In this document: positions 1 through 64,000 of the stretch, piece by piece
Numbering within the stretch: position 1 is the first letter of the stretch
How the letters are laid out: the number at the start of each line of letters is the position of its first letter
Source: Planctomycetia bacterium
Lineage (GTDB): Bacteria; Planctomycetota; Planctomycetia; Pirellulales; UBA7805
DNA: 64,000 nucleotides
Assembly: GCA_021413585.1 (NCBI GenBank)
Contig: JAIOQB010000278.1
Location: forward strand, 783 to 64,782
Direction: 5' to 3'
The notes under the pieces: model-generated
Database searches by the model: none
What the model was told of the DNA's origin: nothing
The model's input: only the letters and a program-made list of their open reading frames with translations
Made by a program: the position numbers and the translations under genes

Positions 1-26
1 GGTGCCGGGTGGCACCCGCGCGCGAT

Positions 27-605
27 TTACTTCTTTGCCGGAACCACACTCATCTCCGATTCTTCAAAGCGATACTTTCCGTTCTCCAGGTCGTCTGCAA
101 ATCGACTAAGAAAGTCTACCGGGCTTTTGGCGATGACCGCACTTGGTCCAGTCTCATGGTCGAAATGTATTACCTGTCCCAAGACGCCTTTCTTTGGTGG
201 ATCCATGTCGATGCAGTAGTGATCTCCACCCCCGTTGCTAAGAAACGGAATCCATTTCAAACTCCACCATTGATGATGCTTAATAGGACCCTTGGGCGAT
301 GAATGCACATCATTGCTTTCGTCACGTAATTCAGCCAGCATTTCCCACGTCCTAAATATCTCTGACAAAGGCATCATGTAGTAGTTCAAATAGATCGAGC
401 AATCTTGATCTCCATCAAACAGGCGATACGTCGCCCGCAAGTCATCAGGAAAGATCAAAGACATTTTCTTTTCGGTGGAAGCGAGTTCCTTTGCAGGAAC
501 AGGCTTTTGTCGTCGGTGAAACTCCGGACTGGATGACTTGTCCGCATGTGTTTTGTACCACTTAAATATCCGCTTCCAGACCGCTGAAATTGAATCTGCG
601 CTCAT
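27..605 (-). CDS. SMI1/KNR4 (SUKH-1) family protein
   Basis: ORF 27..674. The body (HHQWWSLKWIPFLSNGGGDHYCIDMDPP...GQVIHFDHETG) resembles the SMI1/KNR4 fold signature. Start moved to ATG 603-605 (MSADSISAVWKRIFKWY), which has AAGGAAG about 7 nt upstream. Confidence 0.7.
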   Translation of the reverse strand: MSADSISAVWKRIFKWYKTHADKSSSPEFHRRQKPVPAKELASTEKKMSLIFPDDLRATYRLFDGDQDCSIYLNYYMMPLSEIFRTWEMLAELRDESNDVHSSPKGPIKHHQWWSLKWIPFLSNGGGDHYCIDMDPPKKGVLGQVIHFDHETGPSAVIAKSPVDFLSRFADDLENGKYRFEESEMSVVPAKK

Positions 606-749
606 CCGTGCTTCCTTCAATTCGGAACTATTCACGATTGTCAAAATGCTTCTTTGGCTGAGCGTCGTCTGCAATCCATCAGAATTGTCGGCGGAGAAAA
701 GGAGACGTAGCAGAGTGTACTTTTCACCAGCGAAAGTTGGAGGAGGCGG

Positions 750-1748
750 CTAACGAGATGGCATGAACGCCCGCACCGCATCATGCATCGTGTACAGCCG
801 AAATTGCCCCGGCGCCGTTTCCACCACGATGCCGCTCGAAACGTCTCCTGGCGCGATCGGATTGCCGGCATACTTCTTCCAATGAACTCGGTCGGTGGAC
901 ATGGCAATATTTGTGGTCCATTGCCGCGGCGCCGTCTTTTGGCCGGTGCCGTGGTAGTAGGCATAGTAACGCCCGGCGTAGCGGATCACCTGGTTCACCG
1001 CGATCGCCTCGCGATCGTACGCGTCGGGGCCGGGTGTAAGCACCGGCTCATCTTGCACGTGGGTCCACGTTTTTAAATCGGCCGTCCTGGCAAGCCACAC
1101 CGCTCGATCGCCCCGCTCGTAGAGCAGGTACCAGGTTCCGCCCTCGCACCATGCGGTCGGCGTGCCGTAAGGTCCCGGTGGGATCGGCTGGCCGTTGGTG
1201 CGGCGAATGTCGAGCACGCCTTGCCGCGTCCATTGCAGTCCGTCGGGTGACGTGAGCCAATGGGCCTGATCGTCTTTCCCCTCGGCGAACATGTAATAGG
1301 TATCCCCTTGGTGGACGACCATCATGTCCTCGACCCAGTGCTGGCGGTAGATTGGGTTGTTCGCGTCGGGCTGCCACTTCAGCCCGTCGGCGGAGGTGGC
1401 GGCGCCGAGTTGCTTGATGCTTTCGCGCTTTCCGTCATAGCCTGTGTACCACATGCGCCACTGGTCGCGTTCGCGCAGGATCCACCCCCGTTCGCGGATT
1501 TTCACATCCCAGTGCCCTGGCCCTTCGGCGGTGAAAATCGGATTGTGCTCGTAGGGGGAGAACTTTACCAACTCGGCCGGAAACTCGGGCGCCACCGCTG
1601 CGGGTGCCATGGGCAGCTTGCTGCCCTTGGGCTCGGCGGCTACGGCGGCAACACCAAGCAGGCTCAGCCAGCACGCGATCCACCACGCTTTGCGGCAGAC
1701 CGTTAACAGTCTATCCAACAACGACTTCGGCGCTTTGGGCAAGATCAT
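750..1748 (-). CDS. secreted five-bladed beta-propeller glycosidase-like protein (GH43/GH32/GH130-type fold)
   Basis: 332-aa ORF with a hydrophobic N-terminal signal-like segment (WWIACWLSLLGVAAVAAEP). Repeated W/Y-rich blade motifs are present (WRMWYTGYDG, YYMFAEGKDD, WYLLYERGD, YYAYYHGTG). The family assignment is approximate. Confidence 0.5.
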   Translation of the reverse strand: MILPKAPKSLLDRLLTVCRKAWWIACWLSLLGVAAVAAEPKGSKLPMAPAAVAPEFPAELVKFSPYEHNPIFTAEGPGHWDVKIRERGWILRERDQWRMWYTGYDGKRESIKQLGAATSADGLKWQPDANNPIYRQHWVEDMMVVHQGDTYYMFAEGKDDQAHWLTSPDGLQWTRQGVLDIRRTNGQPIPPGPYGTPTAWCEGGTWYLLYERGDRAVWLARTADLKTWTHVQDEPVLTPGPDAYDREAIAVNQVIRYAGRYYAYYHGTGQKTAPRQWTTNIAMSTDRVHWKKYAGNPIAPGDVSSGIVVETAPGQFRLYTMHDAVRAFMPSR

Positions 1749-1986
1749 GGCGCGATCCGCTGGGGCCTGAGCGGGGTTAAATCATTACGCATCGGTGCGC
1801 GTTGATTGCATGACGGCTACGTCGCACCGAACAATCTTACCAGAGATTTCCAGCCTGACAGTAACTTTAGCGACCAACGCCGCACTAATCAGCCAGTCTT
1901 GATGCGTTCTGATTAACCTCTGCATTAACGGCTGCCAGCAGTCACAATGGCTGACCGGCGGCAGGTACTTAGCCAGGGAATGACCG

Positions 1987-2619
1987 ATGCTCGATCTGAA
2001 GCCCGACTCGGAAGAGACCTCTCGACTGCTCGAACGCATCGAGAAGGGGCAGCTCGATGCGTTCGACAGTTTGCTGGCGCGGCACCGCGATTGGCTGCGA
2101 CGGCTGGTGGAGATGCGCCGCGATGGGCGATTGCAAGCCCGCGTGGATGCCTCCGACGTCGTGCAAGAGACGCAGATGGAAACCTATCGGCGGTTGGACG
2201 ACTTTCTCGTCCGCCGACCGATGCCGTTTCGACTCTGGCTGCGGAAGACATTGCAGGAACGATTGAAGATGATGCAGCGGCGCCACATTGAGGCGTCGCG
2301 ACGAGCGGTAGGACGGGAAGTAGGGCAGCCGGACAATTCAACGTCGCCAATGTGGCAGCAGTTGGCCGGTATCGACCCCTCTCCCAGCCAGAACTTCGCC
2401 CGCGACGAACTGGCCCGCCGCGTGCGCGACTCCGTGGCGAAGCTCGAAGAGACCGACCGCGAGATTTTGTTGATGCGTACGTTTGAAGGCCTCTCCTACG
2501 CGGAGATAGCCTTCGTGCTGGAAGTGGAACCGGCGGCTGCCCGCAAGCGACATGGCCGCGCGCTGCTCCGCTTGCACAACCTACTGACGGAAAGTGGATT
2601 GACGGAATCGCAGTTGTAA
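1987..2619 (+). CDS. ECF-type RNA polymerase sigma factor (sigma-70 family, regions 2 and 4)
   Basis: 210 aa. Region 2 reads DASDVVQETQMETYRRLDDF. Region 4 HTH reads REILLMRTFEGLSYAEIAFVLEVEPAAARKRHGRALLRL. The next gene downstream is a Ser/Thr kinase and no anti-sigma gene is evident. Confidence 0.9.
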   Translation: MLDLKPDSEETSRLLERIEKGQLDAFDSLLARHRDWLRRLVEMRRDGRLQARVDASDVVQETQMETYRRLDDFLVRRPMPFRLWLRKTLQERLKMMQRRHIEASRRAVGREVGQPDNSTSPMWQQLAGIDPSPSQNFARDELARRVRDSVAKLEETDREILLMRTFEGLSYAEIAFVLEVEPAAARKRHGRALLRLHNLLTESGLTESQL

Positions 2620-2688
2620 GAGTTTTCGCCCGCCTCTCCGCTTCCCGCCGCTTGCTCGTTCGGTTCACGAATTAACGACCTACCCGCC

Positions 2689-5325
2689 ATGAACGATTCC
2701 CAACCCCTCGATGACGAACTGGTCGAAGCGTTGGTCGCCGAAGCGACCGACGACTACATGGACCGCGCGCAGCAAGGGCAGGAACCGAGCATCGAAGAGT
2801 ACGTAAAGCGCTACCCTAAGATCGCCGGCATCCTGCGCGGCCTACTCCCCGCCGTGCGCGTGATGCACCGCAACGATGCCCAATCGTCTGGGCCGTTGGG
2901 AACGCTGGGCGAATTCCGGCTGCTGCGTGAAATCGGCCGCGGCGGCATGGGTGTGGTCTACGAAGCGGAGCAGATGTCGCTTCGCCGCCGCGTGGCACTG
3001 AAGGTGCTGCCGCTGGCCGCCGCGCTCGACCCGCGCCAGTTGGAGCGGTTTCGGCTGGAAGCCCAGGCGGCGGCCCACCTGCACCACTCAAACATTGTTC
3101 CCGTCTATTCCGTCGGCTGCGAGCGCGGTGTGTACTACTTCGCGATGCAGTACATCGAAGGGCGCAGCCTGGCGGAAGTGATCGCTGAACTGGCCGCCGG
3201 CAAAGCAGGGCAGGGGGGAGGCCGAAGCGGCGTCCGCGTCGATGCAAACTCCGTCACATCGACGCAGGTGCCAGCAGCGCAGCCAGTCCCTACTTCGACT
3301 AGTTCCATCACGGAGTTCGTCCGCAACGATCCAAGCACACCCTCGCAGAATCGTAAAGAAAATAAAGACAAAGACAACAAAGACACCGTCGAAATCCTCC
3401 GCGGCGCCGGCACCACCCAATGGTCGACCGACGAAACCACGCACTTCCGCCGCGTCGCCACGCTGGGGATTCAGGTGGCCGAGGCGCTCGATCATGCCCA
3501 CGCGATGGGCGTCGTCCACCGCGACATCAAGCCGGCCAACCTGCTAGTCGATTCGCGCGGCACCGTGTACGTGGCCGATTTCGGCCTGGCGCTGCTGCAA
3601 GGGGACTCCGGCCTGACGCTCACGGGTGGCCTGGCGGGCACGCTGCGGTACATGAGCCCCGAGCAGGTGCTTTCGCAGGTAGGCATCGTCGATCATCGCA
3701 CCGACGTTTACTCGCTCGGCGCCACGTTGTACGAACTGCTGGTGCTGGCTCCGGCGTTTGGCGCCACTGACCGCAATGCCTTGCTGCAACAAATTGTGCG
3801 CGACGAGCCAATCGCGCCGCGGCAGCGCAATCGCCATGTGCCGGTGGATCTCGAAACCATCGTGCTAAAAGCGATGGCGAAAGAGCCGACCGCGCGTTAT
3901 GCCTCGGCGGCGCAACTGGGGGAAGACCTGCGCCGGTACCTCGAGCATCGGCCGATTCTGGCGCGGCGCCCCACGCTCATTGAGACCGCGCTGAAGTGGT
4001 CGCGCCGTCATCGGACGTTTGTCGCCGCGGCGCTGGTGGTGCTGCTGCTCACGTCGGTCGGCTTCGCTGTCAGCACGGCGCTGGTGGCTCGTGCCCAATG
4101 GAACACGCGGCAGGCCTTCAATCGACTGGCCGAAGAGCAGTCGCGCACCAAGCTCGCCTTCCAGGCTGAAGCCCAGCAGCGGGCCAAAGCCGAGCAAAGC
4201 TTCCGCCAGGCCCGCCGGGCGGTCGACTTCCTCACCGAGGTGAGCGAAGAAGAACTGGCCGACAAACCCGAACTGCAAGGGCTGCGCCGCACGCTGTTGG
4301 CCGCTGCCCGTGACTATTACCAGGACTTCATCGATCACAGTCGGGACGACCCGACGCTGCAAGCACAGCTCGTAGCCAGCTATGTGCGGTTCGGTGCAAT
4401 TCTCGACGAAATCGGCTCGCCGGCCGACGCGCTGGCGGCCCTGAACCGTGCCCGCGACTTGCAGGAAAAGCTGGTCCGCAAAGATCCGATGATGCCCGAG
4501 TTGCAGGCAGGTTTCTTTTCAATTTATAGCCGGCTGGCGCTGCTCCGCGGGGGGCGGCAGCTTAGCTTGCTGGTGCAGAAGCCGGTGCAGGACGATCTGC
4601 AACTCACGCCGCAACAGCGCTCGGAGATTGAGCGGCTGGACACCGACCGCCGCACGGCGCTGGCCAGTTCCGGCCATCTGACCGTCGAGCAGTGGCGCAA
4701 ACGGTTTGAAGAACTTGCGGCTCAAGACAAATCGCTCTCCGAATTGCTCAATTCGAGTCAAACGGAGCGGCTGCGGCAGATCGCGTTGCAATTGCGCGGC
4801 CACGATGCCTTTACGGATCCCGAAGTGGCCGCCGCACTGAAGCTCAGCCCGGAGCAGATCCAGAAAATCCGCGCCTTGCGCGACGAGGCCCGCCGGTCGT
4901 TGTTTGCCACCGGACGCCCCGGCGATCAGCGGGCGGAGGATTGGAAGCAGGCCCGCGAAGGATGGCGCAAGATTTCCGACAAGATCGTCGGCACGCTTTC
5001 CGACGAGCAGCGAACTCAGTGGCAGGCCATGACCGGCGAGCCGTTCAAAGGGAAACTTCGCACCATGCACCGCGGCCCTGGGCGACCGTGGCACGGCGCC
5101 GGAACGGACCGGCCCGATGCTTCCAATGCCAGTCTAGGTTCCGTGGGGCCGCTCCCTGCCGCCGCTACTCCAGACGATCGGAGCCCGCAGGAAACCCCGC
5201 CGCAAGACGAGACCCTGCGGAGCGGGCCGGCGCCCACGCACAATCAGGGAATTGAACAACGACCAGATAAACAAGAGAAACCCGCAAAGCCAGAAAAAAG
5301 TGGCCGGGTAGAGTCCGCTCGATGA
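2689..5325 (+). CDS. membrane Ser/Thr protein kinase with extracytoplasmic helical/LTXXQ-like C-terminal region
   Basis: Hanks kinase motifs GRGGMGVVYEAE, VALK, HRDIKPANLLV, DFGLA and SPEQ. One TM segment (FVAAALVVLLLTSVGFAVSTALV) near residue 445. The C-terminal ~165 aa are paralogous to the product of the next gene. Confidence 0.9.
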   Translation: MNDSQPLDDELVEALVAEATDDYMDRAQQGQEPSIEEYVKRYPKIAGILRGLLPAVRVMHRNDAQSSGPLGTLGEFRLLREIGRGGMGVVYEAEQMSLRRRVALKVLPLAAALDPRQLERFRLEAQAAAHLHHSNIVPVYSVGCERGVYYFAMQYIEGRSLAEVIAELAAGKAGQGGGRSGVRVDANSVTSTQVPAAQPVPTSTSSITEFVRNDPSTPSQNRKENKDKDNKDTVEILRGAGTTQWSTDETTHFRRVATLGIQVAEALDHAHAMGVVHRDIKPANLLVDSRGTVYVADFGLALLQGDSGLTLTGGLAGTLRYMSPEQVLSQVGIVDHRTDVYSLGATLYELLVLAPAFGATDRNALLQQIVRDEPIAPRQRNRHVPVDLETIVLKAMAKEPTARYASAAQLGEDLRRYLEHRPILARRPTLIETALKWSRRHRTFVAAALVVLLLTSVGFAVSTALVARAQWNTRQAFNRLAEEQSRTKLAFQAEAQQRAKAEQSFRQARRAVDFLTEVSEEELADKPELQGLRRTLLAAARDYYQDFIDHSRDDPTLQAQLVASYVRFGAILDEIGSPADALAALNRARDLQEKLVRKDPMMPELQAGFFSIYSRLALLRGGRQLSLLVQKPVQDDLQLTPQQRSEIERLDTDRRTALASSGHLTVEQWRKRFEELAAQDKSLSELLNSSQTERLRQIALQLRGHDAFTDPEVAAALKLSPEQIQKIRALRDEARRSLFATGRPGDQRAEDWKQAREGWRKISDKIVGTLSDEQRTQWQAMTGEPFKGKLRTMHRGPGRPWHGAGTDRPDASNASLGSVGPLPAAATPDDRSPQETPPQDETLRSGPAPTHNQGIEQRPDKQEKPAKPEKSGRVESAR

Positions 5326-5518
5326 ACCGTTTTACAGGTAAGTGAGTGACGGCAAAGTTTCGATCTGCTGGATTACAAGCTGCGACGCGGTCCGGTACAT
5401 TCATGGACGCCCTGACGCGTTGCAAGTTGATTGGTGGGCGAGCGGCCGCGGTCCGGTGGGTGCCGGATCTGTCGAGTCGCCGCAAATGGGGCGTCATTTT
5501 CAGTTAGAAAGGAAGACG

Positions 5519-6220
5519 ATGAAGAGGTGCAGTGTAGTGTTGGCGGCCGCCGTGGCAGTCGTGTTGTCGGCCATCTCGGGGGCTCAGGCCCAGCGGCCAG
5601 GTGGTGGCGGCGGTGGTGGACGCGGCCCCGGTATGAGTCCAGTGGGCTTGCTGTCGCAGAAGTCGGTTCAGGAAGAACTAAAGCTCACGGCGGATCAAGT
5701 GAGCGAGGTTACCAAGCTGGCCGAGAAGCAGCGCGCTGCTCGTGGCGCGGGAGGCCAAGACCTCAGCCGCGAAGAGCGGATGAAGCAGTATCAGGAACGA
5801 GCCAAGGCCACCGAGACCGCCGTGGCGGGCATCCTCAAGCCAGAGCAAGTCAGCCGGTTGAAGCAGATCACGCTGCAAGTGCGCGGCGCGATGTCCTTCA
5901 GTTCGCCGGAAGTGGCTGAAGCCCTGAAGCTCACCGACGAGCAGAAGGGGAAGGTCAAGACAATTCAAGACGACTTGATGAAGGAAGTGCGCGAGGCGTT
6001 CACCGGGGAAGATCGCGCGGCAAGCCGCACCAAGGTCGAAGCGGCCCGCAAAGCGGCCACGGAAAAGCTCACCGCCCTGCTGACGGCCGAGCAGTCTGAC
6101 GCGTGGAAGAAGATGACGGGCGAGCCGTTTAAGGGCGAGATCCGTCAACCCGAGCGGGGACGGGGCGGACGAGCGCCGCGTGGTGGAGCGAGTGGCGGCC
6201 CGCCGCCGGATCAGGCTTAA
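5519..6220 (+). CDS. secreted LTXXQ-like repeat protein, paralog of the kinase C-terminal module
   Basis: ORF 5342..6220 trimmed to ATG 5519, which has GGAAG upstream. Signal peptide MKRCSVVLAAAVAVVLSAISGAQA. Contains LKLTADQ, LKPEQ, LKLTDEQ and LLTAEQ motifs, and ends MTGEPFKGEIR versus MTGEPFKGKLR in the kinase. Confidence 0.7.
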   Translation: MKRCSVVLAAAVAVVLSAISGAQAQRPGGGGGGGRGPGMSPVGLLSQKSVQEELKLTADQVSEVTKLAEKQRAARGAGGQDLSREERMKQYQERAKATETAVAGILKPEQVSRLKQITLQVRGAMSFSSPEVAEALKLTDEQKGKVKTIQDDLMKEVREAFTGEDRAASRTKVEAARKAATEKLTALLTAEQSDAWKKMTGEPFKGEIRQPERGRGGRAPRGGASGGPPPDQA

Positions 6221-6313
6221 GCATTGTGAATCGGGCGCGACAATTGGATTGTCGCGGCCGCGTGAGTTTTCAGGCGGATTCCAGTTTGCATTTAGTATCA
6301 GGAGGATTGAGAG

Positions 6314-7741
6314 ATGAGAATGTATTCACTCGGAGCCAGTCTCGGCGCGCTGTTGCTGCTGGCAACGGCTCTGCCGGCGATGGGCGCCGATCCATCGAAC
6401 GACGATGGCCCCGGCGATCGGTCCGCGGAAGCGGCTCGCCCGCGGCGCGAGTTTGGTTTTCCCGATTGGGATAGTCGCGGTCGAGATCGCGCTCGACCTG
6501 ACGCGGATCGTCCCGGTCCCGACAAGAAGCCCCATGACATGAAGCGGCCTGGTGGGCCAGAAGGTGGTCCGCCGCGCGAGCATGCGGGTGGTCCCCGTAG
6601 TCCTGGTTTTGGTGGTCCGGGCTTTGGTGGTCCGGGGCATGGCCCTGCTCCCGCTGGGCCGGGACGTTTTGCACGCGGCGGCGATGGTCCGAAGGATGGT
6701 GGTCCGCGTGAGCGTGGCGTAGCTGGTCGTGGTTTTGAGGGACGGGGTCCTGAGGGACGCGGTCCGGGCATGCGGCCGGGCTTCTTCGGTCCGGATGGGC
6801 CTCCGATGGCGCGTTGGGCTGCTATGGGTGGCGGCCGAGGCGGTGACGGAGGACAGAGTCGCTGGCACGCCGGCAATGGGCCGGGCGCTGCGTGGATGAT
6901 GGCGGCGGCCTATGGTCGTCACGGTGGGCAGGGCCAGGCTGGCCATGGATCAAAGTGCAACGGCCAATGCGCGTTCGCCAGCTTCCACGGTCAACGTGGT
7001 GGGCACGGTGCCCAATTCGGTGGAGCAGGTTTCCATGGTGGCCCCGGCTTCCACGGAGGACCGCACGCCCAGTTTGCTTCGTGGCATGCCGGCTTCCGGG
7101 GCCCGGGAGCGTTTGCTGGTCGCATGTATGGCGCTCATCAGGGCCACAAGCATGGTCACGGCAAGTATGCCCATGGCAAGCATGGTCATCAAAAGCATGG
7201 CCATAATAAGCATGGTCATCACGGTCACCACAAGCACGGCCATCACGGTCACGGCCACCATGGTCATAAGGGACACGGACGCGGACACGCCTCCTATCAT
7301 CGCGGCGGCCAGATGCATCAAATGGCTTGGTGGTGGGGTCACCGTGGATTTGGTCCCGGACAGTTTGCCATGCAGCGTGGCGGAATGCGTGGATTCGGCA
7401 TGGCCGGATCGATGCATCGGCCGGGTTGGGGAAATCAAGGTTGGGGACGTGGACCTGGGTTTGCAGGCCCTGGATTTGGTCGCCCTGGATTTGGTGGACC
7501 CGGTGCTGGCGGACCGCAATTTGGCGGTCGCGGTTTTGGACCGGCGCAGTTTGCCGGCTTCCAAGGTCCGCGCAACTTTAATGCCCCCGCGGGACCTGGC
7601 GCTTGGCAAGGTCGCACGGGTGGTGGTCCTCGCACTGCCGCGGCCCCCAAGGGTCGCGACGCGCAGTTGGCCGAAATGAGCGCTCGCCTCGAGCGGCTCA
7701 CCCGCGAACTGCAACGGTTGCGCAGCGAATCGTCTCGCTAG
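6314..7741 (+). CDS. secreted Gly/Pro/Arg-rich protein with a dense His cluster and C-terminal coiled-coil
   Basis: AGGAGGA SD lies 9 nt upstream of ATG 6314. Signal peptide MRMYSLGASLGALLLLATALPAMGA. His tract HKHGHGKYAHGKHGHQKHGHNKHGHHGHHKHGHHGHGHHGHKGHGRGH at about nt 7140-7290. C-terminus AEMSARLERLTRELQRLRSE. Confidence 0.7.
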   Translation: MRMYSLGASLGALLLLATALPAMGADPSNDDGPGDRSAEAARPRREFGFPDWDSRGRDRARPDADRPGPDKKPHDMKRPGGPEGGPPREHAGGPRSPGFGGPGFGGPGHGPAPAGPGRFARGGDGPKDGGPRERGVAGRGFEGRGPEGRGPGMRPGFFGPDGPPMARWAAMGGGRGGDGGQSRWHAGNGPGAAWMMAAAYGRHGGQGQAGHGSKCNGQCAFASFHGQRGGHGAQFGGAGFHGGPGFHGGPHAQFASWHAGFRGPGAFAGRMYGAHQGHKHGHGKYAHGKHGHQKHGHNKHGHHGHHKHGHHGHGHHGHKGHGRGHASYHRGGQMHQMAWWWGHRGFGPGQFAMQRGGMRGFGMAGSMHRPGWGNQGWGRGPGFAGPGFGRPGFGGPGAGGPQFGGRGFGPAQFAGFQGPRNFNAPAGPGAWQGRTGGGPRTAAAPKGRDAQLAEMSARLERLTRELQRLRSESSR

Positions 7742-7865
7742 TCAACCGGATCTGTATGGACGCTGTACATGACATGCCCGGCCGGGGGAGCAATCCCGCG
7801 GCCGGGCATTGTCGTCGGGGGATTGCCGTCTGGGAATCGCCGACGAACGCTATCACGAAAACGCG

Positions 7866-7978
7866 AAAGGGCGAAAACGCGAAAAAAGCAAGTATTGAAT
7901 CCACCAACAGATGGTTCGCCGATTTCTCTTCGTTTCGCGATTTCGCTCTGTCGGATTTTCGCGATTCGTTTGCCAGTT
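7866..7978. repeat. inverted array of CGCGAAA motifs (two forward, two reverse copies)
   Basis: cgaaaacgcgaaa at 7866 and 7882. The reverse-oriented tttcgcgatttcg is at 7943 and ttttcgcgattcg at 7966. Lies in the intergenic region between the His-rich protein gene and the HEAT-repeat gene. Confidence 0.6.
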
Positions 7979-8030
7979 GGTTATAATCCTGTGGTACATG
8001 ATCGACATCGTTTGAATCGAAAGGCATTTT

Positions 8031-9068
8031 ATGTTCCGCGCGAAGCTGAGTGTTGGTTCGGTGAAGTGGATGGTCGTGGCATTAGCCGCCTGCTGGCTCG
8101 GTTCCTGGCAGACCGGCAGTTTGTTGCTGGCGGCCGATGGCGTTGCGACGCCCACCGCGCCAAGCAAGACCGTGCAGGCGTTGATGGAGGCGCTCAAGGA
8201 TGAAGATGCCCAGGTTCGCCGGACGGCGATCGTGGCGCTGGGTCGATCCGGCAGCGACGCCAGCGCGGTGGCCCCGGCGTTGATCGAGGCGCTAAAGGAC
8301 AAGGAGTCCTCCGTCCGCGGCGCGGCGGCGCTTGCCCTGTCGCGCGTGGCGCAACATTCGGCCCCGGCCATCAGTGGACTTACCGAGCTGCTCAAGGACA
8401 AAGATCGCGACGTGCGCGGCGCCGCGGCCCTGTCGCTGTCGCGCATCGGGTCCGAGGCAAAATCGTCGATGGGTGCGTTGGCTGAGTTGGCGGACGAAAA
8501 GGACAAGCATCTGAAAATCTACGCCGAGTGTGCCATGGCCGTGCTGGATGACGATCCCGCGCCGCACGTCAACACGCTGGCCCGCTATCTGACCGATCCC
8601 AAGCTGGAAGTGCGCGGCGACGCCGCCTTCGCGCTGGGCGAATTGGGCCCGATTGCCAAGGGAGCCGTGCCGGCGCTGGTCGCGGCGCTACTGGATCAAA
8701 ATGCCGATGTGCGGCTGGCTGCCGCCCAGGCTTTGGAGCAGATCGGCCCCTCCGCCAAGCAGGCGGTTGCGCCGCTGGCCGCGGCGCTCAAAGACGACGA
8801 CAGTCGCGTGCGCAACACGGCCGCCCTGGCGCTGGCCGAAATCGGCCCCGATGCCCGCGAGTCGATCGGCCCGCTGTGCGACGCGATCAAGGACAAAGAC
8901 GTGGATGTGCGCGGAGCGGCCGTCTACGCCCTGGGTGAAATCGGCTCGCCGTCCGACGAAGCAGTCGCGGCCCTGACCGTGGCGCTGAAAGATTCCGACT
9001 CCGAAGTCCGCGCCGCCGCTGCGGTCGCCCTGGGCAAGCTGCAAGAAGCCGAGCCGGCGCCGCAGTAG
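8031..9068 (+). CDS. HEAT-repeat (PBS-lyase-like) protein, secreted or membrane-anchored
   Basis: 345 aa. About ten repeats of the pattern D..VR..AA.ALG.IG..A..A.P.L...LKD. Hydrophobic N-terminus MVVALAACWLGSW. Confidence 0.85.
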   Translation: MFRAKLSVGSVKWMVVALAACWLGSWQTGSLLLAADGVATPTAPSKTVQALMEALKDEDAQVRRTAIVALGRSGSDASAVAPALIEALKDKESSVRGAAALALSRVAQHSAPAISGLTELLKDKDRDVRGAAALSLSRIGSEAKSSMGALAELADEKDKHLKIYAECAMAVLDDDPAPHVNTLARYLTDPKLEVRGDAAFALGELGPIAKGAVPALVAALLDQNADVRLAAAQALEQIGPSAKQAVAPLAAALKDDDSRVRNTAALALAEIGPDARESIGPLCDAIKDKDVDVRGAAVYALGEIGSPSDEAVAALTVALKDSDSEVRAAAAVALGKLQEAEPAPQ

Positions 9069-9309
9069 AGTTTGTTGGGTGCCATGGGCAGCTCGCTGTC
9101 CTCAATCAACGGCGTGTTGCCAAATCGCAACAATCCCCGCCGGCTCGCCCGGGCATTTGGCCGGCCGCTTCTGCCCTAAATGCCTATCAACGCGTGGTTT
9201 ACGGCAATTCACCCGGTCCGCATGTGGCCGCCGCCCGAGATCGGCCCGACGTTTGCCCTTAATTGGCATCCGTCGCCGCCCATTCCGTGACCACAACGAG
9301 ACGACCACG

Positions 9310-10341
9310 ATGCCCCATCTCTCGGTTTCGGTGATCATCCCCACCTACAATCGCGCCCCGCTGATCGAGCGGGCCATCCACTCCGCGTTGTCGCAGTTGC
9401 AAAGCGGCGACGAGATCATCGTCGTGGACGATGGCTCGACGGACAACACGCAGGCGGTCGTCGAGCGGATCAGCGGGCCGATTCGCTACGTGCTCACTCC
9501 CAACGGCGGCGCGGGACGGGCCCGCAACGTCGGCCTGTCGCACGCGCGGGGCGACTTGGTGGCGTTTCTCGATTCCGACGACGAATGGATGCCCGGTAAG
9601 TTGGCGATGCAGCGGGCGCTGATGGCCGCGCGGCCCGACGTGCTGTTCGCGTTCTCGAACTTCGCCGTCACGCTCAAAGGGGGGCAGCCCGTTCATGACT
9701 ACCTGATCAATTGGCTCAAGGAGCCGATGCCGTGGGACGTGGCCCTGGCGCCGGCCGTGCCGCTGTCTTCAATTGCCGCAGTTCCTGAAGGCGTGGCCGA
9801 CTGCGCGGTTCACATCGGCGACTTGTCGGCGGCCGAAATGGTGGATAACTACGTGCTCACCAGCAGCTTCATCGTTCGGAGGGTGGAGGCGGGCGACGCA
9901 TTGCAATTCGCCCCCGACCTGAAGATTTTTGAGGATTGGTACTGTTTTGCTCGGCTGTCGCTCAAGGGCAATGCGGCCTATTTCGACTGCGAAACCGCCT
10001 GGCAGCACGGCCTGGCCGACGACCGCGTCTCCGACGCCGGCACGCTCGACCGGGCCGAAGGATGGCACGTGCTCAACGAGCGCATCTGGTCCACCGAGCC
10101 CGAGTTCCTCCGCCGCCACGCCTCGCTCTATCAGCAACGCCTGCGACGCCACCGGCTGAACTTTGCCCGTGGGCTGATCGGCGCCGGCGACACCCGCCGC
10201 GCTCGCGAGATTCTGGCGAAGGAACCCAACGTGCCGTGGCCGTATCGCGTTCTGTCGCACGTTCCCGGAGCGGTGATCCGACCGCTGGCGGAAGCCCGCC
10301 GCCGGATCGTGGTGCCGTTGCAGGCGCCGGTGACGACGTGA
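9310..10341 (+). CDS. family 2 glycosyltransferase
   Basis: ORF 9079..10341 trimmed to ATG 9310 (MPHLSVSVIIPTYNRAPLIERAIHSALSQ). Carries the GT2 DxD context VVDDGSTDNT and FLDSDDEW. Confidence 0.85.
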   Translation: MPHLSVSVIIPTYNRAPLIERAIHSALSQLQSGDEIIVVDDGSTDNTQAVVERISGPIRYVLTPNGGAGRARNVGLSHARGDLVAFLDSDDEWMPGKLAMQRALMAARPDVLFAFSNFAVTLKGGQPVHDYLINWLKEPMPWDVALAPAVPLSSIAAVPEGVADCAVHIGDLSAAEMVDNYVLTSSFIVRRVEAGDALQFAPDLKIFEDWYCFARLSLKGNAAYFDCETAWQHGLADDRVSDAGTLDRAEGWHVLNERIWSTEPEFLRRHASLYQQRLRRHRLNFARGLIGAGDTRRAREILAKEPNVPWPYRVLSHVPGAVIRPLAEARRRIVVPLQAPVTT

Positions 10342-10352
10342 AAACCTGCTTG

Positions 10353-10498
10353 TGAGCCGCAAGGCGCTAGCCGCGGGTTCCAGTGAGAGCCGCCAACTGA
10401 GACCGGTGGCTAGCGCCATTCCGCTCACTAGCCCGACGCGCAAGCGCGCAATCGAGGGGGCACCACTCTAAGTCCCTCGCTTGCGCTTCGGGCTAGCG
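10353..10498. repeat. two adjacent REP-like GC-rich hairpins
   Basis: Hairpin 1 pairs gtgagccgcaaggcgctagccgcgggt with accggtggctagcgccattccgctcac. Hairpin 2 pairs cactagcccgacgcgcaagcgcg..gaggg with ccctcgcttgcgcttcgggctagcg. Related copies occur at 16606-16671 and 58301-58320. Confidence 0.65.
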
Positions 10499-10537
10499 AA
10501 TCGTTTCGCAACGCGCCGGCTGTTCTCTCCCCGCATC

Positions 10538-12310
10538 ATGGTTACAATTCCAGAGCGCGGCGTCCGCTGCGCTCCGCCCAGGGCCAGCCGATCCCCGCGC
10601 GGTGCTGTCACCGTACGGAGATCCCCCGTGTCGTTCTTCTTTCGCTGCCGCCGTGCGGATACAGCCCTGGATGCCGGCGCAAAGCAACTGGCGGCCCAGT
10701 CCCCCTGTGCGGCGATCCAACCGCAGCATGGCCCGCCGCGCATCGAGCGTTTGACGGAGCACGTCTACTGCGCCATCGGCTACGGCCTGAGCAATATCAC
10801 GCTGGTGGCGGTAGACGGCGGCCAGGTGATCATCGACGCCGGCGAATCGCTCCGTGTAGCGCGGCGCGTCAAAGCTGAGTTCGATGCTCTCGTCCCCGGC
10901 CCCGTGCGGGCGATCATTCTCACCCATTCGCACCCCGACCATATTTTGGGCGTGTCGGCGTTTCACACCCCGGGCGTGCCGATCTGGGCCAACGATCACT
11001 ACGTTGATGAAATCCGCACCCAGCTCGGCGGTCTCTCGAAGACGCTCCGCCGCCGCGGCGCGAAGCAGTTCGGCAGTGGTCTTCCTCCCGACGCAATATC
11101 GGCAACCGGCATTGGCCCGGTGCTGGAATTGGATCACGATCGCGTCCCGCCGCTGATGCTGCCGACGCACACGTTCCGCGACCGGGCCAGCTTTGAAGTC
11201 GGCGGGGTGCAATTCGACCTGCACGAAGCGCCGGGCGAAACGCGCGACCATCTGCTGGTGCATTTGCCTCAGTCGGGCGGGGTGATGGCGGGGGACAACG
11301 TGTATCGCAGCTTCCCGAATCTGTACGCCATTCGCGGCGTCGCGCCGCGGCCCGTGCGGGACTGGATCGGCTCGCTCGATAAAATCCGCCGCCTGGAGCC
11401 GCAATGGCTGGCGCTGGGACATACCGAGCCGATTTGCGGGCCGGCAAACGTCAGCGAGGTGCTCACCGCGTATCGCGACGGCATCTCATACCTCCACGCC
11501 GCGGTGATCCGGCTTTCCAACCGAGGGCATACGCCCGACGAGATGGTCGAGATGATCCGGCTCCCCGAGCATCTTCGCTCGCACCCCTACCTGCAGGAAA
11601 CCTACGGCAAAGTGACCTGGGGCGTGCGCGGGATTTATGAAGGATACCTGGGTTGGTTCGACGGCAACCCGACGCGGCTGGCCCCGCTGGCCACTGCCGA
11701 CTACGCCGCCCGCATGACCGAGTTGGCCGGCGGGCCGGCGCGGATCGAGCTGCAAATCGTCGCCGCGTTGGAACGCGGCGAGCCACAATGGGCGGCCGAG
11801 CTGTGCGATCTACTGCTGCCGCTGCGGCCGCAGGACGACCGGCTGCGACACTGGAAGGCCACGGCGCTGGACCGCCTGGCCGCTGCCGACGCCAACCCCG
11901 TGGCACGCAACTACTATCGCAGCTCGGCGGCCGAGCTGCGCGACGTGGCCCGCTCGGCCGGCCCGAGGCTGGAGGTCGAGACGGTGGCCAGCATTCCGGT
12001 CGAACTCTTGATGCAGTCGCTGCCGATCCGCCTGCGCGCTGACCGGGCTGCTGAGTTGAGCCTGCGGATTGGTTTTGAGTTCTGCGACAGCGGCAAGCAG
12101 TTCACGTTCTACATCCGCCGCGGCGTAGGGGAGGTGCGGCCGGGTGTCCTCGACGAGCCCGATTTTGTGATCACCGCCAGCGAAACGGATTTTAAAGCCC
12201 TAGCCATCGGGGTGCTCAAAGGCCCACGGGCGGTCGTATCGGGCCGACTTAAATGCAGCGCGGGTTGGCGCAAGCTGCGGCTGCTAAAGTCGCTGCTGGA
12301 GCCGGCGTAG
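10538..12310 (+). CDS. alkyl/aryl-sulfatase (MBL fold plus dimerisation domain plus SCP2-like C-terminus)
   Basis: MBL motif ILTHSHPDH. Central YGKVTWGVRGIYEGYLGWFDGNPTRLAPL is typical of the alkyl-sulfatase dimerisation domain. SCP2-like tail FVITASETDFKALAIGVLKG. Start is uncertain: the ORF opens at 10481 inside a REP hairpin, so ATG 10538 is preferred. Confidence 0.75.
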   Translation: MVTIPERGVRCAPPRASRSPRGAVTVRRSPVSFFFRCRRADTALDAGAKQLAAQSPCAAIQPQHGPPRIERLTEHVYCAIGYGLSNITLVAVDGGQVIIDAGESLRVARRVKAEFDALVPGPVRAIILTHSHPDHILGVSAFHTPGVPIWANDHYVDEIRTQLGGLSKTLRRRGAKQFGSGLPPDAISATGIGPVLELDHDRVPPLMLPTHTFRDRASFEVGGVQFDLHEAPGETRDHLLVHLPQSGGVMAGDNVYRSFPNLYAIRGVAPRPVRDWIGSLDKIRRLEPQWLALGHTEPICGPANVSEVLTAYRDGISYLHAAVIRLSNRGHTPDEMVEMIRLPEHLRSHPYLQETYGKVTWGVRGIYEGYLGWFDGNPTRLAPLATADYAARMTELAGGPARIELQIVAALERGEPQWAAELCDLLLPLRPQDDRLRHWKATALDRLAAADANPVARNYYRSSAAELRDVARSAGPRLEVETVASIPVELLMQSLPIRLRADRAAELSLRIGFEFCDSGKQFTFYIRRGVGEVRPGVLDEPDFVITASETDFKALAIGVLKGPRAVVSGRLKCSAGWRKLRLLKSLLEPA

Positions 12311-12509
12311 GGTTGGCTCGCCCGGCGACCACCCTGGCCGCCCTCCTTCCAGCTATCAGGTCCATTCGGCCTCTTTCCGTCCGGCTCACGATTTGCACCC
12401 ACTCGGACAGCTTTATCCTGTCCCTGGAAGGCTCCGCTGCGAATAATTGTATGTTTGTATATGCATTCTTCTATCTGTCGCATTGAGGGCAATTCTGCCG
12501 AGGCGTGCC

Positions 12510-14522
12510 ATGCCGACGCGAGACTTGTTTCATCCCGATCAGTATCGGTCGTTCGCCAATCTGGCGGAGGCGTTCTTTTTCAATGCCAACGCGGCCCGCG
12601 ATCTGCCCGCCTACGAGCAGGCCCAAGCCGATCCGGAGAATCCGAATCTCCCTCGGCGTTATATCGCCACGCTCAACAGTCAGTCTCGCGAGCGCGTGTT
12701 GAAGCTCGCCGCCCACCTGGAACGGGTTGGCGTCCGGCCCGGCGACATTGTAACCATCATCTCGCTCGACCGGCCCGAATGGGCGGAAGCGGAGATGGCG
12801 GTTTACACCGTGGGCGGTGTCGTGGTGCCGGCCTACGTGCGCGACCCGCTCGACCGGCTGCACCAGATCCTCTGCGACTCGGGCGTCACGTTCGCGCTGA
12901 CTGAAAACCAGGAGCAACTTGACAAGTTGTGGCAGTTGTCCCTCAACGCCGGCGGCGGTTTACCGCAACTCAACCTGCGGGCCATCGTGGCCTTCGAGGA
13001 GGTCCATTTGCCCAACGAATGGCGTCCGACAGCTCCGCCGCTATCACTGCTGCGCGATGTTCTGGCCACTGAAAAAGTGCGGGCTGAAAAGTCGTTCGCC
13101 TGGAACACGCTCACGCGCGACACTTTAGCCTGCGTGTACTACACATCGGGCTCGACCGGGCGGCCGAAGGGAGTGCCGGTCACGCACGGCCAGGCTTTGG
13201 AGAACTTGCGGCAGATCGCCGCTTCGCGACTGGTCGACTACACCGCCTACGCGGCGGCAGGCTGGCAGGGGGTGCAGCCGTCGGTCACGTCGTTTTTGAT
13301 CGAGCGGGCCCATGTGTATCCGTCGCGCACGGGTCAACTGGTCGCCACTTCACCGGCGCTGGCTCGCTATCCGGCGGTGGTCGATCGGCGCCATTCACGG
13401 ATCACGCCCGAGTTTCGCGACTCGCTCCGCCGCGACCTCCGCGAAAACGCGGGCCAGTTGGTTCTGGTCGTTCCCGAGACGCTCATGACGATGGTCCGCG
13501 CGATCCGACAACGACTGGCGGTGGCGGGTATACCCGGCCGCTGGGCTCGCTACGTGATTGAAAACGCCGCCGCTCGGATTCTTGATGAAGCACACGGCAC
13601 GTCCAAGTGGTCCACCCGTCTGCTGTCCGCCCTGCTTGCGCCGTTGCGGCGCCGTCTGGCCAAACGCGTGCGACGACAAATCGTGGGGCCAGAGTTCGAG
13701 TTCTTTGTCTCCGGCGGGGCCAAGCTGCCGCTGGAGACGGCCGCGTTTCTCGGTGCCCTCGATCTGCCGGTGTATGAAGGTTACGGCAGCACAGAAACCA
13801 ATTGCCCCGTGGCGGTCAATACGCCGCTGGTGCATCGTCTCGGCAGCGTGGGCAAGCTGTTCGTCGGCGTCGAGACACGGCTCGACTCCGAAACCGGCGA
13901 ACTGCTTGTCCGCGGCCCGAACGTGGTGCATGAGTATTGGCATCTGCCGGAGGAGACGGCGGCCACCTGGTCGGCGGACGGCTGGTGCCATACGCACGAC
14001 TCCGGCCACGTCGATGCAGACGGCTTTTTGTACGTTGACGATCGGCTCGACAACATGCTGGTACTGCTCAACGGCGAAAACGTCTCCGCCACGCAGATCG
14101 CCGGCCGGTTCGCCGCGATCCCGTGGATCGAGGCGGTCGTGGTCGTCGGCCATCGGCGGCCGGCGCTGGTCGCGTTGGTGGCACTCAATGAGCAAGTGGT
14201 GCGGCGCTGGGCCGCCGACACAGGGCACGAACTAGCCGAAGATTGGCGGAATGACCCTCGCGTGGTCGAGCTGCTGCGGGCCGACGTCGAACAGCAAGTC
14301 AACGCCCCGGCCCAGCACGGCTTCGAGCGGATTCGGCACATCGGCATCATCGAGTCGCTTTCACCCGACGAGCGCACGCTCACCGCGACGGAAAAAGTCC
14401 GCCGCAACGAAGTGGGGCGACGCTATGCGGCTTTGATCGAACGACTGTACGCCGAGCATTCGGCCGAGCCGCGGCGTCGCTGGCCGCTCGTGTTGGAAAT
14501 GCACCGTGCGGCGGCACTGTAG
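12510..14522 (+). CDS. AMP-dependent synthetase/ligase (acyl-CoA synthetase-like)
   Basis: AMP-binding motif YYTSGSTGRPKGV, then YEGYGSTE and the GDxG-type region HTHDSGHVDADGFLYVDDR. ORF 12447 trimmed to ATG 12510. Confidence 0.85.
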   Translation: MPTRDLFHPDQYRSFANLAEAFFFNANAARDLPAYEQAQADPENPNLPRRYIATLNSQSRERVLKLAAHLERVGVRPGDIVTIISLDRPEWAEAEMAVYTVGGVVVPAYVRDPLDRLHQILCDSGVTFALTENQEQLDKLWQLSLNAGGGLPQLNLRAIVAFEEVHLPNEWRPTAPPLSLLRDVLATEKVRAEKSFAWNTLTRDTLACVYYTSGSTGRPKGVPVTHGQALENLRQIAASRLVDYTAYAAAGWQGVQPSVTSFLIERAHVYPSRTGQLVATSPALARYPAVVDRRHSRITPEFRDSLRRDLRENAGQLVLVVPETLMTMVRAIRQRLAVAGIPGRWARYVIENAAARILDEAHGTSKWSTRLLSALLAPLRRRLAKRVRRQIVGPEFEFFVSGGAKLPLETAAFLGALDLPVYEGYGSTETNCPVAVNTPLVHRLGSVGKLFVGVETRLDSETGELLVRGPNVVHEYWHLPEETAATWSADGWCHTHDSGHVDADGFLYVDDRLDNMLVLLNGENVSATQIAGRFAAIPWIEAVVVVGHRRPALVALVALNEQVVRRWAADTGHELAEDWRNDPRVVELLRADVEQQVNAPAQHGFERIRHIGIIESLSPDERTLTATEKVRRNEVGRRYAALIERLYAEHSAEPRRRWPLVLEMHRAAAL

Positions 14523-14551
14523 AGGTAGAAATCAAGAACAGGAATGTCCCG

Positions 14552-16588
14552 ATGTCCACGCAAGAAAAGCTCACCTCCTCTGCCTCGCAACATCTGGGCG
14601 GCCCCCATGTTCCCTGGTTCGGCCACGCCACCCGACCGGTTGAACGTCCGGCAACCGGCGAACCGATGTCGCGCACGCAAGGCCGTTTGCGGCTCGTCTC
14701 CGCTGCCGTTCCAACACTAACGCCGTTGGCCTCGATTCCAAAACTGTTTCGTGCCCGGGCCGAAGAGGTGCGGCGAAATTATGGCCACCTCTACCACCGT
14801 CCGGTGATCGAAGACGCGGCAGGCAATCGATACTTTCATCGCGCGCGTTTGTATCGCCGACATGGGCTGAACATTTTGTTCCTGCGCGGCGACTATACGG
14901 AGATGGCCCTGCAGCATGGGCGATTGCTGGCCGACGTGATTCCGCTCGGCGCCCCGCCGCAGTCGGCCCGCACGGTCGAAAACGCGGTGGCCAACATGCT
15001 GGGGCGGCACAGCATGTTCCAGCATCTGCTGGCCGAGGGGATCCATCGGCTGATCACGAACCGGATACTCACGCACGCCAGTGTGGCGGTGCGGGATGAG
15101 CTCGGCGAGATCGGCATGTTCGAGGAGGCGATCGCGCTGAGCGACGCGACGGGCGTTGGCGTCGAACAGTTGGTCCGCGGCTTGTTCAACCCTGAGGTGA
15201 TGTTGATCCTGGCCAACCACAGCAACGACGGCCGGCAACTTTCGGCGCGGCAGTTGGCGGTGGCGGCGCAGGTGGCGTGCCACTGCACAACATTTGGCGC
15301 CTGGGGAGGCAGCACCACCGATGGCGGCCTGATCGTGGGCCGCAACCTCGACTATCCCCTCAACGGCTACTTCGATCGCTTCCCGACGGTGACCTATTGC
15401 GAACCGACCGGCGGACAACGGTATATGTCGTTCGTCTCGGCCGGCGTGCATAACTGCGGCACCACGGCCTACAACGAGGCGGGCATTTTCATGTCGTCGC
15501 ACACGATCCCCACCACCGACGTCTCCGTGCATGGCGTGCCGGCGTTCATCACCGCCAATCAGGCCGTGCGGTATGCCAAGACGTTCGACGACGTCGTCGA
15601 CCTGTTCCGCCGCATGCCGCCGCCGACGGGGTGGGGCTTCTTCGTGTCCAGCACGCGCGAAGGTCGCGTCGGCACGATTGAAATGTCGAACCGGCAAGTG
15701 GTGGTCCGCCCCTCCGTCGGGGACTCGCACGTGCAGACGAACCATTTTCGCTCGTCACCGCTGTGCGACCGCAACTTGTTTCTCAACACGTCGGTCGTTC
15801 AAGACATTGAGGGACGTTCGCAGCGAATTCAGCAGCGGCTGGACGAAGCGCGGGGGCGAATGGACGCAGAAGAGGCGGTCTCGGTCCTCGGCGATCAAGT
15901 CGATCCGTACGTCAATGAAACCCGCGGGTTGGGGAGCACCGTGGGAGTTCACACCACGATGATGAGCGTTGTGCTTGATGCCGCCCGTGATCGAGTGCTC
16001 GTATCGACCGGCCCCGCGCCGGCGCCGCATCATCCGTTTGTCGAGCTGCCGCTGATCGGCACGTTCGACCGCCGCGATTTTCGCCGCTGGCCGCTGCGCG
16101 TGACGCTGAACGAATCGTTCCGCAAACAGCACGGCGAAAAGCTGGCCGCCATGGAAACGTTCATCAAGGCGAAGCGGGCCTACGAGCAAGAGAACGACGT
16201 TGCCCGGGCGTACGATCTGCTGCAGCATGCGGCCGAGCAGGACCCGCCGAACCCGGCCTATCGCTTTCAATTGGGCATTTTTGCCCTGAAGAACCACCGT
16301 CACGTGGACGCGGTGCGAGCCTTCGGCGACATTCTGGAATGCCCTTATGTGCCCGATCAACTGCGGCGGCTGGCACATTACTATCGGGGCCGCACGTTTG
16401 CGTTGCTGCAAGAATCGAAGCAGGCGCTGGCGGACTTGGGCGTCATCATCGGCGACGCGGAGGCAGACCCTCGCATGCGCTCGGCGGCCCAGCGAGCCGC
16501 GCTGCGCACCCGCTTGCTTGGCGGCTGGCCGCTGTCGAAGCGGAGCTTGATGATCATGATGCAGCATTCGGACATGCTGCGGTATTGA
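14552..16588 (+). CDS. peptidase C45 / acyl-CoA:6-APA acyltransferase-like Ntn hydrolase with C-terminal TPR region
   Basis: Candidate nucleophile context ACHCTTFGAWGG followed by IVGRNLDYP, as in the C45 family. The C-terminal ~150 aa are TPR-like (YEQENDVARAYDLLQHAAEQDPPNPAYRFQLGIFAL). Confidence 0.6.
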   Translation: MSTQEKLTSSASQHLGGPHVPWFGHATRPVERPATGEPMSRTQGRLRLVSAAVPTLTPLASIPKLFRARAEEVRRNYGHLYHRPVIEDAAGNRYFHRARLYRRHGLNILFLRGDYTEMALQHGRLLADVIPLGAPPQSARTVENAVANMLGRHSMFQHLLAEGIHRLITNRILTHASVAVRDELGEIGMFEEAIALSDATGVGVEQLVRGLFNPEVMLILANHSNDGRQLSARQLAVAAQVACHCTTFGAWGGSTTDGGLIVGRNLDYPLNGYFDRFPTVTYCEPTGGQRYMSFVSAGVHNCGTTAYNEAGIFMSSHTIPTTDVSVHGVPAFITANQAVRYAKTFDDVVDLFRRMPPPTGWGFFVSSTREGRVGTIEMSNRQVVVRPSVGDSHVQTNHFRSSPLCDRNLFLNTSVVQDIEGRSQRIQQRLDEARGRMDAEEAVSVLGDQVDPYVNETRGLGSTVGVHTTMMSVVLDAARDRVLVSTGPAPAPHHPFVELPLIGTFDRRDFRRWPLRVTLNESFRKQHGEKLAAMETFIKAKRAYEQENDVARAYDLLQHAAEQDPPNPAYRFQLGIFALKNHRHVDAVRAFGDILECPYVPDQLRRLAHYYRGRTFALLQESKQALADLGVIIGDAEADPRMRSAAQRAALRTRLLGGWPLSKRSLMIMMQHSDMLRY

Positions 16589-16605
16589 GCGGCGGGGCGG
16601 GTACT

Positions 16606-16671
16606 TCACTAGCCCGAAGCGCAAGCGAGGGACGGAAACCGATGCCCCCTCGCTGGCGCTTCGGGCTAGTG
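16606..16671. repeat. REP-like perfect hairpin between convergent genes (possible bidirectional terminator)
   Basis: tcactagcccgaagcgcaagcgaggg (16606-16631) pairs with ccctcgctggcgcttcgggctagtga (16646-16671). Same family as 10426-10498. Confidence 0.7.
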
Positions 16672-16688
16672 ACGGTTGACGGCGTCAA

Positions 16689-17582
16689 TTACTTCTTCTT
16701 CTCCCCCGGCACAATCGGCGTGTCGTCCGCGTTGCCCCATTCGCTCCAGCTTTGGTAGTAGTTGCGGACGTCGTTGGCACCCATCAGTTCCAGGCCGAAT
16801 GCCATCACCGACGCGCGGCCGCCGGACTGGCAATGGGTTGCCGTGGGTTTGGTCAGATCGACGCCGGCGTGCTCGAAGATTCGGCGCAGCTCGTCGGGGC
16901 TCTTGAATCGGCTAGTCTTGGGATCGATCAGATCGCTCCATTCCAGTTGCTTTGCGCCGGGCATCGCGCCGGCCCGTTTGTTGCCGCTGAGGTTCGTCCC
17001 GCAGAATTCTCCTTCCGACCGGGCATCGACAATCTGCGCCTTGCCCCCTTTGATCAAATCGAGCATCTGCTGCTTGGTGGCCAGGCGTTGCTCGCGCGCC
17101 TGGGCCGGATAGACCACCGGCTCGGCCGGCGGCGGAGCTTCCGACGACGTCGGCAAACCGTCCGCCTGCCAGGTCTTCCAGCCGCCGTTGAGTAGCTGGG
17201 CGTGATCGTGCCCCCAATAGCGCAGGATCCACCAGATGCGGGCGGCGTCCTTCGTGGACTGATCGTCGTAGATGACAACCTGCGTGTTTGGGCCGATGCC
17301 CAAGATGCCGATCCGCTTGCTCCAGCCGGCGGCATCGGTCCCTGTGCCGAATGCCGACTTCCAGGCGTTGTGGTCCACCCAGCGGGCGTGGGGGACATGC
17401 GATTGATCGAACTTCTTCCGCTCGCGGGCATCCAGGATGACGACCTTCGCGGCGACGTCAGGCTTTGCCAGCTCGGCCGGTTCGATCAGGAGTTCGGCCT
17501 TGGGATAGACGGCATCGGCCGCTTGCAGGGTGAGTGGGGCGCAGCAGACGATGGCGATGACAAGGTAACGGAAATGTCTCAT
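16689..17582 (-). CDS. secreted tandem-rhodanese sulfurtransferase
   Basis: ORF 16689..17918 trimmed to ATG 17582 (MRHFRYLVIAIVCCAPLTLQA, AAGGAG SD upstream). Two rhodanese domains. Active-site loop HCQSGGRAS. Confidence 0.85.
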   Translation of the reverse strand: MRHFRYLVIAIVCCAPLTLQAADAVYPKAELLIEPAELAKPDVAAKVVILDARERKKFDQSHVPHARWVDHNAWKSAFGTGTDAAGWSKRIGILGIGPNTQVVIYDDQSTKDAARIWWILRYWGHDHAQLLNGGWKTWQADGLPTSSEAPPPAEPVVYPAQAREQRLATKQQMLDLIKGGKAQIVDARSEGEFCGTNLSGNKRAGAMPGAKQLEWSDLIDPKTSRFKSPDELRRIFEHAGVDLTKPTATHCQSGGRASVMAFGLELMGANDVRNYYQSWSEWGNADDTPIVPGEKKK

Positions 17583-17686
17583 GGAGGTAACTCCTTTGCA
17601 CAACGTGGCAACGCCAAATCGATTGTCATATTCTATACTAAGAACCGTTGCCACCGGCATTGTCAAGCTTTGATAAGCGAGGGGTA

Positions 17687-17908
17687 ATGATGACCACGTT
17701 ACTTCAAAAAGCTTTCGCCGAAGCGTCCAAATTGTCGGATGCAGAGCAGGATTTGCTGGCTTCGCGACTGCTCGCCGAGTTGGCGGCTGAAAATGATTTC
17801 GACCGTGCCATTGCCCGAACATCGGCGAAGCTCGTGGGACTTGCGCGAGAGGCAATCGCTGAACACCGCGCTGGTCAGACGGAAGAACTGGACCCGGATC
17901 GGATGTGA
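17687..17908 (+). CDS. putative type II antitoxin-like protein
   Basis: 73 aa: MMTTLLQKAFAEASKLSDAEQDLLASRLLAELAAENDFDRAIARTSAKLVGLAREAIAEHRAGQTEELD. Small, acidic and helical, with an ATGTGA overlap to a downstream stub ORF. Family not identified with certainty. Confidence 0.4.
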   Translation: MMTTLLQKAFAEASKLSDAEQDLLASRLLAELAAENDFDRAIARTSAKLVGLAREAIAEHRAGQTEELDPDRM

Positions 17909-17976
17909 AGCCACGCACAACGAGGCGGTTTCGCGAGCTGCCGTCGCGCCTGGTGAGCCATCTCGAAGCCGTTTGA
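17905..17976 (+). pseudogene. possible 23-codon stub of a RelE/ParE-like toxin gene
   Basis: GTG 17905 overlaps the antitoxin stop. Translation VKPRTTRRFRELPSRLVSHLEAV* resembles the N-terminal T.RF.R.L..LP motif of RelE/ParE toxins, then stops. Confidence 0.3.
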
Positions 17977-17989
17977 ACAGCTTTCCGTT

Positions 17990-18388
17990 CTATCCACGGT
18001 GAGAACCCAGATCACGCACAATCGCTTTGACGCCCTCGGCCGGTATTTCTAAGCCCACAGAAAAACCCGGATTGATGACGACTCCGTATTGGGATGGCAA
18101 CCAGCCAAATGCTTGCTCACCGTTCATTGTGAGGCAGTACTCCGCTACATCTTGGTGCTTTTTCGCTCTCTCTAGGTCCGTCATTACAGCTATCAGAACT
18201 TGACTTTCCGTATTGAAGAGCAAGGGCTGAAAGCCTGTTCCGTCTGCTTGCACCTCCGTCGCGCTCAGGATCACAATGTCATGCGTCAGCAGAATCGACA
18301 AAAAGTCGTGCAATCGCATGCGGCCGCTTTTCGCAGCTACTAGCGCATGTTCGAGCGGATTCAGTGGAATGAACGCATCTGTTGCCAT
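17990..18388 (-). CDS. SseB-like family protein
   Basis: 132 aa. The N-terminal pattern NPLEHALVAAKSG...FLSILLTHDIVILS resembles the SseB N-terminal domain. Confidence 0.45.
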   Translation of the reverse strand: MATDAFIPLNPLEHALVAAKSGRMRLHDFLSILLTHDIVILSATEVQADGTGFQPLLFNTESQVLIAVMTDLERAKKHQDVAEYCLTMNGEQAFGWLPSQYGVVINPGFSVGLEIPAEGVKAIVRDLGSHRG

Positions 18389-18420
18389 GACATGCTCCTC
18401 AATCGCTCCGGCGCGGATGA

Positions 18421-20673
18421 TTACCTTGCCCGCACCTCTCCCATCCCCACCTCCTGCACCTTCCCATTCACCCGCACTTTCACCTTCGCTCCGCCCCCCG
18501 CCGCCACTTCATCCACGACCTGGCACGAAATCACTTCGCCATTCTTCCAGGTGCAGTCCACGCAAAATCCGCCGCGGGCCCGCAGGCCGGTGAAGCTGCC
18601 ACTTTTGGCCCAGGCTTTCGGCAGGGCAGGGAGTAGGGTGATCTCGCCAGCGTGCGATTGCAGCAGCATCTCGCATACGCCGGCGGTGTAACCGAAGTTG
18701 CCGTCGATCTGAAACGGAGGGTGTGCGTCGAGCAGGTTCGCGTACAGCCCGCCGCCGTGCCCCATGTCCACGCCAGTGTTGCCCACCAGGCGGATCAGCT
18801 TGCCGAACAGCTTGTGCGTCCGGTCGCCGTCGTGCAGGCGCGCCCACAGGTTGATCTTCCAGGCGGTGCTCCAGCCGGTGCCGTCGTCGCTGCGGGCATT
18901 GAGCGAAACGCGGGCGGCCGCGGCCAGCTCGGGCGTGGTCAGCGGCGAAATCTGCCGCCCCGGATGCACGGCAATCAGATGCGACAGATGGCGGTGCGTA
19001 TCTTTCGGATCGTCGCGATCAACCATCCATTCCTGCAACTGGCCCCACTTGCCGATCTTGGGCCCGAGCAGCTTGGCTCGCTTGGTGGAAAGCAAATCGC
19101 GGAACTCCTTGTCGACGCCCAGGATATCTGCCGCCTCGATCGTGCTCGTGAACAGATCCCACACCAACTGCTGATCGAACGACACGCCGTTTTCGCGCGG
19201 ACCATGCTCGGGCGAATAGCCGTTAGGGGAGACGAGCGTGCCTTTGGGGAGCGGCTTGAGATAATCGAGCCAGAACTCGCACACTTCCTTCATCGCCGGA
19301 TAGGCTTTGGTGCGCAGATATTCGCGGTCGCCGGTAAACCGATAATGGTCATAGCTGTTCTGCAGCAGCCACGCGCTGGTGCCGGGAATCCAGTCCCACG
19401 TCGAGCCGCCAAACAGGCCGCTTTCGCCACGCATCGTCCAGCCGCGGGTTTTATATGTCTTGTGAGTCGACTCGATGCGAACCGCGCGGATCGAGTCGAT
19501 CCAATCGATATAGGGGACAAAACATTCCCCCAAGTTGGCTGCGTCCGCCAGCCAGTAGTTCATCTGCACATTCACGTCGGTGTGGTAGTCAGATCGCCAC
19601 GGCGGATTATTGCTGTTGTTCCATTTGCCCTGCAGGTTGGCCGGCAGGCCTCCCTCGCGCGACGATGCGATCAGCAGGTAGCGACCGTACTGAAACAACA
19701 GCTCTTCGAGCCCCAGGTCCGGTTCGCTGACTTTGTATTGAGCCAGCCGGACATTCGTGGGCTTGTCGGCTATGGTTGCTTGGCCGGTGGTGGCCGAGTC
19801 CCCCGTTAGGTTGAGCGCTACGCGGTCGAACAGCTTGCGGTAGTCCTTAACGTGTGCTGTCAGCAGGGTGTCGTAGGGCGTTTTTTCCGCCGCGTCGAGC
19901 CGGGCGGTGACTTTGTCGTGGGGCAGCGGGCCGCGCCAATTCTTTGCCCGGTCTTGCAGGAAGTTGGTGCCGGCGCACAGCAGCAGCGTGATGCTATCCG
20001 CGTTCTGGAAGATGATCTGACCGGTCTTGGCCTCGATGGTTCCCCCCTGGTTGAGCACGCGCACTTGCGCTTCGCGGTTGAGCGGCAGCCAGATTTTGCC
20101 GCCGCTGTATTTGCATTCGGGAAACGCACCGGCGATGGTGATCGTGTGGCCATCGCTGGTAGCCTTGGCGCCGTGGGCATCGTTGACGGCAACCGTGCCG
20201 CTGAGTGAGCCGGGCTTGTCGGCGGTGAATCGAACCACAATCACTTTGGCCGGACAACTAGCAAATGCTTCGCGATGGAATGTCACGCCGTCCTGCTCAT
20301 AGTCGACCGTGTGAACGGCACGGCGAAGGTCCAACTCGCGACGGTACGACTTCAACGGGCCAGGCTTGCCGGTTGCCGGCGGGCGATCGAGTTGCACCCT
20401 CACGTCGCCGAAGTTCTGATACGCGCCGGTGTCTTCCTCGTTGCCTACCCAGAGGCTTTCCTCGTTGAATTGGATCTGCTCGACGGACACGCCGCCGAAG
20501 AGCATCGCCCCCAGGTGGCCGTTGCCGATCGGGAGTGCCTCTTGCATCCATTGCGTAGCGGGTTGGTCATACCACAGCTTAAGCGGTGTGCCGTCCGCGG
20601 CACTACACGGCGGCGCGGAGATCGAAGTAAAAACGACCAACAAGAAAGCGGCAAGTGCGAGATTGGTCTTCAT
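18421..20673 (-). CDS. glycoside hydrolase family 95 (alpha-L-fucosidase-like), secreted
   Basis: 750 aa with a signal peptide. N-terminal LWYDQPATQWMQEALPIGNGHLGAMLFGG...EQIQFNEESLW and downstream NVQMNYW and HLSHL motifs are typical of GH95. Confidence 0.85.
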   Translation of the reverse strand: MKTNLALAAFLLVVFTSISAPPCSAADGTPLKLWYDQPATQWMQEALPIGNGHLGAMLFGGVSVEQIQFNEESLWVGNEEDTGAYQNFGDVRVQLDRPPATGKPGPLKSYRRELDLRRAVHTVDYEQDGVTFHREAFASCPAKVIVVRFTADKPGSLSGTVAVNDAHGAKATSDGHTITIAGAFPECKYSGGKIWLPLNREAQVRVLNQGGTIEAKTGQIIFQNADSITLLLCAGTNFLQDRAKNWRGPLPHDKVTARLDAAEKTPYDTLLTAHVKDYRKLFDRVALNLTGDSATTGQATIADKPTNVRLAQYKVSEPDLGLEELLFQYGRYLLIASSREGGLPANLQGKWNNSNNPPWRSDYHTDVNVQMNYWLADAANLGECFVPYIDWIDSIRAVRIESTHKTYKTRGWTMRGESGLFGGSTWDWIPGTSAWLLQNSYDHYRFTGDREYLRTKAYPAMKEVCEFWLDYLKPLPKGTLVSPNGYSPEHGPRENGVSFDQQLVWDLFTSTIEAADILGVDKEFRDLLSTKRAKLLGPKIGKWGQLQEWMVDRDDPKDTHRHLSHLIAVHPGRQISPLTTPELAAAARVSLNARSDDGTGWSTAWKINLWARLHDGDRTHKLFGKLIRLVGNTGVDMGHGGGLYANLLDAHPPFQIDGNFGYTAGVCEMLLQSHAGEITLLPALPKAWAKSGSFTGLRARGGFCVDCTWKNGEVISCQVVDEVAAGGGAKVKVRVNGKVQEVGMGEVRAR

Positions 20674-20792
20674 AACCAGGGCGGGCTTTCAGGGGAGGGA
20701 TGAATGAGCGGCGGAAAAGCATTATTATCTAAATCCACCCGCAGAGGAACTTCCGCAACCAAATACCGCATTCATTACCCACCGATAAAGTA

Positions 20793-22679
20793 ATGCGACA
20801 ATTGTTATCTGGACATTATTGGGGGATCTTGGCGATTGCGGTGGGATTGTTCCTTCCCGCATCGATTTGCGCAGCCGCGGAACCAGCTGCGCCCACGACA
20901 AAAATCCCGCAATCCGTCGCCGAACTCTGGGCCGGCTACGATCCCCGCGCCGAGCCGCTTAACGTCGAAGTGCTGCGGGAATGGGTCAATAAGGGAATCG
21001 GCTATCGCTACCTGCGCTACACGGTCGGCACGTTTCGCGGCCAGCCCGCGCGTGTGGCGGCGGTGTATGCCGTGCCGCAGGGGGCGCGCAAGGTGCCGGG
21101 GCTGGTGCAGATTCATGGCGGGGGGCAGTCGGCCAATCTTAACGCCGTGCGGGCCAATGCCGAGCGAGGGTACGCCTGCATCTCGATCAACTGGCTGGGG
21201 AACCGGATCGACGGCATTCGCCCCGGGCTTCCCAATACCGACTGGGGAGCGGTCGACGCCACGCAGCGCGGCCACAACAGCGGCTTCACCAGCCTCGAGC
21301 CCGACGCCAAGACGATCGATTCCGTCACCTCGCCCAAAAACAGCAACTGGTATTCCGTCACCTCGCCCAAAAACAGCAACTGGTACCTGGGGATCATGGC
21401 GGCCCGCCGGGCACTGACGTTTCTCGAGCAGCAGCCGGAGGTCGACGGCCAGAAGCTTGGCGTCTACGGCCATTCGATGGGAGGGACTGTCACGGCCCAC
21501 GTGGCGGCGGTCGATCCGCGCGTGCGGGCCGCGGCGCCAACGTGCGGCGGTTTTGGCTCGCCCCGCGCGATACACCTCGATCCGCTGAGCCAGCGGACGA
21601 TCGCTGACGAGGCCCACTTGCCGCTGATCACCTGCCCGCTGCTGCTGGGGAGCCCGACGAACGATTTCAACGGCGCGATGGACGAGGCGGATCGGGCGAT
21701 CGACGTCGTCCACAGCAAAAGCATCCGCACTACGCGGCCGGTGCATCACGATCATCGCACCACCCCGGCCGAGGCGGTGTGCATTCCGCTGTGGTTCGAC
21801 GAGCAGTTGAAGGGGACGTTTCATTTCCCGCAGACACCCCGCATTGCGTGGAAGTTGCCGCAGCCCGACGGCGTGCCGCTGCTGGAGGTGACACCGGACA
21901 AATCGCGAAAGATCGTGGCGGTCGAATTGTTCTACAGCCGCGGCGACGATCCGCGGCGGCGGTTCTGGATCGCAGCGGCTGCCCACGAGTCGAACGGCAC
22001 CTGGACGGCCCAATGTCCCGTGCTCGACATGGACTCCACGCTCCGCGCGTTTGCCAACGTGACGTACGCGATCGACGCGCCAGTCACCACGGCGGAGTAC
22101 TACTATGAGTTCTTCACCAGCGACACGTTCAGCATTTCGTCGCGCATGCTCACCGCCACACCGGCGGAGTTGCGGGCCGCGGGGGTCAAGGGGACCGACG
22201 CGAAGTCGCTCTTGATCGACGACTTCGCCCGCGATTGGCAGGACTGGTGGATACCCTGGCGGGGATCGGTCGAGCGGTGGACTCGCAAGATCGGCGATCC
22301 AAAATGGCGAGGGCCGGATCAGGCGGTTCTGGAAGTCACCCTCAAATCAGCGCAAGACAACACGCTGGTGGTGGTGTTGAAGTCGAATCCGTGGTGGAAC
22401 CCAACTCACGTCCGACAGCCGCAAGAGTATTTTGCCACGATCAAACTGAAGGGCTCGCCCGACGGGCAAACGGTGCGAATACCGCTGAGCGACTTGCACA
22501 GCATTAACGACAGCCGGCCGCCAAACAATTGGACCGCGTTCGACGAGTTGGGCCTCGTGCCGTCATTCCATTACGAACGTGGCGGCAAAGCCCAGATCGC
22601 AGGGCAAACCTGGCGCGGACCGCCGCCCGTTTATAAGTCGATTGGCTGGTCGCTGCTGGCTGGCAATAAAACGCCTTAG
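20793..22679 (+). CDS. secreted alpha/beta hydrolase (acetylxylan-esterase/dienelactone-hydrolase-like) with C-terminal domain of unknown function
   Basis: Signal peptide. Nucleophile elbow GVYGHSMGG. The N-terminal region LWAGYDPRAEPLNVEVL resembles AXE1-type esterases. Confidence 0.65.
   Translation: MRQLLSGHYWGILAIAVGLFLPASICAAAEPAAPTTKIPQSVAELWAGYDPRAEPLNVEVLREWVNKGIGYRYLRYTVGTFRGQPARVAAVYAVPQGARKVPGLVQIHGGGQSANLNAVRANAERGYACISINWLGNRIDGIRPGLPNTDWGAVDATQRGHNSGFTSLEPDAKTIDSVTSPKNSNWYSVTSPKNSNWYLGIMAARRALTFLEQQPEVDGQKLGVYGHSMGGTVTAHVAAVDPRVRAAAPTCGGFGSPRAIHLDPLSQRTIADEAHLPLITCPLLLGSPTNDFNGAMDEADRAIDVVHSKSIRTTRPVHHDHRTTPAEAVCIPLWFDEQLKGTFHFPQTPRIAWKLPQPDGVPLLEVTPDKSRKIVAVELFYSRGDDPRRRFWIAAAAHESNGTWTAQCPVLDMDSTLRAFANVTYAIDAPVTTAEYYYEFFTSDTFSISSRMLTATPAELRAAGVKGTDAKSLLIDDFARDWQDWWIPWRGSVERWTRKIGDPKWRGPDQAVLEVTLKSAQDNTLVVVLKSNPWWNPTHVRQPQEYFATIKLKGSPDGQTVRIPLSDLHSINDSRPPNNWTAFDELGLVPSFHYERGGKAQIAGQTWRGPPPVYKSIGWSLLAGNKTP
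21321..21386 (+). repeat. in-frame 33-bp tandem duplication inside the hydrolase gene
   Basis: tccgtcacctcgcccaaaaacagcaactggtat (21321-21353) is followed directly by the same 33-mer ending in c (21354-21386). It encodes SVTSPKNSNWY twice. Confidence 0.95.
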
Positions 22680-25600
22680 CTCTGCCGGACCTGGCGGCGA
22701 CGCAGGCCGAACCAGGCCAGGCCGATCAGGCCGATCAGACCCAGGGCCCAAGTGCTCGGCTCGGGTATGCTCGTCCCCTCCAGCAGCGGGATGATTTCCA
22801 ACGAAGAGAAATCGCTATTGTGGTCGAGGACGGCCCACACTTTGTGGGCGACGGCGTCGTAACCGTAAGCACCCAAGGTGAGCAGGCTGGCGTTGGAGGC
22901 TTGGTAGCTACCCTGGTAGTCCAACAGGGCGGTATCGGTCGTGTTGACGCCATGGTTCCCTTCGTTGGCCAACTTCCAGATGCCGCCGTCGAGCCACGCC
23001 AGGTAAATGTCGGTGGCATTGTTCGCCAGCGGGCCGACGGTCATTTCAAACACGAAGACCGTGCTGTCCGTGCCGGTTAGCTTGACCACGTCGCTCACCA
23101 ACTGGGCGGAGTCACCGGAGGCCGCGAAGCCGTTGGCTTCGGGAGTCGTGCGGTTGCGCCACGTCATTTCAACGATCGTGTCGTCGCCACTGGTGTTCGT
23201 GCCGTCCACCAACTTTGCGACGGAGGCCAGGGCCTTGTCGCTCTTGCCGTTGAGCCCGGCGTACGATCCGCCGTCGGTCACGTCGGCGGTGCCGTTGCCC
23301 ACGCCGTTGGTGACGGTGTGGCCAAGGTTCCAGGTGAGTGGCCCCAGGTCCTGGTTTGTGGCTCCGGCCAGTGCCTGATCGTTCTCCAAGGCAATGGTCA
23401 ACTCGCCGACAAGGCTTTGGCCGTTGAGCAGCCCTGCGTCGCTAAAGTTGACTTTCGCCAAGGGGGAGGTGCCGGCACCGGCCGCGATGGAACTGCCGAC
23501 TTGCAGAGAGTTGTGAAGCGTCCAATGCGGGCTGAGCGTGATCGAGTCCACATAGGCCGAGGCCCGCAGCGGCGTGGCCGAGGCGTTCTGGATCGACACC
23601 AGCGAGCCGCTGTCGAGCGTGATGTTCGTGTTGGCGGACAACTGGGCCGCGGCGTACACGTTGGCCGAGACGGCCAGGTTCTGCGTCGCCAGATCGGTGC
23701 CCCCCGCGAGGTTCTGATCTTCCACGTCGTAGCCGTAGTTGGCCGAGTAATTGCCCGCGGCCGAGGTGACCAGGCCGATCGAGTTGCTCAGTGATCCATT
23801 GGCCGCGATGGTGCCGGTGGAGTTGCCCGCGCGAGTGAGCGTGGCCGTGTCGCCGCTGCCGTTGACGCCGGTCAGCACCAGGTTGGCCCGATTGGCACCG
23901 ACGTTTTGCAGATTCACGTTAACCGCGCTGACCGAGGCGCCGGCCAGCACGTTGCCGAAGTTGACCGTCGTTTGGCTCAGCGACGGGCCGGCGTGATCGA
24001 GCAGCGTTCCCTGGATCGTGGTGGTGAGGCTGGCCAATCCACTGGCCCCCGCCAGCGACTGGCGGTCGCCGGCGCTGAATGTCACCGTGTTGCTGAAGCT
24101 GCCGGCCGTGTTGCCGACGTTAAACGTCGCGGTGTACGACTGCGAGGCCGCGCCCCCGTCGATGCCGCCGATGAACACTTGCCCCGGATCGCTGAGCGAA
24201 CCGGTGCCGATGCCCGGAGTGGCCTGCACCTGCAAGGCCGAAGCGGGCGAGCCGGCCGTGTTCGTCACACCGATCGTGGCCGACAACCCGGTGGTTCCTA
24301 CGATCGCAGTGAAGTTGTTGCCGGCGGTGACGGTGGCACTACCGACCGCGTGATTGAGCACGTTGCCGCTGGCGATGACCGACTGCGTGCCGACGTTGCT
24401 GCTGGCACCGGCCAGGGCCGAGTCGTCAGCGTAAGTCAGCGTGAGGTTTTCGCTGAAGCTTCCGGCCGCCTTGCCCGTGGCCAAGCTGGCCGAGATCAGG
24501 CTGCTGCCGCCAGCGGCGACACCCGAGGCATTGCCGAGCGACACCGAGTTCACCGGGCCGTCGTTGGTGGTCTTCAGATTGGCGCGGAACCCGGTGGCAT
24601 TGCTTACGCTGATCGAGTTGCTGCTGGTCACCGGAGCCGAGTAGCCTACGATCACGTTGGCGAACGAAAGCGTAGAGGCATCGACCGAACCGGCGGCATG
24701 GTCGTAAACATTGCCGGTGAGCGTTACGGCTTGCGTGCCGAGGTTCGAGCTGGCCCCCGCGATGGCCGAATCGTCGGCGTAGGTGAGCGTGATTCCCTGG
24801 CTATAGTTGCCGACTCCCTTGCCGGTGGCGAGGCTGCCGGTGACCGTGCCGTTGCCGTTCGCGGCCACGCCCGAGACGTTGTTCACTGACAGGCCGCCGA
24901 GCGGGCCATCGTTGGTGGTCTTCAGGTTCACGCGGAAGCCGGCCGCGTTGTTGACGGTCACCGAGTTGGTGCTGGTCTGGGCCGAGCCGTAGCCGACGAT
25001 CACGTCAGCGAAGTTCAGCGTGGTGCCGCCGACCGCCGAGCCAGAAGCGTGGTCGTACACGTTGCCGGTGACCGTCACCGCCTGGGTGCCGACATTGCTG
25101 CTGGCTCCGGCCAGAGCCGAGTCGTCAGCGTAAGTGAGCGTCAGCCCCTGGCTGTAGCTGCCGGCTCCCTTGCCGGTGGCGAGGCTGGCCGAGATCGAGC
25201 CGCTGTTGCCGGCCGTGATGCCCGAGACATTCCCCAGCGAGATCGAATTCTGTGGGCCATCGTTCGTGGTCTTCAGATTGACGCGGAAACCGCTGGCGTT
25301 GCTCACGCTGATGGAGTTCGTGCTGGCCAACGGCGAGGCGTAACCGACGAACGTGTCGGCGATGGTGAGCGTCGTGTCGTCGACCGAGCCCGAGGCGTGA
25401 TCGTACACCGTGCCAGTGATATTGGCCGTCACGCTCCCCAGAGCATTGTGTCCGGTGAGCAACTGGTCGTCGCCAGCGGTGAACGTGACTTGATTGCTAT
25501 ACGCTCCGACCGCGCCGGCGTTAAACGTCGCGTTGTAATTCTGACTGGCGCCTGGGGCCAGCAGCAGGGCACCTGGGTTGCTGATCGATCCGCTGGCGAT

Positions 25601-28600
25601 CGACGGCGCGGCGCTGACTTGCAGTCCGGCCAGATGGCCCGAGCCGTTGGCCAGATTCACCGTGGCCGAAAGTCCGGTCGCTCCGACGATGGCCGAGAAG
25701 CCGTCCCCGGCGGTAATCGTGGCCGTGGGGGCCGCGTGCCCCTTCACGTCGCCGGTCAGGTTGAGCGTCAGCGGCGTGGCGTTGAGCGTGGCTCCGGCCA
25801 GATCGGTCCGGTCGCCGATCCCCACGGTGTACGTGGCGCTCAGCGTGCCGACCGTGCCGGTGGACATCGAGGCGGTGAAGGCCTGGCTGCTGCCGGCGGC
25901 CAGGTTCGTGAAGTTGTTGACGCCTAGGTCCGTAGTCAACTCCGAAGTGTTCACACCGCTGGGCGTGATCGTGCCCCGGTTCAGTCCGGCGGTGTTAGCG
26001 CCGCTGAGATTGGCGATGTTGAAGCCGGCGGTTTGCGTCGAGGCGCCGGTGATCACAGTCCCCAGGTCCAGCGTCAGCGAATCGTTATTAACCGACGTGC
26101 TGTTGAACGAGCCGTTGGAGTGATTCAGCACGTTGCCGCTGACGTTGACCGTTTGCGAGCCAGTGATGCTGCTCGCTCCGGCCAAAGCCGAGTCGTCGGC
26201 ATAGACCAGCGAGATGTTCTGGCTGTAGCTTCCCACCCCCTTGCCGGTCGCCAGGCCCGCGGTCAGTGCGCCGCTGCCGCCCGCCGCCACACCGGCCACG
26301 TTGCTGAGCGACACGCCGCTGAGCGGCCCGGTGTTGGTGGTCTTCAGGTTCACGCGGAAGCCGGCGGCGTTGCTCACGTTGATCGCCGTGTTGCTGGTCA
26401 CCGGTGCCGAGTAGCCGACGATCACATCCTGCATCACCAATGACGCGGTATCGACCGAGCCGGACGAATGGTCGTAGACGTTGCTGTTGAGCGTGATGTT
26501 CTGCGTTCCCGTGTTGTTGCTCGCGCCGGCGATGGCAGAGTTGTCGGCGTACGTGAGCGCCAGGTTCTGGCTGTAGCTGCCCACCGCCTTGCCGGCGGCC
26601 ATGGTGCCGGTGATCGTGCCGTTGGAGTTGGCGGCCAGCGACGAAATGTTGGTCATCGAGAACCCGTTCTGCGGGCCGTTGTTCGTGGTCTTCAGGTTCA
26701 CGCGGAAGCCGGCGGCGTTGTTGATCGTTACCGCGTTGGCGCTGGACTGCGTTGAACCGTAGCCGACAATCACGTCGGTGAAGTTCAGCGTCGAGCCGCC
26801 GACGGTCGAGCCGGAGGCGTGCTCGTAGATGTTGCCGGTGACGGTGATCGTGTCGGTTCCCACGTTGTTGCTGGCTCCGACCAAGGACGAATCGTCGGCA
26901 TAGGTCAGCGTCACTCCCTGGCTGAAGCTGCCGGAACTCTTGCCGGTGGCCAGGCTGGCGGTGATCGGGGCGCTGGCGTTGGCCACGATGTTGGAAACAT
27001 TGCCCAGCGAAATCGAGTTCACCGGCCCGTTGTTGGTCGTCTTGAGATTGACCCGGAAGCCGGTCAGATTGTTCACGCTGATCGAGCCCGTGCTGGCGAC
27101 CGGTGATGCGTAGTCGACAAACACGTCGGGAATGACCAGCGTCGAGCCGCTGACAAACCCGCGAGCGTGATCGTAAACATTGCCGGTGATGAAAATCGAA
27201 GAAGTTCCCAAGCCGCTGCTCTGTGCTCCGGCCAGTGCCGAATCGTCGGCATAGGTGAGCGTGATGGCCGAGAGGAAATTGCTCACCCCCTTGCCGGTGG
27301 CCATCGTGGCGGTCAGCAACCCGCTGCTGCCGGCCGCGACGTTGGAGACGTTATTGAGCGAAATCGTGCCGTTGGGACCATTGTTGGTGGTCTTGAGATT
27401 CACACGGGCACCCGCCGCGTTGTTGACCGTCAGCGCGTTGCTGCTGGCCACCGGCGAGCTGTAACCGACGATCACGTCGGGGATGGTCAGCGTATCAGTG
27501 ACGACCGAACCGGAGGCATGGTCGTACACGTTATACGTCAGCGTTTGGTTGAGCGTGCTGAGCGCGTTGTGTCCGGCCAGACTCTGCGGATCGCCGGCGT
27601 CGAGGCCCACCGCCAGCGTTTTGCCAATGCCGGCGACGGCAGTGTTGAAGCCCGTGGCAGTGTAGGACGCCGAGTTGCCGGTGGTCACCACATTCGAGCC
27701 GGTGGTGCCGGTGAGGTGATTCAGGTTGGCGACATCCAGCGGAGCCGACGCGGTGCCGGGGTTCGACAAGCTCAGCGTGGCGGCAGACAGCGAGTTGCCT
27801 ACGATCACCGACTGGTTATTGCCGCTGGCGATGGTCAGCGTGGGAGCCGCATGGTCGTAAACATTGTACGTGACGGTCTGGCTCAGCGTGGTTAGGGCAT
27901 TCGCACCGGACAGGGTCTGCTGGTCCCCCGCCTTGAGGCTCACGGCCAGGGTCTTGCCGATGCCGGAGGTGGAGCTGTCCAGGGCAGTCGAAGTGTAGGT
28001 GCCCGAGCCGCCGGAAGCGACCACGCCCGAGCCGGTCGTGCCGGTCAGGTTGCTCAGCGTGTTGACATCGAGCGGGGCCGGCGCGGCGCCGGTGGTGTTC
28101 GCCAAGGTCAACGTGGCGTTGGCAAACGAGCCGCCGACGAAGCCCGATTGGTTGTTGCCGCTGGCGATGCTCAGCGTCGGGGTCGAATGGTTGTAGACGC
28201 TGTACGTGACATTCGTGCTGAGGTTGCTCAGGCCATTGTGGCCCGTGATGGTTTGCTGATCACCGGCATTGAGGCTGACCGACAGGGTCTTGTTGAGCCC
28301 CACCGTGTTGGTGATGAAGCCGGTGGCGGTGTAGCTGCCGGTGCCGCCCGAGGCGACTACGCCCGAACCGGTCGATCCGGTCAGATTAATCAGCGAATTG
28401 ACATCCAGCGGCGCCGGCGTCGACCCGGCCGTGTCGGCCAAGGCGACCGAGACCGCGGCGAGCGAGCCGTTGATGATCACCGACTGATTGTTGCCGCTGG
28501 CCACCGTGAGCGTGGGTGCCGAGTGGCCATACACATTGATCGTGCCGGTGGCGGACGCGGCATAGGCCGAACCGCGACCCGAGAGATTCGTGTCCTGCAC

Positions 28601-31600
28601 GGTGGCCGTGAAGGTTTGCGTTTGGCCGAGGCCCGCGGTGCTGGTGTTGAACGTGCCGGTGTAGCTCTGGCTGCCGTTGGCGGCGACCAGGGCGGCGCCG
28701 GTGCTGCCCGTCAGGTTGCTGGTGAGACTGTTCACGTCCAGGGCCGCGTTGTTGGCCCCCGCATTCGTCAGGCTCAGCCCCGCCGTGGCGGCGGTGGCAC
28801 CCACGATTACAGTTTGATTGTCGTTGGTGTTGAGTGTGAGCACGCCGTTGGAATGGGCGTAAACATTGTACGTGAAGTTGGCGGTCTTCGAGCTAAGTGC
28901 GCTGGCGCCAACGATCGTCTGCTGGTCGCCGGCCAAGAGGCTCGTGGCCAGCGTCTTGTTCAGGCCGACGGTGGTGGTATCGAAGCCAGTGGCGGTGTAC
29001 GTACCCGAGGCGCCGGAGGCGACCACGCCTGAGCCGGTCGTGCCGGTCAGGTTGCTGAGTGTATTGACATCCAACGGAGCCGGCGTGGTGCCGGCCGTGT
29101 TGGCCAGCGTGGTGGTAGCGGCGGCCAGGGTGCCGCCGGTGATGATCGACTGGTTGTTGCCGCCGGCGATGGTCAGCGTCGGGGCCGAGTGGTTGTAAAC
29201 GCTGTAGGTGAACGTTTGGTTCAACGTGCTCAAGGCGCTAGCGCCGGAGATCGTCTGTTGATCCCCCGCCTTGAGGCTCACCGCCAACGTCTTGTTGATC
29301 CCCACGGAGTTGGTCACAAAGCCGGAGGCGGTGTACGTGCCTGAAGCACCCGAGCCGACCGAGCTGGCGCCGCTTAAGTTGCTGAAGGTATTCACATCCA
29401 ACGGAGCGGGCGTCGTGCCGGCGGTGTTGGCCAACGTGGTCGTCGCCGCGGCGAGCGAATTGTTGATGATCACCGCCTGGTTGTTGCCGCCGGCGATGGT
29501 GAGCGTCGGGGCCGAGTGGTTGTAGACGTTATAGGTGAACGTCGTGCTCAGCGGGGTCAGTGCGTTGGCTCCCGTGATGGTCTGCTGATCCCCGGCGTTG
29601 AGGCCCACGACCAGCGTCTTGCCGATTCCGACTGAGCTGTTCACAAAACCGGTGGCGGTGTAGGTGCCAGTACCGGCGGCGGCGACGACGCCCGAGCCGG
29701 TGGTGCCGGTCAGGTTGCTTAGCGAGTTGACATCCAGCGGAGCCGACGTGCTGCCCGGATTGGACAGGCTGGCCGTGGCGGACGACAACGCCGTGTTGAC
29801 GATCACCGACTGGTTGTTGCCCGTGGCCACCGTCAGCGTTGGAGCCGAATGCGTGTAGACGTTGTAGGTGACCGTCTGGCTCAGCGTGCTCAGTGCATTG
29901 GCCCCAACAACCGTCTGCTGGTCCCCCGCCTTGAGGCTCACCGCCAACGTCTTGCCGATCCCGGCGGTGGAATTGTCGAGGGCGGACGAGGTGTAAGTGC
30001 CGGTGCCACCCGAGGCGACGACGCCCGAGCCGCTCGTGCCGGTCAGGTTGCTAAGCGTATTCACATCCAGCGGAGCGGGCGTGGTGCCCACGGTGTTCGA
30101 CAACGTGAACGTGGCGTTGGCAAAGCTGCCGCCGACAAAGCCCGATTGGTTATTGCCACTGGCAAAAGTCAGCGTCGGGGCCGAGTGGTTGTAGACGCTG
30201 TAAGTAAAGCTCGAGCTGAAGGGGCTCAAGGCGTTGGCGCCGGTGATCGTCTGCTGGTCGCCGGCATTGAGGCCGACGTTGAGCGTCTTGCCGATGCCTA
30301 CCGAGTTGGTCACAAAACCTGTCGCGGTGTACGTGCCCGACGCGCCGGAGCCAACGGTGCTGGCACCGGTCAGGTTGCTCAGCGAGTTGACGTCCAACGG
30401 GGCCGGAGTCGCGCCGGCGGTGTTCGCCAAGGTGACCGTGGCCGCGGCAAGCGAGTTGTTGATGATCACCGACTGGTTGTTGCCGCCGGCAATGTTGAAT
30501 GTCGGGGCCGAGTGATTGTAGACGTTGTAGGTGAAGCTGGTGTTCAGCGCGGCCAAGGCGTTATGGCCGATGACGGTTTGATCGTCGCCCGCAGTCAGGC
30601 TCACGGCCAGCGTCTTGCCGATGCCGACCGAGTTCGTCACAAAGCCCGTGGCGGTGTACGTGCCTGTGCCGCCGGCGGCCAACACGGCCGAGCCGGTCGC
30701 TCCGGTCAGGTTGGTCAGCGACGCGCCGACATCCAGCGCCGTCGAGCTGCTGCCAGGATTGGAGAGCGTGGCGGTGGCCGAGGTGAGCGAGTTATTGATG
30801 ATAATGGATTGATTGTTGCCGCTGGCCACGGTCAATGTCGGAGCGGTGTGGGAATAGACGTTGACGGTCCCGCCGGTGGTGGCGGTGGTCGTAATCGCGT
30901 TGAGGTCGGTATTCTTGATGCTCCAGGTCTTGCCCAGGCCGACCGCGCCGGCGGTGAACGTGCCACCGATGTTCGACGTGGAACCCCCGGCCACCGTCGA
31001 TCCGGACGAGGAGGTGAGGCTGCTGACCGTGCCGCCGGTGCCGCTGTTGTTGGCCAGCGCGACGGCTAGCGCGGTCGAGTTGGTCGGCGCGGTGTTGCTT
31101 AGGATCGCGCTAATGCTGGTGGTCGCGCCGGTGATGATGTTGATCGTGGCCGGGTTGGGAGAGGTCAAGGTTTGATCGGCCTTGTGTGTCAGGTCAATTT
31201 CCCCGTTGGCTCCGGTGATTACAGAGAGTGTGTAAGCGGAGTCGAGGCCGGTCACTGCGCCGAAACCGCCGTCGGATGCGAGGTTGCCGTTGCCGGTAAA
31301 CGTGATGCCGGTGGTGAAGCCGGCGATCTTGTACTTGCCGAGCGTGGGGCTGACCATGTTCAGCGCCAGCACGCTGGTGGCGCTGCTGGTGTTGAGCGTG
31401 CCGGTGACATTGAGCAAGTCGGTGTTGGCACCATTGATGTCAATATCCAGCACGCTGCCAGTGTTAAAGGTCGTGGTATTGCTGGTGGTATTAATACTAA
31501 AGGTGCCGATGTCGTTGATGCCCGGGGCAATGTGGGCACCGGCGGTTATGGAGAACGAGCTACCGGGCGTATACGTTCCCTTGCCGCCGAAAGTGCCGCC

Positions 31601-34600
31601 GGAAACCAACGTGATCCCCCGGGTAAAGGTGACCCCCGAGGCGACATCGAGTTCACCGCCACTGTTGACCGTAATGGTGCCGCTGCTCCCCAGCGCGCCG
31701 GCGTTGCCCACGACGAGGTTGCCCGCGTTGGCGTTGGTCGCCCCGGTGCGGCTGCTCGTGGCGTTTAAGGTCAAGACGTTGGTGCCAACCTTCGTCAGCG
31801 TATTGGAATTGGCCGTCAGACCTGCGGTCAGCGTGATGTCCCCCGTGCCGCCGATACTGGCTCCGCCCGTGCCGATCGTGACCACGCCCGAATAAGTTGC
31901 CGCCACGTCGCTGTTGGTGAGTGCTCCGTTCGAACTGACGCCCGTGCCGATGATGGACAGGGCTTCGGAAGTGCTGAGCGTGATGCCGTCCAGGTCGAGC
32001 GCTGCTCCGGTGGCGGTGACCGAGGTGCCGGTGGCCGTGGTGCCCAGCGGCGTGTTCGTGCCGTTGCCCGCCGCCCCCAGGGCCAGCGTGCCGGCGTTGA
32101 TCGTCGTGGCCCCAGTGTGGGTGCTGGTGACCGCGACCGTCAGCACACCGCTGCCGTCCTTGATCAACTGCGCCAAGCTGCCGGTGGTGATTCCCGTGGT
32201 GCTGATCGTGGTGTTGCCCGAACCGCCGACGGTCAGATCATTGCCGGTTCCGGTGATCCCGCCACTGAGAGTCAGCGTATTGGCATCGGAGTTGACGCGG
32301 CTGTCGGTGGCCAGGTTGACCGCGGTCGACCAGGAGTTGTCGCCGCTGATGTTGCGCAGGGCACCCGTAGTGCTCACGCCGGTTCCGTTGAGTGTTAGAG
32401 TTTCGCCGGTGACGGCGATGCCACCTTGAAGTTGCAAGGTGGCGCCGCTGGTCACCGACGTCCCGGCGGCAGTCGTCCCCAGCGCCGCGGCGTTCTGGAC
32501 GTTCAACGCGCCGGCGCTGATCGTGGTCGTGCCGGTGTAGTTGCTGGCGACCGCTAACGTCAGCGTGCCGTTGCCATCCTTGGTCAGCGTCCCGCCGGTC
32601 GAGGTGTTGATGCCGGTGGTTTGAACCGTCGTGTTGCCCGCCCCCCCCACCGTCAGGCCGAGGCCGGTGCCGGTGATGCCGCCGCTAAGCGTGAGCGTGC
32701 CGGCGTCGGAATTGATCCGGCTGGCGGTGCCGAGCGTCACAGCGCCCGCCCAGGAGTTGGTGCCGCTGATGTTGCGCATCGCGCCATCGGCGGAAACCCC
32801 CGTGCCGTTGAGCGTCAGCGCCTGGCCGCTGACTGCGATGCTGTTTTGAAGCTGCAGGGCGGCACCCGACGCCACCGACGTGCTGCCGGTCGTGCCCAAG
32901 GCCGTGGCATTCTGAATGTTCACCACGCCGTCGCTGATCGTCGTATTGCCGGTGTAGTTGCTCGTCGCGCTGATGGTCAGCGTGCCGTTGCCGTCCTTGG
33001 TCAGCGTGCCGCCGGTCGAGGTGTTGATGCCGTTGGTTTGAATCGTCGTGTCGCCGGCGCCACCGACCGACAAGGCGAGACCTGTCCCCGTGATTCCTCC
33101 GGTGATGGTCAGCGTGCCGGCGTCGGAATTGATACGGCTGGCGCTGCCGAGGACGACGCCGCCAGCCCAGGAATTGGTGCCGCTGATGTTGCGCAGCGCG
33201 CCGTCGGTGGCCACGCCCGTGCCGTTGAGCGTCAGCACTTCGGCGCCGACTGCGATTCCCCCCTGAACTTGCAAAGCGGCCCCGGCGGTGACCGACGTGC
33301 CCCCCGTGACCGGATCACCCAGCGCCGAGGAGTTTTGGATATTCAGCACGCCGGCGATGATCGAGGTGGCATTGTTGTAGATATTCGCACCGGAGAATAT
33401 CTGAGTGCCCGCCCCCGACTTGGTGATCCCGACATTGCCGAAGCTGCCGTCCTGGATGATGCCGCTGAATGTATTTGATCCACTGGCGACATTGATGGTC
33501 AGCAGGGTGTCGTTTCCGCTGGTGGCGCTGTCGTTTGTAACCGTCCCCGTGCCGGTCAGGCCGGCGATGGTCGCTTCGAACCCATCCGTGCGGAGGATGC
33601 CCCCTGTATTGATCGTGACGATGGAGGTGCTTGCAATCTGGTTATTAGAAGCCAAGAGAACGACATCCGTTCCACTGCCGTCCCCGATGGTCAGACTTCC
33701 GGCAACTGCCGTGACGTTGTCGCTCTTGTCGAGGACGAGCGTACCGGCGTTGACCGTGGTTGCTCCCGTGAACGTGTTGGCGGCGGTGCCGGAGAACGTC
33801 ATCGTGCCGGCGCCGGCCTTGATCAGGCTATTGGCGGTGGTGCCGTTGGAAATGACGCCGCCGATGGTGAGCGTGCCGGCATTGGCCGTCACTGTGCGGG
33901 AAGTTCCCGCCGCGGAGCCCAGCGAGACGGCCCCGGTCCCCAGGTTCAGATCGCTGCTGCCGGTGAACGCGAAGTCGCCGTTCCAGGTTTGGGCGTTATT
34001 GTTGGCCAGCGTTTTAGCACTGCCGCTGGTGTTATTGATCGTGCCGGCCGTGATCGTCAATGTGCTGGCGGTCGCGCCCAGGGCAGTCGTGCTGTTGATG
34101 TTCAATGTGCCCGTAGTGAGCGTAACGCCGCCGGTGAATGTGTTAGCCGAACCGGAGAGCGTCAGAGCGCTCGTGCCGCTATTTTGCACCACCGCCACGG
34201 TGCCGAGATTATTGGTAATGCTGCCGCTGAGCAGGACCGCGCCAGTACTGCCACCGAGATTGGTAATAGTCTTGGTGCCGGAAGATCCTGCGGAGATGCC
34301 ACCCGAAATCGTAAATGTGTCCGCATCGGCGTTGGCGATATCCAGGAAGCTCCCCTTAAGGAGAATCGGCGCCGAGATGGTGTCGCCATTGCTGCTGGAT
34401 TCCTGATTGATTTGCGCGTGCGAGGCATTGTTATCAAAAATCAACGAGGCGCCACCCGAGGCGGCAATGGTAAATGAATTAGTGTCATCCGTGTCGCCAA
34501 TATTCAGGATGCCAATGGTCCGCGAAGTAGTATCGATCGTGATCGTCGCGTTTGAACTGATAGCATTGTCGATGTTCGCAATATCACCGGCTGCGTTCGG

Positions 34601-34777
34601 GACGGAACTAAATCCCCAGTTGAAAGTGGAACTCCAATTACCACTCGTGGTACTCCAGGTTCGCGTTACAGCATGCGCAGTCATCGGCTCGGCCAGCAGT
34701 CCAACAATCACCAGCAGCATCCACGGAAGGTGGTAGATGCGGCTAAGGCTGCGGTGATTGGATTTTTTATTAGTCAT
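22676..34777 (-). CDS. giant (4033 aa) PEP-CTERM-anchored surface repeat protein with autotransporter-associated beta-strand (PATR) repeats
   Basis: ORF 22676..34936 trimmed to ATG 34777 (MTNKKSNHRSLSRIYHLPWMLLVIVGLLAEPMTAHA, GGAGAG upstream). PATR-type repeats (KDGNGTLTLAVASNYTGTTTISAGALNVQN) run over about 30880-34500. Ten ~110-aa repeats (VYNHSAPTLTIAGGNNQS...) cover about 27545-30880. About eleven ~117-aa repeats (GNVYDHASGS...VIVGY...NAAGFRVNLKTTNDGP...LTYADDSALAGAS) cover about 23650-27545. A unique C-terminal domain ends in a PEP-CTERM tail. Confidence 0.9.
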   Translation of the reverse strand: MTNKKSNHRSLSRIYHLPWMLLVIVGLLAEPMTAHAVTRTWSTTSGNWSSTFNWGFSSVPNAAGDIANIDNAISSNATITIDTTSRTIGILNIGDTDDTNSFTIAASGGASLIFDNNASHAQINQESSSNGDTISAPILLKGSFLDIANADADTFTISGGISAGSSGTKTITNLGGSTGAVLLSGSITNNLGTVAVVQNSGTSALTLSGSANTFTGGVTLTTGTLNINSTTALGATASTLTITAGTINNTSGSAKTLANNNAQTWNGDFAFTGSSDLNLGTGAVSLGSAAGTSRTVTANAGTLTIGGVISNGTTANSLIKAGAGTMTFSGTAANTFTGATTVNAGTLVLDKSDNVTAVAGSLTIGDGSGTDVVLLASNNQIASTSIVTINTGGILRTDGFEATIAGLTGTGTVTNDSATSGNDTLLTINVASGSNTFSGIIQDGSFGNVGITKSGAGTQIFSGANIYNNATSIIAGVLNIQNSSALGDPVTGGTSVTAGAALQVQGGIAVGAEVLTLNGTGVATDGALRNISGTNSWAGGVVLGSASRINSDAGTLTITGGITGTGLALSVGGAGDTTIQTNGINTSTGGTLTKDGNGTLTISATSNYTGNTTISDGVVNIQNATALGTTGSTSVASGAALQLQNSIAVSGQALTLNGTGVSADGAMRNISGTNSWAGAVTLGTASRINSDAGTLTLSGGITGTGLGLTVGGAGNTTVQTTGINTSTGGTLTKDGNGTLTLAVASNYTGTTTISAGALNVQNAAALGTTAAGTSVTSGATLQLQGGIAVTGETLTLNGTGVSTTGALRNISGDNSWSTAVNLATDSRVNSDANTLTLSGGITGTGNDLTVGGSGNTTISTTGITTGSLAQLIKDGSGVLTVAVTSTHTGATTINAGTLALGAAGNGTNTPLGTTATGTSVTATGAALDLDGITLSTSEALSIIGTGVSSNGALTNSDVAATYSGVVTIGTGGASIGGTGDITLTAGLTANSNTLTKVGTNVLTLNATSSRTGATNANAGNLVVGNAGALGSSGTITVNSGGELDVASGVTFTRGITLVSGGTFGGKGTYTPGSSFSITAGAHIAPGINDIGTFSINTTSNTTTFNTGSVLDIDINGANTDLLNVTGTLNTSSATSVLALNMVSPTLGKYKIAGFTTGITFTGNGNLASDGGFGAVTGLDSAYTLSVITGANGEIDLTHKADQTLTSPNPATINIITGATTSISAILSNTAPTNSTALAVALANNSGTGGTVSSLTSSSGSTVAGGSTSNIGGTFTAGAVGLGKTWSIKNTDLNAITTTATTGGTVNVYSHTAPTLTVASGNNQSIIINNSLTSATATLSNPGSSSTALDVGASLTNLTGATGSAVLAAGGTGTYTATGFVTNSVGIGKTLAVSLTAGDDQTVIGHNALAALNTSFTYNVYNHSAPTFNIAGGNNQSVIINNSLAAATVTLANTAGATPAPLDVNSLSNLTGASTVGSGASGTYTATGFVTNSVGIGKTLNVGLNAGDQQTITGANALSPFSSSFTYSVYNHSAPTLTFASGNNQSGFVGGSFANATFTLSNTVGTTPAPLDVNTLSNLTGTSGSGVVASGGTGTYTSSALDNSTAGIGKTLAVSLKAGDQQTVVGANALSTLSQTVTYNVYTHSAPTLTVATGNNQSVIVNTALSSATASLSNPGSTSAPLDVNSLSNLTGTTGSGVVAAAGTGTYTATGFVNSSVGIGKTLVVGLNAGDQQTITGANALTPLSTTFTYNVYNHSAPTLTIAGGNNQAVIINNSLAAATTTLANTAGTTPAPLDVNTFSNLSGASSVGSGASGTYTASGFVTNSVGINKTLAVSLKAGDQQTISGASALSTLNQTFTYSVYNHSAPTLTIAGGNNQSIITGGTLAAATTTLANTAGTTPAPLDVNTLSNLTGTTGSGVVASGASGTYTATGFDTTTVGLNKTLATSLLAGDQQTIVGASALSSKTANFTYNVYAHSNGVLTLNTNDNQTVIVGATAATAGLSLTNAGANNAALDVNSLTSNLTGSTGAALVAANGSQSYTGTFNTSTAGLGQTQTFTATVQDTNLSGRGSAYAASATGTINVYGHSAPTLTVASGNNQSVIINGSLAAVSVALADTAGSTPAPLDVNSLINLTGSTGSGVVASGGTGSYTATGFITNTVGLNKTLSVSLNAGDQQTITGHNGLSNLSTNVTYSVYNHSTPTLSIASGNNQSGFVGGSFANATLTLANTTGAAPAPLDVNTLSNLTGTTGSGVVASGGSGTYTSTALDSSTSGIGKTLAVSLKAGDQQTLSGANALTTLSQTVTYNVYDHAAPTLTIASGNNQSVIVGNSLSAATLSLSNPGTASAPLDVANLNHLTGTTGSNVVTTGNSASYTATGFNTAVAGIGKTLAVGLDAGDPQSLAGHNALSTLNQTLTYNVYDHASGSVVTDTLTIPDVIVGYSSPVASSNALTVNNAAGARVNLKTTNNGPNGTISLNNVSNVAAGSSGLLTATMATGKGVSNFLSAITLTYADDSALAGAQSSGLGTSSIFITGNVYDHARGFVSGSTLVIPDVFVDYASPVASTGSISVNNLTGFRVNLKTTNNGPVNSISLGNVSNIVANASAPITASLATGKSSGSFSQGVTLTYADDSSLVGASNNVGTDTITVTGNIYEHASGSTVGGSTLNFTDVIVGYGSTQSSANAVTINNAAGFRVNLKTTNNGPQNGFSMTNISSLAANSNGTITGTMAAGKAVGSYSQNLALTYADNSAIAGASNNTGTQNITLNSNVYDHSSGSVDTASLVMQDVIVGYSAPVTSNTAINVSNAAGFRVNLKTTNTGPLSGVSLSNVAGVAAGGSGALTAGLATGKGVGSYSQNISLVYADDSALAGASSITGSQTVNVSGNVLNHSNGSFNSTSVNNDSLTLDLGTVITGASTQTAGFNIANLSGANTAGLNRGTITPSGVNTSELTTDLGVNNFTNLAAGSSQAFTASMSTGTVGTLSATYTVGIGDRTDLAGATLNATPLTLNLTGDVKGHAAPTATITAGDGFSAIVGATGLSATVNLANGSGHLAGLQVSAAPSIASGSISNPGALLLAPGASQNYNATFNAGAVGAYSNQVTFTAGDDQLLTGHNALGSVTANITGTVYDHASGSVDDTTLTIADTFVGYASPLASTNSISVSNASGFRVNLKTTNDGPQNSISLGNVSGITAGNSGSISASLATGKGAGSYSQGLTLTYADDSALAGASSNVGTQAVTVTGNVYDHASGSAVGGTTLNFADVIVGYGSAQTSTNSVTVNNAAGFRVNLKTTNDGPLGGLSVNNVSGVAANGNGTVTGSLATGKGVGNYSQGITLTYADDSAIAGASSNLGTQAVTLTGNVYDHAAGSVDASTLSFANVIVGYSAPVTSSNSISVSNATGFRANLKTTNDGPVNSVSLGNASGVAAGGSSLISASLATGKAAGSFSENLTLTYADDSALAGASSNVGTQSVIASGNVLNHAVGSATVTAGNNFTAIVGTTGLSATIGVTNTAGSPASALQVQATPGIGTGSLSDPGQVFIGGIDGGAASQSYTATFNVGNTAGSFSNTVTFSAGDRQSLAGASGLASLTTTIQGTLLDHAGPSLSQTTVNFGNVLAGASVSAVNVNLQNVGANRANLVLTGVNGSGDTATLTRAGNSTGTIAANGSLSNSIGLVTSAAGNYSANYGYDVEDQNLAGGTDLATQNLAVSANVYAAAQLSANTNITLDSGSLVSIQNASATPLRASAYVDSITLSPHWTLHNSLQVGSSIAAGAGTSPLAKVNFSDAGLLNGQSLVGELTIALENDQALAGATNQDLGPLTWNLGHTVTNGVGNGTADVTDGGSYAGLNGKSDKALASVAKLVDGTNTSGDDTIVEMTWRNRTTPEANGFAASGDSAQLVSDVVKLTGTDSTVFVFEMTVGPLANNATDIYLAWLDGGIWKLANEGNHGVNTTDTALLDYQGSYQASNASLLTLGAYGYDAVAHKVWAVLDHNSDFSSLEIIPLLEGTSIPEPSTWALGLIGLIGLAWFGLRRRQVRQS
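22679..22768 (-). other. PEP-CTERM sorting signal
   Basis: C-terminal 30 aa IPEPSTWALGLIGLIGLAWFGLRRRQVRQS, comprising a PEP motif, a hydrophobic helix and an Arg cluster. Confidence 0.85.
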
Positions 34778-35133
34778 TCTTACTCTCCTGCCTGCGTTGA
34801 TCGGTCGCTTACGAAGCTTGCCCACATTCGTCGTATCCGCTCCGACCGCCAAACTTGTGCTGCTCGCCGTTCCGCAGTTCACCTCTAGCGCGGGCGGGGA
34901 GCCCGACAGCGGTGAGTGGAGTTGCCAGCGTGGCAACGTAAAAATGCACGGGGTGACCGCGCTCTCGCGTCATTCGCAAGGGCGCCGCCGGGTGTGCATT
35001 AGGTTGGGGTGGGGGGCGATTAGCGTTTCTCAAAGCGTTTCAATTGTCCGCAAAGTACTCGCCTGCTTTGAAGCCTATGATAAACAGATGCATAAACTAG
35101 TCAAGCTAAGTAGAATAAATAAGCTAACCATTT

Positions 35134-35190
35134 TGGGTGTAATGGGAAGTTTACACTACGATTTACAGGGGTTTACACTTGGCCTTTACA
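35134..35190 (+). promoter_or_regulatory. AT-rich island with two TGGG-N5 9-mers followed by four phased TTTACA direct repeats, upstream of the giant gene
   Basis: TGGGTGTAA (35134) and TGGGAAGTT (35143). TTTACA at 35150, 35162, 35172 and 35185, giving spacings of 12, 10 and 13 bp. Lies 360-410 bp upstream of ATG 34777. Confidence 0.5.
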
Positions 35191-35451
35191 GAAGTAGCGC
35201 GGACCTCGCGTGAGAAAGAAAAACACCGTAAAAACAAGCGTTTTTCTGTACTTCGACGCAGCATCGAGGTCGTCAATGAAACGAAACTCGATGCAGCACG
35301 AACGGATGGTTGGTCGCGCCGCGACCAGAGTTGCCGGCTGAATCGACCCGCGATGGGCCCTGATAAAGGGCCCAAGAAAAATGAGCGGCGAAAAGGTAGG
35401 CAAGCAGTACTCACTGCTCAAACCACTCAAACCTCAACACCCGTTTTATCC

Positions 35452-36822
35452 TTACGCGCCAAAATACCCGCGCCACGCCAGGTCCAGCACTTCGTCGCTC
35501 AGCTCCAGCTGCCGATCGCGCAGGCGGCAGATGTCGCGGCAGCGTTCGATCAGATCGCGCGGCTCGCAGCAGCGCATCGACCGCTGCTCTGTTTGATAAC
35601 GGGCGAACAGCTTGCTCAACAACTCCGCCGGGACATCGAGTCCAAGTTGCGCCGCATAGCGGCGGAAGATTTCCGAATATCGCTCCGCGTCGGGATTGTC
35701 CAAGTGAACCCGATAGCCGATCCGCCGTAGGAACGCCGGGGTCATCACCTCCTGCGGATCGAGATTCGTCGACACCACCAGCAACTGCCGGAACGGGATC
35801 GCCACCTGCTGCCCCGTTTGCAGCGTGAGAAAATCGACCTGCCGTTCCAGCGGATGGATCCAGCGGTTGATCAACTGCTCGGGCGAAACGCGCTGGCAGC
35901 CAAAATCATCGAGCAGGAACGTGCCGCCGTTCGCCTTGACGTGCAATGGCGCTTCGCAAAAACCCTGGTTGTTGCTGAAGATCAGGTCCAGCGATTCCAA
36001 AGTCAGCTCGCCGCCAACCACAATAAACGGGCGGCGGACCCGCACCCAGCGCTGGTCGATCAATCGCGAAACATTGCTCGCCGACTCCAGTGGCGTCGGC
36101 TCGTGCACCGTCGGGTCGTAGATGCGGATGATGTTGTGATCGACCCCCAGGCAATGCGGAATCCACAGCGATCCGTCGACCGCATCGTGCAGTAGGTGCC
36201 CTAGCGTTGTCTTGCCGTTGCCCGGCGGGCCGTAGAGGAACAGGCTGCGCCGCGACAGGAGCGACAGGCCGACCACCTCCACCGTTTCCGACGACAAAGC
36301 CAATTCCGAAAGCGCGGTCGACACGCCGGCGAGCGTCGGCTCGGGCAGATGATCGAACTGCCAGCGCAGACTGGCGGCATAATCGGCCAGCGACACGGGG
36401 ACCGGCCCGATGTAGTTGGAAATCTCCAGCAGCCGCAGCGCCTGCTCGCGGCCGCGGTCCGTGATCGCCACATGGTGATTGAACACGCCCACCTGGCCGA
36501 GCAGCTCGACCAGATTGTCCGCCCGCAGCCGATCGAGAAGCTGCGACGTCAGGGCAGGGGGGAGGCAGAGCCGCTGCGATGCCCACTGCGTGGTGAACCG
36601 CGGCACGCTGTACGCCAGCTTCAGCGCCAGACCTTCCAGCACCGCCAGATCGATCCCCGTTTCGGCAAGATCCGAAACAGCCTGCGGCGCCGGGATGCCG
36701 CCGATATCGACCAGGCGATGATTGGGCGTCTGTGGCACGACGGGAGCCGGCACGACAGGTGTCGCGGCCGTCGCCGGCGCGGCCGTCCGCACGCTCGTTG
36801 ATTCTTGTTGGATCTTCAACAT
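35452..36822 (-). CDS. AAA+ ATPase of unknown function with N-terminal winged-helix-like region
   Basis: 456 aa. Walker A LFLYGPPGNGKTT, Walker B GGTFLLDDFG, sensor-1 LLVVSTNL, and Arg-rich AFLRRIGYRV. The N-terminal ~200 aa include LLDRLRADNLVELLG...VAITDRGRE. The start lies 60 bp downstream of the tadC stop on the same strand. Confidence 0.75.
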   Translation of the reverse strand: MLKIQQESTSVRTAAPATAATPVVPAPVVPQTPNHRLVDIGGIPAPQAVSDLAETGIDLAVLEGLALKLAYSVPRFTTQWASQRLCLPPALTSQLLDRLRADNLVELLGQVGVFNHHVAITDRGREQALRLLEISNYIGPVPVSLADYAASLRWQFDHLPEPTLAGVSTALSELALSSETVEVVGLSLLSRRSLFLYGPPGNGKTTLGHLLHDAVDGSLWIPHCLGVDHNIIRIYDPTVHEPTPLESASNVSRLIDQRWVRVRRPFIVVGGELTLESLDLIFSNNQGFCEAPLHVKANGGTFLLDDFGCQRVSPEQLINRWIHPLERQVDFLTLQTGQQVAIPFRQLLVVSTNLDPQEVMTPAFLRRIGYRVHLDNPDAERYSEIFRRYAAQLGLDVPAELLSKLFARYQTEQRSMRCCEPRDLIERCRDICRLRDRQLELSDEVLDLAWRGYFGA

Positions 36823-36882
36823 GCGGCGGATTGCAATTTGGACACGGTCAATCGTTTAGAGATTCGCGTTAACCGGCGGCGT

Positions 36883-37806
36883 TTAGTTCCAGCTTTGCAG
36901 CACTTCGAGAAACCGGATCAGGGCCGTGCCCATCATGATGATGTAGAGCGCAGGAAAAATACAAAGCACCGTGGGGAAGATCAGCTTCACCGGGGCTTTT
37001 TCCGCGAGTTCTTCGGCAAAGCGATAGCGCTTTTGCCGCAAGCTGTCGGCATGGACGCGCAGCGCTTTGGTGATGCTGGCGCCGAACCGCTCGGCCTGAA
37101 TGATGACGGAGGACAAGCCTCGCAATTCCTCGGCGTCGAAGCGGTCGGCGAATTGGCTCAGGGCCTCGCCCGTCGAGCGGCCCAGTTGAATCTCGCGCTG
37201 CACAATGGCCATTTCGGAAGCCAGCAGCGGATGGGCATCGTGCAATTCGCTGGCCACGCGGGAAAACGCCGCCGGCAAGCTCAAGCCCCCCTCCAGGCAA
37301 ATGACGATCACGTCCAAAGCGTCGGGGAGCGAGCGCCGCAGCACCTTCTGGCGCTTCGCCTTGCGTCCCTTCAGCCAGATCGTGGGGATGATCGTTCCCA
37401 ACAGACCGACAAACGTCCCGATCAAAATCGCAATAGGAAACGACAACAGTTGCAGTCCGAACAACGCCAAGCCCACCAGCATGGGAATGACCATGCAGAG
37501 AAACTTCACACCCAGGAAGATAGCGGACGAATGCTGTTGATACAGCCCCGCCTGCTGGAGCTGCCTCTTGAGCTTGCTGAGCTGGGCCTCGTCGTCGGGC
37601 ATCAGCACGGCGCCCATCCGCGGCAGGGCCGAGGTTTGCGACCGGCTGCTAATGCGCGTACTATTCTGCGGGCCGGGACGAACGACGTCCACCAACCGGT
37701 CAGCCACCGTGCGCTGCTTGTTGCCCAAGAGCATGGTGACCAGCAACACCATGCTGGACACAGCCGCGAACGTGGAGATCAGCAGTGGAAGATTGTCAAA
37801 GCTCAT
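36883..37806 (-). CDS. tadC: Tad pilus inner-membrane platform protein TadC (T2SS F family)
   Basis: 307 aa polytopic protein with the T2SF-domain pattern LPDALDVIVICLEGGLSLPAAF...EMAIVQREIQLGRS. Sits next to tadB and tadA. Confidence 0.85.
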   Translation of the reverse strand: MSFDNLPLLISTFAAVSSMVLLVTMLLGNKQRTVADRLVDVVRPGPQNSTRISSRSQTSALPRMGAVLMPDDEAQLSKLKRQLQQAGLYQQHSSAIFLGVKFLCMVIPMLVGLALFGLQLLSFPIAILIGTFVGLLGTIIPTIWLKGRKAKRQKVLRRSLPDALDVIVICLEGGLSLPAAFSRVASELHDAHPLLASEMAIVQREIQLGRSTGEALSQFADRFDAEELRGLSSVIIQAERFGASITKALRVHADSLRQKRYRFAEELAEKAPVKLIFPTVLCIFPALYIIMMGTALIRFLEVLQSWN

Positions 37807-37871
37807 GGTTCACCTGTCTTGTGCAAAGCCGCATGCTCATAGCTCAACGCTCACAACTCAAAACTTCCCGC

Positions 37872-38834
37872 TCAATAGTCAAAATTGATCACCTTACGAA
37901 TCCACAACGCCCCCATCGCCATCAATCCCAGCGCGGTGAGGATCAGCAGCGGGTAGCTCAGCAGCACCACCTCGTATTCATAATTGATCAGCATCAGCAG
38001 CGCGAACATGAACACCGGCAGGCTCAACAAGATGCCGGCCTGAAAGCGTCCTTGGGCGGTCAGGCTGCGAATCTTGGCGCGGATGCGATAACGTTCGCGG
38101 ACCACATCGCCGAGCTTGTCGAGCAATTCGGCCAAATTGCCTCCGGTCTGGCGATGCACCACGACGGAGAGGACGAAGATCTTGATTTCCAGGATGCCGG
38201 TGCGGCGGCCCATTTCGCGCAGCGCCCCTTCGGGCGATAGGCCGAGGTTCATTTGCTCGGTGCAATACATGAACTCGGTGGAGATCGGCTCGGCAAACTC
38301 CTCGGACACCGCGTACATGGCCTGGGAGATGGTCTGCCCGGCCCGCAGCACGCGGCTCATCAATTCAAATGCGTCGGGAAGCTGGCTGCGCAACTTCTCG
38401 ATCCGCTTGTTGCGCTTCATCAGGACGTATCCCCACGGCAGCACGCCGCAGACGCCGGCGAACACCCCCGCGCCGATCGGCCCTGCCACCGCGGCCCCCA
38501 CGATGCCGGCGAACACCGCGGTGATCGACGTGATGGCCAGCACCTGGTTGACCGTAATGTTCAACCCTGACTGCTCAATCTGATACGCCATCTTCTGCCG
38601 CCAGGGGAGATTGGCCGGCGATTTGGCGGCGGCGTCGGCGGCGATCCGCGTGAGATCCTGCGACGACAGCGCGCTGCGGACGCGCTGCCGCCCCTTGGTG
38701 CGGGACTGCTCTTCCATGCGCTCCCGCACCTTGCGGGCTTCGCTGGAACGCAAATCCGTCATCAACGAATTGATGGCAAACACGGCGATAAACACCGCGA
38801 CAAAAGCCAGAATGCTCACCAGGATGGAAATCAC
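37872..38834 (-). CDS. tadB: Tad pilus inner-membrane platform protein TadB (T2SS F family)
   Basis: 320 aa with LPDAFELMSRVLRAGQTISQAM...EFMYCTEQMNLGLS. Paralog of tadC. Confidence 0.85.
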   Translation of the reverse strand: MISILVSILAFVAVFIAVFAINSLMTDLRSSEARKVRERMEEQSRTKGRQRVRSALSSQDLTRIAADAAAKSPANLPWRQKMAYQIEQSGLNITVNQVLAITSITAVFAGIVGAAVAGPIGAGVFAGVCGVLPWGYVLMKRNKRIEKLRSQLPDAFELMSRVLRAGQTISQAMYAVSEEFAEPISTEFMYCTEQMNLGLSPEGALREMGRRTGILEIKIFVLSVVVHRQTGGNLAELLDKLGDVVRERYRIRAKIRSLTAQGRFQAGILLSLPVFMFALLMLINYEYEVVLLSYPLLILTALGLMAMGALWIRKVINFDY

Positions 38835-38853
38835 GGCTGCACCTTTCGCAAAA

Positions 38854-40191
<1,338 letters not shown>

Positions 40192-40287
40192 CCTGCACCC
40201 TTATTTCTGCAAAGTCGTACGGCAAAGTTTTGTATTTATTTCTTGTGTGTGCGTGCGTGGCGATTTTCAACGAGGACATTGCGCCTG

Positions 40288-41484
40288 TTACTTTTTTGCT
40301 TTGGCGGCGCCGCCCGACCACCAGCGGCCCAGCACACCCGATTGGCCGTTCTTGTGGTGTCCGTTTCCCGCGTGAGCGTGTTTTGGGGAATGGACGCTCA
40401 GGGCCAGACGCACCAGGCTGCGGGCGACCTTGGACGTGGGGCGTTCGATGACGACCGGCACTCCTTTGTTGTTGCCGGAGTTGATCGTGGCCGGATCGTC
40501 CGGCACATAGTGCGTCAGCGCCACGCCCAGCGCCTTCTCCGCCTTGCCAGCCGGCAATTCCTTGGGTTGGCCAAAGCGATTGACCACCACGCGGAGCTTC
40601 GCGTCGGCCACGCCCAGCCGGCCGACCTGATCGAGCAGCCGCTGCGCGCTGCACAGCGACATCATGTCCAGCCGCAGCGCCAAAAAGACGACGTCGGCCT
40701 GCACCAGCGCCGCCAATTGCTCGGGCCCCAATGAGCTATCAAGATCCATCACCGTAAACGGAAACAAGCTGCGCGACAGCGCCACCACTTGCCGCACGCC
40801 GGAGGCGGTGACTTGGGCGATCCCTTCCTCGCGGCTGGGGGCGGCCAGCAGTTGCACGCCCGAGTCGTGCTTCGTGAGCACCTGTTGGAACATGGCGGCG
40901 TCCATCCGCTCGCTCTTAAGACACAATTCGCCCAGCGTGTGCGTCGGCTTGAGATCCAGCAGCAGGGCCTGATCGCCGGCCGAAAGCCGCAGATCCAACA
41001 GCGCGGCGCGGCGATGCTTGATCGCCAGAGCGGCGGCAATGTTGACCGCCAGCGTGCTCGCCCCGCTCCCGCCGCCGCAGCCCAATATCCCGATCACCTG
41101 GCCCTGTTCGCCATCGGGTACCTGCTGCTTCGTTCGCAGGCGATTCAGCGCGGCTTCCAACTCGATTTCGACGTCGTCGAGATCGACGAACTCATGCGCC
41201 CCTTCGCGCAGCACCCGCAGGATGAACTTCGGATCGTCGGCGGCCCCCACGACGAGCATGATGCCCGCCACGCTGTGACGCAGTTCGGGTAGAACAGCCA
41301 ATGCCCGCTGCCGATCTTCGGGCACAACCAACATCACCAGGTCGTAGCGCGATCGGCTGGCGGCGTCGGCCGCCGCGTCGAGCGGGGTGATGTCGCCCGG
41401 GTCGCAATCCACGCCGCATCGCTGCGCGATGCTGCTAAGCTTGGCGCCGATCAGGTCGTTGTCAGTTACGACTAAGGCTCGCAT
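40288..41484 (-). CDS. tadZ: CpaE/TadZ-like pilus localisation protein (receiver-like N-domain plus MinD/ParA-like ATPase)
   Basis: 398 aa. N-terminal receiver-like fold (MRALVVTDND...). Atypical P-loop GILGCGGGSGASTLAVNIAAAL, as seen in TadZ/CpaE. Confidence 0.8.
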   Translation of the reverse strand: MRALVVTDNDLIGAKLSSIAQRCGVDCDPGDITPLDAAADAASRSRYDLVMLVVPEDRQRALAVLPELRHSVAGIMLVVGAADDPKFILRVLREGAHEFVDLDDVEIELEAALNRLRTKQQVPDGEQGQVIGILGCGGGSGASTLAVNIAAALAIKHRRAALLDLRLSAGDQALLLDLKPTHTLGELCLKSERMDAAMFQQVLTKHDSGVQLLAAPSREEGIAQVTASGVRQVVALSRSLFPFTVMDLDSSLGPEQLAALVQADVVFLALRLDMMSLCSAQRLLDQVGRLGVADAKLRVVVNRFGQPKELPAGKAEKALGVALTHYVPDDPATINSGNNKGVPVVIERPTSKVARSLVRLALSVHSPKHAHAGNGHHKNGQSGVLGRWWSGGAAKAKK

Positions 41485-41553
41485 CGATTCGTTTCCTCAA
41501 GTACGCGGCGCTGCGTCACATCGCTCAAAGGCATCGTGGTTCGCTGCAGGGGT

Positions 41554-42480
41554 CTAGTGCTGTTCCACGAGGATCACGCCGCGATCGTTGCCACGCAGCG
41601 TTTGAATGCTGCTGGTGGTCGACTGCGCCGGAGCGGGAACCTCCGCCGGTTTGGCGGCCGCTGCCGGGGCGGGATCTTCGGGCTTGGCCGGGGCGTTACC
41701 CAGGCCGCGGAACAACCCAGTGAAGGCGGACCAATCGGCGCCGCCCTTCGAGGCCCCTTCCTGGCTATAACGCAACTGGGCCATGGTGGCCGGGTTCGCC
41801 TTGCCGCTGCGGTGGTCGTCCGCGTTGCGGAGCGAGAGGTGCAGGTTACCCTTGTTCATCCCCAGGTCGAGCTTGGCCGCCTGATCGGGAGAAACAAGCA
41901 GCGTGGCGGTGGCCAGATCCTTGGTGTCGATTTTGTTGGTTTCCGGAGCATCGAGCACTTGATTGACCGCCAGCACTTCGATGTTCTGCAACAGCGTGGT
42001 GGTCACGCCGCCGCCCGATTTGTCGTCGGGCATCGAGTCGGTCATGGTCAGCAGGATGTCCACCTTGTCGCCGGGCATGATGAAGCCACCGCCGCCGGCG
42101 GCAACGTGCGACGTGCGGATCGTGAACGCCCGCATGCCGAAGGGAATCATCGCGGCCATGCCTCGCCCGGCGTCCTTGCTGGCCAGCTTCGCTTCCAGCA
42201 GCGGTTCGCCTTTGACCAGCGGCACGGTGGTCGTGCGACCGGCGGCGCGGGCGATGTCGGTTAGTGCTCCCGGCGGCAGCGCGGCGCTGGGCCACGGCCG
42301 AGTGGTCAGCGTTTCGGCCGACAGCACGGTGCCGCGGGAAATGTTGCCCGAGGCGATGACGATCTTCACGTCGTCCGCCTTACGGGTTTGCCCCTGGCCC
42401 GCAAGCTGGCTGACGCCCACCGCGGCCGAGCCGCCGCAGATGACCGCCAGAACGATCAAAATCATGGTGCGAACTTTCAT
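41554..42480 (-). CDS. cpaB: Flp pilus assembly protein CpaB/RcpC (SAF domain)
   Basis: ORF trimmed to ATG 42480 (MKVRTMILIVLAVICGGSAAVG). SAF-like region VKIVIASGNISRGTVL, then the RcpC-like region GDKVDILLT. Confidence 0.8.
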   Translation of the reverse strand: MKVRTMILIVLAVICGGSAAVGVSQLAGQGQTRKADDVKIVIASGNISRGTVLSAETLTTRPWPSAALPPGALTDIARAAGRTTTVPLVKGEPLLEAKLASKDAGRGMAAMIPFGMRAFTIRTSHVAAGGGGFIMPGDKVDILLTMTDSMPDDKSGGGVTTTLLQNIEVLAVNQVLDAPETNKIDTKDLATATLLVSPDQAAKLDLGMNKGNLHLSLRNADDHRSGKANPATMAQLRYSQEGASKGGADWSAFTGLFRGLGNAPAKPEDPAPAAAAKPAEVPAPAQSTTSSIQTLRGNDRGVILVEQH

Positions 42481-42580
42481 AGCATGCCTCACCGTAAAAA
42501 GAAGTTGCAGTGTGGGGAGCGGCCAGCGGCCGCGCACCGTAAGATTGCGGATCTCGTTCTATCGCCTGCCAGACTCTGTT

Positions 42581-43132
42581 CTATTGCCACCTGAGCCACA
42601 GAATAGTTCCCAATACTCCCACGGGCACCATCGCGCCGAACGGAATGACTCGCACGCGGCGGTCCGCGCCGGTCGAGAGCGTTTCGGCCAAATCGTCCTT
42701 GCCCACATGAACGCCCATCGCGGCGAAGCGTTGCACGATCAGCTTCAGCGTCAGCCAGCTCTCGCGAAATTTGCCGCGGACGATAATCATGGCCACGGCC
42801 ACCAGGCCGGCCACCAGCGCGCTGACCACGAACGCCACCACGGTTCCTTGCAAGCCGAGCCAAGCACCTACGCCCGCCATCAACTTCACGTCGCCGGCCC
42901 CCATCAGCCCCAGCAAGTGCGGCACGATCAACACGCCGAATCCAAACAGCGCGCCGAGCAGACTGGGGCCAATCCCCTGGCCGCCGGCGGCCAGACCGTG
43001 ATAGGCCAACCCGCTGATGAGCAGCGGAATCGTCAGCACGTTGTACACCCGGTACTTCCAAATGTCGGTCACCGCGGCGATGGAAGCCGCCAGCAGCGCG
43101 ACGGTCAGAGGGAGCCAGGTGATGTGTGCCAT
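42581..43132 (-). CDS. tadV: prepilin peptidase TadV/CpaA (A24 family, no methyltransferase domain)
   Basis: 183 aa polytopic protein. The two catalytic Asp contexts are AAVTDIWKYRV and GAGDVKLMAGVG. Confidence 0.85.
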   Translation of the reverse strand: MAHITWLPLTVALLAASIAAVTDIWKYRVYNVLTIPLLISGLAYHGLAAGGQGIGPSLLGALFGFGVLIVPHLLGLMGAGDVKLMAGVGAWLGLQGTVVAFVVSALVAGLVAVAMIIVRGKFRESWLTLKLIVQRFAAMGVHVGKDDLAETLSTGADRRVRVIPFGAMVPVGVLGTILWLRWQ

Positions 43133-43223
43133 GGAACGCGCTTCCTAACGAATCATTTGTCGCTAAACGACTTTTCTCAACGGCTTCTAATGCAGCGTGC
43201 AGCTATTGTCACCCACGGCCGCA

Positions 43224-43397
43224 TTACGGCAGCACGGCGTTGGTCGACGTGTAGGCCGCCTGAATCTTCGGGCCGATCAGCGCGATGGTGACCACGCAGC
43301 CGGCCACGATCAGCGCCAGCACGATGCCCAACTCCGTCACTTCCGCGGCTTTCTCGTCCGTGCAAAAACGCGTCGTCGCAGCAATCCACTTCGTCAT
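43224..43397 (-). CDS. flp: Flp family type IVb pilin (57 aa)
   Basis: Not in the ORF track because it is under 60 aa. Hand translation: MTKWIAATTRFCTDEKAAEVTELGIVLALIVAGCVVTIALIGPKIQAAYTSTNAVLP*. A T-run plus GAGAG lies upstream. Confidence 0.85.
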   Translation of the reverse strand: MTKWIAATTRFCTDEKAAEVTELGIVLALIVAGCVVTIALIGPKIQAAYTSTNAVLP

Positions 43398-43637
43398 TGC
43401 AAACTCTCTCGAAAAATGAACTACGTTTTTTTGAATAACTTTCGTCCGAGGTTCGCCGTCTGCAATCGATTCCCCCCGCGTCCCCTCAGGGCCCGAAGGC
43501 CCGTCGGGTAGCGTGGAAAACTGTTGCTGGCTCGACCGTGATGCAGCGCGTCGCGAGCGATGCAGCGCGTCGCGGCTTTGCCAGCAGCGCGGCGTTGCAG
43601 ACGGGGCGAAACTTGCCCGCCAAAACAGCCAGCGAGC

Positions 43638-43811
43638 TTACGGCAACGCGGCGTTGGTCGTGGTGTAGGCAGCCTTGATCTTCGGACCGATCAGGGCGAT
43701 GGTGACCACGCAACCGGCCACAATCAGCGCCAACACAATGCCCAACTCCGTCACTTCGGCGGCCTTCTCGTCCGCCACAAAACGCTTAGCCAAATTCATC
43801 CACATGCGCAT
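43638..43811 (-). CDS. flp: Flp family type IVb pilin (57 aa; alternative starts at 43805 and 43799)
   Basis: Not in the ORF track. Translation: MRMWMNLAKRFVADEKAAEVTELGIVLALIVAGCVVTIALIGPKIKAAYTTTNAALP*. TTTTTTTAAGGGAG lies upstream. Confidence 0.85.
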   Translation of the reverse strand: MRMWMNLAKRFVADEKAAEVTELGIVLALIVAGCVVTIALIGPKIKAAYTTTNAALP

Positions 43812-44009
43812 CTGGTCGCTCCCTTAAAAAAATGCGGAAACACAACTCGAACACACCATGCCGCGACCGCCGTCGCGGCGAAGTCAGCCCCGCTGCGTCG
43901 AGCAGCCAGGCTGAGAAACTCGCTTCGTCGGCAGCGACCTTTTGGGCGATGACCAGTGCGGCCACGCCAAAATCGCCGCTGCGGCGACAAAGTGTTCTAA
44001 TCAGTATGA

Positions 44010-44054
44010 TGGGAAAGACAGGAAATACAAGTAATGTGGGATAGCTGGGAATAA
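44010..44054 (+). promoter_or_regulatory. five in-register 9-bp units in the AT-rich island upstream of the flp-flp-tadV operon
   Basis: TGGGAAAGA, CAGGAAATA, CAAGTAATG, TGGGATAGC and TGGGAATAA at 44010, 44019, 44028, 44037 and 44046. CAGTATGA lies at 44002. The element CTGGGAATAAT recurs at 49989. Confidence 0.5.
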
Positions 44055-44197
44055 TATGACCGCTTACACCACTGTTAGTCGTAAAATGCTTTAATAACAA
44101 TACTTATGACGAAAATGTTAAGACTTCTTGACACTGAGATTTTGTTCATCAACTCTATGAACTTGACGCATTCATCCCAATTCAACTTTTGATGCCA

Positions 44198-44366
44198 ATG
44201 CCGCGCCGGTCGGGGACCGGCGGCTAACACCATTTTGCTTGTGAGCCGCTCCCCGACCGGCGCGTTTCGCAGCTGCGCGATGCTCTTCAGAGGGGAGCGG
44301 CATCCAACTATTTATTGGTGCGAACGATGCGCCGGTCGGGGACCGGCGGCTAACACCGTTTTGGCG
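44198..44366. repeat. REP-like repeats (two direct copies and one inverted partial copy)
   Basis: gcgccggtcggggaccggcggctaacacc occurs at 44203-44231 and 44329-44357. An inverted partial copy gccgctccccgaccggcgcg lies at 44245-44264. The core gccggtc-ggg-gaccggc is self-complementary. Confidence 0.75.
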
Positions 44367-44388
44367 TGCTGACGCTTTACGTTCCGCC

Positions 44389-46317
44389 TTACTTCACCAA
44401 CGCACCCTCGGTTGAACCGACGATGGTGGAGAAGATATCGGACAAGCGTTGCTGGTAGTCGGCCGGGTTGCCGGAGGCAACCGGGCTGATCTTCGGTCCG
44501 GTGGGATTGTTGGGATCCTGGACCGCGGTGCCGGAGAGACGGGCCATGCGGTCCATCATCGTTTGGTCGGAGGCCAGCCCAATCCCCACGGCGTATACGT
44601 GCCAATCCAGGGCCTGCATCATGCCGACCTGCATCATCACGGCGTTGCGTTCTTGATAATTATTATCGCTGCTGGTAAACCACTCGCCGTCCGGATTGTG
44701 CGTGGCATCGTAGCTGGTTTCGTAGTTTTGGATTGTCGTGTTGCTGCTCTGCTTGACGTTGACCACGCCGTCCGAAAGGTACACGACGACCTTATCGGCC
44801 CCCGGCCTGGCGCCGGTGGGATTCAAGGTGGGATCCAGTTGGTTCTTGGCCAGGATCAAACCGTTCTCGCCCGCCGTGCTGCTCTGGTCGTCCGCCACGG
44901 CCTGGTACGTGGTGCAGGCCTGCTTGACCGCGTTGTAGTCGCACGAGTTCACATTCAAAGGATACCGAACCACGGTATCGGCGGCCGTGTCGAACGTGAC
45001 CAGGGCCACGTGGTCCTTGGCGGATTCCGCCAGACCCGCATTCCGCTGGGCAATCGTGTCGATGGCGGCCATGATCCCCACGCGCGCGGCGTGCGTCGGC
45101 TGCTCGCGCGGCGGGAAGTTGAAGCCGTAGCCGGCGCTGGAAGGATCGGTATCCTGATGGTATGGGCAAAACGAACTGGCGGTGGACAACGGTGTGTAGG
45201 TTGAGCCCGTCACCACCCTGTTCCGACCGAAGTCCATCATGAATTGCACATAGGTCTGGTAGCCGAATTTGTTATAGAAGACGGTGGCCGCAGAACTAGT
45301 CAGCGAGGGCCACGCATCCGACGACGGATTGTCGGCCGACGAGATCCCATACGAATTCTGGTTCGCGGGCACACTGCCGGTGTAGTTGCTGTAGTTGGTC
45401 CGCTGTGCTGTGGTAAGCGTGTATGGCTGGATGATGTAATCCAGATACACTTCCCAATAGGCGTAGTTCGTCGTGCTGTTGGGAACCGGCTTGGCCAGCG
45501 GCATCACGGTGGCCAGTTGCGTGTCGATGATCCACTTGTAGCCCTTCTGCTTCCGTGTGGCCGCCGAGTCACTCGTGAGTATCTTGTACGTCGCGTTGAT
45601 CGTCGAGCCGCTGAGATACCCGCCGTTTCTCGTCAGGTTGTAGAACGCCTGGTTGTCCTGCGTTACGTTGCCGTTGCCCATGTATTGCAATGTGCCCGGA
45701 TAGGCGCCATAGCCAAAATCCGCGAAGACGTTGGTCATCATCGTGCTGCCGAGGTTGGGATATCCCGACGGGGCGTACTTCGAGTCGATGGCGGCAGTGG
45801 CCCAGATTTCCGTGTCGTTGTTCATCGACCCGGACAAGTCCATTACGAACACAATATCGCGCGGGTTGCGCACGGCGATCGACGTGGCGGTGACATTCGA
45901 TTGCGTCAGCCCCAAAATACCGGCAAAGCTCAGCGGGACCGGATTGCCGGTGGCTTGCGTTCGCGTGACGGTGACCTGGACCGCGTTCGTGGACGAATTA
46001 CTGGGAGTGAACGTCTTGGTGGAGGAGTTCCAGGTGCCGAGCTGCACGTTCTGGCTGGTGAGCACGTTGCCGTGGTTGGGATGATTCAAGTTGGCGTAGA
46101 GCTGGGCGGTGCTGGTCACCGTGGTGAGGTCGGGAATGTAGCGCACCGCGGCCAGGGCCGCCGCATCGGCGGTGGCTTGCAGTTGGGTGCGGACCAGCAC
46201 CGTGGTCCCCATGTCGATGGCACACGCCACCATCCCCAGCAAGACCACCAGCAACACCGCGGACAGCACCAGCAGGGCCCCACCCCGACAACGCTTCTTG
46301 GCCTTGAGACGTTTCAT
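44389..46317 (-). CDS. tadG: TadG-like pilus-associated protein with von Willebrand factor A domain
   Basis: ORF trimmed to ATG 46317 (MKRLKAKKRCRGGALLVLSAVLLVVLLGMVACAIDMG, a TadE/G-like N-terminus). MIDAS-type motif DIVFVMDLSGSMNNDTE. Confidence 0.8.
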   Translation of the reverse strand: MKRLKAKKRCRGGALLVLSAVLLVVLLGMVACAIDMGTTVLVRTQLQATADAAALAAVRYIPDLTTVTSTAQLYANLNHPNHGNVLTSQNVQLGTWNSSTKTFTPSNSSTNAVQVTVTRTQATGNPVPLSFAGILGLTQSNVTATSIAVRNPRDIVFVMDLSGSMNNDTEIWATAAIDSKYAPSGYPNLGSTMMTNVFADFGYGAYPGTLQYMGNGNVTQDNQAFYNLTRNGGYLSGSTINATYKILTSDSAATRKQKGYKWIIDTQLATVMPLAKPVPNSTTNYAYWEVYLDYIIQPYTLTTAQRTNYSNYTGSVPANQNSYGISSADNPSSDAWPSLTSSAATVFYNKFGYQTYVQFMMDFGRNRVVTGSTYTPLSTASSFCPYHQDTDPSSAGYGFNFPPREQPTHAARVGIMAAIDTIAQRNAGLAESAKDHVALVTFDTAADTVVRYPLNVNSCDYNAVKQACTTYQAVADDQSSTAGENGLILAKNQLDPTLNPTGARPGADKVVVYLSDGVVNVKQSSNTTIQNYETSYDATHNPDGEWFTSSDNNYQERNAVMMQVGMMQALDWHVYAVGIGLASDQTMMDRMARLSGTAVQDPNNPTGPKISPVASGNPADYQQRLSDIFSTIVGSTEGALVK

Positions 46318-46395
46318 ATTGCACCTCGTGAGATTGAAGCCGATGTGATGCACAAAATGTTTGCCGTGCCCCGGCTTGAAATCACTGTTTTCTAG

Positions 46396-46845
46396 TTATT
46401 GTTTTCGCATGATCACTTTGCCGACGAGAGCCTTGTTCGGCATATACAACGCGGCCCCTGGCAGCCACGTCACGCTGCTATACGGCACGGTGACGGTGAC
46501 GGAGATCTGGGTGCCGGCGGGAGAGGCGTCGGCCGACGGCGAAATGGTGACCGTCGCGCCGTTGATCTTCGCCGAACTCAGGTAGTTCGTCACCGCGGTA
46601 TTGCACGCCGCGTCGCTGCCGAGGTTGATCGTGGCCCGGCGGGCCCCTTCGCGGGCGGCATTGGTCACAATCTGGGCCACCATGATCTTGCGCCCAACTT
46701 CAATGGTGCCCAGCGCCATCAGCGTCAGCGCAGGGGCCAAGATCGCCAACTCCAGCACCGAGGCGCCGCGCCGCATGCGCCAACGTCGGGCAGTGCGCGC
46801 CGCGCGCGACTGAGGTTGTTTTGCGTTATCCATCATCACGATCAA
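46396..46845 (-). CDS. tadE: TadE-like pseudopilin
   Basis: RRGASVLELAILAPALTLMALGTIEVGRKIMVAQIVTNAAREGARRA is the TadE N-terminal signature. Confidence 0.8.
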   Translation of the reverse strand: MIVMMDNAKQPQSRAARTARRWRMRRGASVLELAILAPALTLMALGTIEVGRKIMVAQIVTNAAREGARRATINLGSDAACNTAVTNYLSSAKINGATVTISPSADASPAGTQISVTVTVPYSSVTWLPGAALYMPNKALVGKVIMRKQ

Positions 46846-46865
46846 TCCTTTATGGCCCTACGTCG

Positions 46866-47336
46866 CTATTCCTTGATCATCACGACTTTGCTCGTCAGGC
46901 TTTTGCCCTTGAGCCAGCTTGGCGGAATCCACGAAGCCTGATCGAGCGGGATGCTCACCGTCACCGTGAGTGCCGTGCCGGCCGTGGCCGAATTGGCCGA
47001 AGGAACAATCGTCGGCGTGTTGTAGGTCATGATTTTGGCGGCGTTGAGATAATGGGCGATGGCCGCGATGCAATCCGCATCGGTCCCGCCGGGCAACACC
47101 GCCACGCGGCTTCCTTCGCGCGCCGCGTTGGTCAGCACTTCGCCCACCATGACCATCCGGCCAAACTCCACGATGCCGAACGTCAGCAGCAGAAACAACG
47201 GCAGGGTCAAAGCTAGCTCGGTAATTTCAGCGCCGCGGCGCTTCAGTGAGGGGCACTTCAGCCAGCCATGCGGAAAACGGCGGCGCAGCGCCACGGATGA
47301 AACCACGGGTCCGGTTGTTTGGTCCATTGATTTCAC
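46866..47336 (-). CDS. tadE: TadE-like pseudopilin (second copy, TadF position)
   Basis: RRGAEITELALTLPLFLLLTFGIVEFGRMVMVGEVLTNAAREGSRVA. Confidence 0.8.
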   Translation of the reverse strand: MKSMDQTTGPVVSSVALRRRFPHGWLKCPSLKRRGAEITELALTLPLFLLLTFGIVEFGRMVMVGEVLTNAAREGSRVAVLPGGTDADCIAAIAHYLNAAKIMTYNTPTIVPSANSATAGTALTVTVSIPLDQASWIPPSWLKGKSLTSKVVMIKE

Positions 47337-47813
47337 CTCGCAGCTAGCAGCGGTGTTGGTAAGGATGCCGCCTCATCGATCTGGTAATCTAATCCCCAAC
47401 GCTCGGGGGGGTATTTCACTGCGTAACCTATACATAATTTACGCATAATGCACAAGATTTGAGGCATGAATAGCTTGGGTTGTCTCTGTGCCGTTCTAAT
47501 GCCGGACAATAGGTAGAAATCTGCAAGCTTGGATACGCCAGTGACGACGCACTAAGCCATTGTCACCATACTAGTTGCAGCAATCAAAAATGCCAACTTT
47601 TCCAGGTCGATCATCCCGCGCAGCCCCAAGCGGTTCGTTGCCAACGGCACGAAAACCACTTGCGAACTCCTGCCTGGGCCAGACCCCGCCATCTTTGAAA
47701 TCACCCCAAGATCGCAGAAACCGCCAATTTACGCTGTCTCGCGAACTGCCCCCGCCCAAGCAGCCGCCGTCAACTAGGTCAGGCGGCACACCGCACGGCC
47801 GGTCGAGGCGTCG

Positions 47814-47987
47814 TTACGGCAGCGCCGCATTGGTCGACGTGTAGGCGGCCTGAATCTTCGGGCCGATCAGCGCGATCGTGACCACGCAACCCGCCACGAT
47901 CAGGGCCAGCACAATGCCCAACTCGGTTACTTCCGCAGCCTTTTCATCGCACACCAACCGGCGGGCGACATTGATCCACTTGCTCAT
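47814..47987 (-). CDS. flp: Flp family type IVb pilin (57 aa)
   Basis: Not in the ORF track. Translation: MSKWINVARRLVCDEKAAEVTELGIVLALIVAGCVVTIALIGPKIQAAYTSTNAALP*. TTTTTTGACGGAGA lies upstream. Confidence 0.85.
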   Translation of the reverse strand: MSKWINVARRLVCDEKAAEVTELGIVLALIVAGCVVTIALIGPKIQAAYTSTNAALP

Positions 47988-48194
47988 CGAAATGTCTCCG
48001 TCAAAAAAGGTTTGATCTCTAAATTCTGAGTCTGAATCCCCGAATCCGAAACACGCAGAAACTCCGTCGTCTCACCGGCGCCGGCCGGCAAGTGCGCGGT
48101 CCAACCGACCTCCAATTCCCTGGAGGACCGATTGAAACCAGCGCATTGCCTGGCCGTCACAGCGGGACTGCACCTACGCTTTAGGCAAAAGAGC

Positions 48195-48368
48195 CTACGG
48201 CAAGGCGGCGTTCGTCGTCGTGTACGCAGCCTTGATCTTCGGTCCGATCAGGGCGATCGTCACCACGCAGCCGGCCACGATCAGGGCCAACACGATACCC
48301 AGCTCAGTCACTTCAGCGGCCTTTTCGTCGGCCACGAAGCGCTTCGCCATCTGCTTCAACATGCTCAT
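48195..48368 (-). CDS. flp: Flp family type IVb pilin (57 aa)
   Basis: ORF 48195..48428 trimmed to ATG 48368: MSMLKQMAKRFVADEKAAEVTELGIVLALIVAGCVVTIALIGPKIKAAYTTTNAALP*. TTTTTTTCAAGGGGAG lies upstream. Confidence 0.85.
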   Translation of the reverse strand: MSMLKQMAKRFVADEKAAEVTELGIVLALIVAGCVVTIALIGPKIKAAYTTTNAALP

Positions 48369-48414
48369 CGCACAAACTCCCCTTGAAAAAAAGGAACGAA
48401 AAACTCCACAACGC

Positions 48415-49845
48415 TTACAACAGGTCATATTTATGCAGCTTCTTGTACAACGTCACCCGGCTGATTCCTAAATGCCGGGCGGCCAGCGAGCGGTTGTTGC
48501 CGCTCTGGTCCAGCGCGTTGCGCAACAGACGGAACTCCACGTCAAAACGGGCTTCGTCCAGCTTGGATGCCACCGGCCGCTGCGGTTCGACGCTGCCCAC
48601 GTGGCTTCCCTGCTGGCGCACCGCCGCCGGCAAATCCTCCAGATCGACCGGACGGCCAGGGTACAACGCCACGGCGCGTTCCATCACGTTGCGCAACTCG
48701 CGGATATTGCCCGGCCAGGAATAATCCTCGATCGCGGCCAGCGCCTGCGGCGAAATCGCCGGCGGCAGGCAATCGTGCAACGCCGCCACGTCCGCCAGAA
48801 AACGGTTCGCAAACGGGACAATCACCGAGCGCCGCTCGCTCAGTGGCGGCAACCGTAGCGTCACCACGTTGACGCGATAAAACAGGTCCGAGCGAAATTG
48901 CCCCGCCGCCACCTGCTCTTCCAGCGAACGCGTGGCGGTCACGATGATCCGGGCAGTCAGCGGCACCGGGCGATCGCTGCCGACCGGTTCGAACACCTGT
49001 TCGTCGATCGCCCGCAACAACTGGGCCTGAGCGGCCGGCGGCAAGGCGTCGACGTCGTCCAGCAGAATCGTCCCATTCTGGGCAGCGGAAAGCTTGCCGG
49101 CGCGATCCGCTTCCACTCCGCCAAATGAACCCTTTACATGGCCAAATAATTCGCTCTCGACCAGACTGGGACTAAGCGCGCTGCAATTGATCGCCACAAA
49201 CGGTTCGTTCGGCCGAGCCGACAATTCATGAAACAATCGGGCCAGGTGGGTCTTGCCCGTTCCCGTTTCACCGGTCAGCAGCACGGGCGTGGCCAGCGAT
49301 GCCAGTTGACGCATCTGCTCGACGATGCCGGCCATCTCTTCGGACTTGTCGTACAGAAACGGCGGCTGGGAACCGATGCTGCACAAACCCGCATTGAGCC
49401 TGGCGGCGTTCGGAAACGCGCCGTAGTACGACTTGAACGTCAGCATGTCGACGACAAACGCCAGGCGAAGCAGATCCAACGGCCGCGCCAGATAGTCCGC
49501 CGCGCCGTGTGCCAGCAGCTTGACCGCCTGCGGAGTCTCATAGCGATCGCAGATCGGCACCGCCGCGGTACTGCGTCCCGAGCTGCGGCACTGGTCGATC
49601 AAATGCAGTGCTTGTGCTTCGTCGAGGGCTGGGGAAGGCTCGGTTGCCGTGTCCTTGCTGTCGGCGCCGGCAACGTGCATCAGCATGACCGCCGGTCGGG
49701 CGGTCTGAAGCTGGCGCTCTGCATCGGCCACACGATCGACGACGTTCAATCGGCAGCGGCCCACGGAAACCATGGCCTGCTCGACCGCGGCGCGTAGCGC
49801 AATATCGCTGGTAACCAGCAGTGCAGTCGCAGGCATGATAAACAA
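48415..49845 (-). CDS. NtrC-family AAA+ transcriptional activator (receiver-like N-domain, sigma-54-interaction-type AAA+ domain, Fis-type HTH)
   Basis: Walker A LLTGETGTGKTHLARLFH, then ESELFGH. GSFGGV occupies the GAFTGA position. C-terminal HTH NRSLAARHLGISRVTLYKKLHKY. Confidence 0.85.
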   Translation of the reverse strand: MFIMPATALLVTSDIALRAAVEQAMVSVGRCRLNVVDRVADAERQLQTARPAVMLMHVAGADSKDTATEPSPALDEAQALHLIDQCRSSGRSTAAVPICDRYETPQAVKLLAHGAADYLARPLDLLRLAFVVDMLTFKSYYGAFPNAARLNAGLCSIGSQPPFLYDKSEEMAGIVEQMRQLASLATPVLLTGETGTGKTHLARLFHELSARPNEPFVAINCSALSPSLVESELFGHVKGSFGGVEADRAGKLSAAQNGTILLDDVDALPPAAQAQLLRAIDEQVFEPVGSDRPVPLTARIIVTATRSLEEQVAAGQFRSDLFYRVNVVTLRLPPLSERRSVIVPFANRFLADVAALHDCLPPAISPQALAAIEDYSWPGNIRELRNVMERAVALYPGRPVDLEDLPAAVRQQGSHVGSVEPQRPVASKLDEARFDVEFRLLRNALDQSGNNRSLAARHLGISRVTLYKKLHKYDLL

Positions 49846-49955
49846 CGCATGGTTCGGCTAATGTGTCGCTAAAAAAACGCGGCGCCCCCACGCCACGTCA
49901 CTGCCACGCGCAGCAAACAGCGACCCTCCTCCCGGATCCGTAAATCCGTTCCGAC

Positions 49956-50016
49956 CAGTATGACGTGAAAATGCAGAAAAACAATATACTGGGAATAATG
50001 GGGTATATGGGATATC
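49956..50016 (+). promoter_or_regulatory. CAGTATGA box plus three consecutive TGGG-N5 9-mers in the divergent regulator/secretin control region
   Basis: CAGTATGA at 49956. TGGGAATAA (49990), TGGGGTATA (49999) and TGGGATATC (50008). They sit in an AT-rich island at about 49950-50130. Confidence 0.5.
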
Positions 50017-50492
50017 AATACAGCGAAAAAGCACTTAAGTCGTTATTTAATATCAACTTAAAGCATAAAATAACGCCTGTGAAACATCCTTATTGATCCA
50101 TAAAATCGTTAAATTCTACGCTTTGCCCGCACACATCCCTTAATCACCCACTTGCGCCGCTTCACTCTAGACACGATTCGGGCAGCAAAAGCCACGCTCC
50201 AAACGGCTCAACCGCCCGCGATGGCTCCCCCACAAAACTGAAGCCCGCGTGGCATAACCGCTACAGATTGCCTGAGCGGAACAACCCGCACTTCGCGATC
50301 TCGTTTTTCCGGATCTGCCGAGCTATCGCTCTGTGCCGGCATTTAGTTCTGTGCGGGTCATGCCGAAGAAACACGTTGTTCCCCCGCAGGTGCGCCGCTG
50401 CGCAGAGCGGGGGGGAGAACGTCGTACATCACTGCGACCAAATCGCAATCGCTTAGCAACAAGACCCACCAAGCCGCCAGCGTCCACCAACT

Positions 50493-52313
50493 TTGAGGCG
50501 ATCCATGGTTCCGGCCGTCAGAATGCAAGTTGATCTTCGTGGCGTTTGTCTGGCCAGCGCGCTGGCACTCGTTGTGGGACTGGGCGCTGCGCCGCAAACG
50601 GCCCATGCGCAGCAGGGAGAGAATCCCTCGGTCGGCGGCTTGCCGACCACGCTCCCTCCGGTGCCACGGCAGAATCCGCGCCCCGCGCAAGGCGACAAGG
50701 CCGACCAACGCTGGCAAACCACACGACCGGAGAAGGACAGCTCGCCGACCGCGTCGTTCATCGAATCGCTCAAAGGGAACGACGCCACGCTGCAAGTGAC
50801 GGTAGGCCAGGGGACGGTATTGACCACGCGCGTCCCGATCGAAAAGGGAACCATCGCGGTCGGCGACCCGTCCGTGATCGACTTTGACGTGCTGGTGCCG
50901 AATACCCGCATGATACGGCTCATCGGCCGGCGTCCCGGCGTGACGGACCTCTCCATTGCCACCGCGGACGGCCAGATCCACAACTTCCAGGTTCAGGTGG
51001 TTTACGACCTCGACCTGTTGCGGGCCCAACTCCGGCAGTTGTTCCCCGACGCCCAGATCAAGCTCGGCCAGGTCCGCGATCACCTGGTCGTTGAAGGCCA
51101 GGCTCGCAGCGCGGCCCAGGTTTCTCAGATCATGGAAACCCTGCGGGCGTACCTGACCTCGGTCCATGCCGCGGCAGGGCAGGGGGGGGGCGGCACGGGA
51201 GGGTCGGTCCCGCCGGCTCCGGCCTCACCTAACGGCGGCGGCAACACCACCGTGGTTACCGGCCCCAGCGCTTCAACCTTCCTGGGTCAGCAGAACGGCG
51301 TTGGCACGGGCAACCTCGGGGCGCCGCAGGTGATCAACCTGTTGCGAGTTCCCGGCCCGCAGCAAGTCATGTTGCAGGTTCGCGTGGCGGAACTCAACCG
51401 AACGGGTCTGCGTGAAATCGGGGCCGACCTCGGGTACATCAACCCCAGGACCGGCACGATCCTTGGCACTCAGATCAGCAACGCCAACGTAAGTGCCCTG
51501 GCGACGCTCACCGGCGGCGCCCTGACCGGCGCGGCCGCCATGACCAACAGCCCGAAGACCACCGCGTTTGGCATTTTTCCGTCCGCCGACTTCGATATCT
51601 TCCTGCGGGCGTTGCGTGAAAACACGTTGCTCACCGTGTTGGCCGAACCGAACCTGGTGGCGATGAACGGACATCGGGCCAGCTTCCTCGCCGGTGGTCA
51701 GTTCCCCGTGCCGGTGCCGCAAGGCGCGGGCGGCGTGACGAACAACGTGACGATCGAGTTTAAGGACTTCGGTGTGCAACTCGACTTCGTCCCCGTGATT
51801 CTCGAAGACGGCGCCATCCGGTTGGAAGTCACACCGGAAGTCAGCTCCATCGACTTCGCCTTAGGGACCACGCTGGTCCAAGGCGGGTCGCCGGTTCCCG
51901 GTTTGAACACCCGCAAAGCCACCACCACCGTGGAAATCCGCGAAGGAGAGACGTTGGCCATCGCCGGTTTGCTGCAAGTGCAGATCGACGCCAAGACCGA
52001 CCGCATCCCGGGCCTGGGTGACTTGCCGTACATCGGTCCGATGTTCAGCAACACGTCGCACAAGCGTCAGGAGAAAGAGTTGCTGATTCTGGTGTCGCCG
52101 CAGTTGGTCAGCTCGATTCCTTCCGATCAGGTCGGCCCGTCGCCGGGCATGGACGTGCTCGACCCAAACAATCTGGAGTTCTACCTGATGAACCGGATCG
52201 AAGGACGCACCGGCCGCGACTACCGTTCCACCACTACCTGGGATGACTGCCAGGCGTGGATGCTGCGGCTGGAACACTCCAACGCCTGCGGCCCCGTCGG
52301 ATTCTCCGAGTAA
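50493..52313 (+). CDS. rcpA: Tad pilus outer-membrane secretin CpaC/RcpA
   Basis: 606 aa with a signal peptide. Pilus-formation N-domain (LQVTVGQGTVLTT...VGDPSVIDFDV). Secretin core LAEPNLVAMNGHRASFLAGGQFPVP...IPGLGDLPYIGPMF...ELLILVSPQLV. Confidence 0.9.
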   Translation: MRRSMVPAVRMQVDLRGVCLASALALVVGLGAAPQTAHAQQGENPSVGGLPTTLPPVPRQNPRPAQGDKADQRWQTTRPEKDSSPTASFIESLKGNDATLQVTVGQGTVLTTRVPIEKGTIAVGDPSVIDFDVLVPNTRMIRLIGRRPGVTDLSIATADGQIHNFQVQVVYDLDLLRAQLRQLFPDAQIKLGQVRDHLVVEGQARSAAQVSQIMETLRAYLTSVHAAAGQGGGGTGGSVPPAPASPNGGGNTTVVTGPSASTFLGQQNGVGTGNLGAPQVINLLRVPGPQQVMLQVRVAELNRTGLREIGADLGYINPRTGTILGTQISNANVSALATLTGGALTGAAAMTNSPKTTAFGIFPSADFDIFLRALRENTLLTVLAEPNLVAMNGHRASFLAGGQFPVPVPQGAGGVTNNVTIEFKDFGVQLDFVPVILEDGAIRLEVTPEVSSIDFALGTTLVQGGSPVPGLNTRKATTTVEIREGETLAIAGLLQVQIDAKTDRIPGLGDLPYIGPMFSNTSHKRQEKELLILVSPQLVSSIPSDQVGPSPGMDVLDPNNLEFYLMNRIEGRTGRDYRSTTTWDDCQAWMLRLEHSNACGPVGFSE

Positions 52314-52401
52314 GCCACGAAAATTCCTCCCTGTACCACTCCCGCCATAGAAGCTTGCCGCCAGCGATGCCACGCAACGCCCGGCCCATGGAGCTGATGC
52401 G

Positions 52402-53448
52402 ATGATCACCAAACGACAATTGCGAGGCGTATGTTTCCTGGCCGCGGTCTCCGTGGCGGCGGTGCATCTGCGCGCCGAAGAGGGAACCCCGACCCCGGTG
52501 GCCGAAGCAGTTCCCGAAGCGGCAGGGCAGGGGGGCGGGACCATTCGCCTGGTGCAGGCCGACGAGCAGTCGACCGCCGCGAACGAACCGGCCGGCTCGC
52601 GCCTCTCGCTGCCGGCAGCGGCTTCGCCAACTACTTCGCCACCGTCCATTTCACAACGTAGAGCAGCTCCGACGGCCGGCATGGCAGCTCCGTTGCAAGC
52701 AGCCCCGTCGCCAGCAACCCGACGGCCCGCAGTGAAGTTCGCCTCCGCCCCCGCCAGCCCAACGGCCCCCACGGTTCACGCCGCTCCGGTCAATGCCTCG
52801 GCTCCCGAAGCAGTCGAGCCGCGCGAAACCGGCACCAATAATACGGCGAGCGCCGGCGGTTCGGGCAACTCGTCCTCCTGCTCCAACGGCGGCGATTGCA
52901 ACGACCGGCGGGTCGGCGATCACTGGCGCAATGTAACCAAGCCCCGCCTACAGTACCGCTACTGGGGCTATGCTCCGTTCTTCCGCGAGCCGGGCCTGGG
53001 CGCGAACATTTATCCGATGATCAACGCTCAGGTGGCCTCCGGCCTGGCCGAGCAACTGGTGCTGTACAACTACGACTTTGTCGACAACGGCACCGGCACC
53101 ACGCTCAATCCCCACGGGCAGAAGCAACTCTGCCGGATGGCCCATGTGTTGTCGCACTGCGACTACGTGCTGGTGATCGAGCGGAACGACGGCAACCCGG
53201 CCCTGGACGAAGCCCGCCGGCTGGCGGTGATCGAAGCGGCCAAGTCGCTGCCGGTTCCGCTCGCCGACGATCGCGTGGTGGTGGCCTGCCCGCTGGCGAC
53301 CGGCCTGCGCGGCAGCGAGGCGGAAATCATCAACGTCAACCAACTGCGTCAAACGGCCAACGGCTTTCAGCAACGGAGCTACAGCTCGGCCGCCGCGTTT
53401 AGCTCGGCAGCCGGCAGCGGCACCGGCACCGGCAGCGGCACTCCGTAA
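52402..53448 (+). CDS. secreted hypothetical protein in the secretin operon (Ala/Pro-rich linker plus conserved C-terminal domain)
   Basis: Signal peptide MITKRQLRGVCFLAAVSVAAVHLRAEE. The C-terminal ~170 aa (LVLYNYDFVDNGTGTTLNPHGQKQLCRMAHVL...LDEARRLAVIEAAKSL) belong to no family I recognise. A CpaD-like or pilotin role is only a guess from position. Confidence 0.55.
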   Translation: MITKRQLRGVCFLAAVSVAAVHLRAEEGTPTPVAEAVPEAAGQGGGTIRLVQADEQSTAANEPAGSRLSLPAAASPTTSPPSISQRRAAPTAGMAAPLQAAPSPATRRPAVKFASAPASPTAPTVHAAPVNASAPEAVEPRETGTNNTASAGGSGNSSSCSNGGDCNDRRVGDHWRNVTKPRLQYRYWGYAPFFREPGLGANIYPMINAQVASGLAEQLVLYNYDFVDNGTGTTLNPHGQKQLCRMAHVLSHCDYVLVIERNDGNPALDEARRLAVIEAAKSLPVPLADDRVVVACPLATGLRGSEAEIINVNQLRQTANGFQQRSYSSAAAFSSAAGSGTGTGSGTP

Positions 53449-53534
53449 TCCACGACCCGGTCGCACGCTTCGCAGCAGGCCGCGCTTGTCATCGTCACAC
53501 AACATCTCATCTCGATATCGCACTCGCGGGAGCA

Positions 53535-54665
53535 ATGACCATCATGAGCATCCGGACCACCCATCCTCTGATCGTCGGTCTGCTGCTGGCCCAACTGGCC
53601 GCCGTCAGCGGCTGCCAGGCCACCAAGAGCATGTTCTCAGGCGGGAACCAAGACATTGCCAGGACGAATCCGCAAACACAGCAGCCGCAACTCCTGCCGG
53701 GTGTGCCCCCTTCCGAGCCGACCGCCGCGCTGACGAAGAATCAAAAGATGAACGTCCAGATGGCGCTGGCTCGTTCGCTGGAGCGGCAGCATAAGCAACA
53801 AGACGCGATGGGCATCTATCAGGAAATCGCCCGCCGCGACAAAACCAACGCCGAAGCCTGGCACCGGATGGCGGTGATCTCGGACATGGACGGCAAGCCG
53901 GACAAGGCGACCGAGTACTACAAGCTGGCCCTGGAAAATGCCCCCAAGAACGCCGACATCTACTGCGATCGCGGCTACAGCCAATACCTGCAGCGCCGCT
54001 GGGCCGAGTCGGAGCAGAGCTATCGCAAAGCGATTGAGCTGAAGCCCGACCTGACGCGTGCCTACAACAACCTGGGCATGTTGCTGGCCCGCACCGGCCG
54101 CCAGAACGACGCTCTCATGGCGTTCCACCACGCCGGCAACGACGAGTCGGAAGCCCGTTGCAACATGGCGCTGGCCATGATGCTGGAAAAGCATTGGGAC
54201 GAAGCGGAGAACGAATGCCGGACCGCGCTGCAGAACAAGCACACGTCGCCGAAGACGCGCGAGAAGCTGGATCACTTCTCGAACCTCATCGCGCAAGCCC
54301 GACCGGGTGGCAACAAGACAAACATGTCCGCCAGTACGGGCCTGTCCGCCAACACTGGCATGTCCAGCCCATCGATCAATCGGCCGGTGATGGCGGCTCA
54401 GCCGGAGAATGTCGCCTATCGGGCACCGGCGGCGGCTCAGTCGGTTCCTATGCAGTCGATGCCCGCGCCGGCAATCGCGCCGGCAATCGTTCCGGCCCCG
54501 GCGAATTACCAGACCGCCGCGAATGTTCCGGCTCAGTATAATCCGCCGGCCATTGCTCACACCGGCGCCGGCGCAGCAAGCGTCGTACGTGCTGCCCGCC
54601 ATGCCGCCAGCCGCTGGAAACATGACTGCCGCGGGCAATATGCCGGCCGGGGATCGGTATGCTGA
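53535..54665 (+). CDS. tadD: TPR-repeat lipoprotein (TadD-like); reading frame appears to shift near 54545-54575
   Basis: Lipobox LAAVSGC. TPR repeats run from AMGIYQEIARRDKTNAEAWHRMAVI to ALMAFHHAGNDESEARCNMA. The last ~30 codons of this frame (AASVVRAARHAASRWKHDCRGQYAGRGSVC) look non-coding. Confidence 0.7.
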   Translation: MTIMSIRTTHPLIVGLLLAQLAAVSGCQATKSMFSGGNQDIARTNPQTQQPQLLPGVPPSEPTAALTKNQKMNVQMALARSLERQHKQQDAMGIYQEIARRDKTNAEAWHRMAVISDMDGKPDKATEYYKLALENAPKNADIYCDRGYSQYLQRRWAESEQSYRKAIELKPDLTRAYNNLGMLLARTGRQNDALMAFHHAGNDESEARCNMALAMMLEKHWDEAENECRTALQNKHTSPKTREKLDHFSNLIAQARPGGNKTNMSASTGLSANTGMSSPSINRPVMAAQPENVAYRAPAAAQSVPMQSMPAPAIAPAIVPAPANYQTAANVPAQYNPPAIAHTGAGAASVVRAARHAASRWKHDCRGQYAGRGSVC

Positions 54666-55059
54666 CTACCGCTACACCAACGGCGCGACTCCTACGGCGC
54701 AGGCCCAGTCCATCCCGCAATCGCTGCCGGAGCAGATCGGTCCAGCTCCCGCCGCGCCGACCATGGCGAACCCTGCGACGATGGAAGAGCCCGCGCGAAT
54801 CGTGCGGCTGCCGATTCCGTACGGCATCGGCGCCGCGGCGATCGAGGCCCGGCCTCCGGTGGCGGTCCCCGCTCCGATCGTGACCCAACCGCGGCCAATC
54901 ACATTCGCCCCGCCCGCGCTGCCGGGAGAGAACGCGGCAACCCCGCGATACAGTGCGCCGAGCAATGCAGCTTCACCAGGCGCTCCGCCGACCAGTGCCG
55001 CCACCGACACCGGCTCGACCGACCAGACATCGCTAGTCCTGCGGATTTCCCCTCCGTAG
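54601..55059 (+). CDS. Pro/Ala/Gln-rich segment in the +1 frame: either the frameshifted C-terminus of the TPR lipoprotein or a separate small ORF
   Basis: The frame opened at 54409 reads ...PAPAQQASYVLPAMPPAAGNMTAAGNMPAGDRYADYRYTNG...LVLRISPP*. Its composition continues that of the preceding frame up to NVPAQYNPPAIA. First ATG in this frame after the switch region is 54601. Confidence 0.4.
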   Translation: MPPAAGNMTAAGNMPAGDRYADYRYTNGATPTAQAQSIPQSLPEQIGPAPAAPTMANPATMEEPARIVRLPIPYGIGAAAIEARPPVAVPAPIVTQPRPITFAPPALPGENAATPRYSAPSNAASPGAPPTSAATDTGSTDQTSLVLRISPP

Positions 55060-55196
55060 GATCTGCGCATGTGCTGTTAGATTGTGGGAATGCCCCGGCG
55101 TTTATACCTAGTTAGCCTGCTGGCGCGAACGCACTGTTACCGCACGTCGAACTCCGGAGACCAGGAAGCGGGCATTCGCGGGTGATGGGGACTCAG

Positions 55197-55416
55197 GTCC
55201 CGGAGGGACCATTGAAAATAGCCCAGCGATTCATCGCTGGGTTCGAGATCTCAATGCCAGTGCGTCCCGGAGGGACGCTTGAACATTCAGATCCGGTTGG
55301 CTCGCACGTTATCCTGTGCTTTGTCTTCAAGCGTCCCTACGGGACGCAGACGAAATGCGCGCTGAACTTTACCCAGCGATAAATCGCTGGGCTATTATCG
55401 TGCGTCCCTGCGGGAC
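55197..55416. repeat. composite nested palindrome (MITE/REP-like)
   Basis: Four GTCCC-NNN-GGGAC hairpins at 55197, 55264, 55333 and 55404. Two CCCAGCGAT-NNN-ATCGCTGGG hairpins at 55222 and 55372. The arms gggacgcttgaa / ttcaagcgtccc and aatagcccagcga / tcgctgggctatt pair across the element. Confidence 0.8.
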
Positions 55417-55528
55417 GGGGTATACGCGAGGAGAGTCGTCATCATAGCGATAACGCGTTAAACACTCACCGACGTTTATGCCGGAACGTCTACAGGTTTT
55501 ACTGCCCGACCACTTTCCAAAGAGCCAC

Positions 55529-57136
55529 CTATTCGTCCGTGGCCGCCGCCACTTTCTGCTGCCAGAACGTCAGAGCCTGCTGCTGATTGCCGAGGACTTC
55601 GCGTCGCTCCTTCTCGTCGGCCAATTTACTGCTGGCCAGTTTGATGCGGTCGATCCGCTCGCGCACCCAGTCGACGAAGAACTGCGACGACCGGCGGCTG
55701 ACGTATCGCTTCGCGCCCCGCAACTCCAAATAAAACGGGGCGGTGGAAGCGAATCGAAAGGTCTGTTTGTTGTCCGCGATCGCACGGACAAGAAACCAGC
55801 CGCTCTGCCCGAATGTTAGCGCAGCCGCGAGCTTCTGACTGCCGACCTTTGACTCGCAGCGGACGCTGCTCACGACTTTGCCGTTGTGGATGATCTCCAC
55901 GGTGGACACCGGATCGTTGCTCGAAAGTTCAACGTCCAGCTTGACTTCTAACTGCTTCTCGTTCAGGGCGAACACATGGCCGGGCAGTTCGCCGTTGGCC
56001 CGGCAGAGCAGCAGCGGGCCGTTGGTGACCATTGCCCGCCCCGCCTTGAGGGCCTGCCACCAGTCGGCATAGTCCAGCGGCTTTCCGGTATGCACATACA
56101 CCCGGTTGTAGCCTACCGGATTGGGGAGAACTCCGGAGGCCGACCCGGCCGAGGGAGGAATCCGCAGCCCGCAGTTGAGTATGTGGTAGTAAATCTCCTG
56201 GGACCAATAGCCGTTGCCCAACGGCGGCGGCAGCCGTTTGGCATCCCGCGGCTTCCCCCACGCCTCCGACTCGTACATCTCGCCGCGACACATGTGATTG
56301 TTGGCCAGCTCGATCGAATCCACTTGGCCGCTGGCCAGCCAAACCGGCACGTCCCACCAGAACGGTTTTTCGATATCGATCCAGGCCTCTTTATGGCGGC
56401 GGGCTTGGTGCAGAAATTGCATCGCGGCGGGGTATTCGCTCTTCGCGCCTTTGATGTCGAGCGGTCGCGGCAAGTTCAAGAACAGCAGCGCGCCTCCTTC
56501 GCGTTCGTCCTCACCGGCCATGATCTGGCAATAACGGTTGGCGTCGAACCGTCGCAGCGGGTTCTCCGGCAGCGGCCGCTTCAACCACTGGTTCTCGTCG
56601 TTCCACCAGGTGATGGCGGTGCCGACGTGTAGGTCTTCCGCTCGCATCAACAACTCGACGTCCGCCACGGGGCGATGGATGTGCAGCTCGCCCGACCACC
56701 AGCCGCGCTGGGCCAGATTGGCGATGCGAAGCAGCCGGATCGCCACGCGGGCGGTTTCGGTCGCGGCGACCGTCACGTCGCCGCTAGTTCGTTCGTACTC
56801 CGGTCCACGCTGGATCTCGAAGTGGTACTTGCCTGAGGGGAGATCGAGTTCAGCGCTGCCGGCACAGACAAAGTGGTCCGCCCAGTTCGGCAATCCGGGG
56901 GCTTTCACCGGCTTGTGGGCTGCGTCCAGCAGGTGGATCCGGCAGGGGAGGGGCACTCCCCGCTCGTCGACAATTTCAAACCGCAATTTACCCGACGCCG
57001 CGTGGAGCGGCGCCGCACAAAAGCTGTTGCCAACCGTGATCGCGAAAGTGACGGCCAGGGCTTTGACGATGCCGCGTAGTACCATGCCGGGATGGAGGAT
57101 GGTGGCAAGTGGATATAAGGGCGCCGAGTATTCCAT
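55529..57136 (-). CDS. secreted PHP-like (CehA/McbA-type) metal-dependent hydrolase
   Basis: 535 aa. WWSGELHIHRP is a metal-binding His motif context. Signal-like MVLRGIVKALAVTFAITVGNSFCAAPLHA. The alternative start ATG 57085 is more plausible than 57136. Confidence 0.5.
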   Translation of the reverse strand: MEYSAPLYPLATILHPGMVLRGIVKALAVTFAITVGNSFCAAPLHAASGKLRFEIVDERGVPLPCRIHLLDAAHKPVKAPGLPNWADHFVCAGSAELDLPSGKYHFEIQRGPEYERTSGDVTVAATETARVAIRLLRIANLAQRGWWSGELHIHRPVADVELLMRAEDLHVGTAITWWNDENQWLKRPLPENPLRRFDANRYCQIMAGEDEREGGALLFLNLPRPLDIKGAKSEYPAAMQFLHQARRHKEAWIDIEKPFWWDVPVWLASGQVDSIELANNHMCRGEMYESEAWGKPRDAKRLPPPLGNGYWSQEIYYHILNCGLRIPPSAGSASGVLPNPVGYNRVYVHTGKPLDYADWWQALKAGRAMVTNGPLLLCRANGELPGHVFALNEKQLEVKLDVELSSNDPVSTVEIIHNGKVVSSVRCESKVGSQKLAAALTFGQSGWFLVRAIADNKQTFRFASTAPFYLELRGAKRYVSRRSSQFFVDWVRERIDRIKLASSKLADEKERREVLGNQQQALTFWQQKVAAATDE

Positions 57137-57731
57137 GACCGACGACCATATTTTCCAGATCGTGCTGTTCGCCGGCTGTGCCGTGATGCTGCCGATTGGG
57201 TTGTACTATCGGATCCGGTCACAAGCAACGGGCGAGAAACTTGACCGGAGGCAAGAGGGGCTGTTCGTTCTGCTCACGCTGCGGCCGATGGGCGTCGTGC
57301 GAATGCTCGGACTGATCGCCTACATGGTCAACCCCGCCTGGATGGCGTGGTCGTCGTGCCCGTTGCCGACGTGGCTCCGCTGGCTGGGCGTGCCAATCGG
57401 CGCGGCGGCCGCGACCGGTGTCATCTGGACGTTCCATACCCTGGGGCCAAACCTTACCGACACGGTGGCCGTGCGGCAACATGCCACGCTAGTGACCAGC
57501 GGCCCGTATCGGTGGATTCGCCACCCGTTTTACGCGTCGTTCGCACTGGCCGCGACTGCCGATTCGCTGGTGACGGCCAATTGGTTCCTGGCCCTGACCG
57601 GAATATTGACGTTCAGTCTGATCGTGTTGCGGATCCGAGCGGAGGAAGCACGGCTACTCGCCCGCTTTGGCGGCGCGTATCGGAGCTACATGCGCACAAC
57701 CGGCCGGTTCTGGCCGCGCGGGGGCCTTTAG
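57135..57731 (+). CDS. isoprenylcysteine carboxyl / phospholipid methyltransferase family membrane protein
   Basis: ORF 56538..57731 trimmed to ATG 57135 (MTDDHIFQIVLFAG...). C-terminal signature LVTSGPYRWIRHPFYASFAL...EEARLLARFGGAYRSY. Confidence 0.8.
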   Translation: MTDDHIFQIVLFAGCAVMLPIGLYYRIRSQATGEKLDRRQEGLFVLLTLRPMGVVRMLGLIAYMVNPAWMAWSSCPLPTWLRWLGVPIGAAAATGVIWTFHTLGPNLTDTVAVRQHATLVTSGPYRWIRHPFYASFALAATADSLVTANWFLALTGILTFSLIVLRIRAEEARLLARFGGAYRSYMRTTGRFWPRGGL

Positions 57732-57896
57732 CGGATTGCCGTCAGTAGTCGAGCGCATCCGTGGCGCTAGCACTGGCAAAGCCAGTGGCGAACACGCCGG
57801 GCCGAGTATCCATCTGACACCCTCACCCGGACCCTGGCTCTCTCAGAGAGGGAAACTGCAGCAGATTATCTCCTGCCGATAGCCCATAGCTGACAG

Positions 57897-58235
57897 CTAC
57901 AAAGCACTATCCCCCGTCTCGCGGGTGCGGATCCGGATGCCGTCGGCCAGGGCGGTGACGAAGATCTTGCCGTCGCCGATCTTGCCGGTGCTGGCGGCGG
58001 AGAGGATGGCGTCGATCACCTTCTGGGCGTTGGCCTCGGTGGCGGCGATCTCGATCTTCACCTTGGGGACGAAGTCCACTTTGTATTCCGCGCCGCGGTA
58101 AGTTTCGGACTGTCCCTTCTGGCGACCAAAGCCGCGGACTTCCGTGATGGTCATGCCGTACAATCCCATGGCGACCAGGGCCGCTTTGATCTCTTCGACT
58201 TTGTGGTGGCGAACGATGGCTTCAATTTTTTTCAT
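57897..58235 (-). CDS. glnK: P-II nitrogen regulatory protein GlnK
   Basis: 112 aa: MKKIEAIVRHHKVEEIKAAL...TEVRGFGRQKGQSETYRGAEY (T-loop Tyr present)...GDGKIFV. Lies downstream of amtB. Confidence 0.95.
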   Translation of the reverse strand: MKKIEAIVRHHKVEEIKAALVAMGLYGMTITEVRGFGRQKGQSETYRGAEYKVDFVPKVKIEIAATEANAQKVIDAILSAASTGKIGDGKIFVTALADGIRIRTRETGDSAL

Positions 58236-58534
58236 GGCTGTTGCCTTCTATATTTCCTGGATATTGGTTGCGTGCCTGAGACACGAAAATTGAATGAGCA
58301 GAATGGCGCTAGCCACCGGTCTTCGCGGAGGGCCAAGCGCATCGAATCACAGGTGAACCGCCGGAATCCCGGCGACACGACCCCGACTTGGGCCGGCCAG
58401 GCGGTAAGCCGGCCCAAGTCTTTGGGGCGTTCCCCTGGCAAGGCGGTGCCAGAAGTTCTTCGTGTGTGTCGCCGCGTTTCGCCTTGACCGCCGGCACCGC
58501 GATGTCCGTCGCGGCGCCGGCGATGTCAGGCCGA

Positions 58535-60427
58535 TCATGCCTTGTTGTCGGGAGACATTCCCGCCGGCGCGGCCCAGTTCGAGATCATGTACTCGGGGTA
58601 AGCCGAAATACCGTGCTCGTGCAGGTCCAAGCCGTAACGCTCACCTTCTTCAGAGACACGCAGGGTACCCGTGGCTTTGACGGCGTACATGACGATCAAC
58701 CCGACGACCAGGGTCGCCCCCGTAATGATCCCGCTGCCGACAGCTTGTGCTTTGAGCACCTGCATTCCGCCGCCGTAGAACAGTCCGGTCAGCTTGTCGT
58801 TGCTCAACAGCGATACCACGGGATGACTGCCGTCGGCCGAGTACTCTCCGCTGGCAAACAGACCTAGCGACAAGGTTCCCCAAATGCCGCAGATGCCGTG
58901 AACGGGCACGGCACCGATCGGATCGTCGATTCGCAGGAACTCCAGCAACTCGACCCCGGCCCACACGACGACGCCAGCGATGGCACCCAGTGCGACCGAT
59001 CCGGTTGGACTGACCCAATAGCAGGGACAGGTGATGGCTACCAACCCAGCCAGGAATCCGTTGACCGTGAAGCTCACGTCCCACTTCTTGCTGGGAATGT
59101 AAGCCGCGATCATCGCGGTCAGCCCGCCGGCACAAGCGGCCAGCGTGGTGTTGGCCGCGACGCGGCCGATCCCTTCAAAGTCCATGGCCGACAATGTGCT
59201 GCCAGGATTGAAGCCGTACCAGCCGAACCACAAGATCAAACCGCCGCTGGCCGCGATGACCAAGTCGTGGGGCATCATTGGGCCGCCGCCGTCTCGTTTG
59301 AACTTTCGACCCAAGCGAGGGCCTAGTGCGATCGATCCAGCCAGGGCCACAAAGCCGCCGATGGTATGCACCACCGTTGAACCGGCAAAGTCGTGGAAGT
59401 TCATTCCCAGGCTTTCCAGGAACATTCCCTTGCCACCCATCGTGGCCAAGAAGCCGTCCGGTCCCCAGCACCAGTGTCCGAGAATCGGATAAATAAAGCC
59501 CGACACGCAGAAGCTGTAGAGCAAGTCGCCGACAAACCCGGTTCGCCCGATCATGGCGCCCGAGGTAATCGTCGAGCAGGTGTCAGCGAACGCAAACTGG
59601 AACAAGAAATGCGCCAAAAACGCCACGCCGGTCGCTTCGTAGGTGTGGGGCGCATTCTGCAAGAACCACCACGCCTTACCGGGCAAGAATGTTCCCCCTG
59701 CATCGTTACCCCATCCGATCCAGCCATTGCCGTGACCGAACATAAAGGCATAACCGAACGCATAGAACAGCAAGCCGCAAAGGCAGGTGTCGACGATGCA
59801 TTCCATCAGCACGTTGACCGTCTCGCGCGACCGGCAAAAACCAGCTTCGAGCATGGTGAAGCCAACCTGCATGCCGAACACGAGAAACGCCGCGACCAGC
59901 ACCCACACGGTGTTCAATGGATTGACGACGTCCCCCCCCTTCGTTGCAGTGTAAGCCGCCGCAATCGCAACGGCAGGGTCTGGTGCCGGCGCGTCGGCAG
60001 GTTTCGCCTCGGTGGCCGTCTTCGCATCCGCCGGTTTGGCGTCTTCCTTCTTGGCGTCGTCAGGTTTCGCGTCGGTGGCCGTCTTGACTTCGGCCGGCTT
60101 GGCATCTGCTTTGGCATCCACCGGTTTGGCATCAGCCTTCGCGTCGGCTGGCTTGGCATCCTTGGCATCCGCCGGTTTCGCATCGACGGCCTTCACCTCG
60201 GGCTTGGCGTCTTCCGCAAACACCGTGGTGCTGGTCAGCTTCGGCACCAGCGAGATGATATGCGGGATGCCAATCGCCAACGCCAGCATCAAGCCAATGC
60301 CCAGCGCCTTGCCCGCCGCCAACAGGGCGCCGTAGCGGCGCCACTGTGGATCCTTTAGCCGCGTGGCCAGCCTCGCGCACTTTTGTCCCAGTGAGATTCG
60401 TTCTGTCGCCCGCCTGCTGTTGTTCAT
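58535..60427 (-). CDS. amtB: ammonium transporter AmtB with N-terminal signal-anchor and Asp/Ala/Lys/Pro repeat extension
   Basis: ORF 58535..60655 trimmed to ATG 60427 (MNNSRRATE..., AGGAG upstream). Amt core motifs AFLVFGMQVGFTMLEAG, DFAGSTVVH and VHGICGIWG. Residues ~75-150 read DAKPADAKDAKPADAKADAKPVDAKADAKP... Confidence 0.9.
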   Translation of the reverse strand: MNNSRRATERISLGQKCARLATRLKDPQWRRYGALLAAGKALGIGLMLALAIGIPHIISLVPKLTSTTVFAEDAKPEVKAVDAKPADAKDAKPADAKADAKPVDAKADAKPAEVKTATDAKPDDAKKEDAKPADAKTATEAKPADAPAPDPAVAIAAAYTATKGGDVVNPLNTVWVLVAAFLVFGMQVGFTMLEAGFCRSRETVNVLMECIVDTCLCGLLFYAFGYAFMFGHGNGWIGWGNDAGGTFLPGKAWWFLQNAPHTYEATGVAFLAHFLFQFAFADTCSTITSGAMIGRTGFVGDLLYSFCVSGFIYPILGHWCWGPDGFLATMGGKGMFLESLGMNFHDFAGSTVVHTIGGFVALAGSIALGPRLGRKFKRDGGGPMMPHDLVIAASGGLILWFGWYGFNPGSTLSAMDFEGIGRVAANTTLAACAGGLTAMIAAYIPSKKWDVSFTVNGFLAGLVAITCPCYWVSPTGSVALGAIAGVVVWAGVELLEFLRIDDPIGAVPVHGICGIWGTLSLGLFASGEYSADGSHPVVSLLSNDKLTGLFYGGGMQVLKAQAVGSGIITGATLVVGLIVMYAVKATGTLRVSEEGERYGLDLHEHGISAYPEYMISNWAAPAGMSPDNKA

Positions 60428-60745
60428 CACATGCTCCTGAGGATTGAGTCTGAAAGTCTCTGCGTGATTTCGCCCGTTCACAGTCAACGCGCCCGCGTCT
60501 CTCGTGTGTCGTCGCCCCGCCGATTTACAATCCGCTCCGTGTCCGCCACTGAAGCGGGCAGTGGGTGTTTGCAATTTGCATACCGAAGTTGCCGCGATGC
60601 GCGCAGAACATCGCGCGGAGTCACAACTACTGTGTGCGTGGCACGTTGAAGGCACAGAGAATGCGCCGTGCGCAGAAAATCTCAGAACCGCAACCGAAAA
60701 TTCTTGCTAGCTGACAATGCTCCGCCTGCCGGGCAAATGTGCAAA

Positions 60746-60793
60746 TTTATCGGATATTTATGATACTTATGGAATACTTATGAGTATTTACCG
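60746..60793 (+). promoter_or_regulatory. AT-rich island with five phased TTTAT/TTTAC direct repeats between kdpE and amtB
   Basis: TTTATC (60746), TTTATG (60757), CTTATG (60766), CTTATG (60777) and TTTACC (60787). The TTAT/TTAC core spacing is 11, 9, 11 and 10 bp. Confidence 0.5.
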
Positions 60794-60816
60794 TAAGTGA
60801 AGCTTTTGTGTGCGAA

Positions 60817-61521
60817 TTACTCGCTCACCAGCCGGTAGCCGACCCCTTGCTCGGTCAAAATCAGCCGCGGCTGCGCGGGGTCGACCTCGATCTTGCGGCG
60901 CAGGCCAGCCATGAAAACGCGCAGATGCTGTGTGCTCAGTGCCCGCTTCGGCCCCCACACTTCTTGCAGCAGAAAATGGTGCGTCACCACCTGGCCGCAG
61001 TGTTGCACCAGCGCCACCAGCAGTTTGTACTCGATCGGCGTGAGATGCACTTCCACCTGATTGGCAGACACCTTGCGGGCAGTCTGATCTACCTTGAGGC
61101 CCCCCGATTCAAACACCGGCGGGTCGCCCCCCGAGCCCCCTTTTGCCCGCCGCAGCGCCACGCGCACCCGGGCCAGCAACTCACCCGAGCTGAACGGTTT
61201 AGTCAAGTAATCGTCGGCCCCGGAGTCCAAAGCCGTGATTTTTTGCACGTCCTGGTCGCGAACCGACAGAATAATAATCGGCGCCTTCAGCCATTGCCGC
61301 AACCGCCGCAGTACTTCCTGTCCGTCCATGTCCGGCAAGCCCAGGTCCAGCAGCACGAGGTCCGGCGGAGCCTGCGCGGCTAAGGTCAGCGCCTGCTGCC
61401 CTGTCCCCGCCTCCTGAATGCGATAGCCGGAGCCGGACAGAAACGTGCGCAAGAACCGGCGCATCGGCACTTCGTCTTCGACTAAGAGCAGCAGCGGCAG
61501 GGGAGGGGGGGAGGCGGACAT
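60817..61521 (-). CDS. kdpE: OmpR-family response regulator, KdpE-like
   Basis: ORF trimmed to ATG 61521 (MSASPPPLPLLLLVEDE). Receiver motifs DLVLLDLGLPDMDG and LSVRD...DDYLTKPF. DNA-binding domain VHLTPIEYKLL...LRVFMAGLRRKIEVDPAQPRLILTEQGVGYRL closely matches the KdpE pattern. Confidence 0.85.
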   Translation of the reverse strand: MSASPPPLPLLLLVEDEVPMRRFLRTFLSGSGYRIQEAGTGQQALTLAAQAPPDLVLLDLGLPDMDGQEVLRRLRQWLKAPIIILSVRDQDVQKITALDSGADDYLTKPFSSGELLARVRVALRRAKGGSGGDPPVFESGGLKVDQTARKVSANQVEVHLTPIEYKLLVALVQHCGQVVTHHFLLQEVWGPKRALSTQHLRVFMAGLRRKIEVDPAQPRLILTEQGVGYRLVSE

Positions 61522-61632
61522 GTGTTGTATTCTCCCTCTCCCACCGGCAGAGGGCCGGAGTGAAGGCGTCACCGAGTGAGGGTGTATGGAATCCACCGTT
61601 TTTACTGCAAACGGCCACCATGGTACAAGCGA

Positions 61633-62132
61633 TCAATTCTCCGCCGGCACGTGCAGCTCGTCCCACTTGAGCGCCGGCCCAGCCTTCGCGCAGGGCAACG
61701 TCACCACAAATTCCGCGACCCCTTCGGGCCGATTCGCCGCGCTGATCGAGCCAAAGTGAGAAAGTATTGCGTTTCCGTCGACGTGAGCGTGAACGACGGA
61801 TGGACGAAGAAGAAGTCGAACACCAACACCGACAAGATCGCCATCGTGATCGCCGGCCCGCGGCCAAACAGCGCGGCCACCAGCACCACGCCCGCCAGAT
61901 AGATCATCACAATATTGGCGTCCGTCAGCCCCAGCGAGTGACTGACGGAGCCGAACAGGCAGCACACCGTCAATAAGGCGATCGTCGCCAGATAGCGCTG
62001 CCATGACTTCAGCGGACCGCGGCGGGCAGGCGTGGCATTCGCCGCGGGTGCGTTGGTGTTGCTCGCGGCGTCTGAGTTGAGATGCTGCGCGGCATCGCGT
62101 ATGGAAGATTGACTTGTCATGGGTGGCCGCAC
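61633..62132 (-). pseudogene. kdpD: kdpD remnant: DUF4118 membrane domain fused out of frame to the last ~35 codons of the HATPase domain
   Basis: Frame 1 (61701..62132) reads ...ANIVMIYLAGVVLVAALFGRGPAITMAILSVLVFDFFFVHPSFTLTSTETQYFLT, then junk and a stop. Frame 2 continues from the same point as HFGSISAANRPEGVAEFVVTLP...*, matching the KdpD C-terminal HGG.I.A.NRPEGGA.F.VTLP. No HisKA, GAF or N-terminal KdpD/Usp domains are present. Confidence 0.65.
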
Positions 62133-62250
62133 ACAAAGGGCTCGGCGTCAGGCAGCACGCCGGCAAGCACCTATTTTAGCACGTGAAGCTCGCGATAGCA
62201 TTCGCGTAGCGACCGTAGCACAGTCCAAACCGGATCGGTATCGTAAAGGG

Positions 62251-63048
62251 ATGGCCTCCATACCCCCCAATCCCAAACGCCGCTGGTTTCAATTCAGCCT
62301 GCGGACGTTGCTGATCCTGACGACGATCATCGCCATCTGGCTCGGCTGGTGGTCGTACAAGGCACGGCAGCAGCGGGCGGCGGTGGCGGCGCTGCAAGCT
62401 GCTAAGGGCTTTGTCGATTACGATTTCAGCCTGCCGTGGACAGGCGGAATGGATGACCCGCCGAAATGTCCGAAGTGGTTGCTGGTCCACCTTGGGGACG
62501 ATTATTTTGCCAGTGTCCGAGGTCTCAACATCCGCGACTCGATATTAACCGTCTCTGACCTGAAACATATCGAGAATCTTTCCGCTCTGCACAGCCTGAA
62601 ACTTGACAAAACAGGCGTCACCGACACGGACCTGAAACATTTTGAGAATCTGATCGCTCTGGAAGAACTCTCCATCACCACCACGCAAGTCACCGACGCT
62701 GGACTGAAGCACCTCAGAAACATGTCTTCGCTACAGCGGCTAAGCCTCAGTGACACGTACGTCACTGACGCCGGATTGGAACAGCTCGAAAATCTGACCG
62801 CTCTGCGCGAGCTGAACCTTGACCACACGCTAGTCACTGACAAAGGTCTGGAACACATTCAACCTTTGGCTGGACTAAAAGAACTCTCCCTTATTTGCAC
62901 GCAAGTTTCCGACGTTGGACTGGCACACCTAAAGCACCTGTCCGCTCTTCAAGAACTCAATCTTATCGGCACGAACGTCACCGATGCGGGTGTAGCACGG
63001 TTGCAGAAGTGGCGGCCGAAGTGCAAGATTAAACTCTGGCCGCGATGA
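62251..63048 (+). CDS. membrane-anchored leucine-rich-repeat protein
   Basis: ORF trimmed to ATG 62251 (MASIPPNPKRRWFQFSLRTLLILTTIIAIWLGWW). Seven ~24-aa LRRs of the type L..L..L..L.L..T.VTDAGL. Confidence 0.8.
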   Translation: MASIPPNPKRRWFQFSLRTLLILTTIIAIWLGWWSYKARQQRAAVAALQAAKGFVDYDFSLPWTGGMDDPPKCPKWLLVHLGDDYFASVRGLNIRDSILTVSDLKHIENLSALHSLKLDKTGVTDTDLKHFENLIALEELSITTTQVTDAGLKHLRNMSSLQRLSLSDTYVTDAGLEQLENLTALRELNLDHTLVTDKGLEHIQPLAGLKELSLICTQVSDVGLAHLKHLSALQELNLIGTNVTDAGVARLQKWRPKCKIKLWPR

Positions 63049-63629
63049 CCGACCCATCTCCCAAACCCAAACGCCGCTGGTTTCAATACCGGCTGCAGAC
63101 GCTGTTGATCCTTACGGCGATCATCGCCGTTGCCATGACTTGGTGGTCGCTGAGAGTTCGGCCGCAGCAGAATGCAGTGGCGGCATTAAGGCAAATCGGC
63201 TGTCAGTTCGAATATGACTCCAGGCTGCCTTTTACAGGCGGAATGAAAGACCCGCCGAAATGGCCGACGTGGTTGTTGGATGCGGTTGGCGTCGATTATT
63301 TCGGCACAGTGAAGTACGTTATATTTCTTGCCGGGGCAACAGATACCGACTTGAAACCGCTTCAAGCCTTGACCACCGTGCAAGGACTCTGCTTGATGAA
63401 CGGAAACATCAGCGACGCCGGATTGGAACAACTGAAAAACCTTACTGCCCTGAAAGGACTCAACCTCTATGACACGCAGGTCACCGATGCCGGCATCGAA
63501 CACCTCAAAGGCCTGACGGCACTGCGAGAGCTTGAACTCGAAGAAACGCAGGTCACCGACGCTGGGGTGGCTCGGCTGAAGAAATTACTGCCAAAGTGTG
63601 ATATCCACCACTACCACCCTCCGCACTAA
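63045..63629 (+). CDS. membrane-anchored leucine-rich-repeat protein (shorter tandem paralog)
   Basis: ATGA overlap with the upstream gene. MTDPSPKPKRRWFQYRLQTLLILTAIIAVAMTWW. Shares FTGGM.DPPK.P.WLL and the C-terminal VTDAGVARL.K..PKC with its neighbour. Confidence 0.8.
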   Translation: MTDPSPKPKRRWFQYRLQTLLILTAIIAVAMTWWSLRVRPQQNAVAALRQIGCQFEYDSRLPFTGGMKDPPKWPTWLLDAVGVDYFGTVKYVIFLAGATDTDLKPLQALTTVQGLCLMNGNISDAGLEQLKNLTALKGLNLYDTQVTDAGIEHLKGLTALRELELEETQVTDAGVARLKKLLPKCDIHHYHPPH

Positions 63630-63659
63630 CCGACGCTAGAACTTAAGGACTCCGTCTCC

Positions 63660-64000
63660 GTGAAAAAGCCATTGCTGTCGATGCTCATGCTGTTGCTATT
63701 GGCCCTCCCCACGGTCCACGCCGAGGAAAAGACGTACGTTCAAATGCCTTGACATCTGGTCGATTTCTGGTGGGACACCGGCCGGGAGATGCCCTTTGAA
63801 AGCTACAGCGTTGATGTCACGGTCAGCGAAGATGTTCCCGCTTCGACGAATCTTTACATCTCGCCGATCGGCAATGGACGACTGAGCGGAACGCAATTCT
63901 ATGGCGGCATTCAGACGCAGGCCGACGGCAACACCAGGAGCGATCCCCGGCTCCAGAGGATTGGCCCCGGCTTTCTGATGTCGATGTGGGGTGAGCGCAG
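63660..64000 (+). pseudogene. secreted protein gene (DUF3472-like start) interrupted by an in-frame TGA at 63750-63752; truncated by window end
   Basis: GTG 63660 gives VKKPLLSMLMLLLLALPTVHAEEKTYVQMP, then TGA. The same frame continues HLVDFWWDTGREMPFESYSVDVTVSEDVPASTNLYISPIGNGRLSGTQFYGGIQTQADG...GFLMSMWGE. Confidence 0.5.

Follow-up and report, generated by a model that had tools for sequence, protein, structure and literature searches.

Tad/Flp pili serve attachment, biofilm formation, surface sensing and predation, as well as DNA uptake in certain bacteria, and the parts list of the Tad machine is taken as settled: Flp, TadV, RcpCAB/CpaBC, TadZ, TadA, TadB, TadC, TadD and TadE/F/G. Other envelope machines have accessory AAA+ remodellers, ClpV in T6SS and EccA in T7SS, which are non-essential for core architecture and occur in only some systems. 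Each is a ring ATPase with a substrate-recognising N-domain, encoded inside the gene cluster of its machine. We use ClpV and EccA here as analogies: they belong to other AAA+ clades (Clp/Hsp100 and CbbX-like), ClpV has two AAA+ modules and EccA a TPR N-domain, and there is no sequence relationship to the AAA+ protein described below.

For Tad pili, an associated ATPase has been noticed at the level of annotation. In NCBI, the name 'putative ATPase with chaperone activity, associated with Flp pilus assembly' is given to a homologue from Sinorhizobium (P0323), indicating that its genomic neighbourhood had caught the attention of annotators; the form beginning 'Predicted ATPase' is presumably a SEED/RAST role name. 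P0323 is 75% identical to the Rhizobium etli p42e protein, and the latter is 36% identical to the protein studied here over 90% of its length. Thus, our protein is homologous to bearers of the name 'ATPase with chaperone activity' and lies in an Flp/Tad cluster, following tadC. The name is a context-based label for which our literature searches found no experiment, family model or publication, and it is silent on the winged helix, the AAA+ clade and the distribution outside Proteobacteria that we describe. Topic, accession, locus-tag and role-name searches found no paper on the protein, and where the papers examined say 'associated with Flp pilus', TadZ or TadG is meant. Hence the statement in the preliminary description that no Tad component of this architecture has been described holds in the literature searched, but the protein is not new at annotation level. 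The FtsZl1 paper of Makarova and Koonin describes planctomycete kinase-FtsZl1 fusions and VWA partners, and mentions no AAA+ protein.

We analysed a window of 64,000 nucleotides from a Planctomycetia bacterium. It contains a complete tad/flp locus (35452–54665) with the AAA+ gene at its end:

48415–49845, minus strand: sigma-54 enhancer-binding protein heading the locus (Pfam Sigma54_activat, E 2.2e-56, and HTH_8)
47814–48428, minus strand: two Flp pilin genes (47814–47987 and 48195–48428), with translations nearly identical to those of the other two pilins
46396–47336, minus strand: two TadE-like genes (46396–46845, Pfam TadE, E 1.6e-13; 46866–47336, grouped with the first in homology cluster c23)
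44389–46353, minus strand: TadG-like pseudopilin with a VWA domain and a MIDAS-like DLSGS (Pfam Tad, Tad_C, VWA)
43224–43811, minus strand: two Flp pilin genes (43224–43397 and 43638–43811; 57-aa ORFs, motif read from sequence)
42581–43132, minus strand: prepilin peptidase, tadV/cpaA (Pfam Peptidase_A24, E 4.9e-18)
41554–42537, minus strand: cpaB/rcpC (TIGR03177 pilus_cpaB, E 1.7e-60)
40288–41484, minus strand: tadZ/cpaE, ParA/MinD-type ATPase (Pfam CbiA, 28.8 versus 25.4 bits)
38854–40191, minus strand: tadA/cpaF, pilus motor ATPase (Pfam T2SSE, E 2.2e-61)
37872–38834, minus strand: tadB, T2SSF platform protein (Pfam T2SSF, E 9.8e-19)
36883–37806, minus strand: tadC, T2SSF platform protein (Pfam T2SSF, E 3.9e-17)
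35452–36822, minus strand: wHTH-AAA+ ATPase gene, 456 aa, at the end of the tad operon (ORF, translation, more than 5283 homologues, AF2 model)
50493–54665, plus strand: divergent unit of three genes
50493–52313, plus strand: secretin (Pfam Secretin and T2SS-T3SS_pil_N)
52402–53448, plus strand: 348-aa protein without an assigned family, cluster c69 (recurs in loci)
53535–54665, plus strand: TPR/TadD-like protein (TPR families)

Both 57-aa pilin ORFs carry the Flp-type motif ...AEVTELGIVLALIV..., read from the sequence. The tadA/cpaF call combines Pfam T2SSE with locus context, TIGR03819 being just below its cut-off (348 versus 373 bits); likewise, tadZ/cpaE is called from CbiA and locus context, with AAA_31 and the NCBIfam CpaE-homologue model (81.8 versus 154.45 bits) below cut-off. 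The trio of secretin, c69 protein and TPR protein recurs in three other loci (L008, L011 and L033).

The AAA+ ORF has an ATG start, and both the ORF list and its translation place it on the minus strand, which the preliminary description had left unstated when giving its position and length. The tadC stop lies exactly 60 nt before the AAA+ ATG, on the same strand as claimed, and tadC, TadB, CpaF/TadA, TadZ/CpaE, CpaB and the prepilin peptidase all precede the gene, bearing out its description as the terminal gene of the tad operon. We infer that it is the last cistron of that operon and is co-transcribed. A weak hairpin and a promoter-like site both lie 3' of the gene only, and we saw no Shine-Dalgarno-like element for the gene in the sequence. 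The gene is real and not a chance ORF, given its many full-length homologues and conserved motifs.

All of the motifs quoted for the protein in the preliminary description (GPPGNGKT, a DD Walker B, an STN sensor-1 and the Arg-rich FLRRIGYR) were found in the translation at checked coordinates. An AF2 model of the single chain (pLDDT 88, pTM 0.82) and a separate AF2 model of the N-domain (pLDDT 87) divide the protein as follows:

36718–36822, minus strand: Pro/Ala-rich variable tail, residues 1–35, predicted disordered (pLDDT below 50 for model residues 1–32)
36421–36717, minus strand: conserved beta-hairpin (AP.AP...TG[IL]) and then a MarR-like winged helix-turn-helix, residues 36–134 (separate AF2 model; Foldseek, E about 1e-4, TM about 0.48)
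35698–36255, minus strand: AAA+ alpha/beta core, residues 190–375 (model, fold matches, motif conservation)
36208–36231, minus strand: Walker A, GPPGNGKT, residues 198–205
35932–36177, minus strand: beta-rich insert in the core, residues 216–297 (model, translation)
35899–35916, minus strand: Walker B, LLDDFG, residues 303–308
35791–35838, minus strand: pre-sensor-1 hairpin in the core (model, translation)
35710–35733, minus strand: stretch with the Arg fingers R366/R367, FLRRIGYR, residues 364–371 (conservation, translation)
35455–35697, minus strand: helical lid, residues 376–456 (four helices in the model)
35542–35568, minus strand: putative sensor-2 Arg422 in the lid, within CEPRDLIER (position and (x)R(D/E)L motif)

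Sensor-1 is N353, the last residue of VVSTN (residues 349–353), and the N-terminal part carries LLDRLRADNLVELLG...ITDRGRE. The tail is not alignable among homologues. In the model, the insert of ~80 residues lies between Walker A and Walker B, and two strands (residues 328–332 and 338–342) lie between a helix (313–326) and the sensor-1 strand (346–351). The assignment of R422 as sensor-2 is suggested by its position and by the (x)R(D/E)L motif. On the basis of these models, the gene represents an undescribed family whose members are predicted to consist of a MarR-like winged helix, an AAA+ module and a lid, the module being marked by its pre-sensor-1 hairpin and by a large insert in the helix-2 region.

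This family is large. We found more than 5283 full-length homologues, the best 120 of which are 50–63% identical to our protein, and the family spans at least 591 species genomes and 1043 clusters at 50% identity. No Pfam, NCBIfam or PADLOC model matched the protein at or above threshold. Each of the catalytic motifs (Walker A Lys, Walker B Asp-Asp, sensor-1 Asn and the Arg-Arg pair) is kept in 92–93 of 93 relatives, which argues for an active ATPase. The Walker B pair is invariantly Asp-Asp in the family, instead of Asp-Glu; Asp-Asp occurs more often in AAA+ proteins of the switch type, DnaA and DnaC among them. No obvious aromatic-hydrophobic pore-loop motif is present in the pore-side loops.

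We next consider the position of the family among AAA+ proteins. Assignment to the classical clade, as proposed in the preliminary description, did not survive comparison with the model and the profiles. PF00004 gave our protein 16.6 bits, short of its 21.2-bit cut-off (E 5.8e-4 for the best family member), and a beta-hairpin sits between helix alpha3 and the sensor-1 strand in the AF2 model; the insert of ~80 residues and the nearest folds also point elsewhere. For the second region of homology of the classical clade, the invariance of N353 and R366/R367 (93/93 sequences) fits, and the retention of the lid Arg R422 (86/93) does not. In our own reading, the pattern LL..l.e..V.flTLqtG..v.vPf..l.v.stN would be of the MoxR/sigma-54/BchI type.

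The nearest folds in Foldseek were Q8U0N8, LonB, MoxR/NorQ, BchI and RuvB, and we count this proximity to ring-forming remodellers and translocases in favour of a remodelling function. The best match was Q8U0N8 of Pyrococcus furiosus (PDB 8P49; Foldseek E 2e-14), whose sequence also matches significantly (phmmer E 1.7e-3 over query residues 207–403; profile E 9.3e-6), with an alignment that spans the insert between Walker A and Walker B (IP...IIR[IV]FD..HE ... APL..[KR]A.GG). According to its publication, Q8U0N8 is a homo-hexamer whose N-terminal domain is flexible, and it has no Pfam assignment. Q8U0N8 is archaeal, only 16–19% identical, and has LILTE where the family has its invariant Asp-Asp Walker B; being a hexamer of uncharacterised function, it carries no functional information for the family. 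The second-best match was the ATPase domain of Thermococcus onnurineus LonB (PDB 4ZPX/3K1J; E 4e-10). We take the AAA+ core with a pre-sensor-1 hairpin, and G..h.A..G.hFhD[DE] before Walker B, to be features shared with LonB. Unlike LonB, our protein has no S16 protease domain and no membrane anchor, and its N-terminal winged helix is absent from LonB. Membership of the Lon family was rejected, with no Lon_C match and a protein that ends in the helical lid 81 residues past the AAA+ core.

MoxR-family proteins (NorQ, CbbQ, RavA) and BchI matched the fold with E values of 1e-7 to 4e-9, and bpMoxR, AAA_5 and Mg_chelatase gave weak Pfam matches in 20–29 of 35 members, all below threshold. MoxR membership was rejected on scores of 20 versus 27 bits for bpMoxR and 13 versus 22 for AAA_5, and our protein differs from MoxR proteins in being ~150 residues longer and in having a winged-helix N-domain and the 80-residue insert. 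MoxR proteins act on VWA-domain partners, and Tad loci encode a VWA protein, TadG. In several loci (P0019, P0101 and P0053) a TadG-like gene immediately precedes the AAA+ gene, with VWA confirmed only in the window TadG and that of locus L075. The window TadG-VWA gene is ~7.5 kb from the AAA+ gene, and the two are not adjacent in rhizobia or Burkholderia either. The Tad core ATPase families (T2SSE, CbiA/ParA) are not among the HMM matches of our protein; both are found in the neighbouring genes.

Weak local matches to defence proteins (PADLOC IetA, E 8e-7; NCBIfam IteA, 27 bits) raised the possibility of an anti-phage defence ATPase related to IetA/IteA. We regard this as extremely improbable: NF042959 reached 27 bits against a cut-off of 510, the matches cover only Walker A and the stretch of sensor-1 and Arg fingers, no IetS-like protease partner was seen in any locus, the protein has no phage matches, and the context consists of pilus genes.

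The N-domain bore out the claim of an uncharacterised single-module AAA+ protein with a winged-helix N-terminus: the top 50 PDB matches of its model in Foldseek were all MarR-family winged helix-turn-helix proteins (E 1e-4 to 2e-3, TM 0.42–0.51). The N-domain thus shares its fold and a similar recognition-helix pattern with MarR regulators, which are DNA-binding, and an alternative function for the protein is ATP-dependent regulation of transcription, in which the winged helix would bind flp/tad or surface-behaviour promoters and the AAA+ module would be a nucleotide-controlled oligomerisation switch; the input may come from Ser/Thr-kinase/FHA or c-di-GMP signalling. The recognition helix, ALTSQLLDRL, resembles ALTRMLDRL in E. 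coli MarR, and one NCBI record names a homologue 'DNA-binding MarR family transcriptional regulator'. The invariant Asp-Asp Walker B also fits such a switch, as do N-terminal FHA or HDOD fusions in some family members and the FHA-EAL and Ser/Thr-kinase genes that adjoin the family gene in a Pirellulales clade. NtrX, LuxO, FlrC and VpsR are among the Foldseek matches, Sigma54_activat matched weakly in 13 of 35 members, and action in trans would account for the many copies away from tad genes. By contrast, the winged helix has a net charge of about zero over 93 relatives (means: whole winged helix +0.2, recognition helix −0.8, wing −0.2), and the wing tip of our protein is without the usual Arg. 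A neutral winged helix is more in keeping with an adaptor that binds proteins than with a domain that binds operators. In addition, the N-domain scored 13.7 bits against a cut-off of 27 for the MarR-family HMM MarR_2, and it is fused to an AAA+ ring, not part of a MarR dimer. The protein was rejected as a sigma-54 enhancer-binding protein (E 0.002 for the best member), having no GAFTGA loop and no HTH_8 or other C-terminal HTH. The window locus and several others already have their own sigma-54 activator, the P. terrae locus has its own MarR regulator, and the strongly conserved pore-side insert is hard to fit to a pure switch. We therefore consider a transcription regulator rather unlikely.

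The DNA-binding type of fold, together with RuvB, MCM and ComM among the fold matches, also speaks for a possible motor that translocates or processes DNA entering via Tad/Flp pili, as ComM does in natural transformation. The tip of the pre-sensor-1 hairpin is T-G-K-K in most of the family, and the NAD-dependent DNA ligase gene ligA is immediately upstream of the family gene in a Chloroflexota clade. In Micrococcus and Liberibacter, DNA uptake is reported to depend on Flp/Tad pili. The hairpin tip in our protein and its clade is T-G-Q-Q, which is not basic, the winged helix is neutral, no competence genes (comEA, comEC, dprA) were found among the conserved neighbours, and the nearest folds (Q8U0N8, LonB and MoxR) are not helicases. 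Such a motor is thus very improbable.

The preliminary description argued from position for a link to the pilus machinery, and we examined this link by neighbourhood analysis, combining all-ORF clustering with targeted tblastn and HMM searches. The family lies within or at the end of tad clusters in at least five distant lineages: Planctomycetota, Vicinamibacteria, and Alpha-, Beta- and Gammaproteobacteria. Linkage was found for 20 of 80 species-representative loci, all from Planctomycetota and Vicinamibacteria (17 with TadA/B/C, together with L033 and with L012 and L075, the latter two with TadE/TadG), for 8 of the 8 proteobacterial chromids examined (Rhizobium, Sinorhizobium, Ensifer, Salipiger, Burkholderia, Paraburkholderia and Photobacterium), and for all three informative long metagenome contigs. 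With 1–3 tad loci per 5–9 Mb genome, we roughly estimate a chance expectation of ~1% per locus.

The position within the cluster varies. As in the window, the gene directly follows tadC in four Vicinamibacteria loci (L043, L059, L060 and L073) and, with a gap of 15 nt, in R. etli p42e; tblastn placed it after tadC in S. fredii NGR234 and Ensifer as well. The homologues of R. etli CFN42 and Burkholderia pyrrocinia have the locus tags RHE_RS25680 and L2Y90_RS34800. It follows tadE-tadE-tadG in other Planctomycetota, and has a mid-cluster position in L008 and L011 (between tadG and the TPR/secretin genes) and in Burkholderia, Paraburkholderia and Photobacterium (between the prepilin peptidase gene and cpaB). 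The gene is on the same strand as its tad neighbours, in most annotated cases with gaps of 15–110 nt; Salipiger, where it is convergent to tadC, is the sole case off the tad strand. Tad-linked members are spread over several deep branches of the family tree, and tad genes were the sole neighbours that recurred across lineages among the loci examined.

The linkage is partial. Although homologues are not simply scattered away from tad genes, only ~25–30% of the sampled non-proteobacterial homologues are linked: 60 of the 80 species loci are without adjoining tad genes, and ~70% of close metagenomic homologues are unlinked orphans (12 of 17 metagenome loci that extend 8 kb or more upstream). Linkage is missing in whole clades, namely Myxococcota, Chloroflexota, Verrucomicrobiota and a Pirellulales clade. 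These orphan copies, their variable contexts, and lineage-specific synteny with unrelated genes (the DNA ligase gene in a Chloroflexota clade; a class IV aminotransferase or patatin gene in Myxococcota) would be expected of a general-purpose AAA+ protein, acting for example in quality control or nucleic-acid handling, whose placement beside tad genes reflects hitch-hiking or neutral synteny. The archaeal origin of the remote homologue Q8U0N8 points the same way, and no neighbour is shared by more than 4 of 35 loci of unlinked close homologues. However, neutral placement is difficult to reconcile with linkage in at least five phylum- or class-level lineages and at least three operon positions, mostly at short distances and on the tad strand, against ~1% per locus by chance, with tad genes as the only neighbours common across lineages, and with mid-cluster copies in several loci. 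We consider a general-purpose protein improbable.

On its other side, the AAA+ gene adjoins a giant ORF (22676–34936, minus strand) with PATR repeats and a PEP-CTERM motif, whose length from Met54 (nt 34777) onwards matches the 4033 aa given previously. Both genes are on the same strand, the giant gene starting 674 nt downstream of the AAA+ gene, and the AT-rich spacer contains the weak hairpin (35420–35401) and the one promoter-like site (35104–35077). The preliminary description suggested that the AAA+ protein might be tied to the export or regulation of the giant adhesin, to which a role in its folding may be added. Adjacency in the window is all that speaks for such a tie; no homologue of the giant protein was found in any of 91 related loci, and the hairpin and promoter-like site lie between the two genes. 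PEP-CTERM proteins are sorted by exosortase, not by cytoplasmic AAA+ proteins. The AAA+ gene thus appears to have nothing to do with the giant: comparison of the loci effectively refutes the tie, which is extremely improbable.

Taken together, the AAA+ protein probably serves the Tad/Flp adhesion pilus, either as an accessory part or as a regulator, and has so far gone unstudied. As to which, we tentatively favour an accessory Tad component that is a chaperone-like remodeller or switch, a proposal to which we give somewhat less than an even chance. The protein would be a cytoplasmic, ATP-hydrolysing, ring-forming and likely hexameric ATPase. A partner would be recruited by the winged helix, which would sit on the N-face of the ring. 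Conserved elements facing the pore, namely the hairpin tip and the insert residues D236, D256, R258, W259 and P265, would then use ATP turnover to remodel or release some cytoplasmic part of the Tad machine. The CpaF/TadZ/TadBC platform is one candidate target; others are the leaders, on the cytoplasmic side, of prepilins and of pseudopilins such as TadG-VWA. In this way the protein would control how pili are assembled or taken apart. We infer hexamer formation, ATPase activity, co-transcription, target and direction of effect alike. Several observations stand against an accessory Tad role. Canonical, well-studied Tad systems work without the gene, which is absent from the MacSyFinder Tad model, and most sampled homologues are not beside tad genes. 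The N-domain has the fold of DNA-binding repressors, the Walker B pair is Asp-Asp, and obvious aromatic-hydrophobic pore loops are lacking. Finally, no conserved partner gene indicates a target: a search for small conserved partners in tad-linked loci gave only TPR/TadD-like proteins and one Planctomycetota-specific protein of 155–187 aa.

A bolder form of this proposal, which we regard as doubtful, is that the family is an ancient third class of Tad/Flp ATPase beside CpaF/TadA and TadZ. It would be a ring remodelling machine with a winged-helix adaptor, a counterpart of ClpV and EccA, acting in disassembly or retraction, in loading or extracting TadG-VWA or other pseudopilins, or in resetting CpaF, with orphan copies and FHA- or HDOD-fused copies tied to Ser/Thr-kinase and c-di-GMP surface sensing.

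As a conserved additional gene shared by tad operons from rhizobia, Burkholderia, Photobacterium, Acidobacteriota and Planctomycetota, the AAA+ gene is an obvious candidate for switching CpaF between extension and retraction or for the handling of minor pilins. Functional data on this family would give a first handle on ~1000 clusters at 50% identity that lack a Pfam or NCBIfam model; the only solved relative of the family is 8P49.

Translation confirmed the AAA+ gene as an ATG-initiated ORF carrying all of the motifs cited in the preliminary description; its strand, which that description had not named, is minus. The gene closes the minus-strand series of a complete Tad/Flp locus (35452-54665), its ATG lying exactly 60 nt from the T2SSF/TadC stop, as first reported. 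The series runs in the order sigma-54 activator, two Flp pilins, two TadE-like proteins, TadG-VWA, two Flp pilins, prepilin peptidase, CpaB, TadZ, TadA/CpaF, TadB, TadC and the AAA+ protein.

Features of the Tad/Flp locus and of the spacer beyond it
50493-54665, plus: divergent unit of secretin, a 348-aa protein and a TPR/TadD-like protein
50493-52313, plus: secretin
48415-49845, minus: sigma-54 enhancer-binding protein (activator), heading the tad operon
43224-43397, 43638-43811, 47814-47987 and 48195-48428, minus: Flp pilin paralogues, motif …AEVTELGIVLALIVAGCVVTIALIGPKI…
44389-46353, minus: TadG with VWA domain
36883-37806, minus: T2SSF/TadC gene, directly upstream of the AAA+ gene
35452-36822, minus: AAA+ gene, 456 codons
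34937-35451: spacer between the AAA+ ORF and the giant ORF
35420-35401: weak hairpin, in the spacer 3' of the AAA+ gene
35104-35077: single promoter-like site, in the spacer ahead of the giant gene

No Pfam match was found for the 348-aa protein of the divergent unit; the trio of secretin, this protein and TPR protein is also present in three planctomycete loci encoding relatives of the AAA+ protein (L008, L011 and L033). The four Flp pilins are near-identical and 57 aa long, with two pairs either side of the tadE-tadE-tadG block; the ORF at 48195-48428 reaches 77 aa from an upstream ATG.

The giant ORF (22676-34936, minus strand) encodes PATR repeats together with a PEP-CTERM motif; the protein has the 4033 aa originally claimed when counted from Met54 (nt 34777), which is separated from the AAA+ stop by 674 nt of AT-rich sequence. 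Because this spacer contains a hairpin and a promoter-like site, we infer that the tad operon ends with the AAA+ gene and that the giant gene is a separate unit. A tie of the AAA+ protein to the giant adhesin had also been suggested. A homologue of the giant protein was absent from all 91 related AAA+ loci examined, which argues against such a tie, and we give almost no credence to the AAA+ protein being an adhesin helper, its gene's place next to the giant gene notwithstanding.

The family to which the AAA+ protein belongs is real, well conserved and uncharacterised. A search of a 90%-identity database scored more than 5283 homologues, and 1043 clusters were counted at 50% identity (E <=1e-30). 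Relatives occur in at least 591 species-representative genomes spanning Planctomycetota, Myxococcota, Chloroflexota, Verrucomicrobiota, Acidobacteriota (Vicinamibacteria) and Desulfobacterota, and 76 proteobacterial plasmids or chromids matched; the phage sequences searched gave no match.

We measured association with tad genes at the best 80 loci from species genomes, using tblastn with the window Tad proteins over a 10-kb range. TadA, TadB or TadC was encoded within 10 kb at 17 of these loci, in every case sharing the strand of the AAA+ gene. Three more loci bring the tad-linked total to 20/80. In L033, where the upstream sequence breaks off, the genes downstream are those for the secretin, the counterpart of the 348-aa protein (cluster c69), a TPR protein and a sigma-54 activator. 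Upstream of the AAA+ gene in L012 and L075 lie TadE and TadG-VWA genes; those of L075, TadG-VWA and a pair of TadE genes, are 2.6-4.5 kb away, and TadA/B/C is absent within 10 kb. We roughly estimate that ~1% of genes would fall within 10 kb of a tad locus by chance. Clustering of all ORFs with no preset query identified tad genes as the only neighbours common to several lineages, and all eight proteobacterial replicons inspected were tad-linked. This gene-neighbourhood analysis supports the earlier suggestion of a Tad-coupled AAA+ protein of unknown type.

The position of the AAA+ gene within tad loci varies. It directly follows tadC in Vicinamibacteria, as in the window, and in R. etli CFN42 p42e (RHE_RS25680, starting 15 nt after tadC), S. 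fredii NGR234 and Ensifer adhaerens; the Salipiger gene and tadC are convergent. In many Planctomycetota it follows tadE-tadE-tadG, in L008 and L011 it lies between tadG and the TPR/secretin genes, and in Gemmataceae between a small unknown gene and a TPR gene. Burkholderia pyrrocinia, B. stagnalis, Paraburkholderia terrae and Photobacterium have it mid-operon, between prepilin peptidase and cpaB. Tad-linked members fall on several deep branches of a neighbour-joining tree, suggesting that the linkage is either ancestral or repeatedly acquired. The Pirellulaceae MAG locus L011 has two tandem AAA+ paralogues (6194-7549 and 7573-8997) inside its tad cluster. In AAA+-bearing alphaproteobacterial tad clusters, tadZ and cpaF are separated by an L,D-transpeptidase gene (8013-8576 in L084, from R. 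etli p42e; 16721-17281 in L085, from Salipiger). In P. terrae, the AAA+-containing tad cluster (L087) is on the 70-kb plasmid pPT70, adjoining VirB9/VirB10 genes, a T2SS/T4P/T4SS-family ATPase, an integrase and an AbiEii toxin; this small plasmid and these neighbours show that the locus type can be mobile.

Linkage to tad genes is nonetheless partial, which lowers our confidence in a Tad role. In a separate metagenome sample of close homologues (44-57% identity), tad genes were present in 7/24 loci for which at least 5 kb upstream was available and in 5/17 for which at least 8 kb was. Whole clades have no tad linkage near the AAA+ gene, synteny there being lineage-specific only, and no neighbour of the unlinked copies was common to more than 4 of 35 loci. 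In Myxococcota, a class IV aminotransferase or patatin lies near the unlinked gene, and in a Pirellulales clade, an FHA-EAL protein and a fusion of Ser/Thr kinase and FtsZl1 (Tubulin_2). This ~1100-aa fusion adjoins the AAA+ gene in L075, L045, L064, L065 and L071 (regions 4958-14521 in L075 and 11241-14648 in L045), and in L075 and L065 a divergent FHA-EAL protein is also adjacent. In one Chloroflexota clade (L023, L027, L037 and L042), LigA, the NAD-dependent DNA ligase, is encoded ~25 nt upstream on the same strand; this could point either to synteny confined to the lineage or to a function involving nucleic acids. A housekeeping role, with synteny to tad genes incidental, is improbable given the linkage across several lineages.

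The alignment and AlphaFold2 model were made from 35452-36819, without Met1, model residue n being protein residue n+1. The model (35 homologues as input) was confident, at a pLDDT of 88 and a pTM of 0.82.

Features of the window protein, from the model (M) or translation (T)
Residues 1-35: disordered Pro/Ala tail (M)
Residues 36-134: conserved beta-hairpin, then a helix-strand-helix-helix-wing unit (M)
N-terminal third: LLDRLRADNLVELLG...ITDRGRE stretch (T)
Between the 36-134 unit and the AAA+ core: helical linker (M)
Residues 190-375: AAA+ core (M)
Residues 198-205: Walker A, GPPGNGKT (T)
Residues 303-308: Walker B, LLDDFG (T)
Residues 349-353: sensor-1, VVSTN (T)
Residues 364-371: FLRRIGYR (T)
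C-terminal to the AAA+ core: four-helix lid (M)

The N-domain, modelled separately (pLDDT 87), had MarR-family winged-helix regulators as all 50 of its best 50 Foldseek PDB matches (E 1e-4 to 2e-3, TM ~0.48), in agreement with the wHTH-like fold first proposed. By contrast, the assignment of the AAA+ core to the classical clade does not hold. A two-strand hairpin separates helix alpha3 from the sensor-1 strand in the model, an 80-residue, beta-rich insert with invariant residues (P222, D236, D256, R258, W259, P265, P292, K296 and G300) lies between Walker A and Walker B, a lid arginine at the sensor-2 position (R422) is conserved in 86/93 sequences, and the nearest folds lie elsewhere. Spastin/Vps4-like matches were local, covering only Walker A and the sensor-1/Arg-Arg stretch, and were probably the source of the classical-clade idea. 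The best fold match was the P. furiosus hexamer Q8U0N8 (PDB 8P49, E 2e-14), followed by matches to the LonB ATPase domain (E 4e-10), NorQ/CbbQ (MoxR), BchI, RuvB, sigma-54 activators, MCM and ComM. We consider a DNA-uptake motor very unlikely. The sequence match to Q8U0N8 was also significant and extended through the insert; the publication on that protein presents it as hexameric, with a flexible N-domain and with neither a Pfam assignment nor a known function.

No curated family in Pfam, NCBIfam or PADLOC scored above threshold: in Pfam, bpMoxR reached 20 bits (cut-off 27), AAA 16.6 (21.2) and MarR_2 13.7 (27), and in NCBIfam, IteA reached 27 (510). The IetA model of PADLOC gave local matches only, and a defence ATPase is exceedingly improbable. 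Membership failed for classical AAA, MoxR, Lon, sigma-54 EBP, IetA, TadA and TadZ; only remote homology to the uncharacterised Q8U0N8 held. Of 93 relatives, 92-93 keep the Lys of Walker A, the Asp-Asp of Walker B, the sensor-1 Asn and Arg366/Arg367, and on this conservation the family looks catalytically competent; the invariant Asp-Asp is unusual, Asp-Glu being the norm. The pre-sensor-1 hairpin (residues 329-344, 35791-35838) has the tip T-G-Q-Q in the window protein and close relatives, versus T-G-K-K in most of the family (93-sequence alignment).

Three things are established: the fusion of a MarR-like winged helix with a conserved AAA+ module that looks active, distant homology to a hexamer of known structure, and recurrent placement inside tad operons. 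Our inferred reading is an accessory ATPase of the Tad machine that is cytoplasmic and hexameric. A partner would be recruited by its N-terminal winged helices, and ATP turnover would be coupled, through the conserved insert and hairpin on the pore side, to the remodelling or switching of a component of the Tad machine in the cytoplasm. A DNA-binding regulator is less likely and on balance doubtful, yet it stays a serious contender: the N-domain has the fold of operator-binding repressors, the family has the Asp-Asp Walker B typical of switch-type AAA+ proteins, associations with FHA, HDOD, kinase and EAL suggest signalling, and action in trans would account for orphan copies. A few members have an FHA (P0151, P0189) or HDOD (P0132) domain preceding the wHTH-AAA+ unit. 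We tentatively prefer a protein-directed remodeller or switch, at somewhat under an even chance, because the winged helix, recognition helix and wing are on average uncharged, because the window locus has its own sigma-54 activator and the P. terrae locus its own MarR regulator, and because the most strongly conserved residues are in the ring insert rather than the winged helix.

In function, the nearest analogues are ClpV in T6SS and EccA in T7SS, accessory AAA+ proteins whose genes lie in the loci of such machines, as proposed here for Tad; MoxR AAA+ proteins pair with VWA partners, a further comparison suggested by the TadG-VWA of Tad loci. These likenesses are functional analogies, not family memberships. 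The literature search found no paper studying this protein, and the MacSyFinder Tad model does not include it. We class the locus in the window as a Tad locus with one additional AAA+ component. The Flp-pilus link has already been noticed at the annotation level, so novelty is somewhat lower: one homologue, from Sinorhizobium, bears the SEED/RAST role name 'putative ATPase with chaperone activity, associated with Flp pilus assembly', and another homologue is labelled 'DNA-binding MarR family transcriptional regulator'. The proposed Tad role of the AAA+ protein is directly testable in rhizobia and Burkholderia.

Follow-up and report, generated by a model that had tools for sequence, protein, structure and literature searches.

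The defined binding site of the response regulator KdpE is a direct repeat, TTTA(T/C)A-N5-TTTA(T/C)A, with an 11 bp period (PMC3264566). In the window, which is the whole stretch of 64,000 nucleotides of Planctomycetia DNA analysed here, an array between a kdpE-like gene and amtB-glnK resembles the E. coli KdpE box (TTTATA-N5-TTTACA; PMC3264566) in being composed of 6 bp AT-rich direct repeats that share a TT-A core and have a period of 11 bp. There are, however, five half-sites here against two in the E. coli box, their orientation to the regulated gene is the opposite one, and they lie ~190–235 bp upstream of a predicted σ54 start, where the E. coli box adjoins a σ70 -35 box. The presumed target is also different, being amt-glnK and not kdpFABC, and the regulator has H in the place of Y191.

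The same operon is controlled in Proteobacteria by NtrC and σ54, from a GG-N10-GC promoter with an upstream 17 bp TGC-N11-GCA dyad, and both of these elements have counterparts at the locus described here; it differs in having an extra putative OmpR-family array that abuts the dyad, and in that there is mostly one dyad. Control of an ammonium transporter operon by an OmpR/PhoB-family protein, through multiple direct-repeat boxes, is known for GlnR, an orphan OmpR-family activator of amtB-glnK-glnD in actinobacteria (PMC10235972). The regulator in the window is likewise without a kinase. GlnR is not derived from KdpE, acts at σ70-type promoters through other boxes, and is an orphan by ancestry, whereas the orphan status of the window regulator results from a lineage-specific kinase deletion. 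The Amt-fused ammonium sensors Ks-Amt5 and Sd-Amt1 (PMC5764959, PMC11152129) combine an Amt module with a signalling kinase, and a coupling of the two may also exist here, but the planctomycete proteins are encoded by separate genes, the kinase is derived from KdpD and has its own membrane domain, and a role in sensing is speculative. No report of a KdpDE-like system tied to amt, or of a Planctomycetes amt promoter, was found in the limited literature that could be searched. The array is real and conserved, and no earlier description of it was found.

The repeat array and the amtB promoter region

The ammonium transporter gene amtB (58535–60427, complement strand) encodes a protein of 630 aa (Pfam Ammonium_transp, 1.4e-109; TIGR00836, 387.8 bits, above cutoff) with an N-terminal extension of ~165 aa. 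The P-II signal protein gene glnK is at 57897–58235 on the same strand (Pfam P-II, 3.5e-29), and its product scores under the cutoffs of the NCBIfam P-II models. Upstream of amtB, at 60746–60792, there is an array of five phased half-sites, which is assigned to the complement strand and is supported by the sequence itself, by chance controls and by orthologous arrays on the same lattice. As written on the forward strand, the half-sites are TTTATC (60746), TTTATG (60757), CTTATG (60766), CTTATG (60777), and TTTACC (60787), separated by the spacers ggata, ata, gaata, and agta, with start-to-start steps of 11, 9, 11, and 10 bp. Read toward amtB, the distal three are GGTAAA (60792–60787), CATAAG (60782–60777), and CATAAG (60771–60766), and the proximal two are CATAAA (60762–60757) and GATAAA (60751–60746). 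When the register is taken as TTAYNN, the TTA core is invariant.

The GC content is 0.30 at 60750–60799, compared with 0.56–0.68 in the flanks and ~60% in the wider region. The array is 24 bp from the stop codon of the regulator gene (60817–60819) and 319–366 bp upstream of the amtB ATG (60427), which agrees with the earlier note, where an AT-rich patch just 3' of the kdpE-like gene and about 320–365 bp before amtB had been reported. The five phased repeats with steps of 11, 9, 11, and 10 bp that the note had read there are likewise present on re-reading, and were never matched by shuffled sequence. A chain of five same-strand NRTAAR sites at 9–11 bp steps occurs only once in the window; when the whole window was shuffled 200 times with dinucleotides preserved, the maximum was 2, and in 5000 shuffles of the 71 bp AT-rich patch alone it was 3, reached once only. 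Allowing as many as 3 mismatches, the 17-mer YTTATGRNATAYTTATG has two matches in the window against 0.21 expected, and both are at the array. The repeats are therefore real and far beyond chance.

Between the array and amtB there is a σ54-type -24/-12 element, CGGTATGCAAATTGCA (60570–60585, complement strand), identified by pattern match and conservation. It is oriented toward amtB, with its GG at 60584–60583 and its GC at 60572–60571, ten bp apart. The pattern searched, YGGYAY-N5-TTGCW, was found twice in the window against 1.1 expected, which is not significant by itself, but all 12 of 12 orthologous upstream regions contain GGYAY-N5-TTGC, oriented toward amt. On the pattern and its conservation the amtB promoter can be assigned to the σ54 type, ~160–210 bp downstream of the array, and transcription is predicted to start near 60560, ~130 nt before the amtB ATG. 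An enhancer-binding protein (Sigma54_activat and HTH_8) is encoded in the window at 48415–49845; rpoN is not within it. The starts of the five half-sites are 208, 198, 187, 178, and 167 bp upstream of the σ54 GG.

On the downstream side of the array, 2 bp from the proximal half-site, is a 17 bp dyad, TGCACATTTGCCCGGCA (60727–60743), of the form TGC-N11-GCA. A dyad of this frame recurs, next to the array, in 10 of the 12 loci, 158–162 bp (or 149/150 bp) upstream of the σ54 GG, against a background rate for TGC-N11-GCA of 0.4 per kb. It is mostly TGCC-N9-GGCA, and as a rule there is one clear dyad per locus, although the two loci with the closest AmtB relatives, L001 and L002, have no exact match. 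NtrC sites have the format TGCACC-N5-GGTGCA. Having this format, the dyad is a candidate UAS for the bacterial enhancer-binding protein (bEBP) that a σ54 promoter requires.

Two kinds of kdpDE-like locus in Planctomycetes

The regulator was used to scan genome and metagenome collections and each locus was classified by tblastn, which gave two kinds of planctomycete locus. In the canonical kind the order is kdpFABC, full-length kdpD, and kdpE (including L009–L030, L092, L094, L103, and L166–L168, with Pfam support). In the amt-type, a short kinase is followed by the regulator, amt, and then mostly the P-II gene glnK. The amt-type loci are those of the window, L001, L002, L003–L005, L006, L007, L008, L087, L169–L171, and the P0049 contig, with L099 assigned to this type by inference, and most of them are from Pirellulales or Planctomycetaceae genome bins. 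The short kinase has the domains DUF4118-GAF-HisKA-HATPase and is without the KdpD N-terminal domain. This KdpD-like kinase gene has its start overlapped, or directly adjoined, by an Amt gene in L003, L087, L169, L170, and the P0049 contig; the window has no such Amt gene ahead of its kinase remnant.

The regulator in the window (60817–61521, complement strand) is a KdpE-derived OmpR/PhoB-family response regulator of an amt-associated clade, as judged from its domains, model scores, alignment, and tree. It has a receiver domain (PF00072, 1.2e-28) and a winged-helix Trans_reg_C domain (PF00486, 3.2e-21), and scores 248.8 bits against the NCBIfam KdpE equivalog model NF007820, under the cutoff of 325, the next model being MtrA at 186 bits. 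Its alignment with E. coli KdpE (PDB 4KNY; E=4.8e-69) covers the proteins from end to end, and R193, R200, and T215 are kept; these residues are needed for DNA binding by KdpE (PMC3264566). Its identity to the KdpE of a planctomycete kdpFABCDE operon is 73%. In a neighbour-joining tree, made with no bootstrap, the amt-linked regulators are one clade nested among the planctomycete KdpEs.

The clade is marked by the head of the recognition helix α8, which is H-Y-L-R in canonical sequences (H190 and Y191 in E. coli) and begins Q-H in the window. At position 190 all 11 amt-clade sequences have Q and all 29 canonical ones have H; at position 191, 10 of the 11 have H and all 29 canonical ones have Y. 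The structural equivalent of Y191 is T194 of PhoB, which belongs to a set of four residues in contact with bases (PMC3264566). Q-H was seen in 42 of 120 database homologues, and H-Y in 54. All 29 of the aligned H-Y regulators adjoin a KdpD N-terminal domain, three adjoin a complete kdpFABC, and most also adjoin kdpB/kdpC in the available flank, while no amt-clade regulator was beside kdpFABC in the loci examined.

As a test of the signature, three new regulators with Q-H and one with Q-Y were picked by signature alone. All four have Amt and P-II genes downstream, and arrays upstream of a σ54 element are present in the three for which there is DNA (L169, L170, L171). In three of the four, the preceding Amt gene overlaps the kinase start or ends within ~15 bp of it. 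An Acidobacteria locus, L047, has the order glnK-amt-kinase-regulator, but was rejected as an instance of the same system, given its helix signature of G-S and its lack of an array.

In the window the kinase gene is reduced to two remnants on the complement strand. The 5' remnant (61749–62132) carries the DUF4118 membrane domain, identified by Pfam, by its best NCBIfam match, which is to KdpD residues 379–482, and by tblastn, in which 62006–61749 corresponds to residues 55–140 of the L002 orthologue. The 3' remnant (61633–61758; tblastn and the open reading frame list) has the C-terminal end of the HATPase_c region, ~37 residues, with 61758–61648 corresponding to residues 524–560 of the orthologue, and is joined out of frame to the 5' remnant. 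The internal deletion is therefore of ~1.15 kb, or ~383 codons, and has removed GAF, HisKA, and most of HATPase_c, although it might be an artefact of genome-bin assembly. Elsewhere, wherever the retrieved DNA covers the whole gene, the kinase is undisrupted, except in L001, where it is split over two reading frames. The earlier note had described the cognate kinase gene as destroyed and kdpFABC as missing, and both statements are borne out, the former by this internally deleted remnant and the latter by the fact that no homology to kdpB, kdpC, or the KdpD N-terminal domain was found anywhere in the window.

The comparison indicates that a kdpDE duplicate arose within the planctomycete lineage, that the duplicate kinase lost the KdpD N-terminal domain, and that amt-glnK came to be located downstream of the system.

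Conserved geometry upstream of amt

It had been suggested in the earlier note that the region be compared in related genomes with an intact kdpD and kdpFABC; comparison with related genomes ties the regulator clade and the array to amt-glnK in 12 loci. Half-sites of the form [C/T]ATAA[A/G], reading toward amt, are present upstream of amt in every amt-type locus among these 12, and the arrays are ~158–211 bp upstream of the conserved σ54 element. The distances of the half-sites to the σ54 GG are 211/179/168 in L007, 211/200/179/168 in L171, 200/179/168 in L169, 202/179/170 in L170, 201/180/169 in L087, 198/177/166 in L003, 189/168/157 in L006, and 189/178/169/158 in L001. The mean for the proximal half-site is 168 bp (sd 10). 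Unlike the distance from array to GG, that from GG to the amt start codon is variable, from ~90 to 300 bp. The helical phase of the array with respect to the σ54 element is conserved (Rayleigh p ~0.003–0.004; the 12 loci are not phylogenetically independent), with the L002 array being out of phase.

Neighbouring half-sites are most commonly spaced at 11 bp, which was seen 10 times, and the L001 array, CATAAAgatttCATAAAcggCATAAAaatgcCATAAA, has steps of 11, 9, and 11 bp, as in the window. In L170, L171, and L008 the half-sites are in discrete pairs with unconserved GC-containing spacers between them. The array in the window is the most complete of all, despite the dead kinase there. When six regions were aligned together, nothing but the array and the σ54 element, Shine-Dalgarno aside, formed conserved islands. 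An unbiased census of 6-mers found CATAAA, TCATAA, and ATAAAT each in 6 of 9 regions, against ~0.7–0.9 expected, with a strong strand bias.

A profile HMM of array and dyad, built without the window, matches the window at 60767–60725 (E=0.004) and L001 (E=0.1). Its other matches in 1.56 Mb are only to its own source loci, all of them upstream of amt; the kdp loci, all included in the same 1.56 Mb, gave no match, and neither did the regions before second amt copies, which have σ54 promoters of their own without the array and dyad element. In two loci the regulator and amt are apart, separated in L001 by two transposase genes and in L087 by one additional gene, and in both the array remains with amt. 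The regions upstream of the kinase operons in L169 and L170 have no array and show no sign of autoregulation, which could have backed the pairing of regulator and motif.

The half-sites of the window share the TT-A core and the ~11 bp period of the KdpE type, and TTTATG also occurs within KdpE-box-like matches near the expected position of the kdp promoter in other phyla, found with the author's own pattern search. These features bear out the likeness to KdpE half-sites that the earlier note had proposed, and its observation that the orientation differs from that in the kdp promoter proves to be general. Indeed, the T-rich strand of the array reads away from amt in 12 of 12 loci, whereas that of candidate KdpE boxes is directed at kdp, both upstream of kdpF in three planctomycete loci and in 7 loci of other phyla. 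Upstream of kdpF in those three planctomycete loci the box is tentatively YTTAAC-N5-TTTRAY, directed toward kdpF. As three kdpF loci are too few, no difference in half-site sequence between amt and kdp is claimed, and orientation alone is used. A KdpE-type operator lies just upstream of a σ70 -35 box, and a scan of the window DNA around the array found no σ70-like promoter.

The rewiring of a KdpE-like regulator onto amtB, which was how the earlier note had read the locus, is upheld in part. The linkage of the clade and the array with amt in 12 loci supports the association itself. The loss of kdpFABC or of the kinase from this genome was not its cause, the system being an older, conserved, paralogous two-component system with its own short kinase and a changed recognition helix.

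Possible functions of the array

The array is probably, though not securely, the operator of an amt-dedicated KdpE paralogue, placed inside a composite σ54 enhancer. The phosphorylated regulator would bind head-to-tail, as one or two dimers, on the phased [C/T]ATAA[A/G] half-sites, so that the bound half-sites would be on one face of the helix, ~158–211 bp upstream of the -24 element. The dyad 2 bp from the proximal half-site would be the site of an NtrC-type bEBP, and occupancy by the regulator may modulate the binding or oligomerisation of the bEBP and through this the transcription of amt-glnK. Since the promoter appears to be of the σ54 type and a dyad of NtrC format abuts the array, the regulator is probably an enhancer co-regulator, not a classical KdpE-style σ70 activator. 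OmpR-family regulators cannot themselves activate σ54, which would make the role of the regulator here an indirect one, and such an arrangement is uncommon. Also counted against the operator reading are the orientation of the half-sites, opposite to that of canonical KdpE boxes, the far-upstream location of the array at ~-190 to -235 from the predicted start, and the lack of an exact dyad in L001 and L002.

With regard to the sign of regulation, the balance leans toward co-activation under low external ammonium, by analogy with KdpDE, which induces a K+ pump of high affinity when K+ is scarce, and because NH4+ mimics K+. Steric repression would be equally compatible with the 2 bp gap between half-site and dyad. 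By the same analogy, the KdpDE duplicate could serve as an external-ammonium pathway, in which the kinase would read NH4+ as a mimic of K+, possibly via the adjoining Amt, and the regulator, as an obligatory partner, would nucleate or block an NtrC-type activator at a single-dyad enhancer; put in this complete form, the proposal is speculative and rather doubtful. In the window itself, the internal deletion of the kinase makes the regulator an orphan, unless it were phosphorylated by a canonical KdpD or by acetyl phosphate, and the array there is probably under-used. An intact array together with a dead kinase would be in accord with a deletion that is recent or is an assembly artefact, or with binding of the array by something other than this regulator.

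If the operator reading is correct, this would be a two-component system that has changed jobs, a K+ sensor and regulator pair having been duplicated and put to use at the transporter of NH4+, an ion of similar chemistry, by steps that include the loss of one sensor domain and the change of one base-contacting position in the recognition helix. An OmpR-family operator abutting a σ54 enhancer would be an unusual promoter design, and a hybrid of this kind, if true, would integrate at amt-glnK the ammonium outside the cell and the nitrogen status inside it. It would also be the first cis-regulatory model of nitrogen uptake for Planctomycetes found in the searchable literature. The half-sites, the dyad, the -24/-12 element, and the signature residues are all defined at base resolution and are open to the design of direct experiments.

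It could be instead that a different protein binds the array, whether nucleoid-associated, DNA-bending, or another nitrogen regulator, and that the KdpE-like system is linked to amt by synteny only or acts elsewhere. An architectural element would suit the fixed distance and helical phase to the σ54 element, and such a binder would be in keeping with the orientation opposite to canonical KdpE boxes and with an array that is intact although the kinase is deleted. Direct repeats at 11 bp with a TTTAY core are, however, characteristic of dimers of winged-helix OmpR/PhoB proteins, KdpE in particular. The composite element, moreover, is found only beside amt in loci with this regulator clade and is absent from the second amt copies with their own σ54 promoters. 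A different binder is considered unlikely. IHF was rejected by eye as the binder, the array being unlike its consensus, WATCAANNNNTTR, and wrongly placed, upstream of the presumed enhancer site and not between that site and the promoter. This same location, where curvature would not aid looping, argues against the array being a protein-free, intrinsically curved AT-rich segment that shapes the enhancer loop. In favour of such a segment are the A/T-rich motifs, which are phased at ~10.5 bp, lie on the same face of the helix, and keep a fixed distance to the promoter, yet it is a strand-biased hexamer, [C/T]ATAA[A/G], that is conserved and not A-tracts in general, and in L170, L171, and L008 the sites are discrete pairs with unconserved GC-containing spacers. 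Curvature alone is very improbable as the explanation.

Were the regulator to bind the array and drive a separate upstream σ70-type promoter with a long leader, it would not act on the σ54 enhancer. Tandem σ70 and σ54 promoters of nitrogen genes have a precedent in glnAp1/glnAp2 of E. coli. This precedent, the -35-like TTGCA/TTGCC after the proximal half-site in most loci, and the enrichment of AGCATT downstream (7 of 9 regions, against 2.0 expected) are in favour of such a promoter. The TTGCC is, however, part of the conserved 17 bp dyad and not of a hexamer-spacer-hexamer arrangement, the position of AGCATT differs among loci, and a σ70 promoter scan of 60300–61000 found no promoter-like site. 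The half-sites would also face the wrong way, when compared with the three planctomycete kdp regions and the box-like matches of other phyla, and an independent promoter would have no need of a conserved distance between array and σ54 element. A separate σ70 promoter is accordingly judged improbable, less so than curvature alone and more so than a different binder. There is next to no likelihood that the array is a chance AT-rich stretch, the terminator or 3' UTR of the regulator gene, or a structured RNA, although the patch does start 24 bp after the stop codon. It was never reproduced in shuffles, an RNA fold of the patch was no better than that of shuffled sequence (z = -0.45), the three terminator-like hits of a terminator scan are all outside the array, and an Rfam search of 57500–62500 with E up to 1 gave no match. 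In L001 and L087 the array adjoins amt and not the regulator gene, and the conservation effectively refutes this explanation.

An antisense promoter directed toward the regulator gene was also tried and rejected, since nothing like a -10 element is present. Where array and regulator gene adjoin, which they do not in L001 and L087, the array is at a variable distance of ~24 to 150 bp from the stop codon of the regulator.

Besides AGCATT, the position of which downstream of the array varies among loci, the other k-mers enriched were AAGATT, CTGCGC, and CAGTTG. The positions of CTGCGC and CAGTTG are variable, and the enrichment of AAGATT corresponds to the spacer of adjacent half-sites.

Putative promoter elements between the array and amtB

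A sigma-54-type element, about which the note says nothing, is conserved upstream of amt in all 12 of the orthologous regions. In the window it is the -24/-12 sequence CGGTATGCAAATTGCA on the minus strand (60570-60585), with approximately 145 bp separating it from the ATG of amtB. The array of five phased AT-rich half-sites is directly adjoined by a 17 bp dyad, TGCACATTTGCCCGGCA (TGC-N11-GCA, 60727-60743), which is the candidate site for an NtrC-type activator. Ten of 12 related loci have this dyad in an equivalent place. The window also carries a sigma-54 enhancer-binding protein gene (Sigma54_activat and HTH_8, 48415-49845, minus strand), which would mean that the organism uses sigma-54. A 19 nt direct repeat separates the array from the sigma-54 element, with copies GCGATGCGCGCAGAACATC (60594-60612) and GCGCCGTGCGCAGAAAATC (60663-60681) 69 bp apart. 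The hexamer CTGCGC is strand-biased, is present in eight of nine related regions, and often immediately precedes the -24 element.

In L001, the locus of the closest relative, two transposase genes (Transposase_mut and DDE_Tnp_1) have been inserted between the regulator gene and amt (10794-14047). Both the sigma-54 element and the array next to amt are still intact there. The kinase gene of this locus is broken into two reading frames.

Amt genes and the kinase

Several of the related loci have the gene order Amt-kinase-regulator-Amt-PII, with a second Amt gene of 510-550 aa that overlaps the beginning of the KdpD-like kinase gene or lies directly next to it. The Amt-kinase gene pairs are at 2529-5694 in L003, 1282-4310 in L087, 2810-5997 in L169, and 268-3527 in L170, where the two genes are about 15 bp apart. 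This arrangement suggests that the Amt and the kinase form a sensing pair. The window is without this first Amt, the one preceding the kinase. Its AmtB is extended at the N-terminus by about 165 aa (59930-60427, minus strand), a stretch in which a predicted membrane helix is followed by a low-complexity Asp/Ala/Lys/Pro repeat (DAKPADAK...). The orthologues of L001, L002, and L087 are extended in a similar way.

The kinase remnant in the window (61633-62132, minus strand) is a clean internal deletion that retains both gene ends, orthologue residues 55-140 being fused out of frame to residues 524-560. The sequence fits a real deletion as well as an error in the assembly of the genome bin. Immediately upstream of the remnant, on the opposite strand, are two tandem overlapping leucine-rich-repeat paralogues (62119-63048 and 63045-63629, plus strand), which have in common an N-terminal KRRWFQ...LLILT motif resembling a membrane anchor.

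An acidobacterial locus and other features of the window

In L047 (Candidatus Acidoferrum, 656-5660), glnK-amt precedes the genes for a short kinase with DUF4118 and for a KdpE-like regulator. The array is absent from this locus, and the recognition-helix signature of the regulator is G-S, differing from that of the amt clade. Here a Kdp-like system may have become associated with amt independently.

The enhancer-binding protein gene of the window adjoins a Tad/Flp-type pilus cluster (36883-46353 and 50493-52313) containing T2SSE, two T2SSF, TadE/G-like, and secretin genes. The intergenic region beside it has a weak, unphased cluster of array-like hexamers (50034-50069). There is also a giant ORF of 4086 aa at 22676-34936 on the minus strand.
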